A stretch of 64,000 nt of DNA from Patescibacteria group bacterium (GCA_030549895.1 JAUQQM010000001.1:44091-108090); one strand, 5' to 3'; positions 1 to 64,000 are shown, counted from the stretch's first letter. A program made the numbers and translations. The notes: generated by a model from the letters alone, not told the origin.

Positions 1-82
1 TATGAAAAACTTAATTAATTTTTGGATCTTTATGATCTCTAAATGATTCATTAATATAAAAAAATTTAGGTATTTTTTATAA

Positions 83-386
83 TGTTCCTCGAGAAACATT
101 TTAAGGTATTTTCTAGAATGTTTCTCAAGAAACATTTATGGAAAATTTAATTAATTTCGTATATTTTAAGATATTTAGAAAGTATTTTAAAAAAACAGGA
201 TTATTTTTATAGTGTTCCTCGAGGAACATTTTTAGAGGAAATGTTCCTCGAGGAACATTTTTAAGAGGTAGTGTTTCTCGAGAAACACTTAGGTACTTGT
301 AGTGATGTTTCTCGAGGAACATCGGAGTATAGGCCGAATGTTTCTTGGGAAACACTTAAATACGGTGTGGTGTTTCTCAAGAAACA
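83..386. repeat. Tandem array of 8 copies of a 16-bp palindrome TGTTYCTCGAGRAACA. Cores start at 83, 119, 214, 243, 273, 306, 339 and 371; the last five are spaced 29-33 bp apart. It resembles parS (TGTTTCACGTGAAACA).
   Basis: Read directly. The extended copies are aATGTTYCTCGAGRAACAtt; centres are degenerate in copies 2, 7 and 8 (tcAaga, tTGgga). Confidence 0.85.
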
Positions 387-387
387 T

Positions 388-416
388 TGACAAAGATGAA
401 TTTTTGTGGTATAATA
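388..416 (+). promoter_or_regulatory. Near-consensus sigma70-type promoter: TTGACA, 17 bp, TATAAT. It sits immediately 3' of the last palindrome.
   Basis: ttgaca 388-393, 17-nt spacer, tataat 411-416. It points into the antisense of the downstream minus-strand gene. Confidence 0.5.
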
Positions 417-418
417 TG

Positions 419-1702
419 TTAATAACTTTTTGAGGTCTCTAATAAAACTCTTAAAGTATGAAAAATAATAATCAAATCTAAAAAGAGATTTTGATTTTTT
501 ATGTAAAAAAGATCATATTCTAGTTTTTTCTTTGTCCATTCTACTGATGGATATTTCCCTATATTTATTTGAGCCCAGCCGGTTAAGCCAGGTTTAACTA
601 AATGTCTTAAGGAATAATACGGTATTTTTTCTTTAAGTTCAGAGACGATTTTTACTTGCTCTGGTCTTGGGCCAACTAATGTTAAATCTCCTTTTAAAAT
701 ATTTATAGCTTGGGGGAGTTCATCAAGATGAAATTTTCTTAAAAATTTACCAAAAGGAAAGATAAGCCCCTCATCTTTTCCTATCCAAACATCCTTTTTT
801 TCTTGATGTAATGTTCTAAATTTTATAATTTCTATCTCTTTTTCACTCTTACCAACTCTTTTTTGTTTGAAAAATATTGGCCCTGGGCTAGAAAGTTTAA
901 TTCCTAAAGCAATAAAAGGAAAAGTTAAAATAAAAATAATCATCAATATAAAGCCAAAAATTAAATCTATTAGTCTTTTGAAAAAGTTATAAATCAATCT
1001 ATCTTTATTTGCTATATTCAAAATATCGATTTTTGAAAGATATTCTATTGGTAAAAACTCAAAAACATTCTCATAGAAATCTTTAATTGTTTTTACTTTT
1101 GTAATTTCTTCTTGATAGTTCTTTTCATCTATTATTTTTCTAACATCAAAATTTGGAGGGATAACAATAATTTTTGGTTCAGGAATTTCAGAAGCTTTTC
1201 CAAAAGACTTTATAAAAAAAACATTAAAACCAAGGTGCAAATTACGCTGAAGATCTTTTAAAAGTCTTTCAAAAATTTTCCTTTGCCCTAAAAGTAAAAG
1301 GTTTATCTTGGGTCTTTTAAAATAAAAGTAATTAGCAAATTTTCTTTTAAAGAAGGTATCAAAAATTAAAAAAAGGATCCAAAAAATTAAAAGATTTTTT
1401 TTTGGACTTATTTTACCCCCAAAAAGGTAAAAATAAATAAAAGAAAAAATAAAGGTTGTGATTATCGAGGTAAAGTTTTTTTTAAAAAATTCTTTTGCGC
1501 TTAGACTTTTATCTATTCTGTAAGATCTTATAAGGGTGCTAGTTAAGATGAAGAAAACAAAAATAGGTAAAAAATAATTAAAATGAATCTTAAACTGCTC
1601 TATATTGCCTTTAAACCTTAAAAATACAACTAAAAACAAAGAGAAAAAAAGTAAAAATATATCTCCTAAAATAAGAAAGAGTCTGTAAATTTTAAAATTC
1701 AT
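419..1702 (-). CDS. Polyprenyl-phosphate glycosyl-1-phosphate transferase (bacterial sugar transferase, WbaP/CpsE-like). Initiating enzyme for EPS/O-antigen synthesis.
   Basis: C-terminal domain KFRTL...DELPQ..NILKGDLTLVGPRPE is typical of the bacterial sugar transferase family. N-terminal TM helices. Confidence 0.8.
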   Translation of the reverse strand: MNFKIYRLFLILGDIFLLFFSLFLVVFLRFKGNIEQFKIHFNYFLPIFVFFILTSTLIRSYRIDKSLSAKEFFKKNFTSIITTFIFSFIYFYLFGGKISPKKNLLIFWILFLIFDTFFKRKFANYFYFKRPKINLLLLGQRKIFERLLKDLQRNLHLGFNVFFIKSFGKASEIPEPKIIVIPPNFDVRKIIDEKNYQEEITKVKTIKDFYENVFEFLPIEYLSKIDILNIANKDRLIYNFFKRLIDLIFGFILMIIFILTFPFIALGIKLSSPGPIFFKQKRVGKSEKEIEIIKFRTLHQEKKDVWIGKDEGLIFPFGKFLRKFHLDELPQAINILKGDLTLVGPRPEQVKIVSELKEKIPYYSLRHLVKPGLTGWAQINIGKYPSVEWTKKKLEYDLFYIKNQNLFLDLIIIFHTLRVLLETSKSY

Positions 1703-4101
1703 TATTCAATAACAAAATTTAAAAGCTTGTCCTGAATAAAGATAACTTTTTTGATATGAGCGTTAGAAATAATTTTTGAAATTTTATGATTCTCTTTTAC
1801 TTGAGCTAAAACTTCTTCTTGACTTTTACCTTTTGGAAGTGTCAATTTTAGTTTTAACTTCCCGTTAATTTGAATAAGATAGGTAACTTGATCTTCTTTA
1901 AGAAATTTTTTTTGAGGTTTTGGCCAAGCTATTCTATCTAAAAATGTCTTTTTACCTAAAATTTCCCAGCATTCTTGAGCAAGATGAGGAGCAAAAGGAA
2001 AGAGTAATTTTGCTAAGGTTTCAAGATATTTTTTATGAAATACTTGACCAAGAGAAAGTCTTCTTGTAAGTTCTCTTTGATATTCCATTAAAGCACTGAT
2101 AGCAGTATTGAATTTAAATTTTTCAATGTCATTTGTGACTTTAAAAATTATTTTACTTTCAAGTTTTTCTAATTCTTCTGGTTTTGCCTTTGATTTGTTT
2201 TTTAACTTTGTATAATCTTTAAAAAGACTATAAACCCTTCCTAAAAATCTATAAATTCCATTAATACCTTCATAAGACCAGGCTTTAGTTGCTTCTAAAG
2301 GACCCATAAACATCTCGTAAACTCTTAAAGTATCAACACTATATTTTTTAACAACATCTTCAGGATTAACAATATTTCCTCTTGATTTTGACATTTTCTC
2401 ATTATCAGGACCAAGAATAATACCTTGATTGATAAGCTTTTGAAATGGTTCTTTAGTTGGCACTAATTTAAGATCATATAAAACTTTATGCCAAAATCTT
2501 GCATAAAGAAGATGTAAGACAGCATGCTCGGCTCCACCAATGTAATAGTCAACTGGAAGCCAGAATTTTTGAAGTTTAAAATCAGCAAAAGTTCTTTTAT
2601 TTTTAGGATCAATATATCTTAAATAATACCAACAAGAACCAGCCCATTGAGGCATAGTATTTGTTTCTCTTTTTGCTTTCGAGCCGCATTTAGGACATTT
2701 AACTTCAACCCAATTTTTTATTTTAGCTAAAGGAGACTCACCAGTGCCTGTTGGCTCATAATATTTAACTTTAGGAAGTTTTAAGGGTAAATCTTTTTCA
2801 GGAACAGGTACATTACCACAAAAAGAACATTTAATTATAGGTATAGGCTCACCCCAATATCTTTGTCTTGAAAAAATCCAATCCTTAAGTTTGTAAGTAA
2901 CTTTGATCTGGGCTATACCTTTTTCTATTAAATAATTTGTTATTTTTTCTCTTGCCTCTTTAACAGACATATAAGTAAGAAATTCAGAATCAATCATTTT
3001 TCCTTCTTGCCCTTCATAAGGAATCTGGTCTGAAGAAATAACTTTAAAAATTGGTAAAGAAAACTTTTTGGCAAATTCATAATCTCTTTGGTCATGAGCC
3101 GGGACTCCCATAATAGCTCCACTTCCATAACTGGCGATCACATAATCACTAACCCATATTGGAATTTTTGTTTTTGTTAATGGATGAATAGCATAAGCAC
3201 CTGTAAAGACGCCTGTTTTTTCTTTAGTTTCTTTAAGTTGGCCACTAAAATGGCTTTTAATGTACTTTTCTACAAAATAAAAATAATCGCTTTCTGTTAT
3301 TTTTAAAACTAATGGATTTTCTGGAGAAACAACAATAAAAGTAACACCAAAAATTGTTTCTGGTCTTGTGGTAAAAACTCTTATACAGAAATTTCTGTTT
3401 TCTATAGGAAAATCTATTTCAAGACCTTCTTTTTTACCTATCCAGTTTCTTTGCATTTCTTTTATATTCTCTGGCCAGTCAAGTTCTTCTAAGTCTTCTA
3501 AAAGTCTATCAGCATACTTGGTTATTTTAAGATGCCATTGAAGTAGATTTCTTATTTCTGTTTCGCTCCCACAACGTTCACATTTTCCTTCTATTACCTC
3601 TTCATTGGCTAGGCCAGTTTTACAATTTGGACAGAAATTTATTGGAGCTTCTTTCTCATAAGCAAGACCCATTTTGAAGAATTGTAAAAACATCCATTGA
3701 GTCCATTTATAGTATTGAGGATCTGTTGTATTTATTTCTCTGGACCAATCATAAGAAAAACCTAAAGATTTTATTTGTTTTTTAAATCTTTCAATATTTT
3801 TAGGGACAAAAGTCATTGGGTTCTTTTTAACTTTAAGAGCGTAATTTTCTGCTGGAAGACCAAAAGCATCCCAACCCATAGGATGAAGAACATTAAAACC
3901 CTTCATTCTAAAATATCTTGTAATAATGTCTCCAGCAGTATAGTTTTCTACATGGCCAACATGAAGGCCAGTACCTGAAGGATAGGGAAACATAACTAAA
4001 ACATAAACTTTTGGTTTTCTATAGTTATCTGCTCTCCAAAGAGAAGGTTTTTTAGCCCATCTATTTTGCCATTTTTTTTCTATTTTATGGAAGATAGACA
4101 T
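1702..4101 (-). CDS. leuS: Leucyl-tRNA synthetase
   Basis: P-S-G-x-G-LHVGH (HIGH motif), KMSKSRGN, editing domain. 799 aa. Confidence 0.95.
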   Translation of the reverse strand: MSIFHKIEKKWQNRWAKKPSLWRADNYRKPKVYVLVMFPYPSGTGLHVGHVENYTAGDIITRYFRMKGFNVLHPMGWDAFGLPAENYALKVKKNPMTFVPKNIERFKKQIKSLGFSYDWSREINTTDPQYYKWTQWMFLQFFKMGLAYEKEAPINFCPNCKTGLANEEVIEGKCERCGSETEIRNLLQWHLKITKYADRLLEDLEELDWPENIKEMQRNWIGKKEGLEIDFPIENRNFCIRVFTTRPETIFGVTFIVVSPENPLVLKITESDYFYFVEKYIKSHFSGQLKETKEKTGVFTGAYAIHPLTKTKIPIWVSDYVIASYGSGAIMGVPAHDQRDYEFAKKFSLPIFKVISSDQIPYEGQEGKMIDSEFLTYMSVKEAREKITNYLIEKGIAQIKVTYKLKDWIFSRQRYWGEPIPIIKCSFCGNVPVPEKDLPLKLPKVKYYEPTGTGESPLAKIKNWVEVKCPKCGSKAKRETNTMPQWAGSCWYYLRYIDPKNKRTFADFKLQKFWLPVDYYIGGAEHAVLHLLYARFWHKVLYDLKLVPTKEPFQKLINQGIILGPDNEKMSKSRGNIVNPEDVVKKYSVDTLRVYEMFMGPLEATKAWSYEGINGIYRFLGRVYSLFKDYTKLKNKSKAKPEELEKLESKIIFKVTNDIEKFKFNTAISALMEYQRELTRRLSLGQVFHKKYLETLAKLLFPFAPHLAQECWEILGKKTFLDRIAWPKPQKKFLKEDQVTYLIQINGKLKLKLTLPKGKSQEEVLAQVKENHKISKIISNAHIKKVIFIQDKLLNFVIE

Positions 4102-4141
4102 ACTTGTTAGTTTTTCTATTCTGTATTAAAATTATTATACA

Positions 4142-4600
4142 ATGAATTTTAGGCATTATTGGGCAACTTTAGATTATATTCCTGAAGATAAATCAATTTT
4201 TTGGTATTTTTTATGGGGCATTCTTTTAGGTGGTAGTCTTGTTTATGCTATTTTTACTTTTAACTTTCTTTTTGCTGTTGTCATCATTATAGGTTTTATA
4301 TTTGTTTTTCACCCAGATTTTAGAAAATTAAAATCGATAAAGGTTGAGTTAACAGACGAATACATTAAAATAGACGATAATGAATTTAAATTAAATGACT
4401 ATTATACTTTTTCAATTCATAAAATAAATGAAAGAAACTTCTTAGAACTTTATCCAAAAAGTTTTTTCAAAAAAGAAATTCATCTTCCTTTACCAGAAGA
4501 CCTTGTAGAACAAGTAAGAGAAGATCTTAAAAAGATAATGCCCGAATCAAAAGAAGAGCCAAGTCTTTTAACTTTTATTTTTAGAAATCTTTGGCGTTAA
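4142..4600 (+). CDS. Hypothetical small membrane protein
   Basis: Two predicted TM helices. No recognisable motif. Ends 1 nt before tRNA-Arg. Confidence 0.5.
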   Translation: MNFRHYWATLDYIPEDKSIFWYFLWGILLGGSLVYAIFTFNFLFAVVIIIGFIFVFHPDFRKLKSIKVELTDEYIKIDDNEFKLNDYYTFSIHKINERNFLELYPKSFFKKEIHLPLPEDLVEQVREDLKKIMPESKEEPSLLTFIFRNLWR

Positions 4601-4671
4601 GCCCCCATAGCTCAAAGGAAGAGCGTAGCCCTGCGGAGGCTAAGATCCCTGTTCGAATCAGGGTGGGGGCA
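4601..4671 (+). tRNA. tRNA-Arg, anticodon read as GCG (unusual; ACG is expected)
   Basis: Manual cloverleaf: acceptor GCCCCCA/TGGGGGC, D stem GCTC/GAGC, anticodon stem TAGCC/GGCTA, loop CTGCGGA, T arm CCCTG-TTCGAAT-CAGGG, discriminator A. This explains the ORF-track extension MALSPHSS... Confidence 0.8.
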
Positions 4672-4677
4672 CAAAAG

Positions 4678-6741
4678 ATGGAAAAAGTCTATAACCATAA
4701 AAAAGTAGAAAAAGAAGTCTTAAAAATTTGGAGGAAAGAAAATTTAGGAAATCCAGAAAAAGAAAAAGGAAAAACTTTTTGTATTATCATGCCTCCTCCA
4801 AATGCTAATGGTAGACTCCATATGGGTCATGCTTTAATGCTCTCAATTCAAGACACAATTGTAAGATATCAAAGAATGAAGGGTAAAAAAGTTCTTTGGT
4901 TACCTGGTTTTGATCATGCTGGCTTTGAAACATTAGTTGTTTTTGAAAAAGAGTTAGAAAAAAAGGGATTAAGTAGATTTGAAATACCTAAAGAGAAGCT
5001 GTATAAGGAAATACTAAAATTTGCAAATCAGAAAAAGAAAGAAATAAGAAATCAGATGAAAGAATTAGGTATAAGTTGTGCTTGGAAATATGAAAAATAT
5101 ACTTTAGATAAAGACGTTGTAAAACTTGTACTTGAGACCTTTGAAAGACTAAAAAATGATGGATTAATTGAAAAAAGTGAAAGACTTGTAAATTGGTGTC
5201 CTAAGCATAAAACTGCTTTTTCTGATTTGGAGGTAATTTTTAAAGAAAAAAATTCATTTCTTTACTACATTAAGTATGGACCTTTTGAAGTAGCCACAGT
5301 AAGACCAGAAACAATTTTAGGAGATGTTGCTTTTGCTGTAAATCCTCAAGATGAAAGATATAAAAGTTACCTAAATAAAAAAGTAGAATTTGAACATCCT
5401 CTTACAGGAGAAAAAGTATCTTTTCCTGTAGTTTTTGACAAGAGAATTGATCCTAATTTTGGAACAGGAATTATAAAAGTAACTCCTGGTCATGATTTTT
5501 TTGACTTTGAACTTGCCAAAAAATTTAACCTTCCAATTATCCACATTTTTGATGAAAATGGAAAAATAAATCTCAAAGGATCAAAATATTATGGAATGAA
5601 TATTAAGGAAGCAAGAGAAGTAATAGTTAAAGATTTAGAGTTAAAAGGTCTTTTAATTAAAAAAGAGTCTTATCTTCATTCAGTGCCTGTATGCTATAAA
5701 TGCGAAAGTGAAATAGAACCAAGACCAATGGAGCAATGGTTCTTACTTTTAAACAAAAAGTTTAGACTACCTAAAAAGTTAAAGGAATTGATTAAAAAAG
5801 ATCATGCTTCTTTAAAAGAAATTGCTCTTGCTGGAGTAAAACTTATAAAATTTGAACCACCGCGATTTAAAAAAATATTAATCAATTGGCTAAAACAAAT
5901 AAAAGATTGGAATATTTCAAGACAAGTCGTTTGGGGCATTAAAATTCCTAACTCTGAAGATGTTTTCGATACTTGGTTTTCTTCTTCTCAATGGCCAGTA
6001 GTTACTCTTAAGTCTTTTGGAAATAATGTTTTTAAAAAATATTACCCAACAGATGTGATGGAAACTGGTTATGATATCTTACAATTTTGGGTCTCAAGAA
6101 TGATTTTTATGGGCCTTTATCTTACAGGAGATATACCTTTTAAAAAAGTTATCCTGCATGGAATTGTTAGAGACGAAAGAGGACAGAAAATGTCAAAATC
6201 AAAAGGAAATGTCATTGATCCAATAGATATTGTCCAAAAATATGGAGCTGATACGTTAAGACTTGGACTTTTAATGGGAAATGAAATGGGAAAAGATGTA
6301 ATTGTCTCTGAAAATAAATTTATTGGAGCTCAAAGATTTTTAAACAAAATTTGGAATGCAACAAGATTTTTAATTTTAAAAAGAAAAGAAATAGAAAAAT
6401 TAAACAGAAAATTAAAGGAGCCAAAGAAATTTTCTCAAGAAAGTAAAAAAATTTTAAAAGATTTTGAAAAATTTAAAAAAGAAATATTGACTCTTATGGA
6501 AAAAGATAAACTATCTTTAGCTTTAGAAAAACTTTATAAGTTCTTTTGGTTTACTTTTGCAGACCAGATAATTGAAAATACTAAGAAAAAAATAGCTCAA
6601 GGCGATTTTGAGGCTTATTTTGTTTGTGAAAGGCTTTTAAAAGAAGAGTTAAAACTTCTTCATCCATTTCTGCCATTTTTAACAGAATATTTATGGAAGA
6701 AAATTGGAAATAAAACTCTTCTTGCTCAACAGGGCCTATAG
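4678..6741 (+). CDS. valS: Valyl-tRNA synthetase (compact, 688 aa)
   Basis: True start is ATG 4678 (MEKVYNHKK...). PPPNANGRLHMGHAL and KMSKSKGN motifs. The upstream part of the ORF-track entry is the tRNA-Arg. Confidence 0.85.
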   Translation: MEKVYNHKKVEKEVLKIWRKENLGNPEKEKGKTFCIIMPPPNANGRLHMGHALMLSIQDTIVRYQRMKGKKVLWLPGFDHAGFETLVVFEKELEKKGLSRFEIPKEKLYKEILKFANQKKKEIRNQMKELGISCAWKYEKYTLDKDVVKLVLETFERLKNDGLIEKSERLVNWCPKHKTAFSDLEVIFKEKNSFLYYIKYGPFEVATVRPETILGDVAFAVNPQDERYKSYLNKKVEFEHPLTGEKVSFPVVFDKRIDPNFGTGIIKVTPGHDFFDFELAKKFNLPIIHIFDENGKINLKGSKYYGMNIKEAREVIVKDLELKGLLIKKESYLHSVPVCYKCESEIEPRPMEQWFLLLNKKFRLPKKLKELIKKDHASLKEIALAGVKLIKFEPPRFKKILINWLKQIKDWNISRQVVWGIKIPNSEDVFDTWFSSSQWPVVTLKSFGNNVFKKYYPTDVMETGYDILQFWVSRMIFMGLYLTGDIPFKKVILHGIVRDERGQKMSKSKGNVIDPIDIVQKYGADTLRLGLLMGNEMGKDVIVSENKFIGAQRFLNKIWNATRFLILKRKEIEKLNRKLKEPKKFSQESKKILKDFEKFKKEILTLMEKDKLSLALEKLYKFFWFTFADQIIENTKKKIAQGDFEAYFVCERLLKEELKLLHPFLPFLTEYLWKKIGNKTLLAQQGL

Positions 6742-6803
6742 TTTAACTGGTAAAACGCTGCTTTCGCTAAGCAGAGATCGGGGTTCAAATCCCCGTAGGT
6801 CCA
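6732..6803 (+). tRNA. tRNA-Ala (anticodon CGC). G3:U70 is present. It overlaps the last 10 nt of valS.
   Basis: Acceptor GGGCCTA/TAGGTCC with a G3:U70 wobble, anticodon stem CTGCT/AGCAG, loop TTCGCTA, T arm CGGGG-TTCAAAT-CCCCG, discriminator A. Confidence 0.75.
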
Positions 6804-6808
6804 CAAAA

Positions 6809-7483
6809 TTATTTTCTGAATTTTATTTCTTCTAAAAACTTTTTCGCTAAATCTTTACCACCTAAACCAAAAGCAAGGCCTCCAGCTAAAGCAAGCATAG
6901 CTACCATCCCTCCAATTATTATCTGAATTATATTTTGAGAAACACCAAGTTCATAAAAAGCTACTAAAAATCCAAAAACTACAATTGACCAGTAAATAAA
7001 GTTATAAATGACTTCACTTGACCAATGACCAGCACTCTTTATTGTTGCTTTGCCAAGTTTGCCCAAAACTTCACCTAAAAGTAAAGAAGCAACAAAAATA
7101 ACAAGAGCAACAACTACTTTTGGAATATAAAGAAATATTTCTTTAAGAAGATCTGTTGCTGCTTTAAGTCCTAAAGCATCAAAAGCAGCTAAAAAACCAA
7201 TTAAGATAAAAACCCAATAAACAATTGTTCCTAAAAATCTACCTGAGTTAAGAACATAACCAGCTCTTTCAAGATATCTCTCAAAGTTAAGCTTTCTTAA
7301 TGCTTCATCTATTTTCAAAAACTCAACAATTTTCCTTACAACCTCACCAACAGCATAACCAATTAAAATACTAATAAGAATAAAGACTATAGCTACAATA
7401 AGTCTTGGTAAAAAACCAAAAATACTATTCCAGACATTATAAAATGACTGGGTTATTAGATAGGCATAAGTTGTCTGGTCCAT
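6809..7483 (-). CDS. Membrane protein with repeated conserved TM helices (MscS-N-terminal / TM_helix-repeat-like)
   Basis: Five hydrophobic helices with recurring ...GxxxxxLxxxxxFLAAF... pattern. Family assignment tentative. Confidence 0.45.
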   Translation of the reverse strand: MDQTTYAYLITQSFYNVWNSIFGFLPRLIVAIVFILISILIGYAVGEVVRKIVEFLKIDEALRKLNFERYLERAGYVLNSGRFLGTIVYWVFILIGFLAAFDALGLKAATDLLKEIFLYIPKVVVALVIFVASLLLGEVLGKLGKATIKSAGHWSSEVIYNFIYWSIVVFGFLVAFYELGVSQNIIQIIIGGMVAMLALAGGLAFGLGGKDLAKKFLEEIKFRK

Positions 7484-7591
7484 GAAATTTAAGTCCGTCT
7501 TACTTTATTTAAAAGTTTGACGGACCTAAAAGAAATAATTTTAAAATTATAATTTAATATTAAAGAAAAATCAACTTAGTCTTAAGTTTTT

Positions 7592-7636
7592 TGTGGATAA
7601 AAACTCTTGACAAAAATAAAGCTTTAATAATATAAT
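7592..7636 (+). promoter_or_regulatory. Perfect DnaA box (TGTGGATAA, 7592-7600) immediately upstream of a sigma70-like promoter (TTGACA 7607-7612, 18 bp, TATAAT 7631-7636)
   Basis: Read directly. Confidence 0.5.
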
Positions 7637-7718
7637 TTTATATTATGGTTTATAGTTTGTTGAAGATTCAATTTGCTACTCTAAGGGGGGCTTAGGTTTT
7701 TTTAATTTTTTTAAAAAA

Positions 7719-7746
7719 ACCTAGGCCCCTAAAAGGGGCCTTTTTT
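7719..7746 (+). terminator. Intrinsic-terminator-like hairpin (GGCCCC-taaaa-GGGGCC plus a T6 run). It is preceded by a weaker hairpin (CTAAG-ggggg-CTTAG plus T7, 7681-7703) and ends 7 nt before the 7754 start codon.
   Basis: GC-rich 6-bp stem followed by tttttt. It lies about 85 nt downstream of the predicted -10. Confidence 0.55.
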
Positions 7747-7753
7747 AATTATT

Positions 7754-8356
7754 ATGGAAGAAGTAATTCTTAAAAAAACAATAGAGGTTTTCCAAGGAGC
7801 AAATTATAAAGAAGACTTTAATATTGAAAAACTAACAGAAGAAGATAAAGAATATTTTGGTTTTATTTTAAGTAATCTTGAAAACAAAAAATTAAAATTT
7901 TTAAACTCATCAGTCCAAAATTCAGATATCATAAAAGGAATAACGCTTAACTTAGGAGTTCATACTGTTTTTCATGAATATTTAGAAAAAAAACAAGATC
8001 CTCTTGAAGACGAATTTTCTAAAGTAACTTCACTTTTTATCCTTGAAAGTTCTCAAAATTTAAAAAAAGCCCTTGAAGAAAAAGAGATTAATCCAGAGAG
8101 TTTTCTAAAAAAAATAGCTTATGGATTCTTAGGAATTGTTTTAATTAGCTCCGACTTAAGACATGAAAGAGCAAAAATTGAAAGATCTATTACTTACCAG
8201 CTTTATTATGAATCAATTATTAAAAAATCCTTGTGGGGAATAGAAGTTGATGTGAAAGGATTTTATGAGGCTTTAAAAACATATAATTCTTTTTCAACTA
8301 AAAAAATAAAAAAACTGCTTAATGATGGTGGTTATTTTGTTTTAGAAAATATATAA
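7754..8356 (+). CDS. Hypothetical protein (200 aa)
   Basis: ORF only; no motif recognised. Its 3' end overlaps the convergent 8319..9065 gene by 38 nt. Confidence 0.45.
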   Translation: MEEVILKKTIEVFQGANYKEDFNIEKLTEEDKEYFGFILSNLENKKLKFLNSSVQNSDIIKGITLNLGVHTVFHEYLEKKQDPLEDEFSKVTSLFILESSQNLKKALEEKEINPESFLKKIAYGFLGIVLISSDLRHERAKIERSITYQLYYESIIKKSLWGIEVDVKGFYEALKTYNSFSTKKIKKLLNDGGYFVLENI

Positions 8357-9065
8357 AAACAAAAATACTCAAAATTAAAAGAAGTGGCCAAAAACTAAAA
8401 GATTTAGCCTCTAAAAAAGATGGGTAGTTTTTAAAATAAATATTTTCTTTACCTGGAGTAAGAAATTCGTTTTTTAAAAATTTCCCCTCAAAATTACTAT
8501 AACCAGCATAATAAGTACCTAAAAAGTAGTTATTAACAAAAACATCAAACTTTTCTCCTTCTAAATCTACAGTAAAAATTTCTTTTGGATTTATTTTTTT
8601 ATCTAAATTAATTTCTTTTTTATCTGATTTTATGTATATTTTCACCTCAGAAGAAAAATCTCCTAAAAATTTAAATTCTAACCAATTGTGGCCAATTTCG
8701 TTGACTGAAATCAACTTTTCTAAAATTGGCCATTCTTTCTGAGTAATCAAGTTATTATTTTCATCAAATATCTTAACTATTCCACCTGAATTTTTAAGAT
8801 AAAAACTAGATTCAACTAATTTTTTATCTTTAAATTGAGGAAAATTTTTTAAAAATTCATCTTTATTTTGAACTATGTAAACCTCTTCTTTTGGCCCTAT
8901 AATAACCGAACTTTTAAAATAATGATATTTGCCATCAAAAATTTTCCAACCTTTCTTTGACCCTTTTAAAAAATAAAACTTATCAGAAAAATTTTTCAAA
9001 ACTATCCATTCTTTATTTTTATCATTTCCTGGGGGATTAAAATTTATATCTATAATCTCTAACAT
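8319..9065 (-). CDS. LTD (lamin-tail-domain)-like protein with C-terminal TM anchor
   Basis: N-terminus LEIIDINFNPPGNDKNKEWIVLKN matches the LTD signature (NP.G.D...EWIEL.N). C-terminal hydrophobic helix. Confidence 0.5.
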   Translation of the reverse strand: MLEIIDINFNPPGNDKNKEWIVLKNFSDKFYFLKGSKKGWKIFDGKYHYFKSSVIIGPKEEVYIVQNKDEFLKNFPQFKDKKLVESSFYLKNSGGIVKIFDENNNLITQKEWPILEKLISVNEIGHNWLEFKFLGDFSSEVKIYIKSDKKEINLDKKINPKEIFTVDLEGEKFDVFVNNYFLGTYYAGYSNFEGKFLKNEFLTPGKENIYFKNYPSFLEAKSFSFWPLLLILSIFVFIYFLKQNNHHH

Positions 9066-9067
9066 GA

Positions 9068-9925
9068 CTATTTAAAAACTCTTTTGTGAATTTCTTTCAA
9101 GTCCTCCCTGGTAAGGTGAGTATAAATTTGGGTTGTACTCAAATTTGAATGACCTAAAAGTGCTTGAACAGAGCGAAGATCAACTCCATTTTTTAGGAGT
9201 TTTGTAGCAAATTGATGTCTTAAGGTATGAGGAGTAACTTTTTTAGTTATACCGCTTTTTCTTGCCCAAAAGGAGACAATTTTTTCAACTGCTCTTGGAG
9301 TGAGTCTTTTTGGTGGATTTTTTAAATTAACAAATAAAGCTTCTTCAAAATCATTCCTTTCTTTAAGATAACTTTTTATTGCTTCTTTAGCACTTGAAGA
9401 AAGAAAAACAGCCCTTATTTTACCTCCTTTACCTTTAATAATGATTTCCCCTTCTTTAAAATTTACTTGATCCTTATTAAGACTGACAAGTTCGCTCAAT
9501 CTTAAACCTGTACTTAAAAGTGTTTCTAAAATCGCTTTATCTCTTTTTTCTTTTAAAGTCTGACCTTTTGGTGCTGAAAGAAGTCTTACAACCTCTTCTT
9601 CTCTTAAAATTAAAATTTCTCTCTGACGAAGTTTTGGAAGTTCTATAAGTTCTGGATTAAAAGTTTTAATTCCTTTCTTAACTAGAAATCTTAAAAAATT
9701 TCTAAGAACGATTAAAGCATAACCATATGTCTGAGGTTTTAAATTTTTATCATAAAGATAAATTCTATATTTCTTTATTGTCTCTTCTGTTATCTGACTT
9801 GGCTTTTTCACTTTTGTAAGTTTCAAAAAAATATCAAGATATCTTTTATAACTTTCTATTGTCTTTGGTGACCTTGCTTTCTCTATTTTTAAATATTTAA
9901 TATAATCATCAACTAAGTCTTTCAT
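9068..9925 (-). CDS. Tyrosine site-specific recombinase (XerC/XerD-like)
   Basis: C-terminal catalytic motifs HTLRHQFAT...LLGHSNLSTTQIYTH. N-terminal SAM-like core-binding domain. Confidence 0.85.
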   Translation of the reverse strand: MKDLVDDYIKYLKIEKARSPKTIESYKRYLDIFLKLTKVKKPSQITEETIKKYRIYLYDKNLKPQTYGYALIVLRNFLRFLVKKGIKTFNPELIELPKLRQREILILREEEVVRLLSAPKGQTLKEKRDKAILETLLSTGLRLSELVSLNKDQVNFKEGEIIIKGKGGKIRAVFLSSSAKEAIKSYLKERNDFEEALFVNLKNPPKRLTPRAVEKIVSFWARKSGITKKVTPHTLRHQFATKLLKNGVDLRSVQALLGHSNLSTTQIYTHLTREDLKEIHKRVFK

Positions 9926-9977
9926 AAAAGAATTATAAAATAATTCTTTTCCTAAAAAATTATGGTATAATTAAAAT

Positions 9978-10241
9978 ATGGCCTTAACAAGAGAAGAAAA
10001 AGAAGAATTAATTAAAAAATTCAGGCTCCATGAAAAAGATGTAGGATCCCCAGATGTTCAAATAGCTCTTTTGACTGAAGAAATTAAAAAACTTATAAAG
10101 CATCTTAAAGATAACCCTCACGACAATAACTCAAAAAGAGGCCTAATTCTTAAAGTAGCTCATCGGAGGAAACTTTTAAAATATCTTAAAAGAGTATCTA
10201 TAAGAAGATATAAAAAAATAGTTGAAGAGCTAAATCTTTAA
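9978..10241 (+). CDS. rpsO: Ribosomal protein S15
   Basis: 87 aa. GSPDVQIALLTEEI...HLKDNPHDNNSKRGL is typical S15. Confidence 0.9.
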   Translation: MALTREEKEELIKKFRLHEKDVGSPDVQIALLTEEIKKLIKHLKDNPHDNNSKRGLILKVAHRRKLLKYLKRVSIRRYKKIVEELNL

Positions 10242-10277
10242 AATTACCTCTAATTTTGTGTTATAATCTTATCTATT

Positions 10278-10625
10278 ATGGAAAAAGAAATTCTAATTGA
10301 TGCTACCGGAAAAAGTTTTGGAAGACTTGCTTCTTTAGTTGCTCATTTACTTCAACAAAAAGATTTACCTAGTTGGATGCCAAACAAAGTAATTGAAAGA
10401 AAAGTAAAAGTCATTAATCTTTCAAAAGTAAAATTTACTGGAAAAAAATTTAAAATAAAAGTTTATCGTCATCATACTGGTTATATCGGTCATCTTAAAG
10501 AAATAAAACTTGAAGATCTTTGGAAAAGGGATCCAATAAAAGTTTTTAAAAAAGCAGTTAGAGGTATGTTACCAAAAAACAGACTTCTTAAAAAAAGATT
10601 AAAACTTTTAAAAGTTGAAGTTTAA
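10278..10625 (+). CDS. rplM: Ribosomal protein L13 (short)
   Basis: IDATGKSFGRLAS...YRHHTGYIGHLK...RGMLPKN pattern. Confidence 0.85.
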   Translation: MEKEILIDATGKSFGRLASLVAHLLQQKDLPSWMPNKVIERKVKVINLSKVKFTGKKFKIKVYRHHTGYIGHLKEIKLEDLWKRDPIKVFKKAVRGMLPKNRLLKKRLKLLKVEV

Positions 10626-10627
10626 TT

Positions 10628-11071
10628 ATGGAAGAATTAAAAGTAGAATCAATAAACTTAGAACCAATCGAAAAAAACTACCTGGAGGGAATAGGAAGAA
10701 GAAAAACGGCTGTCGCCAGAGTTAGGATTTATAAAAATCGATCGCAAGAGCCATTTAATATTTATATAAATGATGTTTACTATAAAAACTATTTTAAATC
10801 AATAGAGCTTGTAAAAATAGTTGATGCTCCATTAAGAAAATTAAAACTCCAAAACCTTTTAAAAGTGACAGTTAAAGTAAAAGGGGGAGGTTTTCGAGGA
10901 CAAGCAGAAGCTACAAGACTTGGACTGGCAAGAGCTATTGTCAAATTAATCCCTGAAGCTAGAACCAGACTTAAAAGAAGTGGGTTTTTAACTCGAGACC
11001 CAAGAGTAGTTGAAAGGAAAAAATATGGAAAGAAAAAAGCTAGAAAATCACCTCAATGGCACAAAAGATAA
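10628..11071 (+). CDS. rpsI: Ribosomal protein S9
   Basis: GGGFRGQAEA...RDPRVVERKKYGKKKARKSPQWHKR C-terminus. Confidence 0.9.
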   Translation: MEELKVESINLEPIEKNYLEGIGRRKTAVARVRIYKNRSQEPFNIYINDVYYKNYFKSIELVKIVDAPLRKLKLQNLLKVTVKVKGGGFRGQAEATRLGLARAIVKLIPEARTRLKRSGFLTRDPRVVERKKYGKKKARKSPQWHKR

Positions 11072-12114
11072 GACTAAGAACTATCTTTATAATTTTTATA
11101 ACTTTAAACCTCATAGGCCTTATAATTCTTTACTCAGCTTCAATAGCTCCTAGTCTTCATCTTTATAACGATCCTTATTTTTTTATAAAAAAGCAACTTT
11201 TATTTTTGTTTCTTTTAGCAATACCTGGTTTTTTGTTTTTTTTAATAGTTCCGGAAAAATTTTTAGAAAAACTTTCTTATATAATACTTTTAGCAAATCT
11301 AATTTTACTTGTCCTTGTCTTTTTTCCAGGAGTCTCTGAAGGTAAATTTAAAAGATGGATTACCGTAAGTAGTTTTTCTTTTCAACCAGCAGAATTTTGG
11401 AAATTTTCTTTTCTTTTGTTTTTTTCTTTTTATTTAACAAGAATAAACTTTAAAAAGTTTTTATTCTTTCTTTTTTTTCTTATTTTAGGTTTTATTCTAA
11501 TTCTTTTAGAGAAATCTTATAGTAATTCTTTTATTTTCTTGTGCATAGGAATTTCTTTAATTTTAAAATTACCAATTAAAAAAACAAGGTTAATTCTTCT
11601 CTTAGGGCCAGTTATTTTGATTTTACTTTTGATTGGAGCTATTTCAGCAAGTTATAGAATAGAAAGAATAAAAACATTTCTTGAAAAAAATGAAACAAGT
11701 ACTGGATTTTGGCAAATAGATCAGGCAAGAAATGCTTTTATTTCAGGTGGCCTATTTGGTAAAGGATTTGGTAATGGAAAAATAAAAACTTTTATTCCTC
11801 AAGCTTATAATGATGCTATCTTTACTGTTGTTGGTGAGGAATTAGGTTTTGTAGGTTCTTTTATAATTTTAGTCATTTTTTATGTGATGTTAAGTCTTAT
11901 GTTAAAAGTAAGTTTTAACTCAAACGATTTCCTTTCTCTTTATTCGTTTGGCCTTTTAGTTTGGGTTTTAATGCATCTTATTCTCCATTTAGTAACAGTT
12001 TTGGGTATTTTTATTCCTACAGGAATTAATTTTCCATTTTTTAGTTATGGAGGTTCTTCTTTAGTAAGTCTTTGGTGGGCTTTTGGAGTTCTTTTTAGAA
12101 AAAGTCTCTTTTAA
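11056..12114 (+). CDS. SEDS-family peptidoglycan polymerase (FtsW/RodA)
   Basis: Polytopic; conserved ...PTGINFPFFSYGGSSLV... motif. Confidence 0.8.
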   Translation: MAQKIRLRTIFIIFITLNLIGLIILYSASIAPSLHLYNDPYFFIKKQLLFLFLLAIPGFLFFLIVPEKFLEKLSYIILLANLILLVLVFFPGVSEGKFKRWITVSSFSFQPAEFWKFSFLLFFSFYLTRINFKKFLFFLFFLILGFILILLEKSYSNSFIFLCIGISLILKLPIKKTRLILLLGPVILILLLIGAISASYRIERIKTFLEKNETSTGFWQIDQARNAFISGGLFGKGFGNGKIKTFIPQAYNDAIFTVVGEELGFVGSFIILVIFYVMLSLMLKVSFNSNDFLSLYSFGLLVWVLMHLILHLVTVLGIFIPTGINFPFFSYGGSSLVSLWWAFGVLFRKSLF

Positions 12115-12912
12115 AAGATTTTGAGCTTCTTTCATAACTTCATCATATTTTTCTTTTAGAATATTTTTCAACAAATTTTTATCTTTATCAAAAAGATCTA
12201 AAACTAAAATAACATCAATATTTAAAAGCTCTTCTAATTTTTTTTGATCTAAGGTTAAAAGAATTCCTATTGGCCAAAGTCCCCAATGAGTAATAAGTTG
12301 AAAAAGATTCTCATCAAGTGGCCAATTCCAACTTGTTATTTTTATACCCCGACAGTTGCAAAATTTAAAAGCATCTAAAGTTATTTTTGTATTAGTTACA
12401 ATCCAAGGCACTAAATTACTTTGAGATTTTTCTTTTAAGTCTAAATATCTTGCCCAAAGAACTAAAATATGTTTTGTATCTGTTTTAATACCTTGAGTGT
12501 TATGAAATTTACACTCTATTATGTAATTTAAGTCTTGATTTTTTGCTAAAATATCTATCTCATGAATAGCGCATTTTCCTTCTAAAGTAACATTAAGCTT
12601 TGTTTGAAAACCATAAGCATTTAGAACTCTAGCAAAGTACTTTTCAAAAGGAAAACCAGTTGGTCCAAACCTTAAAATACCTTTTTTAAGATTGTATTTT
12701 GTAGCAAGAGTTGGATGGTTTATTTTTAAATAATCAAGAATTATTAAAAAAATTTCTTGACTTGATCTTGCTTGCAAAATTTTATCTTTTAAATTTTCAT
12801 AAATTTCTTCTGCTTCTTGGAGAGAAAAACCAAGTTTTGAAAGAGAGGTTAAAATTTTCTCTTTACTAAATTTTTCAAGCTCATTTGTTTGTTTGTAAAT
12901 TAATTTTTCCAT
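12061..12912 (-). CDS. ATP-cone domain fused to an Mrr-like (PD-(D/E)xK) restriction-endonuclease-fold domain
   Basis: N-terminus LIYKQTNELEKFSKEKILTSLSKLG is ATP-cone-like. Then FEKYFARVLNAYGF ... HEIDILAK ... YIIECKF, the Mrr_cat-type D...ExK arrangement. Confidence 0.55.
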   Translation of the reverse strand: MEKLIYKQTNELEKFSKEKILTSLSKLGFSLQEAEEIYENLKDKILQARSSQEIFLIILDYLKINHPTLATKYNLKKGILRFGPTGFPFEKYFARVLNAYGFQTKLNVTLEGKCAIHEIDILAKNQDLNYIIECKFHNTQGIKTDTKHILVLWARYLDLKEKSQSNLVPWIVTNTKITLDAFKFCNCRGIKITSWNWPLDENLFQLITHWGLWPIGILLTLDQKKLEELLNIDVILVLDLFDKDKNLLKNILKEKYDEVMKEAQNLLKETFSKKNSKSPPKTY

Positions 12913-13405
12913 AACTATACTTCAAAAATTCATAAAGTCCTATCAAAGTAAAAAATGTTAAAAATTTATCTAACCTTAAAAAATTAAAAACAAAAAAGGT
13001 CTGGCCTAAAATAAAAGAACTAAAAAGAAGGTTAAAGATTTTCTCTTTTTCGAGAATAAGAAAAATGAAAATAAAAATTAAAAACTCAACTAGATTTATA
13101 CCTGAAAAAGAAAGACCAAAAAAGGTGAAAATTTTTAATAGATCAAAATTCTGAGACCAATAAAAAATATGCAAAAGAAAGAAAAGAAAGCTTAAAATTA
13201 TCCCAAAAATTCCTTTTTCAAAGATAAAAATGAAAAGCAAATTTGAAAAAATGCTTTTTAAAATAAAGCTTATTTTGAAATTAAAATAAAAAGTACCTAC
13301 GAGGGTAAATAAAAAAACTAGAAAAGGAATTTTTTGAAAGTAATTAGCTAAAAGTAAAAATAAAAAAACCAGATCAAATATCAAGATTTTTGGCTTGAAT
13401 TGCAT
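12881..13405 (-). CDS. Polytopic hydrophobic membrane protein (174 aa), function unknown
   Basis: At least 5 TM helices. Overlaps gyrB 3' end by 32 nt and the ATP-cone gene 5' end by 32 nt. Confidence 0.45.
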   Translation of the reverse strand: MQFKPKILIFDLVFLFLLLANYFQKIPFLVFLFTLVGTFYFNFKISFILKSIFSNLLFIFIFEKGIFGIILSFLFFLLHIFYWSQNFDLLKIFTFFGLSFSGINLVEFLIFIFIFLILEKEKIFNLLFSSFILGQTFFVFNFLRLDKFLTFFTLIGLYEFLKYSYGKINLQTNK

Positions 13406-15266
13406 GTAATTCTATAAATTTCTTTCGAGGTTCAATTTCGTGACCCATTAAAATAGTAAAGTATTTCTCTGCTTCTTGAGCATCTTTTATGGTAGCTTTT
13501 TTAAGAATTCTTTTCTCAGGATTCATTGTTGTTTCCCAAAGTTCTTCAGGACTCATTTCTCCTAAACCTTTATATCTTTGAACCTCGAAGTTTTCTTTAA
13601 TTTCAGAAATTATTTTTTCTTTTTCTTCATCAGAATAAGCATATCTTACTTGGTTTTTAAATTTTATCTTATAAAGAGGAGGTTGGGCAATATAAATATG
13701 GCCAAACTCAATTAGTGGTCTTGTATATCTATAAAATAAAGTAAGAAGAAGAGTTTTAATATGATTTCCATCGATATCTGCATCAGTGGCAATTATAATT
13801 TTTGAATATCTTAAATTTTCTATCTTAAAATCTTTACCAAAACCTGTACCAAGAGCAATTATAAGATTTTTAATTTCTTCTGACTTTAAGATTTTATCTA
13901 AAGATGCTTTCTCGACATTTAAAATTTTTCCTCTTAAAGGAAGAACAGCTTGAAAGTGTCTGTCTCTTGCCTGTTTGGCTGAGCCACCAGCTGAATCACC
14001 TTCAACTATAAAAATTTCTCTTTCTTCTTTTTTTCTACTACTACAATCAGCTAACTTCCCTGGTAAGCCAAAACCTAAAATAGAACTTTTCTTTAAAACT
14101 GCTTCTCTAGCGCTTTTAGCTGCTATTCTTGCTTTTGCTGAAATTGAAATTTTATTTAAAATATACTTGGCATCAGTCTCATTTATTTCTAAAAATTCTT
14201 TAAATCTTTTATAAACAATACCCTCAACAATAGATCTTATCTCTGGGTTACCTAATTTTGACTTTGTCTGTCCTTCAAATTGAGGGTTAGGGATTTTAAC
14301 AGAAACAATTGCAATAATGCCTTCTCTTGTATCATCACCAGTGAAGTTTTCGTCTTTTTCTTTTAAAAATTTCTTTTCTCGAGCAAAATCATTTATAGCT
14401 TTAGTAAGGCCTGATCTAAAACCAGTAAGATGAGTTCCTCCTTCTTTATTTTTAATGTTGTTGGTAAAAGCTAGCTCAAGAGAGTCATTATCCTCTGTAT
14501 AAGCTAGAGCTAATTCAATAAAATTTTCGCCTTCTTTTTCGTTTACATAAAATACTTCTTTATGAATAGTTTTTTTAGAAAAAAGTAAATAATTTATAAA
14601 ACTTTTAATTCCATTTTCAAAATAAAAACAGTACTTCTTTAAATTTTTTCTTTCATCAAAAATGAAAAATCTTACACCTGGAGTCAAAAAAGCTTGCTCT
14701 CTAATATGAGAAATGATTCTTTCTAAATCAAATTCTATTTCTTTAAAAATTTTCTTGTCAGGTTTAAAAGTAACAACTGTTCCTGTTTTTTTTGTCTTTT
14801 CTAATTTTTTAACTGGACCAAGAGGTTTACCCTCTTTATATTGTTGAAACCAAACATAACCATCTCGATAAACCTTAGCTATTAAAGTCTCGGAAAGAGC
14901 ATTAACAACCGAAACTCCTACACCATGAAGTCCACCAGAAACTTTATAAACCTGATTAGAAAATTTTCCTCCAGCGTGAAGATAAGTCATAACAGTCTCT
15001 AGGGCTGTTTTTTTAGTTTTCTCATGAATATCAACTGGTATACCTCTACCATCATCTTCAACTTCAATGAAATTATCTGGTAAAAGTCTAATTTTTATGT
15101 TTTTTGCATAGCCAGCTAAAGCTTCATCTATAGAATTATCAACTACTTCCCAAATTAAATGGTGAAGCCCTTCAGGGCCAGTAGTTCCAATATACATTCC
15201 TGGTCTTTTTCTTACTGGCTCTAGACCTTCTAAAACCTCTATTTCTTTGGCAGTATATTCTGTCAT
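13374..15266 (-). CDS. gyrB: DNA gyrase subunit B (or topo IV ParE; type IIA topoisomerase ATPase subunit)
   Basis: GHKL ATPase EVVDNSIDEALAGY; TOPRIM EGDSAGGSAKQARDR; PLRGKILNVEKA. Confidence 0.9.
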   Translation of the reverse strand: MTEYTAKEIEVLEGLEPVRKRPGMYIGTTGPEGLHHLIWEVVDNSIDEALAGYAKNIKIRLLPDNFIEVEDDGRGIPVDIHEKTKKTALETVMTYLHAGGKFSNQVYKVSGGLHGVGVSVVNALSETLIAKVYRDGYVWFQQYKEGKPLGPVKKLEKTKKTGTVVTFKPDKKIFKEIEFDLERIISHIREQAFLTPGVRFFIFDERKNLKKYCFYFENGIKSFINYLLFSKKTIHKEVFYVNEKEGENFIELALAYTEDNDSLELAFTNNIKNKEGGTHLTGFRSGLTKAINDFAREKKFLKEKDENFTGDDTREGIIAIVSVKIPNPQFEGQTKSKLGNPEIRSIVEGIVYKRFKEFLEINETDAKYILNKISISAKARIAAKSAREAVLKKSSILGFGLPGKLADCSSRKKEEREIFIVEGDSAGGSAKQARDRHFQAVLPLRGKILNVEKASLDKILKSEEIKNLIIALGTGFGKDFKIENLRYSKIIIATDADIDGNHIKTLLLTLFYRYTRPLIEFGHIYIAQPPLYKIKFKNQVRYAYSDEEKEKIISEIKENFEVQRYKGLGEMSPEELWETTMNPEKRILKKATIKDAQEAEKYFTILMGHEIEPRKKFIELHAIQAKNLDI

Positions 15267-15267
15267 T

Positions 15268-16251
15268 TTAGATTAAATTCTTTGGGGAGTTAGTTAAAAA
15301 ACTTAATATATTCTCTAAAGAAGTTTTCAAAATTCTTTCTTTTGCTTCTTTACTATTAAATGCATTATGAGGTGAAATTAAAACATTTGGGTGCTTCATA
15401 AGAAGATGATTTTCAATTAAAGACTTTAATTTTTCTACTTTTTCTGAATTTTTTAAATATTCGAGCTCTTCTTTAAGAAGTTCTTCTTCTTCAAGAACAT
15501 CTAGAGCAGCACCAGCAATAATTCCATTTTCCAGGCCTAAAATCAGTGCCTCAGTCTCAATTACACTCCCTCGAGAGGTATTTACTATATAAACACCTTT
15601 TTTAACTATTTCAAGACAGTTTTTATTAAAAAGATGATAGGTATCTGGTGTTGCTGGAACATGAAAAGTTAAAATATCTGCTTCTTTTAAGATATCAAAA
15701 TAATCTTTGTAAATAACACCAATATCTTTTTTAATAAGGTCATAGGCAAGAACATTCATTCCAAAACATTTAGCTATTCTGCAAACTCTTTCTCCTATTT
15801 TCCCTGTACCAATTACTCCTAAAGTCTTTCCTTTAAGATCAGCACCTTCAAGTCCTTCAAAATCAAAAACTCCAGTTTCTTTTATTCTATCTATAGCAAA
15901 GTATATTTTCCTTAAAAGACTTATCATAAGACCAAAAGTATATTCTGCTACTGTATCTGAACCATAATCAGGTACATTACTTACAAGAATTTTATTTTTT
16001 TTGCAATAATCAATGTCTATATGGTCAAATCCTGTTGAGCGAGTGACAACAAGTTTTAAATTTTTGAATTTTGAAAGGTTTTCTTCGTTCAAGATTGAAT
16101 TAATAAAAACGCATAAAATTTGAGCATCGGGTAAATTTTTTAAATCTTGTAATTTTTCTTGAAAATAAAAAGTTTCTAAATCTTTATCTTTTAAATTTTC
16201 CTCAAAAAAACTCCTTTCTTTTTCATTAACTTCAAAAAAAGCTATTCTCAT
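15268..16251 (-). CDS. D-isomer-specific 2-hydroxyacid dehydrogenase (LdhA/SerA-like)
   Basis: NAD-binding GKTLGVIGTGKIGERV. True start MRIAFFEV at about 16251; the ORF-track N-terminal extension is the tRNA-Ile gene. Confidence 0.8.
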   Translation of the reverse strand: MRIAFFEVNEKERSFFEENLKDKDLETFYFQEKLQDLKNLPDAQILCVFINSILNEENLSKFKNLKLVVTRSTGFDHIDIDYCKKNKILVSNVPDYGSDTVAEYTFGLMISLLRKIYFAIDRIKETGVFDFEGLEGADLKGKTLGVIGTGKIGERVCRIAKCFGMNVLAYDLIKKDIGVIYKDYFDILKEADILTFHVPATPDTYHLFNKNCLEIVKKGVYIVNTSRGSVIETEALILGLENGIIAGAALDVLEEEELLKEELEYLKNSEKVEKLKSLIENHLLMKHPNVLISPHNAFNSKEAKERILKTSLENILSFLTNSPKNLI

Positions 16252-16253
16252 TG

Positions 16254-16325
16254 TGGGTGCGGGAGGGATTGAACCTCCGACCTCGGTCTTATCAGGACCG
16301 CGCTCTACCACTGAGCTACGCACCC
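16254..16325 (-). tRNA. tRNA-Ile (GAT)
   Basis: Reverse complement GGGTGCGTAGCTCAGTGGTAGAGCGCGGTCCTGATAAGACCGAGGTCGGAGGTTCAATCCCTCCCGCACCCA folds as a canonical cloverleaf. Confidence 0.9.
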
Positions 16326-16347
16326 AAAAAATAATTATATCATCTTT

Positions 16348-16530
16348 TTATTTTAGAAAATTTTTATACTCTAGGTCGTATGATTGGAGATTTTTTATTT
16401 CTTGAGGTGGGATTGTTACCTCATTAAAGAAATTAATAATCTTGTATAAAATAAAAACAAAACCAAAAACATAAATAACAAGAAAGACGATGGAAAGAAG
16501 GTTTATTAATTTTAATTTCAACTCTTTCAT
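16348..16530 (-). CDS. Small single-TM protein (60 aa)
   Basis: ORF translation with central hydrophobic helix. Overlaps upstream gene by 4 nt (operon). Confidence 0.35.
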   Translation of the reverse strand: MKELKLKLINLLSIVFLVIYVFGFVFILYKIINFFNEVTIPPQEIKNLQSYDLEYKNFLK

Positions 16531-17036
16531 TTTAAAATATAGCCAGTTGCTTCAATAATAAAATTACCCCCAGAAAAACTTATATTTTCTATTTTGATAA
16601 GATATCTACTTTCAAGCGCCTTTAAAAATTTAACAATATCATTCATGTTATTTTTAAGGTTATCAGTTTTTAAAAAAACAGAAAATTTTATTTTATTTTC
16701 ATTTTCTAAAATTTCATATTTTACTTCTGGTAAAAGATTATATAAAATAGCGATACTTGCTATTTTATTTTTAAAATCTAAAATATCATCCTGGTTAAAA
16801 AATAAATTTTTGATTTTTCTCATATCTTCTCCTATAGCTTGTCTTTCGTTTAAAAGTTGGTTGTAATGACTAATTTTTTGTTGATTATCAAAATTTTCTC
16901 TTTGAACAAGACTTATTTGTTGAGTAATTTTTTTTAGTTTATCTGACCAGTAAAAAATACTTAAAACAGTAAATAAAAGTAAAAATAAAAAAACTAATCC
17001 AGAGATCATCATTTTTTTTACTAAAATCTTTCTCAT
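16527..17036 (-). CDS. N-terminally membrane-anchored coiled-coil protein (PilO/PilN-like or divisome-like; uncertain)
   Basis: TM at residues 10-30 then coiled coil. No firm motif. Confidence 0.4.
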   Translation of the reverse strand: MRKILVKKMMISGLVFLFLLLFTVLSIFYWSDKLKKITQQISLVQRENFDNQQKISHYNQLLNERQAIGEDMRKIKNLFFNQDDILDFKNKIASIAILYNLLPEVKYEILENENKIKFSVFLKTDNLKNNMNDIVKFLKALESRYLIKIENISFSGGNFIIEATGYILK

Positions 17037-17247
17037 TAAGGAGCTAGCCTTTTTCTTCCTTTTCTTCTTCTTGATCTAAGAATTCTTCTACCTGAGGGCG
17101 TTGAAGATCTCTTTAAAAAACCACTTTTCCTTTTTCTTTTTAAATTTGTCCCCATATTTTCCACAACTTTTATTCAAAGTTATTCTTTTTTATGGCAAGA
17201 ACATTCTGTTTACAATTTGTTTATAATATTATAATTGATAAATTAAA
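17037..17247. other. Putative oriC segment upstream of dnaA: AT-rich unwinding element and a DnaA-box-like TTTTCCACA at about 17157. The dnaA-dnaN spacer also carries TGTAGATAA and TTATCAACA.
   Basis: Position relative to dnaA/dnaN; 8/9 matches to TTATCCACA. This is weak evidence in an AT-rich genome. Confidence 0.4.
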
Positions 17248-18618
17248 ATGGAGCGAGTTGATGAAAAATTACCCCAAGAAGAATTAGAAAAAATATGGAA
17301 AGAGGTTTTATCTGAGATAGAATTAGAAGTCTCTAAACCAGCTTTCAAGACATGGTTTACAAATACAACTTTAGTTGCTAAAAAAAATGAAAAATTAATA
17401 ATTGGAGTTCCTTCTAATTTTGTAAAAGAATGGCTTAAAAAAAGATTTTCAAATATTATTTTAAAACATCTTCGAAAGTTTTTCTCGGATATAAAAACTC
17501 TAGACTATACTGTAATTTCAAAACCAACAACCATAGAAACAATAACAAAAGATCAAATTCAATTTTCAACAAAATTAGAAATATTTCAAATTGATCCAAA
17601 AACAAATCTTAACAAAAAATATAAATTCTCAAATTTTGTTGTTGGTCCAAATAATGAGATAGCCTTTGCTGCAAGTCAGTCTGTTGTTCAGATGTTAGGA
17701 AAAAAATATAATCCCTTATTCATTTACGGTGGGGTTGGTTTAGGTAAGACTCATCTTCTTCAAGCTATAGGAAATGAAATTGTTGAAAAGTACAAAAACA
17801 TTAATGTAAAATATCTTACTTGTGATAAATTTGTTAGTGACCTAGTGAATTATATTAAAAATCAACAATTAGAAGAATTTAAAATTAAGTTTAAAAGTGT
17901 CGATGTTCTTTTAATTGATGATATTCATTTCCTTTCTCAAAAAGAAAGAGCTCAAATAGAACTTTTTCATATTTTTAATTTCCTTTATGAAAGAGAAAAA
18001 CAAATAGTATTTTCATCTGATAGACCCCCTTCGCTTATAAATGATATTGAAGAAAGACTAAGATCAAGATTTTCTGGAGGACTTATCGTTGATATTGAAC
18101 CACCTGATTATGAAACAAGAGTTGCAATTTTGAAAATGAAAATGGCCGAAAAAAATGGAAATTTACCAGATAAAATTCTCAGCATTATTGCTGAAAAAGT
18201 TCAAAAAAATGTAAGAGAACTTGAAGGAGTTTTAACTAAAGCTTTAATTTATTATTCAAAAAAACAAAATTTAACTTCAGAAGATTTAGAAAAAATTCTA
18301 AAAGACTATTATCAAGACAGTTATAGACTAGTTACGCCAACAAGAATAATTAATATTATTTCTTCTTTTTATGAAATAAATTCTAAATATCTTTTAGAAC
18401 CAACAAGGAAAAAAGAGTATGTAAAACCAAGGCAAATTTTAATGTATCTTTTAAGAGAGTTAACCAATCTTTCTTATCCAACAATTGGAGAAAAAGTTGG
18501 GGGAAGAGATCATACAACAGTCATGTACGCTTATGAGAAAATAAAAAAAGAAATTCAAAAAAACCAAGATCTAGCAAAAGAAATAGAAATATTAAAAGAA
18601 AGAATTTTAAGTAGTTAA
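17248..18618 (+). CDS. dnaA: Chromosomal replication initiator DnaA
   Basis: AAA+ Walker A GGVGLGKTHLL; C-terminal DNA-binding domain ...DHTTVMYAYEKI. Confidence 0.95.
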   Translation: MERVDEKLPQEELEKIWKEVLSEIELEVSKPAFKTWFTNTTLVAKKNEKLIIGVPSNFVKEWLKKRFSNIILKHLRKFFSDIKTLDYTVISKPTTIETITKDQIQFSTKLEIFQIDPKTNLNKKYKFSNFVVGPNNEIAFAASQSVVQMLGKKYNPLFIYGGVGLGKTHLLQAIGNEIVEKYKNINVKYLTCDKFVSDLVNYIKNQQLEEFKIKFKSVDVLLIDDIHFLSQKERAQIELFHIFNFLYEREKQIVFSSDRPPSLINDIEERLRSRFSGGLIVDIEPPDYETRVAILKMKMAEKNGNLPDKILSIIAEKVQKNVRELEGVLTKALIYYSKKQNLTSEDLEKILKDYYQDSYRLVTPTRIINIISSFYEINSKYLLEPTRKKEYVKPRQILMYLLRELTNLSYPTIGEKVGGRDHTTVMYAYEKIKKEIQKNQDLAKEIEILKERILSS

Positions 18619-18751
18619 CTTGTAGATAAATTATGGAAAAAAATTATAAAGAAAATTATCAACAAGATATAAAGATTTTAAAATTTAAACGTTTTAAAAA
18701 GAAGCGCGTCTTGATTGGAATTTTAACATTTCACAATCAAGACAAGATTTT

Positions 18752-19855
18752 ATGGAATTTATTATTTTAAAAGAAAAACTTAAAAATGCTCTTAATATAG
18801 CTGAACGTGTAGGTGGAAAAAAGAGTGGCCTTAATATTTTAGATAAATTTTTATTAAAAACTATAGATAAAAAACAAATAGAAATAAAAGCAACAGACTT
18901 AGATATAGGGTACACCGCTTACCTCCCAGCTCAAATAGAAAAAGAAGGAGAAATAGCTTTACCAATTAAAATAGTTAACGATTTTGTAAGTAAATTCCAA
19001 GAAGAAACAATTAGGTTTAAAGTAAAAGAAAACAACCTAGAAATAATAGGAAAAAATTCTTATTCTTTAATTCCAGGAACAACAACAGAAGATTTTCCAA
19101 TTATTCCTAAAACAGAAAGAAAAAATAAAATAACAATAAAATTTAAAGACTTTCAAGACTCAATAGAAAGGATTTTACCTGTTTTAAAATCTTCAGAATT
19201 AAAACCAGAATTAAATGGTGTTTATTTTTACCTCAATGGAGGTTATTTGAAAATAGTAACAACAGACAGTTTTAGATTAGCAGAAAAAACAATAAATTCA
19301 TTTAAAAGTTCAGAAAAAGATTTAAATTTATATATTCCTAAAAGAATAATTCAAGAAGTAAATAATCTAGAGTGTAGCCCAGAGAGTGATCTTAATATTT
19401 GGTATGATGAAAATCAAGTTGAGTTTGAAATTGAAAATAACTTTCTTATTTCAAGACTTATAAATTTAGAGTATCCAAAATATCAAGAGATTATTCCTAA
19501 AGATTTTAAAGTTGAAATAATTTTAAGTTATAAAGAACTCTTTGAGGCTCTTAATTTAAGCAAAGTTTTTGCTTCAAGAATAAACGAGGTAATTTTTGAA
19601 TTTGATGGAAAACTAACATGTTTAGCTAAAAACGAGCTTGTTGGTGAAAATAAGGTTATTTTAGAACCTAAAACAATAAAAAAAGAAGTAAAAAACTTTA
19701 AAATAGCTTTTAATATAGATTTTTTTGTTGATGGCCTGAAAGCAGTTGAGGATGATGAGATTTATATAGGATTTAATGATAGCGAAAAACCATCTCTTAT
19801 TAAAAATCCAAAAGATGAGTCTTTCTTTTACATTTTAATGCCTGTTTATGTTTAA
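18752..19855 (+). CDS. dnaN: DNA polymerase III beta sliding clamp
   Basis: 367 aa. Three-domain clamp pattern; synteny directly after dnaA. Confidence 0.9.
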   Translation: MEFIILKEKLKNALNIAERVGGKKSGLNILDKFLLKTIDKKQIEIKATDLDIGYTAYLPAQIEKEGEIALPIKIVNDFVSKFQEETIRFKVKENNLEIIGKNSYSLIPGTTTEDFPIIPKTERKNKITIKFKDFQDSIERILPVLKSSELKPELNGVYFYLNGGYLKIVTTDSFRLAEKTINSFKSSEKDLNLYIPKRIIQEVNNLECSPESDLNIWYDENQVEFEIENNFLISRLINLEYPKYQEIIPKDFKVEIILSYKELFEALNLSKVFASRINEVIFEFDGKLTCLAKNELVGENKVILEPKTIKKEVKNFKIAFNIDFFVDGLKAVEDDEIYIGFNDSEKPSLIKNPKDESFFYILMPVYV

Positions 19856-20048
19856 AAAAATTCAACTTAAAAAACCACAAGAATTTATTTTAGCTCAAGA
19901 AATTCAAAAAAATTTTCCAGGCTATAAAATAAGATTTAAAAAACAAGAAGATAAATTCATTTTTTACCTTCAAGATGGAGTTATTTATGAGGTTCTTAAA
20001 AATTTTTTAAAAGGAAAAAATATTAATTTTGAGATAAAGATTGAATAA
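19848..20048 (+). CDS. Small hypothetical protein (66 aa) after dnaN
   Basis: ORF only. Overlaps dnaN stop. Confidence 0.3.
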   Translation: MFKKIQLKKPQEFILAQEIQKNFPGYKIRFKKQEDKFIFYLQDGVIYEVLKNFLKGKNINFEIKIE

Positions 20049-22209
20049 AAGACTCATCATACCATAAAGGAAGCTCAAATTCGTTTTTTTTACTTAAAGC
20101 CCAATTAATTACTCCTTTTTCCCAATTTTCAAACTGAGCATCTGAATAAGGATTTTTTGGTGGTGGACCTAAAGGATCTTTTCTATCTATAAAATAAAGT
20201 TCGCTATGGATGACAATTGCATTTTTAAAGTTGACATTATCATAATTTTTTGTTGGTTGATTAGTTATTTTATCAAATGGTTTTATTTCTATAAATTGCC
20301 ATTCTCCATTTAAAAGAGGTTTATCAATTCTTTGAATTTCTGGTTTATTGAACTTTTTAATATTTTTAAGTTTTAGATATTCAGGTCTTGAAAGAGCATA
20401 AGATAAAAATTCGTTCCATAAAGGTACCGAAACCGAAAAACCAGCTCCAGCTTGATCCATAGGAGTTTCATCATTATTTCCTCCCCAAACACCAACAACA
20501 AGAAAAGGCAGATAGCCAACTGTCCAAGCATCACGAGAATTTTGAGTTGTTCCGGTTTTAACAGCTACTTGCCATCCAGGAATATTTAGTTTGCTGTTTG
20601 GCATAAAAACACCAATTCTAGCATCATCGTCCGAGAGAATATCATTTATTATTCTAGCTATATTTTCGGGTATTACTTTTTTTCTTTGAGGCTCGTATTT
20701 ATAAATCAAATTTCCCTTAGAATCATATATTTCTTTTACGAAACTAAAAGAAGGTTGAAAACCCTCGGTAGCTAAAGCACTATAAGCTCGAACAAGATCA
20801 ATTAGTCTAATTTCTGGAGTTCCTAAAACTAAAGAAAGTCCATAATCTTTTTCTTGTTTTATAAGTTCTAGTTCTTTTAATTTTTTAATAACTTCATCAT
20901 AACCAGCAAGATAAAGTACTTTTATAGAAGTTACATTTATTGATTGAGCTAAAGATTGTCTTACAGTTATCGGCCCTCTAAAGTTTTTATCCCAGTTATT
21001 AGGAGTAAATGGCCTTCGAGGATTTACAGAAAAGTTAGTTGGAACATCAAACAAAATCATGTTATCAGGATAACCTTTTTCAAAAAAAACACTATAGATA
21101 AATGGTTTTATTGTTGAACCAACTTGTTTTGGTCTTAAAGTTACATTTACAGCTCCATCAATTGATTTGTCGAAGTAATCTTTTGAGCCAACCATAACTA
21201 AAACTTCTCCTGTTTCTGGATCCATTGCTAGTAAGGCAGCATTTTTTGCTTTAAATTTTTCTTTATTTATTTCTGCATATTTTTTTACTAACTCTTCTGC
21301 TTTTTTTTGAAGCTCATAATTTAAAGTTGTAATTACTTTAAGGCCAGCAACTTCTAGGTTAATATCAGGAAAGTTATTTTCAAGAAAACTTTTAACTTCT
21401 AAAGAAAAATGAAGAGCTTGAAGATTTTTTTCTCTGTTTATATTTAGTTGAATTGGCGTTTCAAGAGCTTTTTTGTAGTCCTCTTGGCTTATATAGCCAT
21501 CTTCTAGCATTCTTTTAAGTACATAATTTCTTCTTTTAAGAGCAAGATCTAAATTTTTTATTGGAGAATAAATACTTGGGGCTTTAGGTATTCCAACTAA
21601 AAGAGCAATTTCCTCAAGACTTAATTCTTTTGCTTTTTTACTAAAATAAAATTCTGCCGCAGATTCTATTCCGTACCTTCCCTCACCAAAGTTTATATTA
21701 TTAAGATAAGCTGCTAAAATTTCGTCTTTTGAGTATTTTTTTTCAAGAATAATAGCCAAAATTATTTCCTTTATTTTTCTAGTGAAAGTTTTTTTAGTTG
21801 AAAGGAAAAGGTTTCTAGCAAGTTGTTGAGTTATAGTAGAACCGCCATAGCGAGGTGAGCCTTCTTTTACATTTAACCATATAGCTCTTATAATTCCTTT
21901 TAGACTAATACCTTTATGCTTGTAAAAGTCTTTATCTTCAGCAGAAATTACTGCTTTTTTTACTAAATCAGGTATTTCTTGGGGACTTATTAATGTTTTT
22001 TTTGGGCCAATTTCATAAATTAAATAATTTCCAGTTCTATCATAAATTTTAGTTGACTCATTCTGATTAACATATATATCTGGAAGAGATAAAATTAAAA
22101 AACTAAGATAAAATAAAAATAAAGTTAAAAATAAAAAAAGGAAAGAAGAAAGATAAATAGCAATTTTTTTGATTTTTCTCTTCAAAAAAATTCTTTTTCG
22201 AGAAGCCAT
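20023..22209 (-). CDS. Class A penicillin-binding protein (GT51 transglycosylase plus transpeptidase)
   Basis: GT51 motifs EDKDFYKHKGI...RYGGSTITQQLARN; TPase SxxK (VGSTIKPF), KTGTT. Confidence 0.9.
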   Translation of the reverse strand: MASRKRIFLKRKIKKIAIYLSSFLFLFLTLFLFYLSFLILSLPDIYVNQNESTKIYDRTGNYLIYEIGPKKTLISPQEIPDLVKKAVISAEDKDFYKHKGISLKGIIRAIWLNVKEGSPRYGGSTITQQLARNLFLSTKKTFTRKIKEIILAIILEKKYSKDEILAAYLNNINFGEGRYGIESAAEFYFSKKAKELSLEEIALLVGIPKAPSIYSPIKNLDLALKRRNYVLKRMLEDGYISQEDYKKALETPIQLNINREKNLQALHFSLEVKSFLENNFPDINLEVAGLKVITTLNYELQKKAEELVKKYAEINKEKFKAKNAALLAMDPETGEVLVMVGSKDYFDKSIDGAVNVTLRPKQVGSTIKPFIYSVFFEKGYPDNMILFDVPTNFSVNPRRPFTPNNWDKNFRGPITVRQSLAQSINVTSIKVLYLAGYDEVIKKLKELELIKQEKDYGLSLVLGTPEIRLIDLVRAYSALATEGFQPSFSFVKEIYDSKGNLIYKYEPQRKKVIPENIARIINDILSDDDARIGVFMPNSKLNIPGWQVAVKTGTTQNSRDAWTVGYLPFLVVGVWGGNNDETPMDQAGAGFSVSVPLWNEFLSYALSRPEYLKLKNIKKFNKPEIQRIDKPLLNGEWQFIEIKPFDKITNQPTKNYDNVNFKNAIVIHSELYFIDRKDPLGPPPKNPYSDAQFENWEKGVINWALSKKNEFELPLWYDESFIQSLSQN

Positions 22210-22222
22210 TTATAATTATACA

Positions 22223-23872
22223 ATGGAGCAACAATTAAGAAAAATTTGGGAAGAACAAGAGGAAAAAATTGCTCAAAGCTTAGCTGAAATTTTAGGCCTT
22301 CCTTATATTAATTTGAATTATACATTTATCAATCCAGAAACAGGAAAAATAGTCAATCTTGAAGAATTAAAAAATGCCTCAGCTGTAATTTTTTGGAGGG
22401 ATGCTCATAAAATAAAAATAGGAGTAATTGATCCCAAAAAACCGGAAACAGAAAAACTAATAGAGGAATTAAGACAGAAAAATTATCAAGTTGAAATTTA
22501 TATCATCTCCCAGAATTCCCTTAATAAAGCCCTTAAAGATCTTGAAGAATTTGAAAACAGAAAAACTTTATCTTCATATATCAGTGTTTTAACTTTAAAT
22601 AAATCTCTTATCGAGAAAATAAAAAATGAAATTTCTTCTTTAGGAGATGTTGATAAAGTAATTAAAGAATATGATTCCCCAAACAGAGGTTATGATATTT
22701 TAGAAATTATCTTTGCTGCTGTTAGTGTTCTAAAACCATCAGACGTTCATCTTGAACCTCAAAAGGATTTTGTTGTTGTAAGATTTAGAATTGATGGAAT
22801 TTTACATGAAGTTAGCAATCTTTCTTATAACTCTTATCAAATTTTAAAAAACAGACTCAAACTTCTTTCTGGAATGAAACTAACATTTAAAAAGATTGCT
22901 CAAGATGGAAGATTTTCTTTAGACTTAGGGGAAAAAATTTTAGAAGTCCGAAGTTCTTTAATTCCAGGAGATTATGATGAGTCTTTTGTTTTAAGAATTC
23001 TTGATCCTGAAGTAGCTAAGTTTCCTTTAGAGAAGTTAGGTTTTAGAGAAGAAGATTTAGAAATTGTAAAAAGAAATCTTCTTCAGCCAAACGGAATGAT
23101 CCTTGTTACTGGTCCTACTGGATCAGGAAAAACAACAACTCTTTATAGCTTTATTCATCAGATAGCCTCTCCAACTATCAAAATAATAACTCTTGAAGAT
23201 CCAATTGAATACAAAATTCCAGGAATTCAACAAACTCAAGTTAATCCAAAAAGTGGTTATACTTTTGCTTCTGGCCTTAGAGCTATCTTAAGACAAGATC
23301 CAGATGTTATCTTGGTTGGGGAAATAAGAGATGAAGAAACAGCTCAAATTGCTATTACCGCAGCTCTTACAGGCCATCTTGTGATTTCTACTTTACATAC
23401 TAATAACTCTTTAGGTGCTATTCCAAGACTTGTTAATTTAAAGGTTAAAAGAGATTTAATTCCGCCAGCTTTAAGACTTGTAATTGCTCAAAGATTAGTA
23501 AGAAGAGTTTGCCAGTTATGTACTCAATTTATCGATCCTCAACCAAGTCTTAGAGAAAGAATAATGAAAGAATTAGAAACTATACCAAAAGAAATAAAAT
23601 CAAAAATACCAGAGGATTTTAAGATTCCAAAAATAGTTGGATGCAAAAATTGTAACTTTTTAGGTTATAAAGGGAGAATAGGAATTTTTGAGATGTTTGA
23701 AATGTCTTTGGATTTAGAAGAAGTTATTTTAAAGGATCCATCAGAACAAAATATTTGGAACTCTTTAAAAGATAAAGGTTTTGTAACTCTTCTTCAAGAT
23801 GGCCTTTTAAAGGTAATATTTCATCAGACAAGTCTTGAGGAGCTAACAAGAGTTGTTGGTTTTATTTTATGA
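22223..23872 (+). CDS. Type II/IV secretion (type IV pilus) assembly ATPase, GspE/PilB family
   Basis: Start MEQQLRKIW at 22223. Walker A VTGPTGSGKTTTLYS; Asp box, His box GHLVISTLHTN. Confidence 0.85.
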   Translation: MEQQLRKIWEEQEEKIAQSLAEILGLPYINLNYTFINPETGKIVNLEELKNASAVIFWRDAHKIKIGVIDPKKPETEKLIEELRQKNYQVEIYIISQNSLNKALKDLEEFENRKTLSSYISVLTLNKSLIEKIKNEISSLGDVDKVIKEYDSPNRGYDILEIIFAAVSVLKPSDVHLEPQKDFVVVRFRIDGILHEVSNLSYNSYQILKNRLKLLSGMKLTFKKIAQDGRFSLDLGEKILEVRSSLIPGDYDESFVLRILDPEVAKFPLEKLGFREEDLEIVKRNLLQPNGMILVTGPTGSGKTTTLYSFIHQIASPTIKIITLEDPIEYKIPGIQQTQVNPKSGYTFASGLRAILRQDPDVILVGEIRDEETAQIAITAALTGHLVISTLHTNNSLGAIPRLVNLKVKRDLIPPALRLVIAQRLVRRVCQLCTQFIDPQPSLRERIMKELETIPKEIKSKIPEDFKIPKIVGCKNCNFLGYKGRIGIFEMFEMSLDLEEVILKDPSEQNIWNSLKDKGFVTLLQDGLLKVIFHQTSLEELTRVVGFIL

Positions 23873-24624
23873 GCTGGCGAGTTAAACAAAGACTAAAAAT
23901 TTTGAGTATAATTTTTATTATCTTTATTTTTCTTTTTATTTATTTTTTTGAAAAAACAAAACCAGAACCAACTTGTTTTGATGGGATAAAAAATCAAGGA
24001 GAACTTGGTGTTGATTGTGGTGGCCCATGCCCTCCATGCAGACTTTTTGAGTTAAAAGAAATAAAAGTTCAAGATATTTTGAAATTTGACTATCGAAAAG
24101 TTCTTGATGTTTTAGTTATTCTTTTAAATGAAAATCCGGATTATGGCATAGAGAATTTTAAGGTTACTTTAGAATTTCTAAAAGAAGATGTTGTTCTAGC
24201 TAAATTTGAAAAATCTATTTTTATCAATCCTGGCCAAAGGAAATATGTAACTTTTTACAATTTACCTCTTAATCTTAAGGACTATCAAATAAGTGTAAAA
24301 TTAGAAAAACAAGGTATTTATAATTGGAAAAATCCAAAAATTTTTCCTTCTCAAGTTAATTTTGATTTTTTAAATACAACCTTAAGCCAAGAAGGTTCTT
24401 TTTATAGTCTTGAAGGCCAAATTTATAATAAGACGAATTTAGATTTTGATAATTTAAAATTGATAGGGCTCTTACTTGATGATTATGAGACAATTCTTTC
24501 TTTTAATGAATATGATCTTGGTTCAATTAGGGGTTTTGAGAAAAAAAATTTCAAATTTTTATTATTTAAACCATTAATTCAGCCCAAAAAACAAAAAATT
24601 ATAGTCGATGTTAATCTCTTTTAA
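23869..24624 (+). CDS. Hypothetical membrane-anchored protein with Cys-rich motif CxDGxxNQGExGVDCGGPCPPC
   Basis: ORF translation. Start overlaps the ATPase gene stop (ATGA). Confidence 0.4.
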   Translation: MSWRVKQRLKILSIIFIIFIFLFIYFFEKTKPEPTCFDGIKNQGELGVDCGGPCPPCRLFELKEIKVQDILKFDYRKVLDVLVILLNENPDYGIENFKVTLEFLKEDVVLAKFEKSIFINPGQRKYVTFYNLPLNLKDYQISVKLEKQGIYNWKNPKIFPSQVNFDFLNTTLSQEGSFYSLEGQIYNKTNLDFDNLKLIGLLLDDYETILSFNEYDLGSIRGFEKKNFKFLLFKPLIQPKKQKIIVDVNLF

Positions 24625-25675
24625 AGAAGAATTAAAAATTAAAATAATTATTCTTCTTTTATTTTTAGCAGGGCTTTCTTTTATAAGCCTTGAGGGGATA
24701 AACAATAAAGAGTTTATTGGTTCTTTTCCTTTTAGGCAGCTAATTTTTTTTGTTATCTCCTTTTTTATTTTATTTTTTCTTCAAAAATTTAATTTTAATT
24801 TTTTTAGCGAAAAATTTTTATATTTTTTTAGCTTTTTAAGTGTTTTTCTTATGATCGTAGCTATATTTTTTGGCTATAAAAAATCTTGGATAAATTTTAA
24901 AACTTTTAGTCTTCAACCAATAGAATTTTTAAAAATTGCTTACATTTTAGTTTTAGCAGAATTTTTAAGTAAGATTAAAAAAATCGTAAGCCTAAGAGTA
25001 CTTTTAAAGACTCTAGGAGTTTTATTGGGTGCTAGTTTTTTAGTTTTTCTTCAAGGAGATTTCGGCGGCCTTTTAGTTTTTATTTTAATATGGCTAGGAC
25101 TTGTGTTTTTTTATTTAAATAGAAATCTTAAAGTCTTTATTTTACTTTCTTTGATTTTATTTAGTTTCATTTCTTGGAATTATTTACTTAAAGATTATCA
25201 AAAAGAAAGAATTCTTAATTTTCTTTTTCCTGAAAGAGATATTTTTGGATCTGGTTATAATGCTTTTCAAAGTAGGACAGCCTTTGGCTCTGGTGGAGTT
25301 TTTGGTAAGGGCTTTAAATTAGGTTATCAAGCTTACTATGGATTTTTACCAAATGCTCATACAGATTTTCTTCTTTCTTCATTTGTTGAACAATTCGGTT
25401 TTCTAGGATTTTCGATATTTTTGATTTTAAATATCCTTTTATGGAATTATCTTAACAAAATTAAAGAATTTTTAAAAGAACCAAGAGAGATAATTTTTGT
25501 TAATGGTTTTAAGCTATGGTTTTTAATTCAGTTTGTTATAAACACTTTTATGAATTTAGGATTTTTCCCAATTATAGGTCTCCCCCTACCTTTTTTTAGT
25601 TATGGAGGTTCTCATATAATTGCTGAATTTTTTTCGATAGCTATTATTTTTAACTTTTTAAAAAGAGTGGTATAA
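24608..25675 (+). CDS. Second SEDS-family protein (FtsW/RodA)
   Basis: ...FPIIGLPLPFFSYGGSHIIAEF... motif; polytopic. Confidence 0.8.
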   Translation: MLISFKEELKIKIIILLLFLAGLSFISLEGINNKEFIGSFPFRQLIFFVISFFILFFLQKFNFNFFSEKFLYFFSFLSVFLMIVAIFFGYKKSWINFKTFSLQPIEFLKIAYILVLAEFLSKIKKIVSLRVLLKTLGVLLGASFLVFLQGDFGGLLVFILIWLGLVFFYLNRNLKVFILLSLILFSFISWNYLLKDYQKERILNFLFPERDIFGSGYNAFQSRTAFGSGGVFGKGFKLGYQAYYGFLPNAHTDFLLSSFVEQFGFLGFSIFLILNILLWNYLNKIKEFLKEPREIIFVNGFKLWFLIQFVINTFMNLGFFPIIGLPLPFFSYGGSHIIAEFFSIAIIFNFLKRVV

Positions 25676-25684
25676 TTAAAATTT

Positions 25685-26182
25685 ATGGAAAACATAATTT
25701 TTACCAAAGGCTCAGGCTCGCAAGTTAGTTTTGAGGAGATGATAAAAGAAATAATAAATTTCACTAAAGACAAAAAATTTCCCTATAGAGTTATGATAGG
25801 TACCGACTCTGAGATAGAAAATAATGAGGTTGATTTTGTTTCTGCTGTAGTTGTTCATAGAGTTGGTTTTGGTGGGAAATTTTACTATCGAAGATGGAAA
25901 AAGAAAGGCGATTCCAATAGTGGGGAGAAGTTTTACCTTATCTATCAAAGGATATGGGATGAAGTTTTAGCTTCTGTTGATCTTGCCCAAAAACTAGTTG
26001 AGGCTTTTAAAAAATACAAGACTAATGTAAATTTTGAATTACATGTAGATGTCGGCTATAATGGTCATACAAAAGATATAATTCAGGAAGTTGTAAATTA
26101 TATAAGAACTTATGGTCTTGATGTAAAAGTAAAACCAGATTCTTTTGTAGCCTCAAAAGTTGCCGATAGATACGTCATTTAG
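25685..26182 (+). CDS. YkuK/DUF458-like RNase-H-fold protein (tentative)
   Basis: Motif RVMIGTDSE...FVSAVVVHR resembles YkuK-family IGTDSQ...; 165 aa. Confidence 0.4.
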   Translation: MENIIFTKGSGSQVSFEEMIKEIINFTKDKKFPYRVMIGTDSEIENNEVDFVSAVVVHRVGFGGKFYYRRWKKKGDSNSGEKFYLIYQRIWDEVLASVDLAQKLVEAFKKYKTNVNFELHVDVGYNGHTKDIIQEVVNYIRTYGLDVKVKPDSFVASKVADRYVI

Positions 26183-26266
26183 CCTGGGTGGCGGAATTGG
26201 AAGACGCAGAGGACTCAAAATCCTCTGGCCATTTAGGCCGTGAGGGTTCGACTCCCTCCCCAGGCA
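26183..26266 (+). tRNA. tRNA-Leu (CAA), class II with long variable arm
   Basis: GCCTGGG acceptor, anticodon loop CTCAAAA, variable hairpin GGCC-attta-GGCC, T arm GAGGG-TTCGACT-CCCTC. Begins the nucleotide after the upstream stop codon. Confidence 0.85.
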
Positions 26267-26301
26267 CAATAAAAAACTTTTAGGATATTTTATAATTTTT
26301 A

Positions 26302-27918
26302 ATGCTTCAAAAACTAGCTTTAGTTTTTACCTTTACTTTCCTAGTCACTTTTTTATTTTCTTTATTAAATCAACCAGTAATAAGTAGCTACATTTTAAGT
26401 GGTTTTTTAATTTCTCATCTAGTTAATATCGATCCTATTTTTGAAGAGTTAATAAATTTTTCTACTGAATTAGGCCTCATCCTTCTTCTTTTTCTTGTTG
26501 GCCTTAATTTAAATCTAGATTCTTTAAAAGAAGTGAGTAAAAAATCATTTATTTTAGGAATTTTTCAGGAAATAATTACAACTTTTATTGGTTTTTTATT
26601 TTTAAAAATTTTAGGTTTTTCTAATGTTCTTTCTTTAATTTTGGCTCTTGCTTTTTCTTTTTCTTCAACAATTCTTACAGTGAAAATTTTTTCTGATAAA
26701 AAAGTTTTCGATACTTTGTATGGAAAAATAGCTATAGGTTTTATGATAGTTCAAGATCTTATAGCTGTAATTTTAATTTTAGTCTTACCTTTATTTTTTT
26801 CAAATGATAAAGTTTTTGGCTTGGAAAAATTTTTTATAGGTTTGCTAACTCTTGGTTTAATTTCTTTTTTAGTTTTAAAATTTATTAGGAAAGTAGAAAG
26901 ATTTTTGGAAAAATCTATAGAAATTTTGTTTTTATTTTCTTTATTTTTTGTTTTATTTTTAAGCACCTTATTTTTGAATTTTAATATTCCCATAGAAGTA
27001 AGTGCTTTCATTTCAGGTGTTTTACTTTCAGGTACTTATTTTGCTAAAGAGATCTCATCCAGACTTTCACCTTTAAGGGACTTCTTTTTAATTTTGTTTT
27101 TTGTTTATATCGGCTCTTTATTTAAATTTTCATCTTTTGATTTTATTTTGAAAGGGCTAGTGATTTCTCTTTTTATTTTAATTTTCAATCCTTTAATAAT
27201 TTGGTTTATCTTACTATTTTTAAAGGTTCCCCCACGAGTTAATTTTATAGTTTCTCTTACAGGGGGCCAGATAAGTGAATTTTCTTTTATTTTAGCTAAT
27301 TTAGTTAAAAAATATAACCTCTTAGATGAAAAAATTCTAAGCTTGATTTCTTTTGTAGGTTTTACCACAATTTTTATTTCTTCTTATTTTATTTATTACA
27401 GCGATAAACTTTATGAGAAAATTAGATTGAAATTTGGTTTTTATAGAAAAGAAAGAATCCAAGACGAACGAATAGAAGGAATAGAAGTTATTTTGTTTGG
27501 TTGTGATCGAACAGGTTATTTAGTAAAAGAGTCTCTTAAAGAACTTAACAAAAAATTTTTAGTTATTGATTATAATGTTTCAATTATTGAGAAGCTTCAA
27601 GCTGAAAATATAAAAGCAATTTACGGCGATGCTGGGGATATAGATTTACTTTTAGATATTTTAAAACCATCAGTAAAAGCTATCATCAGTACTATTCCAG
27701 ATGCAAACATTAATGAACTTATATTTAGGATAGCAAAAAGTAAAAATAAAGATATTATAACTATAGTGGCTGCAAAAGATAAAAATGACTTTGAAAAAAT
27801 GCAAAAATTAGGTGTTGATTATGTTTTTTGGCCGCATCTTTTAGGTGGTAAATTTATTTCAGATTTGATAAAAAATTTTGGTTTTGAGGTAGAAAATTAT
27901 CCAAGATTACAAGTTTAG
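26302..27918 (+). CDS. Monovalent cation:proton antiporter (CPA2/Kef-type) with C-terminal RCK/TrkA-N domain
   Basis: About 12 TM helices, then Rossmann-like VILFGCDRTGY...YGDAGD. Confidence 0.75.
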   Translation: MLQKLALVFTFTFLVTFLFSLLNQPVISSYILSGFLISHLVNIDPIFEELINFSTELGLILLLFLVGLNLNLDSLKEVSKKSFILGIFQEIITTFIGFLFLKILGFSNVLSLILALAFSFSSTILTVKIFSDKKVFDTLYGKIAIGFMIVQDLIAVILILVLPLFFSNDKVFGLEKFFIGLLTLGLISFLVLKFIRKVERFLEKSIEILFLFSLFFVLFLSTLFLNFNIPIEVSAFISGVLLSGTYFAKEISSRLSPLRDFFLILFFVYIGSLFKFSSFDFILKGLVISLFILIFNPLIIWFILLFLKVPPRVNFIVSLTGGQISEFSFILANLVKKYNLLDEKILSLISFVGFTTIFISSYFIYYSDKLYEKIRLKFGFYRKERIQDERIEGIEVILFGCDRTGYLVKESLKELNKKFLVIDYNVSIIEKLQAENIKAIYGDAGDIDLLLDILKPSVKAIISTIPDANINELIFRIAKSKNKDIITIVAAKDKNDFEKMQKLGVDYVFWPHLLGGKFISDLIKNFGFEVENYPRLQV

Positions 27919-28672
27919 TTTTTTAGATAATTTTTTATTTCTCTATAAAAGTAAATTAAATCCTCTGGTTTAAGTTCATGAGCTCTTAAATTTTTAATAT
28001 CTTTTTCAGGAAAACATTTTTTTAGGACCTTTTCTAGATCCTCCTCATTTATAAATTTTTTCAAGTTATTTTTTAATGTTTTTCGAGGAGATTTAAAACA
28101 TATTTTTAGAAATTTTACAATTTTTTCTACATCTTCAGGTAACTCTTTAAATTCAAATTTTATAGCTATTGAATTTAATTTTGGTTTTGGTCTGAAAAGA
28201 TTTTTGTCTATAAAAAGAATCTTTTTTGGTTTTGAAAAAATGTGAATATAATAGGAAAGAAAATTTCCTTTTGGCGATTCTTTTAAGATTTTCTCTCCTA
28301 ATGTCTCTGGAAAAGTAAAGACAGCAATTTCTGGTGGTTTTTTAGGGTTAAAGACTTTTCTTATTATTTTTCCTGCGATTGAATATGGTATATTTCCGAT
28401 TATTTTGTATTTTTGTTTTGGTAAGGGGAATTTTAAAAAATCACCGCAATATATTTTTATATTTTCTTTTTCTTTGAATTTTTCTTTTAAAATTTCTGCT
28501 AAAAGAGGATCTTTTTCGACAACTATTATTTTTCCTTTTAAAAATTGAGTTATCCTTCCCTTACCACCTCCTATTTCAATTACTAAGTCATCACTTTTAA
28601 TTTCTAAAGCTTCTACTAATTTTTTAGCAACCCAATTTTTTGTTAAAAACTTTTGATCCTTTTTTATCAAAA
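27915..28672 (-). CDS. rsmA: 16S rRNA (adenine1518/1519-N6)-dimethyltransferase RsmA/KsgA
   Basis: SAM motif VIEIGGGKGRIT; N-terminus KKDQKFLTKNW. Probable TTG start near 28670. The ORF-track extension MARTPLFQGG is the tRNA-Glu gene. Confidence 0.75.
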
Positions 28673-28675
28673 TTG

Positions 28676-28747
28676 CGCCCCCAACCGGAGTCGAACCGGT
28701 GTTTCCGCCTTGAAAGAGCGGTGTCCTAGCCACTAGACGATGGGGGC
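28676..28747 (-). tRNA. tRNA-Glu (TTC)
   Basis: Reverse complement GCCCCCATCGTCTAGTGGCTAGGACACCGCTCTTTCAAGGCGGAAACACCGGTTCGACTCCGGTTGGGGGCG folds as a cloverleaf; anticodon loop CTTTCAA. Confidence 0.85.
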
Positions 28748-28921
28748 ATTAATTTTCATAGTTTACCAAAGGATTTAAATAATAAAAAAAGCTTTTAAAG
28801 TTTTCTTTTTTACCAATTTCATTTCTAAAATAAAAAAGAAAACTTGCTGCCAGATACCCTAAAATAATTCCTATAATAAAAAATACCTTCCAAGTTGTAT
28901 TCCAAACTTTCATAAATTTAA

Positions 28922-29251
28922 TTATAACATATTAAGATGTTTAGAGCAAAAAAAGGAAGTGGGATCAACTTCTAGTCTTTCTTTTTCAATAGGTTGGCCA
29001 CATTTTTCACATATTCCATAGCTACCTTCCTCTATTTTTTTAAGAGCAAGATTTATTTTTGAGATTCTTTTTTTGATATTTTCTTCTAATACTTCTTCTG
29101 CTTGAGTGCTTTCAAAAATATCAGCAACTTCATCTTCGCTTAAAACATCAGTAAATTCTACATTTTTATGAAATTCAGCCATCATTTTTTCTAGATCATC
29201 TCTTTCTTTTTCTAATCTTTTTTTAAAATTTATTAAATCCTCTTTTTTCAT
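28922..29251 (-). CDS. DksA/TraR-family C4 zinc-finger protein
   Basis: C-terminal CEKCGQPI...FFCSKH four-Cys finger preceded by a coiled coil. Confidence 0.75.
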   Translation of the reverse strand: MKKEDLINFKKRLEKERDDLEKMMAEFHKNVEFTDVLSEDEVADIFESTQAEEVLEENIKKRISKINLALKKIEEGSYGICEKCGQPIEKERLEVDPTSFFCSKHLNML

Positions 29252-30225
29252 TCTAATTTTTTTAATACATTTAATATAAATTCTAACACAGAATCATGCG
29301 GGAAAATAGCCAAGTGATTTTTACCTATTAAAATATTAAAACCATAACCAGGTCTTTCATAAGGGATATTTACAAGATCAAAATTTTCGATTTTTTTAGT
29401 CTCATATTTACCTTTATTCGCCCCACCACTTTCTCCTAAAAATATAAAATCAAGATTATTATTTTTAGGATTTGGTTTTAACCAGTAATCAAGAAAAGTT
29501 CTTACTACACTGTCATTTTTTATTTTCGAAAATATAACAAAATATTCTCTTGTTGGGCTGTAATAAATTCCTAAGTCGTAATCTTGGAAGTTATCTAAAA
29601 ATCCTTTTAAAGAAAGTTGATTTTCAACTTGAGGGTTGAATATTTTCTGAAAAAGATGACCAAGAGAGATTTTTTCTTTAGCAAAAGTAAATTTTATTTT
29701 CTTAAAAGTAAATGGTTCTTCTTTTTTGATTTTCTCTGTAATTAACGCTTCTTTTATTGTTTGATTTGTTATTTCTTGAAGAGCTATTTCAACTTCTTTT
29801 TGACTTGGCACAAGAAAACTTTCTTCAATCTTTTCTGGTTCTTTAGTTTCCTCAGGTAAGCTTGTTTCTACTGGAAGAGTAATTTGTGATGTTGTTGGAG
29901 TTGTTTCTTTTTGAGTTTGTTTTTGTTGGACTGGCTGAGATACTTCAATTTTTGGTTTTGATTTTAAAGAAAGAAAAATACCTCCCAAAATCAAAACTAT
30001 TCCTAAAATTGGTCCTATTATAATTAAAGGACTTATCTTTTTTTCTTTTTCTATAACCTCTTCTTTTTCTTTAGGTTTTTCTTTTTCTTCTTTCTCTAAA
30101 ATTAAGCTTATCTGACTTAGAGAAAACTCTGGGATTTTTTCAATATCTTGTTTTCCTAAAGCTTCTAAGTCTTTTTTTAATGTTTCAATTTTTACATTTA
30201 TTTTCACCATCTTAGACAAGAACAA
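29248..30225 (-). CDS. Hypothetical membrane-anchored protein with Pro/Thr/Gln-rich linker
   Basis: ORF translation, one TM. Co-oriented with and overlapping the dksA-like and pnp genes. Confidence 0.4.
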   Translation of the reverse strand: MFLSKMVKINVKIETLKKDLEALGKQDIEKIPEFSLSQISLILEKEEKEKPKEKEEVIEKEKKISPLIIIGPILGIVLILGGIFLSLKSKPKIEVSQPVQQKQTQKETTPTTSQITLPVETSLPEETKEPEKIEESFLVPSQKEVEIALQEITNQTIKEALITEKIKKEEPFTFKKIKFTFAKEKISLGHLFQKIFNPQVENQLSLKGFLDNFQDYDLGIYYSPTREYFVIFSKIKNDSVVRTFLDYWLKPNPKNNNLDFIFLGESGGANKGKYETKKIENFDLVNIPYERPGYGFNILIGKNHLAIFPHDSVLEFILNVLKKLE

Positions 30226-32305
30226 GACTTAGCCTTCCTAGTTTGTCTTTTTCTTTAATTTTAACAGAAATTTTCTGCCCTAATTGAAGACCAAAATTCT
30301 TTTTGTTTTTCATCTCATTTTCCATATTTGAAATATGTAAAAGAGCATTAATTCCTCCCTCAAGTTCTACTAAAACACCAAAATCAAAGAATTTTATAAC
30401 TGTTCCTTGAGTAACATCACCAACATTGTATTCTCTAGGGGCAATAATTTTTTTAACCTTTTCCATTGCTTTTTGGAGATTTTCTTCATTTTCACAGATA
30501 ACATAAACATAGTTTTCTTCTGTGTCAATAAAAATTTCTGAATTAGTTTCTTGAGCTATTTGGTTGATAGTTCGACCGCCAGTTCCAATTAAAAGACCAA
30601 TTTTTTCTGGATCAATTTTAATTCTTTGAATTTTTGGAGCATGTTCAGATATTTTATTTGGCATGGATTTTACTGAATTCATTTTCTCTAAAATTTCTAA
30701 TCTTGCTTTTTTAGCTTTTTCTAAAGCATCTTTTAAAATTTCTAAAGTGATTCCTTTTATTTTTACATCCATTTGAAGAGCTGTAATTCCAGCATTAGTT
30801 CCAGCAACTTTAAAATCCATATCTCCATAATGATCTTCTATACCTTGAATATCAACTAGAGTAAGCCAATTATTTTTATTTTCTATATTTCCTTTACTTA
30901 TAAGCCCTATTGAAATTCCAGCAACATTTCTTTTTAAAGGTACACCAGCATCAAGTAAAGCTAACGAAGAAGCACAAACTGAAGCCATGGAGGTTGAACC
31001 ATTTGAAGAAAGTACTTCTGAGACAACCCTAATAGCATAAGGAAATGTTTCTAAATCTGGTACTAGAGGAAGAAGAGCTTTTTCGACAAGAGCGCTATGA
31101 CCTATTTCTCTTCTCATTGGTCCTTTTATTGAACCAACCTCTCCAGTACAGTAAGGAGGAAAATTATAGTGATGCATAAATCTTTTCCCACCGATAAATT
31201 CTATCTCTTTAACTAAAAGTTCTTGCTGAATTGAATCTAAAGTAACAAAAGACATAACTTTTGTAAGACCCCTTCCAAAATAAGCAGAACCATGAACACG
31301 TGGAATTACAGAAGTTTCAACTTCTATATTTCTTATTTGATTTAAATCCCTTCCATCAGGCCTTTTGCCTTTACTAAAAATATAATTTACAAATTCTTCT
31401 TTAATTTTTTCTTTAAATAAAAAATCAGCTAATGATTTTTCTTCTTCGCTTAATTCTTGGGCAAAACTTTTATCTAACTCATATTCACCTGGACTTTCTT
31501 TACCAAAATCTTTTTCTATTATTTTTAATGATCTGTTTACTATATCTTCTATTTTAAGAGGCACAGAAAAATTAAAAGAAATTTGCTGTTTTTTATTTAA
31601 GAATTCATATTCTGGTTTTGATTTTAGATCTTCTATTATCTCATTTTGAAAATCTATTAATTTTTTAATATTTTCATTAGCAATTTGGAAAGAGTCTATC
31701 AGATAACTTTCATCTATTTCTTTTGCTTTTAATTCAATCATATCTACTAAATTTCCATCACCAGCAAAGATAATTTCACCATCTAAACTGCTAGAAATAT
31801 CAAAAGATGGCTCAACTATTTTTTCTCCTTGTAAAATTCCAATTCTCACTCCCGCTAGAGGTCCGTCGAATGGTAAAGGTGAAAGGCAAAGAGCTAAGGA
31901 AGCCCCAAAAAGACCAAGTAAATCTGGATCATTTTTATAATCAAAGGAAAAGACAGTTACTGTTATGTGAGTTGGCCAGAAAAAGAATTTATCAAATCTT
32001 GGCCTTAAGCTTCTGTCAATCAATCTTGCATTTAAAATAGCACTTTCCGATGGCCTGCCTTCACGTCTTAAGAATTTACTTCCAAGAATTTTGCCAATGG
32101 AATAAAATTTTTCCTCATAATCAACTGTAAGGGGTAAAAAGCCTAAAAATTTATTTTCTTTTTTAACATTTAAAGTAACAAGAACAGTAGTATTTTCCTG
32201 CTGAATCCAAACAGAAGAAAGGGATCTTGCTACAAGAGGATTTATATAGACTTTAAGAGTTTTTCCATTAAAATTTAAATTGTAACTTTTACCTAAAATA
32301 CTCAT
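30212..32305 (-). CDS. pnp: Polyribonucleotide nucleotidyltransferase (PNPase)
   Basis: Two RNase PH domains, then KH (GPGGRTINQI-like: IGTGGRTINQI) and S1 domains. Confidence 0.9.
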   Translation of the reverse strand: MSILGKSYNLNFNGKTLKVYINPLVARSLSSVWIQQENTTVLVTLNVKKENKFLGFLPLTVDYEEKFYSIGKILGSKFLRREGRPSESAILNARLIDRSLRPRFDKFFFWPTHITVTVFSFDYKNDPDLLGLFGASLALCLSPLPFDGPLAGVRIGILQGEKIVEPSFDISSSLDGEIIFAGDGNLVDMIELKAKEIDESYLIDSFQIANENIKKLIDFQNEIIEDLKSKPEYEFLNKKQQISFNFSVPLKIEDIVNRSLKIIEKDFGKESPGEYELDKSFAQELSEEEKSLADFLFKEKIKEEFVNYIFSKGKRPDGRDLNQIRNIEVETSVIPRVHGSAYFGRGLTKVMSFVTLDSIQQELLVKEIEFIGGKRFMHHYNFPPYCTGEVGSIKGPMRREIGHSALVEKALLPLVPDLETFPYAIRVVSEVLSSNGSTSMASVCASSLALLDAGVPLKRNVAGISIGLISKGNIENKNNWLTLVDIQGIEDHYGDMDFKVAGTNAGITALQMDVKIKGITLEILKDALEKAKKARLEILEKMNSVKSMPNKISEHAPKIQRIKIDPEKIGLLIGTGGRTINQIAQETNSEIFIDTEENYVYVICENEENLQKAMEKVKKIIAPREYNVGDVTQGTVIKFFDFGVLVELEGGINALLHISNMENEMKNKKNFGLQLGQKISVKIKEKDKLGRLSLVLV

Positions 32306-32355
32306 AGAATAATTATAAAGTAATCTTAAAAGTTAAAATTTTTAGATCATTTAAA

Positions 32356-32922
32356 TTACTTTATTACTTTTGGCAAAACTATTCCTTTTTGATTCTGATA
32401 TTTTCCTTTTCTATCTGCGTAAGAAACTTGACAAGGTTCATCAGCTTCCAAAAATATAACCTGAGCTATTCCTTCGTTAGCATAAATTTTTGCTGGCAAG
32501 GGAGTAGTGTTAGAAATTTCAATAGTCACATGTCCAGCCCATTCACTTTCTAAAGGTGTAACATTGACGATTATTCCACAACGAGCATAAGTTGATTTTC
32601 CAACAACAAGAGCAAGGATATTTCTTGGAATTCGGAAATACTCAACAGATCTTCCTAAAACAAAAGAATTAGGTGGGATAACACAAACTTTTCCTTTATG
32701 TTTAATGAAATAAGTCTCTTTGGCATTTTTAGGATCAATAATTTCAGTTGGATAAGCATTGTGAAAAATATAAAATTCATCAGCAATTCTCATATCATAA
32801 CCATAACTTGAAAGGCCATAAGAAATTTTGCCTTTACTTATAAGTTTTTCAACGAAAGGCTCGATCATTTTGTGCTTTTTTGCCATATATTTTATCCACT
32901 TGTCATTTTTTATCCCAGCCAT
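32356..32922 (-). CDS. dcd: dCTP deaminase
   Basis: 188 aa; dUTPase-like fold motifs ...[10 protein letters not shown]..., ...[12 protein letters not shown]... Confidence 0.85.
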
Positions 32923-32942
32923 TTTAGAAATAATTATAGCAT

Positions 32943-34220
32943 TTATTTTATAATTTCAATGACTCCGTTTACTGGTTTTTTAGAACTGACTACCAAAATT
33001 ATTTTTGTTTTTTCGATAGAGGGCAGAAAATCTTTTCCAATAATTTCTTTGTCATCCAACCAATACAGCTTTAAATCAACAAATGTGTTTTTATTCCAAA
33101 AATATCTTATTTGTTTTTCAGGAAAAATAAAAATCATACCATCATAATCCAGAGGTTTTTTGACAAACATCAAGCCTTTTTCCCATTCTTGAGGATTTTT
33201 AGCTATCCTTAATTTGTAAACATTTCCTTCTATCTCAGAAATCATTAATTTGTCACTTATTTTTTCTATTTGAAATTTTTCATTTAAATATAGCCAACGA
33301 AAATAAATCTCTTTAATTCTTTTATCTTCAATTTCAAGTTCAACAAGTCCTCCTTTTGTAGTTTGTTCTGAGAAATCTTGATCGAAAGTAAAATTTCCTA
33401 AGGAATAAAAAATTAATTTTTCTTTATATTTTTCTATTTTTTGAACAACATGAGGATGATGACCTACAACAAGATCAGCTCCAAGATCTATAGCTTTATG
33501 GGCAAAGTATTTTTGATTTTCAGTTGGTTCAATCTCATATTCATTCCCCCAGTGAAAGACTACTATTAAAATATCAACAATTCTTTTCGCTTCTTTTATT
33601 TTTCTTTCAAAAATCTCTTCTTCTAAAAAAGCAATTCCTGGGGAGTTTTTTGCTTTAAGATGTTCTAAAAATTGGCTAAAACCTAGGATTCCAATTTTAT
33701 TTCCATATTTTTCTAAAATTAAAGGCGCATATGCGCTAATTTCGTCTTGGCCAACTCCGAAAAAGAAAAATTCATTTTCTTTTAAAATTTTTAAAGTATC
33801 ATCAAATGCTTCTTTACCATAATCAAAAATGTGATTATTAGCTAGATTAAAAACTTTTAAATTAGCATTTTTTAAAGCTTCAATTATTTCTGGCTCCATT
33901 CTAAAAGAATATTTACTTCCTATTTTAGTTCCTCTATTTGAAACTGGCCCCTCTAAATTTAAAACAACATAATCAAAATTATTAAAGTAATTTAGATATT
34001 TTTCAAAAAGTTTAAGATAATTACCCTCAAAGTTTTCTTTAACACTCTTTTTAACACGGCGATCCATCATTAAATCCCCGCCAAAAAGAATTTTAATTTT
34101 TTTATTTTCTTGAAAGGTTAAAGAACTATTTTTAGAGATATTTTTTTGAGGGTTACTTTTTGATAAAAATATTAAACTTATAAAGAAAACTACTAAAATT
34201 ATAAAAATAATTTTCTTCAT
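32943..34220 (-). CDS. CapA/PGA_cap-family metallophosphatase fused to a C-terminal DUF192 (COG1430) domain; signal peptide
   Basis: [24 protein letters not shown] motifs. C-terminal ...[20 protein letters not shown]...[16 protein letters not shown]... is DUF192-like. Confidence 0.65.
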
Positions 34221-34233
34221 AAAAATTTTAGAG

Positions 34234-34746
34234 TTATTTTGCTAATTTCTCACAATAATGTTTTAGCTCATCAAATAAATTTTTTAGAGGCTCTTTAAAT
34301 TTTTCTTCATCAAAGTCACTTACATTAGAAAAATAAACTGCATTCTTCAAAGGCATCATTGAAAACTCAAGACAGACAAGTCTTAATTGTTCAACCATTC
34401 TTGCTCCACCAATCATTCCTATACTTACTCCACAAATTCCAACTGGTTTTTCTTTATATTCTTCATAAAAGTTATCTAGAAGAAGTTTTAATTCTCCTGG
34501 AAAAGAATGGTTATATTCAGGGGAGACAATAATAAAACCATTTGCTTTTTGAAAAATTTCAGAAAGCTTGTTTCTTTTTTCTTCTTCCATCTCACCAGTA
34601 AAAGGACTATCTAACCAATCTCTTGGATTTATTAGTTGAGAATCAAATCCATAACTTTGAGCCTCTTTTAAAACAAAATTAGCAACTTTTAAAGAATTAC
34701 TACCCTTTCTACCCGTTCCTAAAATTATTGGAATGAATGATTTCAT
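34234..34746 (-). CDS. NAD(P)H-dependent FMN reductase / flavodoxin-like oxidoreductase
   Basis: N-terminal IPIILGTGRKGSNSLKVANFV pattern. Confidence 0.65.
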   Translation of the reverse strand: MKSFIPIILGTGRKGSNSLKVANFVLKEAQSYGFDSQLINPRDWLDSPFTGEMEEEKRNKLSEIFQKANGFIIVSPEYNHSFPGELKLLLDNFYEEYKEKPVGICGVSIGMIGGARMVEQLRLVCLEFSMMPLKNAVYFSNVSDFDEEKFKEPLKNLFDELKHYCEKLAK

Positions 34747-34753
34747 AATTTAA

Positions 34754-35632
34754 TTATATCTTAAAAGTCTTTAAGAATTTTTTGAATTCATTTTTTAATT
34801 CTTTGTTTTTAAGAGCAAAATTTGCTATCGCTTTTAAATATCCTATTTTACTTCCACAATCGTAGCGAATGCCTTTAAATTTAAGACCATATACTGGTTT
34901 TATCTTTAAAAGTTCATTTAAAGCCTCACTAAGTGTAATTTCTTTTCCTTTTTTTGGTTTTAGTTTTTTTAAGATCTCGAAAATATCTGGTTCTAAAATG
35001 AATCTTCCAACAATAGCCAAATTTGAAGGAGCATCTTTAGCTTTTGGTTTTTCGAAAATCCTTTTAATTTTTAAAATATTTTTTTCAACTAAGACTCCTT
35101 CAATGATTCCATATTTTTCTACATCTTTTTTATTTACTTTTTCTAAAGCAATAACAGGACTTTTATACTTTTTAAAAATATTTATCATTTGCTCTAGACA
35201 AGGCATTCGGCTGTCAATAACATCGTCAGCAAAAAGGACAGCAAAGGGTTCGTTTTTTATTAAATGACTAGCACAAAGCAGAGCATGCCCACTTCCTAAA
35301 GGTTCTTTTTGTCTTACATAAGCAAAATTAGCTAATTTTGAGATAGCTCTTATTTCTTTTAAAAGGCGGTAATTTTTGTTTGAAATTAGTTTCAATTCAA
35401 TCTCGGGTGCATAATCAAAATAATCTTCAATTGCTCTTTTATTTCTTCCAGTGACAAAAATTATATTTTCAATTCCAGAATTTACTGCCTCTTCAACAAC
35501 ATACTGAATGACTGGTTTATCAATTAGAGGTAACATTTCTTTTGGTTGAGCTTTAGTTACTGGTAAAAATCTTGTTCCTAAGCCAGCTACAGGAATGATA
35601 GCAGTTTTAATAGTTTTGGTCATTTTTTGCAT
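34754..35632 (-). CDS. galU: UTP-glucose-1-phosphate uridylyltransferase
   Basis: [34 protein letters not shown] is the classic GalU N-terminus. Confidence 0.9.
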
Positions 35633-35886
35633 TCTCCTTTATATTTGATTTTAACTCCAGCTGCTTTGGCCATGCATTCATTAGAATAAGTTTTGTTGTT
35701 TGTGCCGCAAACAGGATTCCATTCTTGAGTACAAAAAATTGGCCTAGATTTTTTGTGTTCTTTAGGTTTTTTTAAAAAATAAAAGATATTTTTTAAATTG
35801 CTCTCTGGTTTTTTTGAATTTTGTTTTGTTTGAGCAAAAATATTAAAAGTTAGCGAGAAAATAATTAAAATAACAAAAACTTTCAT
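35620..35886 (-). CDS. Secreted Kazal-type serine-protease-inhibitor domain protein (88 aa)
   Basis: Signal peptide, then ...[35 protein letters not shown] (PVCG..TYsNeC Kazal core). Confidence 0.65.
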
Positions 35887-35926
35887 TTTAAAGTTAATTT
35901 TAACATATTTCGTTTAAAATTAATTT

Positions 35927-36625
35927 ATGAAGGAATTTAAAAAATTTGGAAAGGGTGAAAGAACTTTTGAGGACTATTTAAACTCACTAGCACAGACTTA
36001 TTTTCCTGGTAATCGAGAAAAAGATAAAAGAGCAAGGGAGTTATTTAAAAAAGAAATTCTCGGTTTAATTACCGACGAAGAAAAAAAGGAATTAGAAAGT
36101 TATTTTCAAGATCAAGAGAGAGAATTTTATAAACTTTTTGATCTTTCTTTAAAAAATCCTGAAAAATTTGTCTTAGTGAATATAAGCGAAGGAAAAATGA
36201 TTGAGGCTTCTGAAGAAGATGAAAAAACAATTTGGACATATGGGCTTGGTGGTTGTTATTCTTGTTTAATATTTGCTAAAAAAGAAAATAATAGTTTTTG
36301 TATTTTAACTCATTACCCACAAAGCGAAACAGAAGAACATTTAAAGCAAATAGAAAGATTAATTAAAGGGAAACCAGAGATAATCACTGCCGAAAGAAAA
36401 CTTACTTTAATTTTTAGTCCTTTACTAGCAGTCACCGGACCAATTAGTTTTCCTAAAAAATTAGAAATGATTTCTAATCATATAAAAAATTTATTTGGCG
36501 GAAGTGTGATTGAAAAATTTTATCCAATTGAACCTCTTGAGTGGGAAAACTATGGCCTTTTAATTGCTAAAATAGGTAAAGGATTAAGTTATAAAACTTG
36601 GTTTGAAGAAGAAAGTTTTGAATGA
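35927..36625 (+). CDS. Hypothetical protein (232 aa)
   Basis: ORF only. Confidence 0.4.
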   Translation: MKEFKKFGKGERTFEDYLNSLAQTYFPGNREKDKRARELFKKEILGLITDEEKKELESYFQDQEREFYKLFDLSLKNPEKFVLVNISEGKMIEASEEDEKTIWTYGLGGCYSCLIFAKKENNSFCILTHYPQSETEEHLKQIERLIKGKPEIITAERKLTLIFSPLLAVTGPISFPKKLEMISNHIKNLFGGSVIEKFYPIEPLEWENYGLLIAKIGKGLSYKTWFEEESFE

Positions 36626-36692
36626 GATTTTAAAGTTTGGAATTAAAAAGTGAAAAGACAATTTTGAATAAAAGTTTTTATGATAAAATTTT

Positions 36693-36761
36693 ATGATGAA
36701 AAAAATAGGCATTATCGGTCTAGGAATAGTTGGTAAAACCCAAGATGTTAAGATTAATTAA
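36693..36761 (+). pseudogene. 22-codon remnant of a Gfo/Idh/MocA-type NAD-binding oxidoreductase N-terminus (MMKKIGIIGLGIVGKT...stop)
   Basis: Rossmann GxGxxG fingerprint KIGIIGLGIVGK followed by a stop after 22 codons. It is in a different frame from the downstream ORF. Confidence 0.5.
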
Positions 36762-37155
36762 AAAATCAATTTTTGTTCTTAAGAATTATGGTTTGAAAGT
36801 TTTTTTGATTAAAGCTATAAAGTGGCCAATTAATAGAATAAATCTTCTTTTAAGAAAAGACTCTCATAACCAGGAAACCTTGGAAGAAGTTAAAAATATT
36901 TTAAGCGGTAATCAATTAGATTTTCTTTTTATTGATGGTGATCATACTTATGAAGGAGTTAAAAAAGATTTTGAAATGTATAGTCCTTTAGTTAGAAAAG
37001 GAGGAATCATTGCGTTTCATGATATTATAAATAAAGATCCCTTAAGGAAAGATATTGAAGTGCCTAAATTTTGGTCAGTACTTAAAAATCGCTACAGAAT
37101 TAACGAGATAATTTTTGATAAGTTTAATTATGGTATAGGTTTAATATTTTTATAA
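36745..37155 (+). pseudogene. 5'-truncated class I SAM-dependent methyltransferase (Methyltransf_24/TylF-like). Only the C-terminal half is present.
   Basis: ...LDFLFIDGDHTYEGVKKDFEMYSPLVRKGGIIAFHDI is the C-terminal MT24 core. The N-terminal SAM-binding GxGxG motif is absent. Confidence 0.5.
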
Positions 37156-37175
37156 GCTTAAATAATAATTTTAAG

Positions 37176-38201
37176 ATGAAAATTTCAGTAGTTGTACCAA
37201 CAATAAGAGAAAGTTCTATAAGAAGATTTATTGGTGAATGGGGAGAAATTTTTGATAAATATAAAATTAATTTAATTATTATTGAAGATAATCCTATTAA
37301 ATCTTTTGAAATAAATAAGAATTTAAAATTTCCAATCTTTCATTACAGTTGGGAGGATATAGAAAAAGATTTGGGAAAAGATAGTTGGATTATTCCAAGA
37401 AGAACTTCAGCAATTAAAAGTTATGGTTTTTGGAAAGCATATCAGATGAAAAGTGATATGATAATAGCTTTGGACGATGATTGTTACCCATTAGAGAATT
37501 ATATTAAAAACTTCAATAAGAATAATTTTATTAAATCTCATTATGATGCATTGTTTAAGAATACATACCGGGAAATAAAATGGGTTTCAACTATCAGATT
37601 AAAAGACAATATTAGGCCAAGAGGATTACCTTATAAACAAGTGGAAGATATTATTGATCCAAACAAGATTATTTTAAATCATGGTTTATGGGCAAATGTT
37701 CCAGATTTTGATGCTATTACTCAATTAAAATTTAAAAGATTCCCCAGAATTGAAAATTATTTTATTCAACAAATTATCCCTGTAGGGAAATATTTTCCAA
37801 TGTGTGGTATGAATTTAGCATGGAAACGGGAATTGACTCCAGTAATGTATTTTATGTTGATGGGTAAAGACAAAAATGAAAAACCTTGGGGTTTTGATAG
37901 ATTTGATGATATTTGGGCCGGAATTTTTATTAAAAAAATTTGTGATCATTTGGGTTTTAGGATAGTTTCAGGTTATCCGGTTATTTGGCATGATCGAGCA
38001 AGCGATCCTTATAAAAATTTAGAAAAAGAAAGGAGGGGTATAAAAATTAATGAATATTTATGGAAAGAGGTAGATAGGGTTAAATTAACTAAAGATAATT
38101 TAAAAGATTGCTATAGGGAGTTAGTTATTAAGCTTAAAATAAAGGGCGATTATTTTAAAAAATTGAAAAAATCAGTTAATATTTGGATAGAATTGTTTTA
38201 G
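37176..38201 (+). CDS. Reversibly-glycosylated-polypeptide / UDP-L-arabinopyranose mutase family protein (GT75, plant-type RGP/UAM homologue)
   Basis: Long collinear motif matches to plant RGP1 recalled from memory: VVVPTIRE, IALDDDCYP, HGLWANVPDFDAITQL, FPMCGMNLAW.RELTPVMYFMLMG, RFDDIWAGIFIKKICDHLG, IWHDRASDPYKNLEKE. Confidence 0.7.
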   Translation: MKISVVVPTIRESSIRRFIGEWGEIFDKYKINLIIIEDNPIKSFEINKNLKFPIFHYSWEDIEKDLGKDSWIIPRRTSAIKSYGFWKAYQMKSDMIIALDDDCYPLENYIKNFNKNNFIKSHYDALFKNTYREIKWVSTIRLKDNIRPRGLPYKQVEDIIDPNKIILNHGLWANVPDFDAITQLKFKRFPRIENYFIQQIIPVGKYFPMCGMNLAWKRELTPVMYFMLMGKDKNEKPWGFDRFDDIWAGIFIKKICDHLGFRIVSGYPVIWHDRASDPYKNLEKERRGIKINEYLWKEVDRVKLTKDNLKDCYRELVIKLKIKGDYFKKLKKSVNIWIELF

Positions 38202-38213
38202 TTTTTTAAAATC

Positions 38214-39122
38214 ATGAGAAAAAAATTAGGTGCAGGGATAGTAACTTATAACAAAAAAGAATTATTTCAAGAATGCTTAAATTCTTTATTAAATCAGACT
38301 TTTAAACCAGATAGTATTTATATATTTGATAATGCATCAACTGATGGCACAACAGAATTTATTTTAAGATTATTTTTTAATGATTTGGTCTATAACCAAG
38401 ACTGGATTAATAGTATTTTTAATAATGTAAGAATCTTTTATAAAAGAAATAATGAAAATATGGGAAGCTCTGTGGGTTTTTTTGAGCTTTCAAAAAAAAT
38501 GTTTGATGATGGGCATGAGTATATTTTGATTACGGATGACGATGTTTTATTTAAGGAAGATTATATAGAAAGATTGCTAAATTTTACAGAAAAAAATAAC
38601 TACAAAATGGTAACATCTTTAATGGTTGAGAATTTTAAAGATTTTAAAGTAAAAAGTGAAAGTCCTATTTTTGCTGGTGGTTTAGTTTCTAGAGATGTTT
38701 TTGAAAAAATAGGTTTTCCAGTTAATGATTATTTTATATATTGGGATGATGTTGAATTTGTTATTAGAGCTGAAAAAGCCGGCTTTAGAATACAAGTTTG
38801 TAAAGAGGCTTTTTGTATTCATGACCAATTTAGGTTTAATAAAGAGGTTATAAAAAAACAAATTAATTTTTTAGGATTTAAAAAAGAGTATTCTAATACA
38901 AATGATTGGAAATTTTATTATGCTTACAGAAATATGGTAATAACTTTAATAAAGCATAAAAAATTTTTTGATTTATTTGTAAAAATTATAAGAGCAATAA
39001 TTTTGGCTTTTATTTTTTTAATTTATAAAGAAATAAATAAATTTAGATTAATTTTATGGGGATTAAAAGATGGTTTATTAATGCGAAAAGGTAAAAATGA
39101 AAAAGTTTTCAAATTTAAGTAA
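38214..39122 (+). CDS. Family 2 glycosyltransferase (rhamnosyl/galactofuranosyl-transferase-like)
   Basis: GIVTYNKKE...IFDNASTDGT...ITDDDV motifs. Confidence 0.75.
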   Translation: MRKKLGAGIVTYNKKELFQECLNSLLNQTFKPDSIYIFDNASTDGTTEFILRLFFNDLVYNQDWINSIFNNVRIFYKRNNENMGSSVGFFELSKKMFDDGHEYILITDDDVLFKEDYIERLLNFTEKNNYKMVTSLMVENFKDFKVKSESPIFAGGLVSRDVFEKIGFPVNDYFIYWDDVEFVIRAEKAGFRIQVCKEAFCIHDQFRFNKEVIKKQINFLGFKKEYSNTNDWKFYYAYRNMVITLIKHKKFFDLFVKIIRAIILAFIFLIYKEINKFRLILWGLKDGLLMRKGKNEKVFKFK

Positions 39123-39130
39123 TAATTAAT

Positions 39131-40105
39131 ATGAAAAAACTATCTTTTATTATTCTAACCTATAACTCAGAAGACGATATAAAAGATTGTTTGGATTCTT
39201 TGTTAAAAAATTTTGATTCAAAAGAAGCAGAGATAATAATCTGGGATAATGATTCATCTGATAATACAAAAAAGATTTTAGAAGATTACAAAAAATTTGA
39301 TTTTATAAAAATTATTTTCAATAACTCTAATATTGGTTTTGCTGAAGGAAATAATGAAGCAAGTAAGTTTGCTAATGGTGAATATATTTGTTTGTTAAAT
39401 GCGGATACTATTTCGGATTACAAGGTTTTTAAGGAAATTTTATATTATATGGAAAATAATAAAGAAATAGGAATCGTTGGCCCTAAATGTGTTAGCGAAA
39501 ATGGTGTTATTCAAGAATCATACGGTTATTTTCCTACCATTCTAAGAGAATTTTTAGGTAAGTTTTTTATGTCATTATACCTAGAAAAAATACCTCTAAT
39601 AAAAAAACTTAAAAATAAATTATTATATCAAGATAATCTGAAAGAAGTTGATTGGGTTGGAGGAGCCTGTGCTATTATAAGAAAAAATGTATGGGATAAG
39701 ATAGGGGGTTTAGATGTTACCTACTTTTTTAGTAATGGTGATATGATAGACTTTTGTTATAAAGCAAAAAATTTAGGATATAAAGTAATTTATTATCCTT
39801 TAGTTTCTATAATTCATAAAGGAAGTCGTTCGGTTACTAAAAATCTTCAATCAAGAATAACTGGCTTGAAAAGTGGATATTTAGGAACACTTTATTTCTT
39901 TAGTCAACATAATAAAAGTTTAGGTTATGTTTATTTTGTTAAATTCTGTTTTATATTTATTTCTTTAACTAAAGGTATAATAGGTAGTTTGCTTATTGTT
40001 TTTAATAGAAAATTTAAGGATTTAGCTTTAAGTCATTTTTATGTTGCTTTGTTTTTATTCAAAAATTTTTTCAATAATAATTTTAAAAAATTATGCAAAG
40101 AATAA
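39131..40105 (+). CDS. Family 2 glycosyltransferase
   Basis: LSFIILTYNSEDDI...IIWDNDSSDNT; C-terminal TM helices. Confidence 0.75.
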   Translation: MKKLSFIILTYNSEDDIKDCLDSLLKNFDSKEAEIIIWDNDSSDNTKKILEDYKKFDFIKIIFNNSNIGFAEGNNEASKFANGEYICLLNADTISDYKVFKEILYYMENNKEIGIVGPKCVSENGVIQESYGYFPTILREFLGKFFMSLYLEKIPLIKKLKNKLLYQDNLKEVDWVGGACAIIRKNVWDKIGGLDVTYFFSNGDMIDFCYKAKNLGYKVIYYPLVSIIHKGSRSVTKNLQSRITGLKSGYLGTLYFFSQHNKSLGYVYFVKFCFIFISLTKGIIGSLLIVFNRKFKDLALSHFYVALFLFKNFFNNNFKKLCKE

Positions 40106-41166
40106 TAATTTGTTCTCCGTCAAAAAATAACATAGTTGGTGGCGTAGAAAGGTTTTGTTATTTATTAAAAGATATTTTAGTTAATAATAATTTTAACGTT
40201 GAAATAGTTAGCAAAGAAGATATAGAAAATAATATTTTTTGGAAAATTTTTAAAAAAATAAAAGGTTTAGATTTAATTATTTTAGGATATTTACTAGGGA
40301 AACTGGCTAATAAACTGAAACCAGATTTAGTTATTACCAATGGTTTGTATGGTTTTAGTACTAAAATTAAATCAATTAATATAGAACACGGAACTTTTGC
40401 TGGTGCTTCAGATAAAATAGATAAAAATATTTTTAAAAAAATAATAAGAAAATATATTTGGGGTTATTTTGAAAAATTAGCTGTTCAAAAAGCAATAAAA
40501 GTTGTTGCTGTTTCAAAATATACCGAAGATTTAATTAAGAAATATTATAAAAGAAAAGACATAGAAGTTATTTTAAATGGGGTTGATATAAATTTATTTT
40601 CAAAAAAAGATAAATTTGAATCAAGAAAGATTTTCAACTTACCCCAAGATAAAAAATTAATTCTCTTTGTTGGTAGATTAAGCTACCAAAAATCTCCCGA
40701 AATTATTTATGAATTAGCAAAAAAATTTGAAAAAGATGATATATTTTTTGTTTTTGCAACTGATAGAGTTTTAAATTGGAATTTAAAAAACGCTATTTTT
40801 CTTTTAAATGTTGATTATCAAAAATTACCATTTTTATATTCAGCTTGTGATGTTTTTATTCTTCCTTCCAAACACGAAGGTTTTGCTTTTACTTTAATAG
40901 AAGCAATGGCGTGTGAAATTCCTTTTGTTATTTCAAAAGTAGGAGGTGCTTATGAAATTTTAGAAAAAACACCAGAATTAAGTGAGTTTGTTTTAGATAA
41001 TTTAAATGTTGATGAATGGTACAATAAAATAAAAAAAGTTTTATTTTTGGAAGAAAAGAAATTGGAGAAAATTAGAAAAATAGAAAGAAAGTTTGTCTTA
41101 GAAAATTGCTCTTTACAAATTTTTGAAAGAAAATATTTAAATTTGATAATGGGTATAATTAAATAA
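40093..41166 (+). CDS. Family 4 (group 1) glycosyltransferase
   Basis: C-terminal GT-B motifs FVGRLSYQKSPE...EGFAFTLIEAMACEIPFV. Confidence 0.75.
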   Translation: MQRIIICSPSKNNIVGGVERFCYLLKDILVNNNFNVEIVSKEDIENNIFWKIFKKIKGLDLIILGYLLGKLANKLKPDLVITNGLYGFSTKIKSINIEHGTFAGASDKIDKNIFKKIIRKYIWGYFEKLAVQKAIKVVAVSKYTEDLIKKYYKRKDIEVILNGVDINLFSKKDKFESRKIFNLPQDKKLILFVGRLSYQKSPEIIYELAKKFEKDDIFFVFATDRVLNWNLKNAIFLLNVDYQKLPFLYSACDVFILPSKHEGFAFTLIEAMACEIPFVISKVGGAYEILEKTPELSEFVLDNLNVDEWYNKIKKVLFLEEKKLEKIRKIERKFVLENCSLQIFERKYLNLIMGIIK

Positions 41167-42042
41167 ATGATTGACGTAATAATTCCAACAAGAAATAGAA
41201 CTAATAGTTTAAAGAAAGTTTTGCCTACTTATTTAAGGCAGAAATATTTAAATAAGATAATAATTATTGATGATGCCTCTGATGAAAATAATAGAAGAGA
41301 ACTTGAAAATTTATTAAAAATTGACAATAGAATTATTTATAAGAGATTTGAAAAACAAATATTTCTTCCTCAAGCAAGAAATGAAGGGATAAATCTTTCA
41401 ACAGCCGAATATATTTTTATGGGAGAAGATGATGTTTATTTAGAAGATAATCATCTTGAAATTCTGGTAGATTTAATGAATAAATATAACGCAGATTTAA
41501 TTGCTGGAAGGAGAATTTATATTAAAGAAAATCAAAACTTTGAAGAAGCTAAAAAAGAGGCTGATAAAGATAAAAGACCAATATTTACTCGATTTCCATT
41601 AGAAGGGTATTTTGAGAGATATTTTGAGGAAGAGATCTTAGATCCTTTATTTCTTCATTCAAATGTTTTAGTAAAAAGAAAGGTGTATGAAAATGTTTTA
41701 TATGATCCTTGGTATAGAGGAAATTCCTTTAGAGAAGATTTAGATTTTTTCCTTAGAGTTTCTGAGTTGGGGTTTAAAATGGTTTTAACTAATAAAACTT
41801 CTTGTTTTCATATAAAAGATTCGATTAATAAAAAAGGTGGGGCAAGAATGAAAAGATTGATTTATGAATACTATGTATGGAAAAATACATTTTATTGTTT
41901 TTACAAAAATAGAAGGATTTTAAGAAAAAAATTAAAGATAAAATTTCCCTTACTTCATGCTTTCTTATCTTTAATTTTGAGGTATCCTTACGCTTTATAT
42001 AGAAGAATAATATGGAAAATTCATCAAAGAAAAAACTATTAA
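41167..42042 (+). CDS. Family 2 glycosyltransferase
   Basis: IDVIIPTRNRTNSL...IIIIDDASDE. Confidence 0.7.
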   Translation: MIDVIIPTRNRTNSLKKVLPTYLRQKYLNKIIIIDDASDENNRRELENLLKIDNRIIYKRFEKQIFLPQARNEGINLSTAEYIFMGEDDVYLEDNHLEILVDLMNKYNADLIAGRRIYIKENQNFEEAKKEADKDKRPIFTRFPLEGYFERYFEEEILDPLFLHSNVLVKRKVYENVLYDPWYRGNSFREDLDFFLRVSELGFKMVLTNKTSCFHIKDSINKKGGARMKRLIYEYYVWKNTFYCFYKNRRILRKKLKIKFPLLHAFLSLILRYPYALYRRIIWKIHQRKNY

Positions 42043-43256
42043 TTTTTCTTCACAAGTTCCCTTATCCAGATAATGACAGCACTAAATTTAGGATTTTAAA
42101 TTCTGTAATTTTACCTCTCAGACAATATTTTGATATTAAAATTTTTGTAGTTACTTATGAAAATATAAAAAAAGAGGATTTGAATTTTCTAAAAAATATT
42201 GCTCCTTTAGAGTTTTATATTTTTCCTAAGTGGAGATTTTTTTTAAATATTTTATTAAACTTTTTTAGCTTTAGACCCTTTCAGACAGAAATGTTTTTTT
42301 TTAGAAATATTTTTTTGAAATTTCAAGAAGAAGCTAAAAAATTTGATGTAATATACATTCATACTGTCCGTTTAGGTAAATACATAGAAAAATTGTCTCC
42401 AGAATTAAGAGAAAAGATAATTCTTGATTTTAATGATTCAATTGCGATGCATTATTTAAATGGCTGGAAATATTATCCATGGCATTTAAAATTTGGAATA
42501 TTATTTGAGGGTTATAAATTATATTTTTATGAAAAGTTACTACTTAAAATTTTGAATAATTTTACGATAGTTTCAGAAGTAGATAAAGAATTTATTCTTA
42601 AAAATGTTAAAGAGGATTATATGAAAAATAAAAATTTTATTGTTACTTACATAAGCGCAAAAGTTAAAGACATCGAAAAATCAAATGTCGTAGATAATAA
42701 AAATGCCAGTAAATACATTTGCTTTATGGGTAATTTGAGATATTATCCTAATTGTGAGGGTATTATTCATTTTTTAAAGGATATTTGGCCATCCATTAAA
42801 AGAGAGTTTAAAGATTTAGAGTTTTTAATAATCGGCGATGTTGATAATTCCTTAAAAAAGAAATTTAAAAAAATAGATGGAGTTAAATTTTTAGGTTTTG
42901 TAGCTGACCCTACTTTAATAATTTTGAAAAGTTTAGCCTTTGTCTCACCGGTTAGAATTGGGGCTGGTTTACAAGGAAAAATTGTTGAAGCTATGGTATT
43001 GGGTCAAATTGTTATTTGTTATTATTTGAATATAAAAAAAGTGAATGGATTTGAGGATAGAAAAAATATTATGATATGTAAAGATTTTAACCCCACCGAA
43101 TGGGTAGAAGCTTTAAAATTTATTATAAATAATCGAGAAGAAGCAGAAAAAATTAAAAAAATTGCTAAAAATTTAGCTTTAACTGAATTTACTCCCCAAA
43201 AGGTTTGGGAAAAATACTTTTTTATTTTTAAAAACGTCTCTAATTATGAAGAATAA
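42012..43256 (+). CDS. Glycosyltransferase, group-1-like (GT-B)
   Basis: C-terminal half ...FMGNLRYYPNCEG...GAGLQGKIVEAMVLGQIV resembles GT4 donor-binding domain. Confidence 0.55.
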   Translation: MENSSKKKLLIFLHKFPYPDNDSTKFRILNSVILPLRQYFDIKIFVVTYENIKKEDLNFLKNIAPLEFYIFPKWRFFLNILLNFFSFRPFQTEMFFFRNIFLKFQEEAKKFDVIYIHTVRLGKYIEKLSPELREKIILDFNDSIAMHYLNGWKYYPWHLKFGILFEGYKLYFYEKLLLKILNNFTIVSEVDKEFILKNVKEDYMKNKNFIVTYISAKVKDIEKSNVVDNKNASKYICFMGNLRYYPNCEGIIHFLKDIWPSIKREFKDLEFLIIGDVDNSLKKKFKKIDGVKFLGFVADPTLIILKSLAFVSPVRIGAGLQGKIVEAMVLGQIVICYYLNIKKVNGFEDRKNIMICKDFNPTEWVEALKFIINNREEAEKIKKIAKNLALTEFTPQKVWEKYFFIFKNVSNYEE

Positions 43257-44157
43257 AAATATATTAATTGTTAAAATTGGAGCGTTGGGCGATGTGGTAA
43301 GAACAACACCTATTTTGAGGGTTTTAAGAGGAAATAGAATATACTGGTTAACAAGCAAAAAGGCTATTCCCCTTTTGCCATCTAAAGGGTATTTTATAAA
43401 AAAAATTTTTTCTGTCGAAGAAATAAATAAGCTTAAAAATATTAAATTTGATTTGGTGATTAATTTAGAAGAAGACCTGGAAATTGCTAAATTTATAACG
43501 AAAGAGTTAATTTATAAAAAAATTATTGGTGTATTTTACTCTGAGAAAGAAAATAAATTAAGATATACAAAAGAATCTAAGAAATGGTACGATATGAGTT
43601 TAATTTCAGAGCTTGGTTTAAAGAAGGCTAATAAACTGAAATGGGAAAATAAATTATCTTATCAGGAAATTTTATTTTCAATGATAGGTAAAAAATTTAA
43701 GGGTGAGGAATACGTAATTAACTATAAAGTTCGAAATAATTTTAAAAATAAACCCAAAATAGTAGCTATAGAAAAAAATGTAGGAGAAAGATGGCCGATG
43801 AAAAGATGGCCTTTTTATCATTTTTTAAAACCTAAATTAGAAAAGATGGGTTATAAAGTTTTTTATTTAAAATATTACCGAGACATTATAGATTATGTAA
43901 GAGAAATAGATAAATGTGATATTTTAATTTGTGGCGATACTTTAGCAATGCATTTAGGTTTAGCTCTAAAAAAGAAAATTTTAGCTATATTTATTTGCAC
44001 ATCTCCTTCTGAAATTTATGATTACGGCATGATGGTAAAAGTTGTTAGCCCAAAACTTAAACAAGCTTTTTATAAGAAAAGTTATGATAGAAAATTAGTT
44101 TCTGCTTTAAAAGTTAAAGATGTTCTAAGTAAATTTTATGAATTGTTAAAGCTTTAA
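43246..44157 (+). CDS. Family 9 glycosyltransferase (heptosyltransferase-like)
   Basis: N-terminus ILIVKIGALGDVVRTTPIL; C-terminal ...ILICGDTLAMHLGLAL (GT9 signature). Confidence 0.65.
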   Translation: MKNKNILIVKIGALGDVVRTTPILRVLRGNRIYWLTSKKAIPLLPSKGYFIKKIFSVEEINKLKNIKFDLVINLEEDLEIAKFITKELIYKKIIGVFYSEKENKLRYTKESKKWYDMSLISELGLKKANKLKWENKLSYQEILFSMIGKKFKGEEYVINYKVRNNFKNKPKIVAIEKNVGERWPMKRWPFYHFLKPKLEKMGYKVFYLKYYRDIIDYVREIDKCDILICGDTLAMHLGLALKKKILAIFICTSPSEIYDYGMMVKVVSPKLKQAFYKKSYDRKLVSALKVKDVLSKFYELLKL

Positions 44158-44169
44158 TTCTGTTAGTTT

Positions 44170-44367
44170 CTACTTAATACCAAAATACTTTTTACAAATT
44201 TCTATTCCTTCTTCTAATTTACAAAATTTTGCTTTAGGATTTAAATTTTCTTTTTTACCTTCACTTAAATTATCAACAACAATAACTTTATGGCCATCAT
44301 TTATGAGTCTGTTCGTTAAGTGACTTCCAATAAATCCTGCTTCACCAGTGACTAAAATTTTTGCCAT
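44170..44367 (-). pseudogene. 65-codon 5' remnant of an NAD-dependent sugar epimerase/dehydratase (GalE/RmlB-like)
   Basis: [37 protein letters not shown] is the canonical SDR N-terminus. The ORF ends after about 45 conserved residues, abutting the convergent GT9 gene. Confidence 0.65.
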
Positions 44368-44516
44368 ATTCTTAAATTATAAACTAGAAAGCATTATTAC
44401 TAGATATAGACTATTATAAGGAGAGATTAAATGAGATTGAAATTTGAGTAAATAATATAAAATTATTGAGCCATTTGTTGAAGAGCCTATAACTAGATAA
44501 AGTTTCTTATGGTCTT

Positions 44517-45194
44517 TTAAGTTATGGTTATGATATTGGTTTTTAACTTTAAGAGATCTAAAGTAGTCTTTATTCCATGTTTTATTGGAAAAAGTTTTGA
44601 CTCGCCCGCGCGTGGATAATAAGGAATATTTATTTCATCAAATTTGAATCCAGCTAAAATTGTTTTTATTTTTAATTCTTGAGATAAAGGCATATCGCCT
44701 GATTCAAGATTTATTTTCTTTAAAATTTCTTTTTTAAAAATCATCATTCCTGATTGAGAATCTTTTAGTTTTAAGCCAAAAAGAAAATTTGCTAATAAAG
44801 TTAAAAATTTATTTCCTAAAACTCTTGTAAAATTTAAAGAATTTTTATTTTGTAAAGGAAAACGAGAGCAATTTAAAAAATCTAAATTATTTTTTTCTAA
44901 ATATTCCACAACTTCTAAAATTTTTTCTCCTGGATATTGAGCATCAGCATCTAGGGTTACAATAATATCTCCCTTTGCTTCTCGGAAACCTCTTTGTAAA
45001 GCATAACCATAACCTTGTTTTGTTTCTTTTACAACTTTTGCTCCCAATTTTTTCGCAACTTCTGCTGTTTTGTCACTTGAGTTATTGTTAACAACGATAA
45101 TTTCTAGTATTTTTTCTGTTTTTGGTATTTTATTTAAAGTTTTAGCTATGCCTCTTTCCTCGTTATAAGCTGGTATAACTATAGAGATTTTCAT
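44517..45194 (-). CDS. Family 2 glycosyltransferase (polyprenyl-phosphate hexose transferase, DPM1/ArnC-like)
   Basis: ISIVIPAYNEERGI...VVNNNSSDKTAEVA...TLDADAQY. Confidence 0.75.
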   Translation of the reverse strand: MKISIVIPAYNEERGIAKTLNKIPKTEKILEIIVVNNNSSDKTAEVAKKLGAKVVKETKQGYGYALQRGFREAKGDIIVTLDADAQYPGEKILEVVEYLEKNNLDFLNCSRFPLQNKNSLNFTRVLGNKFLTLLANFLFGLKLKDSQSGMMIFKKEILKKINLESGDMPLSQELKIKTILAGFKFDEINIPYYPRAGESKLFPIKHGIKTTLDLLKLKTNIITIT

Positions 45195-45279
45195 ATAAAA
45201 ATTTTAAAACAAAATTTTTGTAGATATCCACAAATTTACTTGCAATTTTTTTTGAGTTTTTATAAAATTTTCAAAATTT

Positions 45280-45987
45280 ATGAAATGGATTTTGACTGTT
45301 ATTTTTAATTTTTTAGTTTGTATTTTTCTTTTATTTTGGGGTTTTTTAGCTGGATATAATCTTAGAAAGATTACAGCAAGGCTTTACGATAAATATCAAC
45401 TTTATCTTTTAGAGAAAGAATTTTCTAAAACTCCCTATGCAATTGAAATGAGAAATGACTTTTTTGGAGGGAATACTCCTCGGGAGGCTTGGAAAAAGTT
45501 TAGAAACGAACTTCAAGCAGGAAATTTAGATAAGGCAGTTAACTATTTTTGGGGTATTTGGGGAGATGAAAAAGAAAAAAAGCGCTGGAGAGAATATTTA
45601 GAAGAAAAGAAAGATAGCATTTTAAAGTATCCTGAAAAGTTAGTTTTTTCTAAAGAGCTTTTAAATGAAGATCTTTTTGACGAAGAAGTAGGCGCGATTT
45701 TAGCTAGAAAAGAGAATGGAAAACTTTATGGCGGCGAAATTGTTTTTAGAAAAAATCACTATACTAATCTTTGGAAAATAAGAGATATTGATGTAGATGA
45801 AGATTTTTCTTATAGTTTAGAAGAATATTATAAAGAAGCCTACAAAGGTTTTGAAAATTTTGTTCATTGGAAATTTACAGAAGAAGAGAAAGTAGAACAA
45901 TCAAAATTGATTACCCAACATTATTATAGAGATAAAATGCTTGTTGAAAAAGCTTATGAAATCTTATATGGAGAAAAATTAAAGTAA
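45280..45987 (+). CDS. Hypothetical membrane-anchored protein
   Basis: N-terminal TM. Stop overlaps the start region of the giant gene (operon). Confidence 0.4.
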   Translation: MKWILTVIFNFLVCIFLLFWGFLAGYNLRKITARLYDKYQLYLLEKEFSKTPYAIEMRNDFFGGNTPREAWKKFRNELQAGNLDKAVNYFWGIWGDEKEKKRWREYLEEKKDSILKYPEKLVFSKELLNEDLFDEEVGAILARKENGKLYGGEIVFRKNHYTNLWKIRDIDVDEDFSYSLEEYYKEAYKGFENFVHWKFTEEEKVEQSKLITQHYYRDKMLVEKAYEILYGEKLK

Positions 45988-45989
45988 TT

Positions 45990-48900
45990 ATGACAATAAA
46001 ATTATTTTTAATTTTATTGTCACCGATAATAATTTTAGGTAGTTTACTTTCTTATTCTCCTTATAATACTCATCAGGTTTTAACTGAACAAATAGCAGAA
46101 TTTTATAATCTAACTACTAATGAAAGAAGACTGACAGCTCAAGAAATTGAGTGGATGAAACAAGGAGCTGCTGATGAAGATTATCCACCAAGATGGTACA
46201 ATCATTTTTATAATCCTTTAACTGGTAAAGGTTGGACGGGTTCAAGATTAGGTAAACTTAATGCTCAACATGTTTTAAATAAATTGAAAGAATTAGGTTT
46301 AATGGTTTATGATCCAGTAAGTTCTATTGAGTGGGCAAAAAATCATTATTTTCAAGCAAGAGAAGATGATTATTGGACTTGGGATTTTGGTATAGCAAAA
46401 TATGGTGAAGGTGATTATGAAAAGGCATTCAAAACATTAGGACATATTTTGCATCTTTTAGAAGATCTAACTGTACCAGAACATGTAAGAGACGATGCTC
46501 ATCCAGATTTAGGAATTATTGGAGAGATATTTAAGAATCTTCAAGATGGTTCTCCTTATGAATCATGGGCTAAAGAATATACTCTTTCAAATTACAATAA
46601 AATTAATCTAGCTAAAGAGCTTTTTGAAAAAGGCCAAATTCCTTATGAAGTTAGTTCTCTTGAAGAAGCTTTTCATAATCTTGCTTTATTTGTAAATGCT
46701 AGCTTTTTCAGTCCTGATACAATAGGAGTTCCAGAATTTCCTGAACCAGATATAAATAAACTTGAGATAAATAAAGATCTTGTTTACTATAAAAATACAG
46801 TCGTGGCTAAACTTGAAAAAGAAGGGATAAAAGTGGTTAAAGAAATAGCTCCTTATATTTGGGAGAAAGTTACTCCAGAACTTTTAAAATATGGAGCAGG
46901 TTTAGTTAATTTGTTTTTGAAAGAAGCTGAAAATACAAAACAAGATGCTGATATTATGAGTTATTATATCTACAGAACTTCACTAACTCAAATGGGGGAA
47001 AGAATATTAAGTTGGAATATTTATCATACTTCACCTTTGATGCAAATTATAAGATTCACTAATTCAATAGATAAAGTAAAAGGTAAAATTACTCTTTCCT
47101 ATTATAGTTTGAAAGACAAATTTTTAAAGAAGACTAATGAAGTTAATGAGGATCAAATAAAAAGTGAAGAAATATCTCAAAAGGATGTAAGTTTATGGAA
47201 AAATCAAGTAATTGAAGATAGTAACCTTTCAGTTAAAGAAGAATCAAATAAAATTGAAGAAGAAAAAAGTTTTCAAAAAGAAGGAAAAGTTGCTGGATTA
47301 ATTTCAGAAGAGCCCAAAAAGATTCTTGAGGACAAAATTGAAATTTCTGAAAATAAAGTCACTGAAAATAAAATTTCTCAAAAAGACTCTAAAGTAAATA
47401 AAATAGAAACTTTAAAACCCTTACCAACATTAATTAAAAAACAAAAATCTGATGAAAAGCCTGAAGAAGATAAAGAAAATAAAAAATTACAAGACTCGAA
47501 CAAAAAAGACGCTCGTCAGCCGATTGTAATTGGTGGAGGTTATAGTTCAACTCAACAATCTGACTCTAGTAGTTCAAAATGCAAATTTGATAGTTCAGAG
47601 AAGTTTCCTAAAGTAATAATTAATGCAATAAAATTTGAAGGAGAAAATTCTAAAGATGAATTTATAGAACTTTATAATCCAAATAATTTTGAAGTTAATC
47701 TTTCTTGCTGGTCATTAGCGAAAAAGACAGCTGGAACTCAAAATACTGAATTTAGTCCTTTAGTTACAAAAAAAGAATTTAGTGGTAAGATTCCGCCTTA
47801 TAGTTTCTTTTTAATAGTTCATCCATCTTCATCTTTAAAAGAAAAAGACTTAGAGTATTCATCATTTTCTTATAGTATCTCTAAAAATAATGTTGTTGCT
47901 CTTTTAGATCCTAACAATCAGATTGTCGATCTTGTTGGTTTTGGTGACAATAAAGAGAAAATTAAGGATTTTGAAAAAGAACCATTTATTTTTCAAGACT
48001 TACCCACAGGGGCTTTTATAGAAAGAATTAATATGAAAGATTCAGATGACAATAGTCAAGATTTTCAAATAACAAAGCGATCTCCCTATAATTCAAAAAT
48101 TTCAAAAAGACCAAAAGAAAAAATTTACAAATTAAGCGAACTTGCAAGTTTGAGTCCAGATGATTTTCAAATTTTTCCTCAAAATAGAAAGCTTTTAATC
48201 TATGTTAAAGAACCATATTTTCCTGATGATCTTCAGCCAGTAAGTAATATTTTAATTTTTTCAACCTCAATTCAACCAGTCTCTCTTGAACTTACTTATA
48301 AAGGGAAAGAAAACACTTTTGTTTTAGATTTTTGCCAGGAAGGAAATTATGAGGCAGAACTTAAAATATATGATAGCGATAATGAACTTAACTTTGTAAG
48401 TTTTAAGACAAACTTTACTATAGAAAACTCAGCTTGCACCTTAGAGAGTTTCCCAAAAATTTTAATAAGCGAAGTTTTAATTGAAACAGAAACAAACTCT
48501 AAAGATGAATTTATAGAACTTTATAACCCTAATGACTTTGAAATTGATCTTTCAAATTATAAAATAGTAAAGAAAACATCAAGTGGCTCCCAGAAGACAA
48601 TACTTTCTTCAAATACTCAACCAAAACTTGAAGGTAAAATTCCACCTTATGGATACTTTTTAATTACTAATTCAAGCTCTACTTTTGTAGATATTGCTGA
48701 TTTAGTTTATCCTTATTCAAGTTCAAAAGCCTTAGCCGATAATAATACAATTTTAATTTTAGACTTAAATAATAAAGTTATTGATAAACTTGGTTGGGGC
48801 AGCGCAAAAGACTATGAGGGAAGTCCTTCTAATATTAAAGATGGTTATAGTCTAGAAAGAAAAGTTACCAAAGATTCAACTCCAGAAAGTTTAAGAAACT

Positions 48901-50549
48901 TCGAGGCTAATTTTGGAAATGCTTACGATACTGATAATAATTCTTTTGATTTTGTTCTTCAACCAAATCCAAAACCAGAAAACAAAAAAATTTCTAAACC
49001 ACTGCCAACAAGACCAACTGGTTTTAAAATTAAAACTTATTTTTCTGATCTAAATCTTGAGGGAAAATATTTGAGTTGGTATGAAAAAGTAAAAGAAGAA
49101 AATCAAATAATAGAGTTAATTTGGAATCAACCATTGATTAATGAATTTCAAGGTTACTCTTATAGAGTTGGATATAAATTTAATAATCAAGAGTCTTTAA
49201 ACTATCTTCAAGTTCAAGAGCCTATAAGAGATGATTTTTCTCTTGTTAGGATTCCTTTAAATGTCTGCCAACTAAGATCAGGACCTTATGAATTTTTTCT
49301 TGAGGTTTATAATGGCGAAGTCTCAAAAACTCTTGCCTCAACTACTTTTTTTAAAGATCCTTTTCTTTTTCCTTGTCCACCAAAAGCACCAGAAGTAAAG
49401 TTAGAGTTTGTAAATTTAAATAACGCTCAATTTCCTCCTCTTCCCGTATGGTACTCATCAAATTATTTTCTCAAACTCACTCTTAAAGATCCAGAAGATA
49501 CAGATTTTTTAGCTACACCTATATCTTGGCAGGAAATACCTCAATATAAAAGTTTTTATTTTATAAAAGTTGCTACTAGTCCAGAGCTTTTAAGTGATGA
49601 AAATTTTTTTAAAAGAAAAGATCTTTGGGGGATAGACTATGTAAGATCTGATAGTCCAAATAATCCTAGCAATCAAGCTTTAGAACCAGGGCAGAGAATA
49701 ATTTATATAGATCTTTTTGATTTTGAAAAAGGTAAAACCTACTATCTTGGTATTAAAGCATTCAGTGTTTATGATTTTCTTTACTATATGGAACAAGATA
49801 AACAAACTTTTAGGGATTATCCTTTAGAACCTTGTAAGGTAGGTAGCTTTCGGGCAAGATTTAAAGATGGCCTTATTAATATTACAAATAACTGCATCTT
49901 TACTCATTATAATGGATATTATAGTAATTTTTACGATCGAATAAGTTATCCCCAAAACACCGGAATTTGGCAAGATCCAAATTTTTATGATACCGAGAAT
50001 CATTTAGAACCAATACCTAATATTCCACCTTCAAATTGGCAAGAAGTACCCCTAGAAAAACATGTTCAAAATTATCCTCATCTTCTTTCTTCAACTACGA
50101 TTGTTACTTTTACAGTTCCAGAAGATCTACCGATTCCTGATTCTTCAAGATTTTTTAAGTATGCAAAATTTTTTCAAGAAGATGGCTCTATTTATTTTGA
50201 ATTTACTCCAAGAAACAGAATTCCTCAAGTCTGGCGAATTATGGTCTCGCTTAAGACAGTAAAAGATAACACTTTCACCCCAAATATTCCTGGAGAAGAA
50301 AATTTTTATAATATGGTAACTCCTATTTTTACAATTTTTAGCGGTCCAGTAAGAGATTTTCCTTCTAAAGATCAAGATGGAAATGATCTTGTCTATAAAT
50401 TTAAAGTTTTAGATATTCCTCAAGATTATATTTTTGACGAAAATGATATCTTTTCTCTTGTTTTAGAATATTCCCCATATGGATATCCACGACCAAGTCT
50501 TCATTTTGATGATTTTAAATATAAATTTAACAACGAATACAGAGAATAA
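45990..50549 (+). CDS. Giant (1519 aa) secreted/surface protein: N-terminal Zn-dependent phospholipase C / nuclease-P1-like domain, K/E-rich linker, two lamin-tail (LTD) domains, C-terminal beta-rich region
   Basis: WYNHFYNPLTGKG and LGHILHLLEDLTVPEHV match PLC zinc motifs (HFYDP; LGxSLHYLGDxNQPMHA). Two copies of ...NSKDEFIELYNPN.FE..LS...KIPPY..FLI. Confidence 0.6.
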   Translation: MTIKLFLILLSPIIILGSLLSYSPYNTHQVLTEQIAEFYNLTTNERRLTAQEIEWMKQGAADEDYPPRWYNHFYNPLTGKGWTGSRLGKLNAQHVLNKLKELGLMVYDPVSSIEWAKNHYFQAREDDYWTWDFGIAKYGEGDYEKAFKTLGHILHLLEDLTVPEHVRDDAHPDLGIIGEIFKNLQDGSPYESWAKEYTLSNYNKINLAKELFEKGQIPYEVSSLEEAFHNLALFVNASFFSPDTIGVPEFPEPDINKLEINKDLVYYKNTVVAKLEKEGIKVVKEIAPYIWEKVTPELLKYGAGLVNLFLKEAENTKQDADIMSYYIYRTSLTQMGERILSWNIYHTSPLMQIIRFTNSIDKVKGKITLSYYSLKDKFLKKTNEVNEDQIKSEEISQKDVSLWKNQVIEDSNLSVKEESNKIEEEKSFQKEGKVAGLISEEPKKILEDKIEISENKVTENKISQKDSKVNKIETLKPLPTLIKKQKSDEKPEEDKENKKLQDSNKKDARQPIVIGGGYSSTQQSDSSSSKCKFDSSEKFPKVIINAIKFEGENSKDEFIELYNPNNFEVNLSCWSLAKKTAGTQNTEFSPLVTKKEFSGKIPPYSFFLIVHPSSSLKEKDLEYSSFSYSISKNNVVALLDPNNQIVDLVGFGDNKEKIKDFEKEPFIFQDLPTGAFIERINMKDSDDNSQDFQITKRSPYNSKISKRPKEKIYKLSELASLSPDDFQIFPQNRKLLIYVKEPYFPDDLQPVSNILIFSTSIQPVSLELTYKGKENTFVLDFCQEGNYEAELKIYDSDNELNFVSFKTNFTIENSACTLESFPKILISEVLIETETNSKDEFIELYNPNDFEIDLSNYKIVKKTSSGSQKTILSSNTQPKLEGKIPPYGYFLITNSSSTFVDIADLVYPYSSSKALADNNTILILDLNNKVIDKLGWGSAKDYEGSPSNIKDGYSLERKVTKDSTPESLRNFEANFGNAYDTDNNSFDFVLQPNPKPENKKISKPLPTRPTGFKIKTYFSDLNLEGKYLSWYEKVKEENQIIELIWNQPLINEFQGYSYRVGYKFNNQESLNYLQVQEPIRDDFSLVRIPLNVCQLRSGPYEFFLEVYNGEVSKTLASTTFFKDPFLFPCPPKAPEVKLEFVNLNNAQFPPLPVWYSSNYFLKLTLKDPEDTDFLATPISWQEIPQYKSFYFIKVATSPELLSDENFFKRKDLWGIDYVRSDSPNNPSNQALEPGQRIIYIDLFDFEKGKTYYLGIKAFSVYDFLYYMEQDKQTFRDYPLEPCKVGSFRARFKDGLINITNNCIFTHYNGYYSNFYDRISYPQNTGIWQDPNFYDTENHLEPIPNIPPSNWQEVPLEKHVQNYPHLLSSTTIVTFTVPEDLPIPDSSRFFKYAKFFQEDGSIYFEFTPRNRIPQVWRIMVSLKTVKDNTFTPNIPGEENFYNMVTPIFTIFSGPVRDFPSKDQDGNDLVYKFKVLDIPQDYIFDENDIFSLVLEYSPYGYPRPSLHFDDFKYKFNNEYRE

Positions 50550-50552
50550 ATT

Positions 50553-52058
50553 ATGACAAAAACAATTTCAGGGGAAATTATAGGTATAGAAGCCATACCA
50601 ATTGAAGTTGAGGTTGGAATTTTAAGTGGCCTTCATACTTTTAACATTGTTGGTCTAGCTGATAAATCTATAAATGAGGCGAAAGAAAGAATATCTCTAG
50701 CAATCAAAAGTATTGGCGCTAAACCACCTCTTCAGTTTTCAAAAAAGATAATTGTTAATTTAGCCCCAGCTGATCTTAAAAAAGAAGGCTCTCATTATGA
50801 CCTTGCTATCACTTTAGCTTTTCTTAAGGCCTCAGGTCAGATAAAAGGAGATATTGAAGATAAAATTTTTATTGGTGAACTTTCATTAAAGGGCCAAATT
50901 AGAAAGGTAAAAGGAGCTATTTGTTATGTTTTGATGGCAAAAAAGTATGGGATAAAAGAAATATTTATCCCAAAAGAAAATGAACATGAGGTTAGTTTTA
51001 TAAAAGGAATTAAGATCTTTCCAATTTCAACTCTTAGAGAGCTTATAGATTACTTAAGTGGAGTTAGAGAATTAAAACCATTAGAAACAAAAGAATTTTC
51101 TCCCGAATGGCCAGAAGAAAAATTTTACAGTTATATTAAAGGTTTAGATTTTCTAAAAAGAGTTCTTCAAATTGTTTCAAGCGGCGGTCATCATCTTTTA
51201 CTTTTTGGTTCTCCAGGTACAGGTAAGTCTTTACTAGCTCAGTCAATAGTTGATCTTTTACCACCACTTAATTTCGATGAGCTAATTGAAGTGATTACAA
51301 TTCATTCAATTTATGGATCAAAAATTAACTTCACTAGGCCATTTAGATCACCCCATCATTCTGCTTCAGAAGTTTCTATTTTGGGAGGAGGACAAAAAGT
51401 AAAAGCTGGAGAGATAACTCTTGCTCATAATGGTGTTTTATTTTTAGATGAATTTCCAGAATTTTCAAGAAAAGTTCTTGAAGGATTAAGAGAACCTTTA
51501 GAAAATGGCTATATAGTAATTTCCAGAGCAAAAGAAAAAATAAATTTTCCAGCAAAATTTATATTAATTGCTGCTATGAATCCCTGTCCTTGTGGTTGGT
51601 TTGGTGATCCAGAAAAAGATTGTCGCTGCACTTTAAGCGAGGTAAGAAAATATCAGAAAAAAATTTCAGGTCCAATCTTGGATAGATTTGATATTTTTGT
51701 AAATGTTCCCAGGATAGAAACCGAAAAGATTTTAAATGAAAGAAAAGAAATAGAAAACATAGGTAAAATAAGAGAGAAAATATTAAAAACAAGAGAGATT
51801 CAATTAGAAAGGCAAGGTAAACTTAACAGAGATTTAACCTTTAAAGAGTTAGAGAAATTTATAAAAATTGGGAAAGAAGAAAAAGAATTTTTGATAAATG
51901 TTGGCGAAAGACTTAAAATATCTCCAAGAGGTATTCATAAGATTTTGAAAGTTGCCAGAACCATAGCTGATTTTGAAGAGAAAGAAAAGATAGAGATTCA
52001 ACATCTTCAAGAAGCTTTATGGTATCGTGAAAGTCAAGTTTTTGAAAACCAAGTTTAG
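50553..52058 (+). CDS. YifB/ComM-family Mg-chelatase-like AAA+ ATPase
   Basis: N-terminal ChlI-like domain, Walker A LLFGSPGTGKS, C-terminal Mg_chelatase_C. Confidence 0.8.
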   Translation: MTKTISGEIIGIEAIPIEVEVGILSGLHTFNIVGLADKSINEAKERISLAIKSIGAKPPLQFSKKIIVNLAPADLKKEGSHYDLAITLAFLKASGQIKGDIEDKIFIGELSLKGQIRKVKGAICYVLMAKKYGIKEIFIPKENEHEVSFIKGIKIFPISTLRELIDYLSGVRELKPLETKEFSPEWPEEKFYSYIKGLDFLKRVLQIVSSGGHHLLLFGSPGTGKSLLAQSIVDLLPPLNFDELIEVITIHSIYGSKINFTRPFRSPHHSASEVSILGGGQKVKAGEITLAHNGVLFLDEFPEFSRKVLEGLREPLENGYIVISRAKEKINFPAKFILIAAMNPCPCGWFGDPEKDCRCTLSEVRKYQKKISGPILDRFDIFVNVPRIETEKILNERKEIENIGKIREKILKTREIQLERQGKLNRDLTFKELEKFIKIGKEEKEFLINVGERLKISPRGIHKILKVARTIADFEEKEKIEIQHLQEALWYRESQVFENQV

Positions 52059-52069
52059 TATAATTTTAA

Positions 52070-53152
52070 ATGAAAAGTGTACTTGAAATTAAAAACTTAA
52101 AAGATAAAAAAATTTTTTTGAGAGTTGATTTTAATATAACTCTTCTAGGAAATAAGGCAACTGATCTTTATAGGATTAAAGAATCTCAGGAAACTATAAA
52201 ATATCTTGTCAAAAACGGTGCAAAAGTATTTTTGGTTTCTCATTTTCAAGATCCAGAAAAATTCTCTAAGAAATTTTCTCTTGACAGAATTTTAAAATAT
52301 GTTAAAAAGTTTTTTCCTTATATAGAATTTTTAGACTTTAAAAAAACTAATGATCTTTTAAACGGAAGATTCACTCCAGTTGGCAAGATTTTTCTTTTAG
52401 AAAATATAAGGTTTTTTGGCGATAAAGAAAATGATTTAGAAAAAGCTAAAAATTGGAGTAAAAATTTTGATATTTATGTAAATGAAGCTTTTTCTGCTTC
52501 TCATCGAGAGCATATCTCTACCTATTTACTTAGTAAATTTTTGCCTACCTATTTTGGTTTTAATTTTATAAAAGAGGTAAAAAATCTTTCTATTTGGGAA
52601 AGAGGAAAAGATATAATTTTAGTTTTAGGAGGTTCAAAAATTTCTACAAAATATCAACTTCTTAAGAATTTTCAAAAAGAAAAACTTGTAAAAAAAATAA
52701 TTTTAGGCGGAGCTCTTTTAAATTTTTACTTAAAGCAAATTGGTTTTGATATTAAGAAATCTTATTATGATAAAGATTTTAAAGAAATTTTGAGTCCAGA
52801 AAAAATACTTTATTTAGATGATGTTGTTTTTTTTAAAGAAAAAATTGTTGATCTCGGGAAAGACTCTTTAAAGAAAATAGAGGAAGAACTTAAAGATTTT
52901 AAAGGAATTTTAGTTTGGAATGGGCCATTAGGAGTTGTTGAAAAAAAACCATTTGATGAAGGCACAAAAAGATTTGCAAAGTTTTTAGTTAAAAAGAAAT
53001 TTTTCAAAATTGTTGGCGGTGGAGATACAATTTCTTTTTTGAATAAAATCAGGCTTTTAAAAAAATTTAACTATGTTTCTACTGGAGGAGGAGCGATGCT
53101 TTACTTTTTAGCTCATCGCACTCTTCCAATTTTAAATCTTGTCAGAAAATGA
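52070..53152 (+). CDS. pgk: Phosphoglycerate kinase (short form)
   Basis: LRVDFNITL...TIKYLVKNGAKVFLVSH; C-terminal GGGDT. Confidence 0.7.
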   Translation: MKSVLEIKNLKDKKIFLRVDFNITLLGNKATDLYRIKESQETIKYLVKNGAKVFLVSHFQDPEKFSKKFSLDRILKYVKKFFPYIEFLDFKKTNDLLNGRFTPVGKIFLLENIRFFGDKENDLEKAKNWSKNFDIYVNEAFSASHREHISTYLLSKFLPTYFGFNFIKEVKNLSIWERGKDIILVLGGSKISTKYQLLKNFQKEKLVKKIILGGALLNFYLKQIGFDIKKSYYDKDFKEILSPEKILYLDDVVFFKEKIVDLGKDSLKKIEEELKDFKGILVWNGPLGVVEKKPFDEGTKRFAKFLVKKKFFKIVGGGDTISFLNKIRLLKKFNYVSTGGGAMLYFLAHRTLPILNLVRK

Positions 53153-53702
53153 ACTTTTTAGGGAGAGAAAGTTTGTTTTTTTAGATTTAGAGTTTTCTTC
53201 TCTTATGCCTAATGCTGAAATTCTTGAAATAGGTGGTCTTTTAGTTGACCAACGGACTTTAAGGATAGAAAAAGAGTTCGAATATAAGATAAGGCCAAAA
53301 AATATCAAGCTTGCTGATCCAGAATCATTAAGGCTTATAAATTACACTCCAGAATCCTGGGAAGATTCAAGACCACTAAATGAAGTTCTTGAAGAGCTAA
53401 TCCCTATCTTTAAAGACAATATTATGGTTGGTTTTAATATTGCTATGGATTATGCGCGCCTCGAAAGGGTTTTCTTTGAAAATGGCTATATTTTCTATCA
53501 AAGAAAATCAGATCCGTTTTATAGGAGAAGGATAGATGTTCTTTCTATAGCTTATGCAAAACTTAAGGATGAGCCCCAGATAAAGTATTTTAGTTTAAGG
53601 GAACTTTGCGATTATTTTCAAATACCAATAAAAAAGGAGCATAGCGCCTTAGAAGACTCACGCGCTACATATAAACTTTTTCTTAAATTACTCGAGTTTT
53701 AA
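53139..53702 (+). CDS. DEDDh 3'-5' exonuclease (DnaQ/epsilon-like)
   Basis: Exo I VFLDLEFSS, Exo III HSALEDSRATYKLF. Confidence 0.7.
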   Translation: MSENELFRERKFVFLDLEFSSLMPNAEILEIGGLLVDQRTLRIEKEFEYKIRPKNIKLADPESLRLINYTPESWEDSRPLNEVLEELIPIFKDNIMVGFNIAMDYARLERVFFENGYIFYQRKSDPFYRRRIDVLSIAYAKLKDEPQIKYFSLRELCDYFQIPIKKEHSALEDSRATYKLFLKLLEF

Positions 53703-53715
53703 ATTATAATTTAAA

Positions 53716-54069
53716 ATGCAAAGAAAAAGCTTTATCGAGAAAAAAACAATTCTGTTTTTAAATATAGCAGTTTTTTTAATCCTAGTTTTTAGTTTTATAA
53801 AATCTCTTGAAGAGACAAAACCAGTAAAAAAAGAACTTAAGAAAGTTTTAAATCAACTTAATTTTTTAAAAAATGAAAACTCAGCTTTGCAAGAAAAAAT
53901 AGACTATCTAAAGTCAAAATATAATCTAGAGAAAGAGATTAAAAAAATTCTTGGACTTGGTTATGAGGGTGAAAGGTATATAATTGTAAATGAAGAAACA
54001 ATTCAACTGCCACAAGAAAAATCTTTTAAAGAAAAATTTAAAGATTTAATTAAAAAAATTCTACCATGA
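53716..54069 (+). CDS. FtsB/DivIC-like septum-formation initiator (tentative)
   Basis: TM plus coiled coil ...LKNENSALQEKIDYLKS...EKEIKKILGLGYEGERYIIVNE. Confidence 0.45.
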   Translation: MQRKSFIEKKTILFLNIAVFLILVFSFIKSLEETKPVKKELKKVLNQLNFLKNENSALQEKIDYLKSKYNLEKEIKKILGLGYEGERYIIVNEETIQLPQEKSFKEKFKDLIKKILP

Positions 54070-54584
54070 AAAAAGTAATTATCATCTTCTTTATTTTATG
54101 TTTTTTAGCCTTCATTATTTATCTTATCTCTACCAAAAATTATCCTATAATATTTGTTAATGGCAATTTTATTCCCGCTAAAGATTATTTTTTACATAAA
54201 AAGTCGTTTGATTATTTGAAAATAAATTCAAAACCAGAAAATCTTACTGAAGACATCAAAGAGTTATTTTTAGACAAAAAACTTTTAAAAAAGGTAATTT
54301 TTAAAAAGTTAATAGATTCTAAAATTTATGAAAAAGAAGTTAAAAGATTAAATTTATATTTAGAATCTGAAAAAAAGCTTCAAGAATATATCAGTCAGTT
54401 TCCCGAAACTTTTATCACTGAAATTGAAGCTTCTTATGGTCTTGATTTTGATGATTTTAAACGTTTAGTTTTAAGACCATTTTTCCAAAGGGAGGTTCTT
54501 AATGAAAAAATAAATGATTTAGATAACTACTTAAATTCTAAAAAATCTGTTATAATTATTTTACCTTGGGCAAAAATTATCTAG
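54066..54584 (+). CDS. Hypothetical membrane-anchored protein
   Basis: ORF only; N-terminal TM. Confidence 0.35.
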   Translation: MKKVIIIFFILCFLAFIIYLISTKNYPIIFVNGNFIPAKDYFLHKKSFDYLKINSKPENLTEDIKELFLDKKLLKKVIFKKLIDSKIYEKEVKRLNLYLESEKKLQEYISQFPETFITEIEASYGLDFDDFKRLVLRPFFQREVLNEKINDLDNYLNSKKSVIIILPWAKII

Positions 54585-54585
54585 A

Positions 54586-54921
54586 ATGGACAAGAAAATA
54601 AGCTTGATTACAAGTAAATATCTTCGAGATGTTCCAGAAATTAAAAGTGGTATGAAAGTAAGAGTAACAGAAAAACTTAAAGAAGGAAAGTTTCAACAGT
54701 TTGAAGGAATTGTTATTGCTGTAAAACATGGGAGAGGAATTAATGCAACTTTTACAGTTAGGGGCCAAGTTGCTGGTGAATGGGTTGAAAAAATTTACCC
54801 CCTTCATTCACCCATGATTGAGAAAATAGAAATTTTAAAAAAGGGGAAATCTAGAAAAGCTAAACTTTACTTTATAAGAGATTGGCCAGAAAGTAAAATT
54901 AGAAAAAGACTAAAATTATAG
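54586..54921 (+). CDS. rplS: Ribosomal protein L19
   Basis: ...GMKVRVTEKLKEGKFQQFEGIVIAVKHGRG...KAKLYFIRD. Confidence 0.9.
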   Translation: MDKKISLITSKYLRDVPEIKSGMKVRVTEKLKEGKFQQFEGIVIAVKHGRGINATFTVRGQVAGEWVEKIYPLHSPMIEKIEILKKGKSRKAKLYFIRDWPESKIRKRLKL

Positions 54922-54992
54922 CGGGTGTAGTTCAATGGTAGAACGTCTCCCTTCCAAGGAGAAGGTTGCGGGTTCGAGTCCCGTCACCCGCT
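54921..54992 (+). tRNA. tRNA-Gly (TCC)
   Basis: GCGGGTG acceptor, anticodon loop CTTCCAA, T loop TTCGAGT. The first nt is shared with the rplS stop codon. Confidence 0.85.
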
Positions 54993-54993
54993 C

Positions 54994-55066
54994 GGGCCGG
55001 TAGCTCAGTTGGTAGAGCGCCGCTATGGCATGGCGGAGGTCACGGGTTCAAGTCCCGTCCGGTCCA
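54994..55066 (+). tRNA. tRNA-Ala (GGC), G3:U70
   Basis: GGGCCGG/CCGGTCC acceptor with G3:U70, anticodon loop ATGGCAT, T arm ACGGG-TTCAAGT-CCCGT. Confidence 0.85.
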
Positions 55067-55109
55067 CAATTTTATTTTGTAGATTTTCAAAGATTAGTTA
55101 TAATTTTTA

Positions 55110-56126
55110 ATGCCAAGAAAAAAGAGAATTTTTGAAAAATTACCTGAACCTATAATTGAACCTCAAAGCGAAAATTTTTGGGAAGCTTGGCAAACTTTCA
55201 ATCCAGGAGTACTTTTTTGTGATGGGAAAATTCATTTTCTTTATAGAGCAATAGGATATGATGGTATTTCTAGATTTGGTTATGCTTTTTCTTATGATGG
55301 TTTTGAAATAGAAGAAAGACTTCAAGAGCCTGTATATGAACATAAAACTCATTTTCGGGAATTTTCATTTTATTCATATTTTTCAGGTGGATGTCTTGGT
55401 GGTGCTGAAGATCCAAGAATTACTTTAATTGAAGATACAATCTATGTTCTTTATGTAGGTTTTGATAATTATTTACCTCAACTTTATATAACTTCAATTA
55501 AAAAAGATGATTTTCTTTCTTATAACTGGAACTTTACTAAAGCAATAAATATTTCCCCGCCTAACATTATTGTTAAAAGCGGAGTTCTTTTTCCAGAAAA
55601 AATTAAAGGTAGGTATCTTATTTTCTATAGAATCTTTCCTGATATTTGGGGAGATTTTGTTGATGATTTAGAGTTTAAAGAGAAGAAATATCTTCAAGGA
55701 GAAATTTTTATAAAAATAAGGGAAAATAGTTGGGACAGTAGAAAAATAGGAGCAGGGGCGCCCCCAATTAAAACTCGCTATGGTTGGCTTTTAATTTACT
55801 ATGGGGTTAACGATAAAGATCCGGGTAAATATCATATTGGGGCAATGATTCTTGATTTAGAAGATCCTAGGAAAGTAATTGTAAGATCAGAGCCACTTAT
55901 AAGTCCTTCTGAGTGGTATGAACTTAATGGTCATAAACCAGGAATTTGTTATCCTACTGGAGCAGTGGTTAAAGATGGAAAAATTTTAATTTACTATGGT
56001 GCAGCTGATAGTTATGTAGCTGTTGCTTGGGCTAGCTTTGATTACTTTTTAGAAGAGTTAATAAGAGGTAAAAAAGCTTATTTTGAGAAAAAACTTGTAG
56101 GTAAAAAATCAAAAACTAGAAAATGA
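55110..56126 (+). CDS. GH130-family glycoside phosphorylase-like protein (single domain)
   Basis: WQTFNPGVLFCDGKIHFLYRAIGYDGISRFGYAFSYDG...GGAEDPRITLIEDTIYVLYVG, the GH130/DUF377 signature. Confidence 0.7.
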   Translation: MPRKKRIFEKLPEPIIEPQSENFWEAWQTFNPGVLFCDGKIHFLYRAIGYDGISRFGYAFSYDGFEIEERLQEPVYEHKTHFREFSFYSYFSGGCLGGAEDPRITLIEDTIYVLYVGFDNYLPQLYITSIKKDDFLSYNWNFTKAINISPPNIIVKSGVLFPEKIKGRYLIFYRIFPDIWGDFVDDLEFKEKKYLQGEIFIKIRENSWDSRKIGAGAPPIKTRYGWLLIYYGVNDKDPGKYHIGAMILDLEDPRKVIVRSEPLISPSEWYELNGHKPGICYPTGAVVKDGKILIYYGAADSYVAVAWASFDYFLEELIRGKKAYFEKKLVGKKSKTRK

Positions 56127-58021
56127 TAAAAAGGTATGAAAAAAACCCAATTTTAAGCCCTGATTTTAAATCATCTTGGGAAGCATATGCAGTTTTTAAC
56201 CCTTGTCCAGTAATTTTTAAAGGAAAAATTTATCTTTTATATAGAGCTCTTTCTTTGCCTCACTATCATCATTTAGCAAGAATGGTTCTTTCTGTCTCAG
56301 ATATAGGAATTTGTGAAAGTAAAGATGGAATTAATTTTAAAAAAAGAAGAAAATTTATTTGGCCAGAGTATGAATGGGAAAAATTTGGTTGCGAAGATCC
56401 AAGAATTGTTGAGTTCGAAGGTAACTTTTACATTTTTTATACAGCTCTTTCTGTTTATCCTTTCTCAAGTGAAGGAATTAAAGTTGGTTTAGCAATCTCT
56501 AAGGATTTGAAAAGTATAAAAGAAAAACATCTTATTAGTCCTTTTAATGCAAAAGCAATGAGTCTTTTTCCGGAAAGAATAGATGGAAAAATTTGGGCAA
56601 TTCTTACAGTAAACACTGATAGACCCCCGGTTGAAATTTGTCTTTGGCAAGGAGAAAGAATTGAAGATTTATGGAATGAGAAAAAATGGATAGAGTGGTA
56701 TAAAGAGCACAAGAATTGGGCTCTTAATCTTAAAAGAAAAGACAACGACTACATAGAAGTTGGCTCTCCTCCACTAAAGACTCCTTATGGTTGGTTACTT
56801 TTTTTCAGCTATATTAAAGATTATTTTTCTCCCTCAAGAGTTTTTACTATCGAAGCCATGCTTTTAGATTTAAAAGATCCAAGAAAAATTATAAGCAGAA
56901 CAAAATTTCCTCTTCTTTTTCCTTTGCAGCATTACGAAAGGATAGGCATTGTAAACAATGTTGTTTTTCCTTCAGGAGCAATTTTAAAAGGAAAAAAGAT
57001 TTATCTTTACTACGGAGCAGCGGATACTGTTTGTGCTCTTGCTTTTGTTGATTTTGAAGAATTAATTAAAAAGTTAACCGAGAAAAAAGAATTTCAAGTT
57101 ATAAAGTTAGAGAAACCAATAATTTCACCAACAGAACTTCCCTGGGAAAGTAAAGCAACATTTAATCCTGGAGTAATTTATCTAGAAGGCAAATTTCATA
57201 TTCTTTACCGGGCAATGAGCCAAGATAACACCTCTGTTTTTGGTTATGCTCAAAGTGATGATGGTCTACATATTACTTATAGATCAAAAGAGCCAGTTTA
57301 TATTCCAAGAGAGGACTTTGAAAAGAAAATTATCCCCAAAGGAAATAGTGGTTGTGAAGATCCACGAATCACCTACATAAAAGAAGATAAAAAAATTTAT
57401 CTTCTTTATACAGCTTTTGATGGTCTTAACCCTCCAAAAGTTGCTTTTTCTTCAATTAAAGTTGATGATTTTCTTTCAAAAAATTGGAACTGGGAAAAAC
57501 CAAAAGTAATTTCTTTTCCTAATTTAGATGATAAAGATGCCTGTTTGTTTCCGGAGAAAATTAATGGTAAATATTGGATTGTCCATCGCGTTGGTGATGA
57601 TATAGATATTACTTGTGTAGATAATTTAGAATTTAAAGATTATTTAGGCGAGATAAGATGGATTTGGCCAAGACCTGGATTTTGGGATAGCAGAAAAGTA
57701 GGAGCTGGTGCTCCACCAATAAAGACTCCTTATGGTTGGCTTTTGATTTATCATGGAGTAGACGAGAAAGGAGTTTATCGAGTTGGCTTTATCCTTACTG
57801 ATCTTAAGAATCCTTTGAAAATTATTTCCAGAAGTTACGAGCCATTTATGGAACCAGATAAAGATTGGGAAATTAAAGGATTAGTTGATAATGTAGTTTT
57901 TCCTTGTGGGATGGTTATGCTTAAAGATAAAATTTTTATTTACTACGGAGGAGCAGATAAGGTTGTTGGTGTTGCTTTAACATCTTTAAAAGATGTTTTA
58001 GCTCATTTAGGGATTAAATGA
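56123..58021 (+). CDS. Tandem double-GH130-domain protein (beta-mannoside phosphorylase-like)
   Basis: Two repeats of ...FNP..V...GK...LYRA...GCEDPRI......Y..YTA...PPIKTPYGWLL.YHGV... Confidence 0.7.
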   Translation: MIKRYEKNPILSPDFKSSWEAYAVFNPCPVIFKGKIYLLYRALSLPHYHHLARMVLSVSDIGICESKDGINFKKRRKFIWPEYEWEKFGCEDPRIVEFEGNFYIFYTALSVYPFSSEGIKVGLAISKDLKSIKEKHLISPFNAKAMSLFPERIDGKIWAILTVNTDRPPVEICLWQGERIEDLWNEKKWIEWYKEHKNWALNLKRKDNDYIEVGSPPLKTPYGWLLFFSYIKDYFSPSRVFTIEAMLLDLKDPRKIISRTKFPLLFPLQHYERIGIVNNVVFPSGAILKGKKIYLYYGAADTVCALAFVDFEELIKKLTEKKEFQVIKLEKPIISPTELPWESKATFNPGVIYLEGKFHILYRAMSQDNTSVFGYAQSDDGLHITYRSKEPVYIPREDFEKKIIPKGNSGCEDPRITYIKEDKKIYLLYTAFDGLNPPKVAFSSIKVDDFLSKNWNWEKPKVISFPNLDDKDACLFPEKINGKYWIVHRVGDDIDITCVDNLEFKDYLGEIRWIWPRPGFWDSRKVGAGAPPIKTPYGWLLIYHGVDEKGVYRVGFILTDLKNPLKIISRSYEPFMEPDKDWEIKGLVDNVVFPCGMVMLKDKIFIYYGGADKVVGVALTSLKDVLAHLGIK

Positions 58022-58770
58022 AAATTAATTTTAAAGATAAAAAACTTTTAGCTTTTGATTTAGATGGAACTTTAACTTTAAGTAAATCAAAAATTAAAAA
58101 AAAGATGAAAAAATTACTTTTAGATCTGAGTAATTTTTATTTTATCTTTATAATTGGAGGTGGAAGAAAAAAAGAAATTGAAAGACAAATAGAAGACCTT
58201 AGAGACTATGTTTTTCTTGGTGCTGTTTCTGGCACCAGAATTTATAAGAAAGGAAAACTAATATTAAAAGAAAAGAATATGACAAAAAAACAAATTGAAC
58301 TTATAAAGAAAAATCTTAAATTTTATTTAAAAAGTTTAAAACTTAATTTTAAAACATTTGGCAGAAGAATTGATTTTCGCGGTTCTCAACTTACTTTTTC
58401 TTTTTTAGGCGTTAAAGCACCACTTGAAGAAAAGTTAAAATTTTCCAAACTTGATGAGAAAATTAAAATAAGAAAAAAATTAATTTATTATATGAAGAAA
58501 AGATTAAAAAATATTGACTCTTCCATAGGTGGCTTAACTTCAGTTGATTTTAATTTAAAAAATCAAAATAAAGGTTCAATGATTTTAAAGCTTGCTAAAT
58601 TTTTAGGAATTAAAAAGAGGGAAATTTTATTTTTTGGGGATAAAATTTTTCCTTATGGTAACGATTATTCTGTTTTTAAAAAAGGAATAGAATGTATTTT
58701 AGTTAAAAATCCAGAGGAGACTTTTAAAATTTTAAAGAAAATTTATGGATATTTTAAAAATAATAATTGA
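58018..58770 (+). CDS. HAD-IIB hydrolase, eukaryotic-type phosphomannomutase-like
   Basis: LLAFDLDGTLT DxDGT motif; about 250 aa; operon context with GH130 genes. Confidence 0.55.
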   Translation: MKINFKDKKLLAFDLDGTLTLSKSKIKKKMKKLLLDLSNFYFIFIIGGGRKKEIERQIEDLRDYVFLGAVSGTRIYKKGKLILKEKNMTKKQIELIKKNLKFYLKSLKLNFKTFGRRIDFRGSQLTFSFLGVKAPLEEKLKFSKLDEKIKIRKKLIYYMKKRLKNIDSSIGGLTSVDFNLKNQNKGSMILKLAKFLGIKKREILFFGDKIFPYGNDYSVFKKGIECILVKNPEETFKILKKIYGYFKNNN

Positions 58771-59668
58771 ACATTTTTTTAAAAGCTTAAAATTCAGACC
58801 AAAAATTTCAAAAGGATTTAAACTTAAAAAAAGAGTTTTATTTTTTGGACTTGGTGGCTCTGGTTTTGGCGGAGAGATTTTAAAATTCCTTAGCAAAAGA
58901 GTTATTTTAGTTGAAAAGAATTATAAGTTTAGTTTTCAGCAAAAATTAGATGATTTTTCTACTATTGTCTGTTCTTGGTCAGGAAAAACAAAAGAGATTC
59001 AACTTGTTTTAAATGAAATAAAAAAAACAAAACCACTTATTGTGAGTTCTGGTGATCTTGCAAGTAAATTTAAAAATTTACCAACGATAATTTTACCAAA
59101 AAATGAGTTTCCTCCTCGTTTTAATCTAGGTTACTTTATTTCTGTTTTTTCTTTTCTTGAAGAAAAAAAGCTTTGGAGAAGACTTCAAAAAATAAATACA
59201 AAAAAAATTTTAAAGAAAGTATTGGAAATTTTAGATGATAAATTTTCAAAAGATGTTATTTTAAAAATTAAAAAGAGAATTTCTTTGGTTTATAGTTCAA
59301 AAGAAAATTTTCCTCTTGCTTATCTTATGAAGATAAAATTAAATGAAAATTCAAAAATTCCAGCTTTTTGCAATTTTTTTCCTGAGCTTGCTCATAATGA
59401 ACTTTCTTTTCTTCCAAGATATTCTCGAAAATTTTTGTTTGTTATTTTAAAAGATAAAAAAGAAAAGTTTATAGAGTTCCAAGTTGAAATTTTTAAAAAA
59501 ATTCTAAAAAATTCAGAAATAATCGAGATAATTTTACCTGAAGAAAAACTCGAAAAGCTTATCTTTGTAAATCTTCTTTCCGACGTCCTTACTTATAAGA
59601 TTTCTGGTTCGAATATAATAAAAAATAAGACTTTAGAAGTTTTTAAAAAAAAATTTAGGAAAATATGA
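58745..59668 (+). CDS. SIS-domain bifunctional phosphoglucose/phosphomannose isomerase (PGI/PMI-like)
   Basis: VLFFGLGGSGFGGEIL (GMGGSxIGG-like), ...FPELAHNEL...; about 300 aa as in archaeal-type PGI/PMI. Confidence 0.5.
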   Translation: MDILKIIIEHFFKSLKFRPKISKGFKLKKRVLFFGLGGSGFGGEILKFLSKRVILVEKNYKFSFQQKLDDFSTIVCSWSGKTKEIQLVLNEIKKTKPLIVSSGDLASKFKNLPTIILPKNEFPPRFNLGYFISVFSFLEEKKLWRRLQKINTKKILKKVLEILDDKFSKDVILKIKKRISLVYSSKENFPLAYLMKIKLNENSKIPAFCNFFPELAHNELSFLPRYSRKFLFVILKDKKEKFIEFQVEIFKKILKNSEIIEIILPEEKLEKLIFVNLLSDVLTYKISGSNIIKNKTLEVFKKKFRKI

Positions 59669-60558
59669 GGGAGATAAAATACAATAAGAATTTTAAAATA
59701 ATTACAGTTATTGATCCAGGTGCTGATGATTTTGATTTCATCGAGAATGAATTCAAGATAGAAAAGAACGATTTAGAAGAATTTAAAATGCCCTATCATC
59801 TTTCTGATTATGATGTAAGGACTAAGTACAGTTTTTTAGTTATTTCTTTCCCTAAAGAGAAAAATTTTTTAAAAGAGGCCCTTGAAATAGAAAATGTTTA
59901 CTTTTTCTTTTCTAATACTTTCTTTATTTGTCTTTCTAAAGGAGAGTCACTAGTAAACAAGATAATAGATGATATTTTAGATAACCCAAAAATTTCTCTT
60001 CCTAATACTGAAAAATTACTTTATTACATTTTAAAATCCCTTCTTAAAGTTTACTATTCAATTTTAAGAACAATAGATCATGAAATAAATTTTTTAGACA
60101 AAAATATAAATAAATTATCACCTCAAATCCTTAACCAGAGAATTGTCTTTTTAAAGAAAAATCTCATTTTATTTTTAACAAACACAAAATCTTTTTATGA
60201 AGTTTTTGAAGAAATTGTCAAAAACCGCATGCCAAATTTTAGAAGATATTCTCATCTTTGGGAAGGTTTTTTGGATGAAGTAAATTATATCTATGTTAGG
60301 CTTGAAGACTATCAACTTATCATTGATGGCTATCAAAGATCAATTGAAAATATCCTTTCTATCAACATTAACAAAAATATTTTGCTTATAACTTTGATTC
60401 AGACATTATTTTTACCTCCAACACTTATAGCTTCAATTTATGGCATGAATGTAAATTTACCACTTGCTCATAAAAATTATGCTTTTTATCTTATTTTATT
60501 TTTTATGTTTTTTATAAGTATTCTTTTTTGGCTTTTGTTAATTAAAAAGAAAGGCTAA
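59665..60558 (+). CDS. CorA-family divalent-cation (Mg2+/Co2+) transporter
   Basis: C-terminal two TM helices with YGMN signature (IYGMNVNLP). Confidence 0.75.
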   Translation: MREIKYNKNFKIITVIDPGADDFDFIENEFKIEKNDLEEFKMPYHLSDYDVRTKYSFLVISFPKEKNFLKEALEIENVYFFFSNTFFICLSKGESLVNKIIDDILDNPKISLPNTEKLLYYILKSLLKVYYSILRTIDHEINFLDKNINKLSPQILNQRIVFLKKNLILFLTNTKSFYEVFEEIVKNRMPNFRRYSHLWEGFLDEVNYIYVRLEDYQLIIDGYQRSIENILSININKNILLITLIQTLFLPPTLIASIYGMNVNLPLAHKNYAFYLILFFMFFISILFWLLLIKKKG

Positions 60559-61955
60559 TCAATTATTTTAATTTTAAGCTCTTTGAGTTTTTCTTCATCT
60601 AAGTTATCAGGAGAATTCATCATTAAGTCTTGTCCTTCACCAGTTTTTGGAAAAGCAATAACTTCTCTTATTGAGGGTTCATTAAAAATTACCATTAAGA
60701 ATCTATCTATTCCAGGAGCAATACCACCATGAGGTGGTACGCCATATTTGAAAGCTTCAATAAGATGACCAAACTTTTTTTCTATATCTTCTTTTTTATT
60801 TCCCATCACCTCAAAGACTTTAATTAAAATGTCAATATCAGTTTCTCTTAAAGATCCGCCACCAATCTCATAACCATTACAAACAAAGTCATATTGAAAA
60901 GCAAACAAACTTTGAGGCTCTTTTTCTAATTTTTCTATCAAATCTTTTTTTGTTCCAGTTCTTTTTATTTTTACGAAAGGATGATGAACAGCGTCCCATC
61001 TTTTTTCAGTTTCTTTCCATTCGAACATTGGAAAATCAACAATAAAAGCAAAAGCAAGCTCGTTTGGGTCATTTTTATTTTCTCTTAAATCAGGTTTATC
61101 AGTTTTGTATTTTTCTATAACTTCTTGATATTTAAGTCGTGGAAAAGGAACTTTAGTAATTTTTTTCTCTGGAAATAGCTCTTTTACAAGATCTAGGTAT
61201 AAGTTTTCTATTAAACTTAGAATTTCTTCTTGATCTTCAACCCAAGAAATTTCAATATCTAATTGAGTAAATTCAGGTTGTCTATCACCTCTTGGATCTT
61301 CATCGCGAAAGCATCTAGCTATTTGAAAATATTTCTCAAAACCAGCTATCATTAAAAGTTGCTTATATTGTTGAGGTGATTGGGGCAAAGCATAAAATTT
61401 TCCAGGATAAAGTCTTGAAGGAACAACATAATCTCTTGCTCCTTCAGGTGTAGATTTTGTTAGAATCGGAGTTTCAATTTCTATAAAACCTCTTTCAGTA
61501 AGCCAGTTTCTTATAAAAAGAATAGTTTTGTGTCTGTAAAGAAGATTTCTAAATAGTCTTTCTCTTCGAAGATCAAGATATCTATACTTTAATCTTAACT
61601 CTTCGCTTATTTCGTACCCCTCGGTTTCCAAAGGAAAGGGTGGGATGAGGGAGCTAGAGAGAACTTCTAATTTTTCAACTTTTAGTTCGATTTCGCCAGT
61701 TTTTATTTTTGGGTTAATTAAATTTTCAGGTCTTTTTTGGATAATTCCTTCAACTTTTAGAGCACCATATTTTGATTTTTTAAGAATTTGAAAACCTGGA
61801 TTTGTAGAGTCAATGACTGCTTGTAAAATTCCTGAACGATCTTTTAAATCAAAAAAGATTAATTTTCCATGATCTCTAAAATTCCAAACCCAACCATAAA
61901 GAGTTACTCTTTTGTTTATAAATTTTAAAGTATCTTCAATGAATATTTCTTTCAT
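60555..61955 (-). CDS. aspS: Aspartyl-tRNA synthetase, compact archaeal/eukaryal-type (probably non-discriminating)
   Basis: OB-fold N-terminus; class II motifs FRDEDPRGDRQPEFTQLD, QSPQQYKQLLM; 466 aa with no GAD insertion. Confidence 0.85.
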   Translation of the reverse strand: MKEIFIEDTLKFINKRVTLYGWVWNFRDHGKLIFFDLKDRSGILQAVIDSTNPGFQILKKSKYGALKVEGIIQKRPENLINPKIKTGEIELKVEKLEVLSSSLIPPFPLETEGYEISEELRLKYRYLDLRRERLFRNLLYRHKTILFIRNWLTERGFIEIETPILTKSTPEGARDYVVPSRLYPGKFYALPQSPQQYKQLLMIAGFEKYFQIARCFRDEDPRGDRQPEFTQLDIEISWVEDQEEILSLIENLYLDLVKELFPEKKITKVPFPRLKYQEVIEKYKTDKPDLRENKNDPNELAFAFIVDFPMFEWKETEKRWDAVHHPFVKIKRTGTKKDLIEKLEKEPQSLFAFQYDFVCNGYEIGGGSLRETDIDILIKVFEVMGNKKEDIEKKFGHLIEAFKYGVPPHGGIAPGIDRFLMVIFNEPSIREVIAFPKTGEGQDLMMNSPDNLDEEKLKELKIKIID

Positions 61956-62665
61956 AATAAAGTATTAAAGTAAATATCTTCTACTTCATTTTGATTATCT
62001 AGGGCCTCAAGTAGTTTTTTTAATTTTTCTTTTCCTTCATCTGAGATGGTTATTATTTCTTTTGGTACCCAAGAAATTTCTATTTCATTTTTTATTTCTT
62101 TATTTTCCTCTAAAAATTTCTTAAAATTTTTAAAATCTTCAAGATCAAAATAAACTTCAACAGAATCATCAATTTTTATATCTTTTGCTCCTAAATCAAT
62201 TAATTTTTCTTCTAATTTTTCATTAAATACATTTTTTTCAAATCTTATAATTCCTTGTTCTTCAAAAAGCCATTTTACTGCACCGCCCTCAGCAAGTTTT
62301 CCCCCGAATTTGTTAAGGATTCCTTTAATTTCAGATGTTGTTCTATTTCTATTTTCAGTAATAGCTTTTACCAAAATTGCTACTCCTTCTGGTCCATAAA
62401 TTTCATAAAAGACTTCTTCAAGATTTTCATGCTCAACTATTCCACTTGCTCTTTTTATTGCTCTTTCAATATTTTCCTGAGGCATTCCTAAAGACTTTGC
62501 TTTTTCTATAGCTGCTTTTAATTTGAAATTTCCTTCAACATCTGGCCCTCCCTGTCTTACAGCTACAGTTATTTCATTAGCAAGTTTGGAGAAAAGCTGC
62601 CCCCTTTTTTGATCTAAGATAGCTTTCTTATGTTTTATTTGTGCCCACTTAGAATGACCAGCCAT
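61952..62665 (-). CDS. YebC/PmpR-family transcriptional regulator
   Basis: MAGHSKWAQIKHKKA... signature N-terminus. Confidence 0.9.
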   Translation of the reverse strand: MAGHSKWAQIKHKKAILDQKRGQLFSKLANEITVAVRQGGPDVEGNFKLKAAIEKAKSLGMPQENIERAIKRASGIVEHENLEEVFYEIYGPEGVAILVKAITENRNRTTSEIKGILNKFGGKLAEGGAVKWLFEEQGIIRFEKNVFNEKLEEKLIDLGAKDIKIDDSVEVYFDLEDFKNFKKFLEENKEIKNEIEISWVPKEIITISDEGKEKLKKLLEALDNQNEVEDIYFNTLL

Positions 62666-62675
62666 AAAAATAATT

Positions 62676-64000
62676 TTAACTTAATTTTTCGATAGCTTTT
62701 TTTACTCTTTGGATTGTTCTTTCTTTGCCTAATATTGAAGCTATCTCAAATGGTCCCGGTGAAGCTTCAAGTCCAGTTAGAGCTACTCTAAATGGCCAAA
62801 AAACAAGACCTAAGTCATTAGGAGAAAGTTTTGAAAGTTCTAACTTTATTTTTTCAGGATTAAATTCTTTTTCTTCAATTCCTTCGAGGACATTTAAAGT
62901 TTTTTCTAAAAATTCTTTTATAGCTGTAGATGGTGCTTTATTCCAAATTAAAAGTTCAGGTTTATAATCTGGTTCTTCAAAAAAGTAAAATGAATTTTCT
63001 ATAAGTTCTTTTAGGGTTGAAGCTCTTTCTTTAGCTAAATTAATTATTTTTAAAATATAACTTTCATCTTGGAAGTTATATTTTTCTTTAAAATCTTTAT
63101 AGGTTAAACTTAAAATTTCACTAGGACTTTTTCTTAGAAGATAGTATCTATTAAACCAAATAAGTTTTTTCTCGTTAAAAACAGCTGGCTTTTTCTGGAT
63201 TCTTTCAAGAGAAAAAGCTTCAATTGCTTCATTTAAAGAATAAATTTCTCTATCACTTGATTCATGCCATCCTAAAAGTAAAATAAAGTTTATTATTGCT
63301 TCAGGCAAAAATCCTTCTTCTTTTAACTCCGAAATACTTGTTGCTCCATGCCTTTTAGAAAGTTTAGAATAATCTTTAGAAAGGATCATCGGAAGATGAG
63401 CATATTGGGGAATTGGCATGTTTAAAGACTTTAAGACTATTATCTGTTTTGGTGTATTTGAAAGATGATCTTCGCCTCTTATTACATGAGAGATACCCAT
63501 TAAAGCATCATCTACTGGAGTAGCGAAGTTAAATAATGGCTCTTCTTCTGATTTTGCTATTATAAAGTCTCCAATCAAGAGTGTATCGAAGATAACTTTT
63601 CCTTTTATAAGATCATTTATTTCTAATTTTTGAGGTTCAACTTTTATTCGGAAAACATAACTTCTTGTTCTTTCAAAAAAGCTTATTTCTTCTTTTGTTA
63701 GTTTTGAACATCTACCAGAGTATCTTGGAGCAATACCTTGAGATATCTGTTCTAGCTTTTGAGCTTCGAGTTCTTCTTTGGTACAGAAGCATTTATATAC
63801 TTTTCCTTCTGATTGAAGTTTTTTTATTAGCTCTTTATAAGTTTCAATTCTTTCTGATTGTCTGAAAAAGGAGTCAAATTCAATGTTAAGCCATAAAAGA
63901 GAATTTTTAATATCTTCCTCAAACTCTTTTTTAGATCTTTCTTTATCTGTGTCTTCTATTCTTAAGATAAATTTGCCTTTATTTTTTCTTGCAAAAAGAA
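62676..64000 (-). CDS. gltX: Glutamyl-tRNA synthetase; the 5' end runs beyond the window
   Basis: The frame stays open upstream of the ORF-track TTG start. Hand translation of 63579-64000 gives ...GKFILRIEDTDKERS...YKCFCTKEEL...KGKVIFDTLLIGDF..., the GluRS catalytic core. Confidence 0.85.
   Translation of the reverse strand, partial: LFARKNKGKFILRIEDTDKERSKKEFEEDIKNSLLWLNIEFDSFFRQSERIETYKELIKKLQSEGKVYKCFCTKEELEAQKLEQISQGIAPRYSGRCSKLTKEEISFFERTRSYVFRIKVEPQKLEINDLIKGKVIFDTLLIGDFIIAKSEEEPLFNFATPVDDALMGISHVIRGEDHLSNTPKQIIVLKSLNMPIPQYAHLPMILSKDYSKLSKRHGATSISELKEEGFLPEAIINFILLLGWHESSDREIYSLNEAIEAFSLERIQKKPAVFNEKKLIWFNRYYLLRKSPSEILSLTYKDFKEKYNFQDESYILKIINLAKERASTLKELIENSFYFFEEPDYKPELLIWNKAPSTAIKEFLEKTLNVLEGIEEKEFNPEKIKLELSKLSPNDLGLVFWPFRVALTGLEASPGPFEIASILGKERTIQRVKKAIEKLS

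Follow-up and report, generated by a model that had tools for sequence, protein, structure and literature searches.

Four open reading frames on the plus strand occupy positions 55110–59668 of the window, the stretch of 64,000 nucleotides analysed here, coinciding exactly with a gene module flagged in a preliminary description. The first (55110–56126) encodes a single-domain GH130 protein of 338 aa, referred to as type A (PF04041, 164 bits, E=4e-48). The second (56123–58021) encodes a tandem GH130-GH130 protein of 632 aa in which two GH130 stretches were recognized (PF04041, 333 bits, E=3e-99). The N-terminal domain of this protein (residues 1–325; 56123–57097) is referred to as type B and the C-terminal domain (residues 326–632; 57098–58021) as type C. 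Downstream lie a gene (58018–58770) for a 250-aa HAD-IIB mutase of the eukaryotic phosphomannomutase (PMM) type (PF03332, 71 bits) and a gene (58745–59668) for a 307-aa SIS-domain isomerase of the PGI/PMI family (bact-PGI_C, 63 bits). The profile matches of the operon proteins are far above chance and bear out the earlier assignment of three GH130 domains, one single and one pair in tandem, followed in the same operon by a PMM-like HAD enzyme and an SIS-domain PGI/PMI.

Starting from the first GH130 gene, successive genes overlap by 4, 4, 26, and 4 nt, the stop of each reaching over the start of the next. As this run of overlapping genes extends to corA (59665–60558, plus strand; CorA Mg2+/Co2+ channel, PF01544, 123 bits), the operon comprises five genes, one beyond those originally flagged. 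corA is the final gene and is translationally coupled, its start overlapping the stop of the PGI/PMI gene by 4 nt. It did not recur next to GH130 genes in the 94 distinct loci compared, and CorA probably acts outside the sugar pathway. The host is a tiny-genome CPR bacterium of the Parcubacteria type. The three GH130 domains are clearly under purifying selection: relative to a near-identical strain variant (L001; ~97% nt identity), synonymous and nonsynonymous codon changes occurred at 28:3, 25:5, and 21:4 in these domains. The corresponding numbers for the PMM-like gene were 15:9.

Predicted linkage specificity of the GH130 domains

Both GH130 proteins match PF04041 and are assigned the five-bladed β-propeller fold of the family. 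The tandem protein was modelled by AlphaFold2 with a mean pLDDT of 95.2 and a pTM of 0.89. The best structural matches to this model were Teth514_1788 and Teth514_1789 (TM 0.87–0.91), the 1,2-β-oligomannan phosphorylase and β-1,2-mannobiose phosphorylase (GH130_6) of Thermoanaerobacter sp. X-514, which also gave the best sequence matches (E=2e-51 to 7e-65). Identity of the three domains to their closest characterised enzymes is 33–46%. In a neighbor-joining tree, types A, B, and C were each monophyletic (95, 100, and 83 of 100 bootstraps, respectively).

The catalytic proton-donor Asp (D104 in UhgbMP, D142 in BT3780) is kept in all three domains, as D101 in type A, D92 in type B, and D413 in type C. 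Likewise, the −1 subsite retains N, D, D, and F/Y without exception in the three types, with equivalents of N74, D363, and F344. To this alignment we applied the published GH130 residue rules (PMC7660257, PMC4599007); for BT3780 and Uhgb_MS, the underlying column mapping returned exactly the residue numbers given in the literature. A Glu beside the catalytic Asp together with a Lys at the +1 subsite marks β-1,2 specificity (PMC7660257). This pair occurs in every domain (E100/K156 in type A, E91/K144 in type B, E412/K471 in type C), and the Tyr/Arg signature of β-1,4-mannan/N-glycan phosphorylases was absent from the aligned columns of all three. By the published rule, we infer a specificity for β-1,2-mannosides.

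This pattern speaks against the mannan or N-glycan fragments initially suggested as substrates. Three true phosphorylases scavenging imported β-1,4-mannan or N-glycan (Man-β1,4-GlcNAc) fragments from a host or the environment would have precedents in GH130 (BT1033, UhgbMP, RaMP1/2, BfMGP), and the route described for those enzymes uses the same PMM and PMI steps (PMC4264767). However, each domain has Glu instead of Tyr by the catalytic Asp and Lys instead of Arg at +1, the β-1,4 phosphorylases were the weakest solved matches (3was, 40–64 bits), and type B is devoid of a phosphate site. In addition, no transporter, endo-mannanase, or N-glycan-trimming enzyme was linked to the module in the 94 loci. 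We therefore regard this explanation as highly improbable.

Phosphate sites and predicted activities

The full phosphate site is found only in type C, where R489 and H544 correspond to the R168/H231 pair of UhgbMP. As all key residues of this domain (R363, E412, D413, K471, R489, K525, H544, Y552, and D612) are kept, every determinant of the β-1,2-mannoside phosphorylase signature is there. The canonical pattern recurred in 26 of 29 type C representatives, and identity to Teth514_1788 and Teth514_1789 amounts to 43–46%. Type C thus carries the canonical signature, from which the corresponding activity is predicted, and it is the only one of the three domains that looks like a classical phosphorylase. 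The earlier description of three phosphorylase domains accordingly needs to be narrowed. The specificity residues are of the β-1,2 type throughout and the phosphate set is complete in type C; type A has Tyr in place of His, and type B appears hydrolase-like.

The best solved relatives of type A are 9fj8 (Teth514_1788, E=2e-51) and 7fip (Teth514_1789). Its key residues are R46, E100, D101, K156, R174, K212, Y231, Y241, and D300, giving a near-complete phosphate site in which R174 is kept and Tyr231 occupies the position of the phosphate-binding His. A Tyr at this position is tolerated in one predicted-phosphorylase meta-node (PMC7660257). Between genomes, the type A phosphate site differs, occurring as R/Q, S/H with a shifted Arg, R/H, or R/Y. 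In both types A and C, the column of BT3780 E268 holds Gly, and K184, R202, and R242 of Uhgb_MS are present. Uhgb_MS and Lin0857, GH130_4 β-1,2-mannobiose phosphorylases with dual glycosyltransferase (GT) activity, have the β-1,2 signature in common with the domains described here. In GH130_4, a lid loop of ~48 aa restricts products to DP 3, whereas types A and C lack a lid of this kind. No hydrophobic leader was found at the N-terminus of type A, and inspection of the N-termini revealed no signal peptide in the GH130 proteins.

Types A and C share 38–46% identity with Teth514_1788/1789. Common to both systems are the Glu/Lys signature, a cytoplasmic location, and two adjacent paralogous genes, and both clusters are tied to mannose-1-phosphate (Man1P) metabolism. 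The Thermoanaerobacter neighbour is a Man1P guanylyltransferase, whereas PMM and PMI take this place here, with a small nucleotidyltransferase in related loci. Furthermore, the Thermoanaerobacter proteins are single-domain and both canonical phosphorylases, in contrast to the three domain types at this locus, two of which are fused and one of which has no phosphate site. An ABC importer and a GH5 enzyme are encoded in the Thermoanaerobacter cluster as well; no importer occurs here.

The key residues of type B are R41, E91, D92, K144, T162, Y210, E212, S229, F241, and D301. The catalytic acid is retained, as are the residues that bind sugar, and the phosphate site has been lost by the replacements Arg to Thr162, Arg/Lys to Tyr210, His to Ser229, and Tyr to Phe241. 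Of the 24 representatives obtained by clustering at 50% identity, 22 had this pattern, and E212, D92, K144, and F241 were invariant among 29 diverse homologues. Glu212 falls in the column of the catalytic base Glu268 of BT3780, as found with MAFFT and independently with hhalign, which also pairs S229 with N285 of BT3780. Because the phosphate residues are lost and a Glu is gained at the position of Glu268, we predict type B to be hydrolase-like and incapable of phosphorolysis.

In the loss of the phosphate-binding Arg and His, type B resembles BT3780 and BACOVA_03624, GH130_3 β-1,2-mannosidases of Bacteroides, and Lys199, Glu141, Asp142, and Asp363 of BT3780 are kept as well. Unlike these enzymes, it has no second glutamate (the equivalent of BT3780 Glu227 is Val, Ile, or Met) and no signal peptide. 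A hydrophobic leader is missing from its N-terminus, MIKRYEKNPILSPDF, and the domain, which is cytoplasmic, is fused to a cytoplasmic-type phosphorylase. Identity to GH130_3 is only ~30% (68 bits). In the neighbor-joining tree, type B joined GH130_3 in 22 and GH130_4 in 48 of 100 bootstraps, which does not constitute a reliable grouping with GH130_3, and of the groups it lay farthest from GH130_3. With one of the two GH130_3 base glutamates, no signal peptide, and a weak tree placement, hydrolysis by type B is only a prediction, and the change in mechanism looks like a conversion independent of GH130_3.

A transglycosylase, synthase, or binding role is a possible alternative for type B. The domain might act strictly as a glycosyltransferase, or as a transglycosylase; or it might be catalytically silent and serve for carbohydrate binding or for oligomerisation in imitation of the Teth514_1788 homodimer. 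The phosphate-binding Arg is also missing in strict GT108 transferases (PMC10913872), and loop L2, on which the choice between GT and GP activity depends, has an insertion of ~20 aa in type B, modelled as helices at 180–199. The pTM of the tandem model suggests a fixed two-propeller assembly. However, type B is without equivalents of R202 and R242 of Uhgb_MS, which hold the nucleotide diphosphate, and it has gained a Glu at the position of the BT3780 base. The invariance of Asp92, Glu91, Lys144, Arg41, Asn26, and Asp301 is unexpected for a silent domain. We therefore consider a non-hydrolytic type B unlikely. A related division of labour is known from the mannogen MTP enzymes of Leishmania (GT108), whose paralogues split β-1,2-mannan synthesis and phosphorolysis, changes at the position of the phosphate-binding Arg separating the activities. 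These enzymes have the five-bladed propeller fold in common with the GH130 domains (TM ~0.7) but belong to another CAZy family (16–17% identity), and the strict Leishmania transferases have His at the Arg position instead of Thr/Ser plus a gained Glu.

Recurrence of the module and its neighbouring enzymes

Among 94 distinct loci of CPR bacteria and archaea, 77 have the tandem gene immediately after a type A gene, and the domain trio is recurrent across ultra-small bacteria and some archaea. In two proteins (P0025, 971 aa; P0033, 996 aa), the domains occur as A-B-C triple fusions. Although the tandem fusion had been considered unusual, a single metagenome scan yielded at least 569 relatives, and the best 120 database matches were all tandem proteins (48–99% identity, mostly ~60%). 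The arrangement is rare only in curated CAZy, with four GH130-GH130 entries in 2018 (PMC7660257). Across CPR, the tandem protein is ~60% identical and about as conserved as GyrB.

Of the 94 loci, 23 have a PMI gene next to the GH130 pair and 21 a HAD-IIB gene; at least one of PMI, HAD-IIB, and a small nucleotidyltransferase was present in 30. The PMI neighbours belong to two unrelated folds, cupin and SIS, which replace each other, and the PMI and HAD-IIB genes are mostly co-directional; the SIS PGI/PMI family adjoins the GH130 pair in two further loci (L040, L041). This synteny in many independent lineages supports a functional link of GH130 to PMI and HAD-IIB. In a recurrent co-directional arrangement, the genes run from the nucleotidyltransferase through HAD mutase, PMI, and A to B-C; the nucleotidyltransferase stays under the cut-off in its match to RfaE domain II.

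The PMM-like protein exceeded the PF03332 cut-off of 22.4 bits and matched the HAD-IIB model TIGR01484 with 70 bits. Among solved structures, human PMM2 and PMM1 match it best (E=3e-23), with L. lactis α-PGM next. HAD motifs I (DxDGT), III (Lys), and IV (GDx5GND) are present, and the alignment showed D12, D14, R123, S179, D181, K189, D209, N216, and D217 of PMM2 to be kept. R21 and R141 are replaced by K, S47 by G, and R134 by V, with a Lys adjoining the latter. In PMM2, we take the phosphate of the substrate to be bound by R123, R134, R141, and S179 of the cap domain. The enzyme is predicted to interconvert α-Man1P and Man6P, possibly acting on Glc1P too; given the changes at R134, R141, and S47, which are genuine even if conservative, it could instead be a phosphoglucomutase or phosphatase.

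The PGI/PMI protein matched PF10432 with 63 bits (cut-off 24.5) and the bifunctional PGI/PMI model TIGR02128 with 130 bits, which is under the NCBIfam cut-off of 214. The phosphate motifs GGSG and SGxT of the Pyrobaculum PGI/PMI (1tzb) are kept, and an Arg, the Glu of an NEN motif, and the His of an AHN motif align with the matching motifs of 1tzb, in which R135, E203, and H219 are presumably the catalytic residues. We assume Thr291 and Lys298 of PaPGI/PMI to be the C-terminal residues proposed to permit PMI activity; the phmmer alignment to 1tzb ends before these, at query residue 221. Based on its sequence, the isomerase is predicted to interconvert Man6P (and Glc6P) with Fru6P.

Alternatively, both proteins might be housekeeping hexose-phosphate enzymes, providing for example Glc1P for GalU and envelope glycans, with an accidental adjacency to GH130. 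HAD-type PMMs convert glucose phosphates too, L. lactis α-PGM matches the PMM-like protein well, and a GalU gene is present in the window (34754–35632) next to a glycosyltransferase gene cluster. The repeated occurrence of PMI and HAD-IIB beside the GH130 pair, with two PMI folds and usually co-directional, speaks against a chance arrangement, and we give this alternative very little credence.

Proposed pathway and direction of flux

Taken together, we propose, with a probability of roughly 60%, that the locus encodes a cytoplasmic β-1,2-mannoside turnover module in a Parcubacteria-type CPR bacterium, with turnover likely to and from Man1P, Man6P, and Fru6P. The analysis shows directly the identities and fold of the domains, their residue patterns, conservation, and synteny, whereas the catalytic activities, the β-1,2 specificity, and the direction of flux we infer. 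Type C would act at the non-reducing end of β-1,2-linked mannosides in a reversible phosphorolysis. Type A would probably catalyze the same reaction, perhaps with another chain-length or acceptor preference, and both would release α-mannose-1-phosphate with no ATP spent. The HAD-type phosphomannomutase would then convert Man1P to Man6P, and the SIS PGI/PMI would convert Man6P to Fru6P, which would enter central metabolism. Type B, which keeps both sugar subsites as well as the catalytic acid but has a Glu in place of the phosphate cradle, would most likely hydrolyse a β-1,2-mannosidic bond, perhaps where a residue or aglycone linkage is beyond the reach of the phosphorylases.

The scavenging role put forward in the preliminary description did not receive support from the gene neighbourhoods, as no recurrent sugar importer or secreted glycanase was tied to the module in the 94 loci. 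This finding would also fit an endogenous reserve or glycoconjugate cycle resembling Leishmania mannogen, in which cytoplasmic β-1,2-mannan or mannosides are made from Fru6P via Man6P and Man1P, in some genomes via NDP-mannose, by reverse phosphorolysis or the weak glycosyltransferase activity of β-1,2-specific GH130 enzymes. The polymer would later be mobilised by phosphorolysis, with type B as a trimming hydrolase. The recurrent gene order corresponds to a classical sugar-activation set, and the GyrB-like conservation of the tandem protein fits a core physiological role. Every tested β-1,2-specific GH130 phosphorylase used GDP-Man, and Teth514_1788 formed long chains by reverse phosphorolysis (PMC12814180). 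Natural β-1,2-mannosides are scarce, including β-1,2-mannan in the environment (PMC4264767). However, β-1,2-mannan has no report from CPR or DPANN organisms, and CPR bacteria are thought to be scavengers. We also know of no storage polymer in CPR organisms. A nucleotidyltransferase/ManC homologue is missing from this window, and the RfaE domain II match of the nucleotidyltransferase in related loci is under the cut-off. As PMI and PMM are reversible, the gene order leaves the direction unfixed. Such a cycle is a possible but less likely explanation. For the turnover module favoured here, all steps but hydrolysis would be reversible, so that it could also make β-1,2-mannosides from Fru6P.

Operon layout and genomic setting

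On the forward strand, a 338-aa protein with one GH130 domain (55110-56126; Pfam, 164 bits), here termed type A, is followed by a 632-aa tandem protein with two such domains (56123-58021; Pfam, 333 bits), termed type B (residues 1-325) and type C (residues 326-632). Downstream on the same strand lie genes for a eukaryotic-type phosphomannomutase (PMM)-like HAD-IIB protein (58018-58770; 250 aa; 71 bits, cut-off 22.4), for a PGI/PMI with the bacterial PGI C-terminal SIS domain (58745-59668; 307 aa; TIGR02128, 130 bits, below the cut-off of 214) and for CorA (59665-60558; 297 aa; Pfam/NCBIfam). The ORFs and families named in the preliminary description, i.e. three GH130 domains, a PMM-like HAD enzyme and a PGI/PMI, were confirmed by Pfam and NCBIfam, and corA was added to them. 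Consecutive ORFs overlap by 4, 4, 26, and 4 nt, and corA is a member of the same translationally coupled unit as the GH130, PMM-like and PGI/PMI genes. Upstream, and also on the forward strand, tRNA-Gly(UCC) (54921-54993) directly precedes tRNA-Ala(GGC) (54994-55067) back to back. The latter ends 42 nt 5' of the first GH130 start codon, and a separate operon promoter, if there is one, must be located in this spacer or upstream of both tRNAs. A scan for promoter and terminator consensus sequences was uninformative, yielding 25 promoter-like sites versus 25.5 expected.

The window, of ~27% GC, derives from a bacterial chromosome and encodes GyrB, DnaA, DnaN, several tRNA synthetases, ribosomal proteins, FtsW, a PBP and PilB. 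The closest named relatives of its GyrB belong to Parcubacteria, Paceibacterota, Giovannonibacteria and Azambacteria (~60% identity), which identifies the organism as a CPR (Patescibacteria) bacterium. There was no sign of a recent horizontal acquisition of the operon, since the GC3 of the GH130 genes (14–20%) falls within that of the host genes (13–22%). Compared to a strain variant of ~97% nucleotide identity, every GH130 domain shows far more synonymous than nonsynonymous changes, and the ratio is weaker in the PMM-like gene (15:9). A one-base indel at approximately 59645, within an A-run at the 3' end of the PGI/PMI gene, distinguishes the window from two otherwise ~97% identical contigs (L001 and L002). 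It changes about six C-terminal residues and the position of the stop codon (307 versus 313 aa); strain variation and misassembly are both possible causes.

Predicted linkage specificity and phosphate sites of the GH130 domains

For each of the three GH130 domains, the best-matching proteins of known structure are Teth514_1788 (9fj8), a 1,2-β-oligomannan phosphorylase, and Teth514_1789 (7fip), a β-1,2-mannobiose phosphorylase. Likewise, the best NCBIfam model was that of the β-1,2-mannobiose phosphorylase family, with a score below its cut-off. As modelled by AlphaFold2 (pLDDT 95.2, pTM 0.89), the tandem protein superimposed on the two Teth514 structures with TM scores of 0.87–0.91 and an rmsd of ~2 Å. 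GH130 enzymes are determined by a single catalytic Asp and a phosphate-binding Arg/His pair; in the +1 subsite, Glu/Lys specifies β-1,2, Glu/Arg β-1,3, and Tyr/Arg β-1,4 linkages, and GH130_3 hydrolases carry other residues instead of the basic ones and use Glu227/Glu268 as base (PMC7660257, PMC4599007, PMC12814180). Reference sequences were rebuilt from HMMER alignments to PDB chains and aligned with the GH130 domains of the window and of related loci. The resulting column mapping exactly matched the published residue numbers of the GH130_3 β-1,2-mannosidase BT3780 (R89, E141, D142, K199, E268, Y302, D363) and of Uhgb_MS (E136, K184, R202, R242).

The acid Asp is kept in all three domains (D101 in type A, D92 in type B, and D413 in type C), as are the Glu/Lys pair, the +1 Arg, and the Asn, Asp and Phe/Tyr of the -1 subsite. 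Based on this retention, types A, B and C all appear equipped to bind β-1,2-linked mannose and to donate a proton to the leaving group. With Glu/Lys in every domain, the Tyr/Arg signature is absent, and β-1,4 or N-glycan specificity was rejected on this basis; the mannan or N-glycan fragments suggested as substrates in the preliminary description are wrong or unproven.

The phosphate site is complete in type C (R489, K525, H544, Y552), and this canonical pattern occurs in 26 of 29 representatives. In type A, R174, K212 and Y241 are present and Tyr231 replaces the His. In type B, the four positions that contact phosphate are occupied by Thr162, Tyr210, Ser229 and Phe241, and Glu212 shares a column with Glu268 of BT3780. 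Profile-profile alignment by hhalign independently placed the type-B 'IEVG' on 'TECG' of BT3780 and Ser229 on Asn285. As the phosphate site is full in type C and lost in type B, the earlier assignment of three phosphorylases is incorrect or lacks proof. Glu212, Asp92, Lys144 and Phe241 are invariant across 29 homologues (41–71% identity), and, after clustering at 50% identity, 22 of 24 representatives share the type-B residue pattern. The domain further has a ~20-residue insertion in loop L2, modelled by AlphaFold2 as three short helices, and a conserved 'PHYH' insert.

Type B scored 68 bits to BT3780 versus 154 bits to Teth514_1788 and is not nearer to GH130_3 than types A and C are. In a bootstrapped NJ tree it formed a separate clade (100%) with no settled placement among the GH130 groups. 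Taken together, the lost phosphate site, the gained Glu212, the absence of any special closeness to GH130_3 and the separate clade lead us to interpret type B as a domain in which a phosphorylase-type site has turned independently into a hydrolase-like one, apparently the second such switch in GH130. The same kind of basic-to-acidic exchange was shown by Cuskin et al. to make mannosidases from GH130 phosphorylases. For enzymology, the tandem protein represents a naturally occurring fusion in which a canonical β-1,2-mannoside phosphorylase is joined to a sister domain with a hydrolase-like site that lies outside GH130_3. Other roles were considered for type B and its residues. Asp166 was rejected as the catalytic base, being the Asp of a 'PD' motif that is conserved in phosphorylases too. 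Arg167 ('DRPP'), proposed from a pairwise alignment with Lin0857 as a shifted phosphate-binding Arg, found no support, as its position is only ~50% conserved, as K or R, among homologues. Activity as a GDP-Man transferase is disfavoured, because type B lacks counterparts of R202 and R242.

Conservation and gene neighbourhood of the trio

Relatives were gathered by a metagenome scan with an alignment query; a single-protein scan of genome contigs gave 16 loci. In one metagenome scan, relatives numbered at least 569. Among database relatives of the tandem protein, the best 120 are without exception fusions with the tandem pair, 48–99% (mostly ~60%) identical and ~630–680 aa long, except for two of 971 and 996 aa with a third domain; the named sources among them are Patescibacteria lineages, Nanoarchaeota, Nezhaarchaeales and Elusimicrobia. 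The fusion, previously described as unusual, is therefore the norm in this lineage and rare only in curated CAZy, which in 2018 held four GH130-GH130 entries, none characterised (PMC7660257). Typing of 151 representatives by clade-specific HMMs identified 24 B-C proteins, 34 with type A alone, ~57 'long A' proteins with a degenerate GH130-like domain N-terminal to type A, and two A-B-C triple fusions, P0025 (971 aa) and P0033 (996 aa). The long-A proteins (P0151-P0264; loci including L009, L013, L014 and L016-L018) have ~610 aa, and their extra N-terminal ~270 aa, with a weak GH130 match of 12–35 bits, look like a degenerate fourth propeller; the type-A protein of the window is the short form. 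Types A and C group as sisters (bootstrap 97%), and none of the three clades has a characterised member.

Neighbouring genes were clustered for 94 distinct loci, defined by tandem proteins less than 90% identical to each other. The type-A gene lies at most three genes upstream of the tandem gene in 77 loci and directly adjacent to it in 72; any upstream gene was carried by 87 of the 94. The context of one locus, which includes ribosomal protein L34e, is unambiguously archaeal. The tandem proteins of CPR bacteria and of archaeal MAGs, including the archaeal contig L029, are 59–61% identical, about as GyrB is within CPR, implying transfer between two domains of life and strong constraint. No description of the trio was found in the searchable literature, in which a single paper mentions, in passing, two CPR-genome GH130 genes without signal peptides (PMC7143001).

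At least one gene for a PMI, an HAD-IIB protein or a small nucleotidyltransferase adjoins the GH130 pair in 30 of the 94 loci. A cupin-type phosphomannose isomerase occurs in 20 loci and an SIS-type PGI/PMI in three (the window, L040 and L041), a swap that is good evidence for a functional association of PMI with GH130. HAD-IIB neighbours were found in 21 loci, 15 of them clustering with the PMM-like protein of the window. The nucleotidyltransferase, of cytidylyltransferase fold, is encoded in 10 loci and is closest to RfaE domain II (heptose-1-phosphate adenylyltransferase; 87 bits, below the cut-off). It has ~155 aa and an HxGH motif, is co-operonic with the HAD, PMI and GH130 genes (L012, L058, L099, L050, L086, L031, L010, L056, L084, L042) and may make an NDP-mannose other than GDP-mannose; the window lacks a gene of this kind. 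One order seen repeatedly, with all genes co-directional, is nucleotidyltransferase, HAD, PMI, A, B-C. All remaining recurrent neighbours are housekeeping genes (HPF, Fmt, Def, FtsE), and among the 94 loci no recurrent sugar importer, secreted glycanase, ManC or glycosyltransferase was found. In two loci (L007, 7150-7902, and L008), a short-chain dehydrogenase gene adjoins the GH130 tandem gene; its product is glucose-1-dehydrogenase-like (275 bits, above the cut-off) and may handle free hexose from a hydrolytic step. A less specific SDR is encoded two genes downstream in L005 (10535-11224).

Compared to PMM2, the HAD enzyme of the window keeps the nucleophile and acid Asp, motifs III and IV, and R123, S179 and D181 of the cap, and displays the changes R21K, S47G, R134V and R141K. 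In the SIS enzyme, the GGSG and SGxT motifs are retained, and an Arg, a Glu and a His, which we take to be the catalytic residues, align with conserved motifs of Pyrobaculum PGI/PMI.

Proposed pathway and other features of the window

We propose that type C, and probably type A likewise, would phosphorolyse β-1,2-mannosides to α-Man1P, which the HAD mutase would convert to Man6P and the SIS isomerase to Fru6P; type B would hydrolyse a bond beyond the reach of the phosphorylases. All of these steps would be reversible except the hydrolysis. The ATP-free route to Fru6P outlined in the preliminary description was mostly well interpreted at the pathway level, its substrate class and its three phosphorylases being the parts that are wrong or unproven. 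The operon extends the known β-1,2-mannoside phosphorylase systems by a variant that has yet to be characterised, noteworthy for its fused hydrolase-like domain and its very wide conservation in CPR bacteria and archaea. CPR bacteria and DPANN archaea have a minimal metabolism, and their sugar acquisition and storage are poorly understood. As the module is about as conserved as GyrB, common to two domains of life and tied to the Man1P/Man6P/Fru6P node, it is a strong candidate for a main ATP-free route of carbohydrate entry or buffering in these groups.

The substrate may be imported, or it might be made by the cell as an endogenous, mannogen-like pool of β-1,2-mannosides. We consider this a serious alternative, albeit an unlikely one, because the module has no linked importer in the 94 loci, sugar-activation genes are co-operonic with it in related genomes, and every tested β-1,2 GH130 phosphorylase synthesises as well as cleaves (PMC12814180). 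In a close parallel, a Man1P guanylyltransferase gene adjoins those of Teth514_1788 and Teth514_1789 in a Thermoanaerobacter cluster (PMC4264767). The trio, PMI, HAD mutase and, in many genomes, the RfaE-II-like nucleotidyltransferase might then be the machinery of an unrecognised intracellular β-1,2-mannan reserve of CPR and of DPANN or other archaea. Three paralogous propellers would share out the synthase-like, phosphorylase and hydrolase roles, the hydrolase-like domain having arisen independently of the Bacteroides GH130_3 mannosidases; we regard this proposal as speculative, with odds clearly against it.

Elsewhere in the window, a run of glycan-biosynthesis genes (36730-44157, forward strand) has a very low GC content (23–25%) and a strong positive GC skew. 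It comprises genes for a CmcI-like methyltransferase, three GT2, two GT4 and a GT9-like protein, as well as a homologue of 'reversibly glycosylated polypeptide' (PF03214, 147 bits), whose family is of plant type and uncommon among bacteria. The run is flanked by genes on the reverse strand for GalU (34754-35632; TIGR01099, 362 bits) and a dolichyl-phosphate-hexose-transferase-like GT2 (44517-45194). Lamin-tail (LTD) proteins of 1519 aa (45990-50549, forward) and 248 aa (8319-9065, reverse) are also encoded, the latter adjoining a tyrosine recombinase of the Phage_integrase family (9068-9925). A neighbourhood of replication-origin type (13374-19855) contains gyrB and a 2-hydroxyacid dehydrogenase gene on the reverse strand and dnaA and dnaN on the forward strand. 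A GTG-started ORF (15268-16323) overlaps tRNA-Ile (16253-16325, ARAGORN), and its true start is therefore probably located further downstream.
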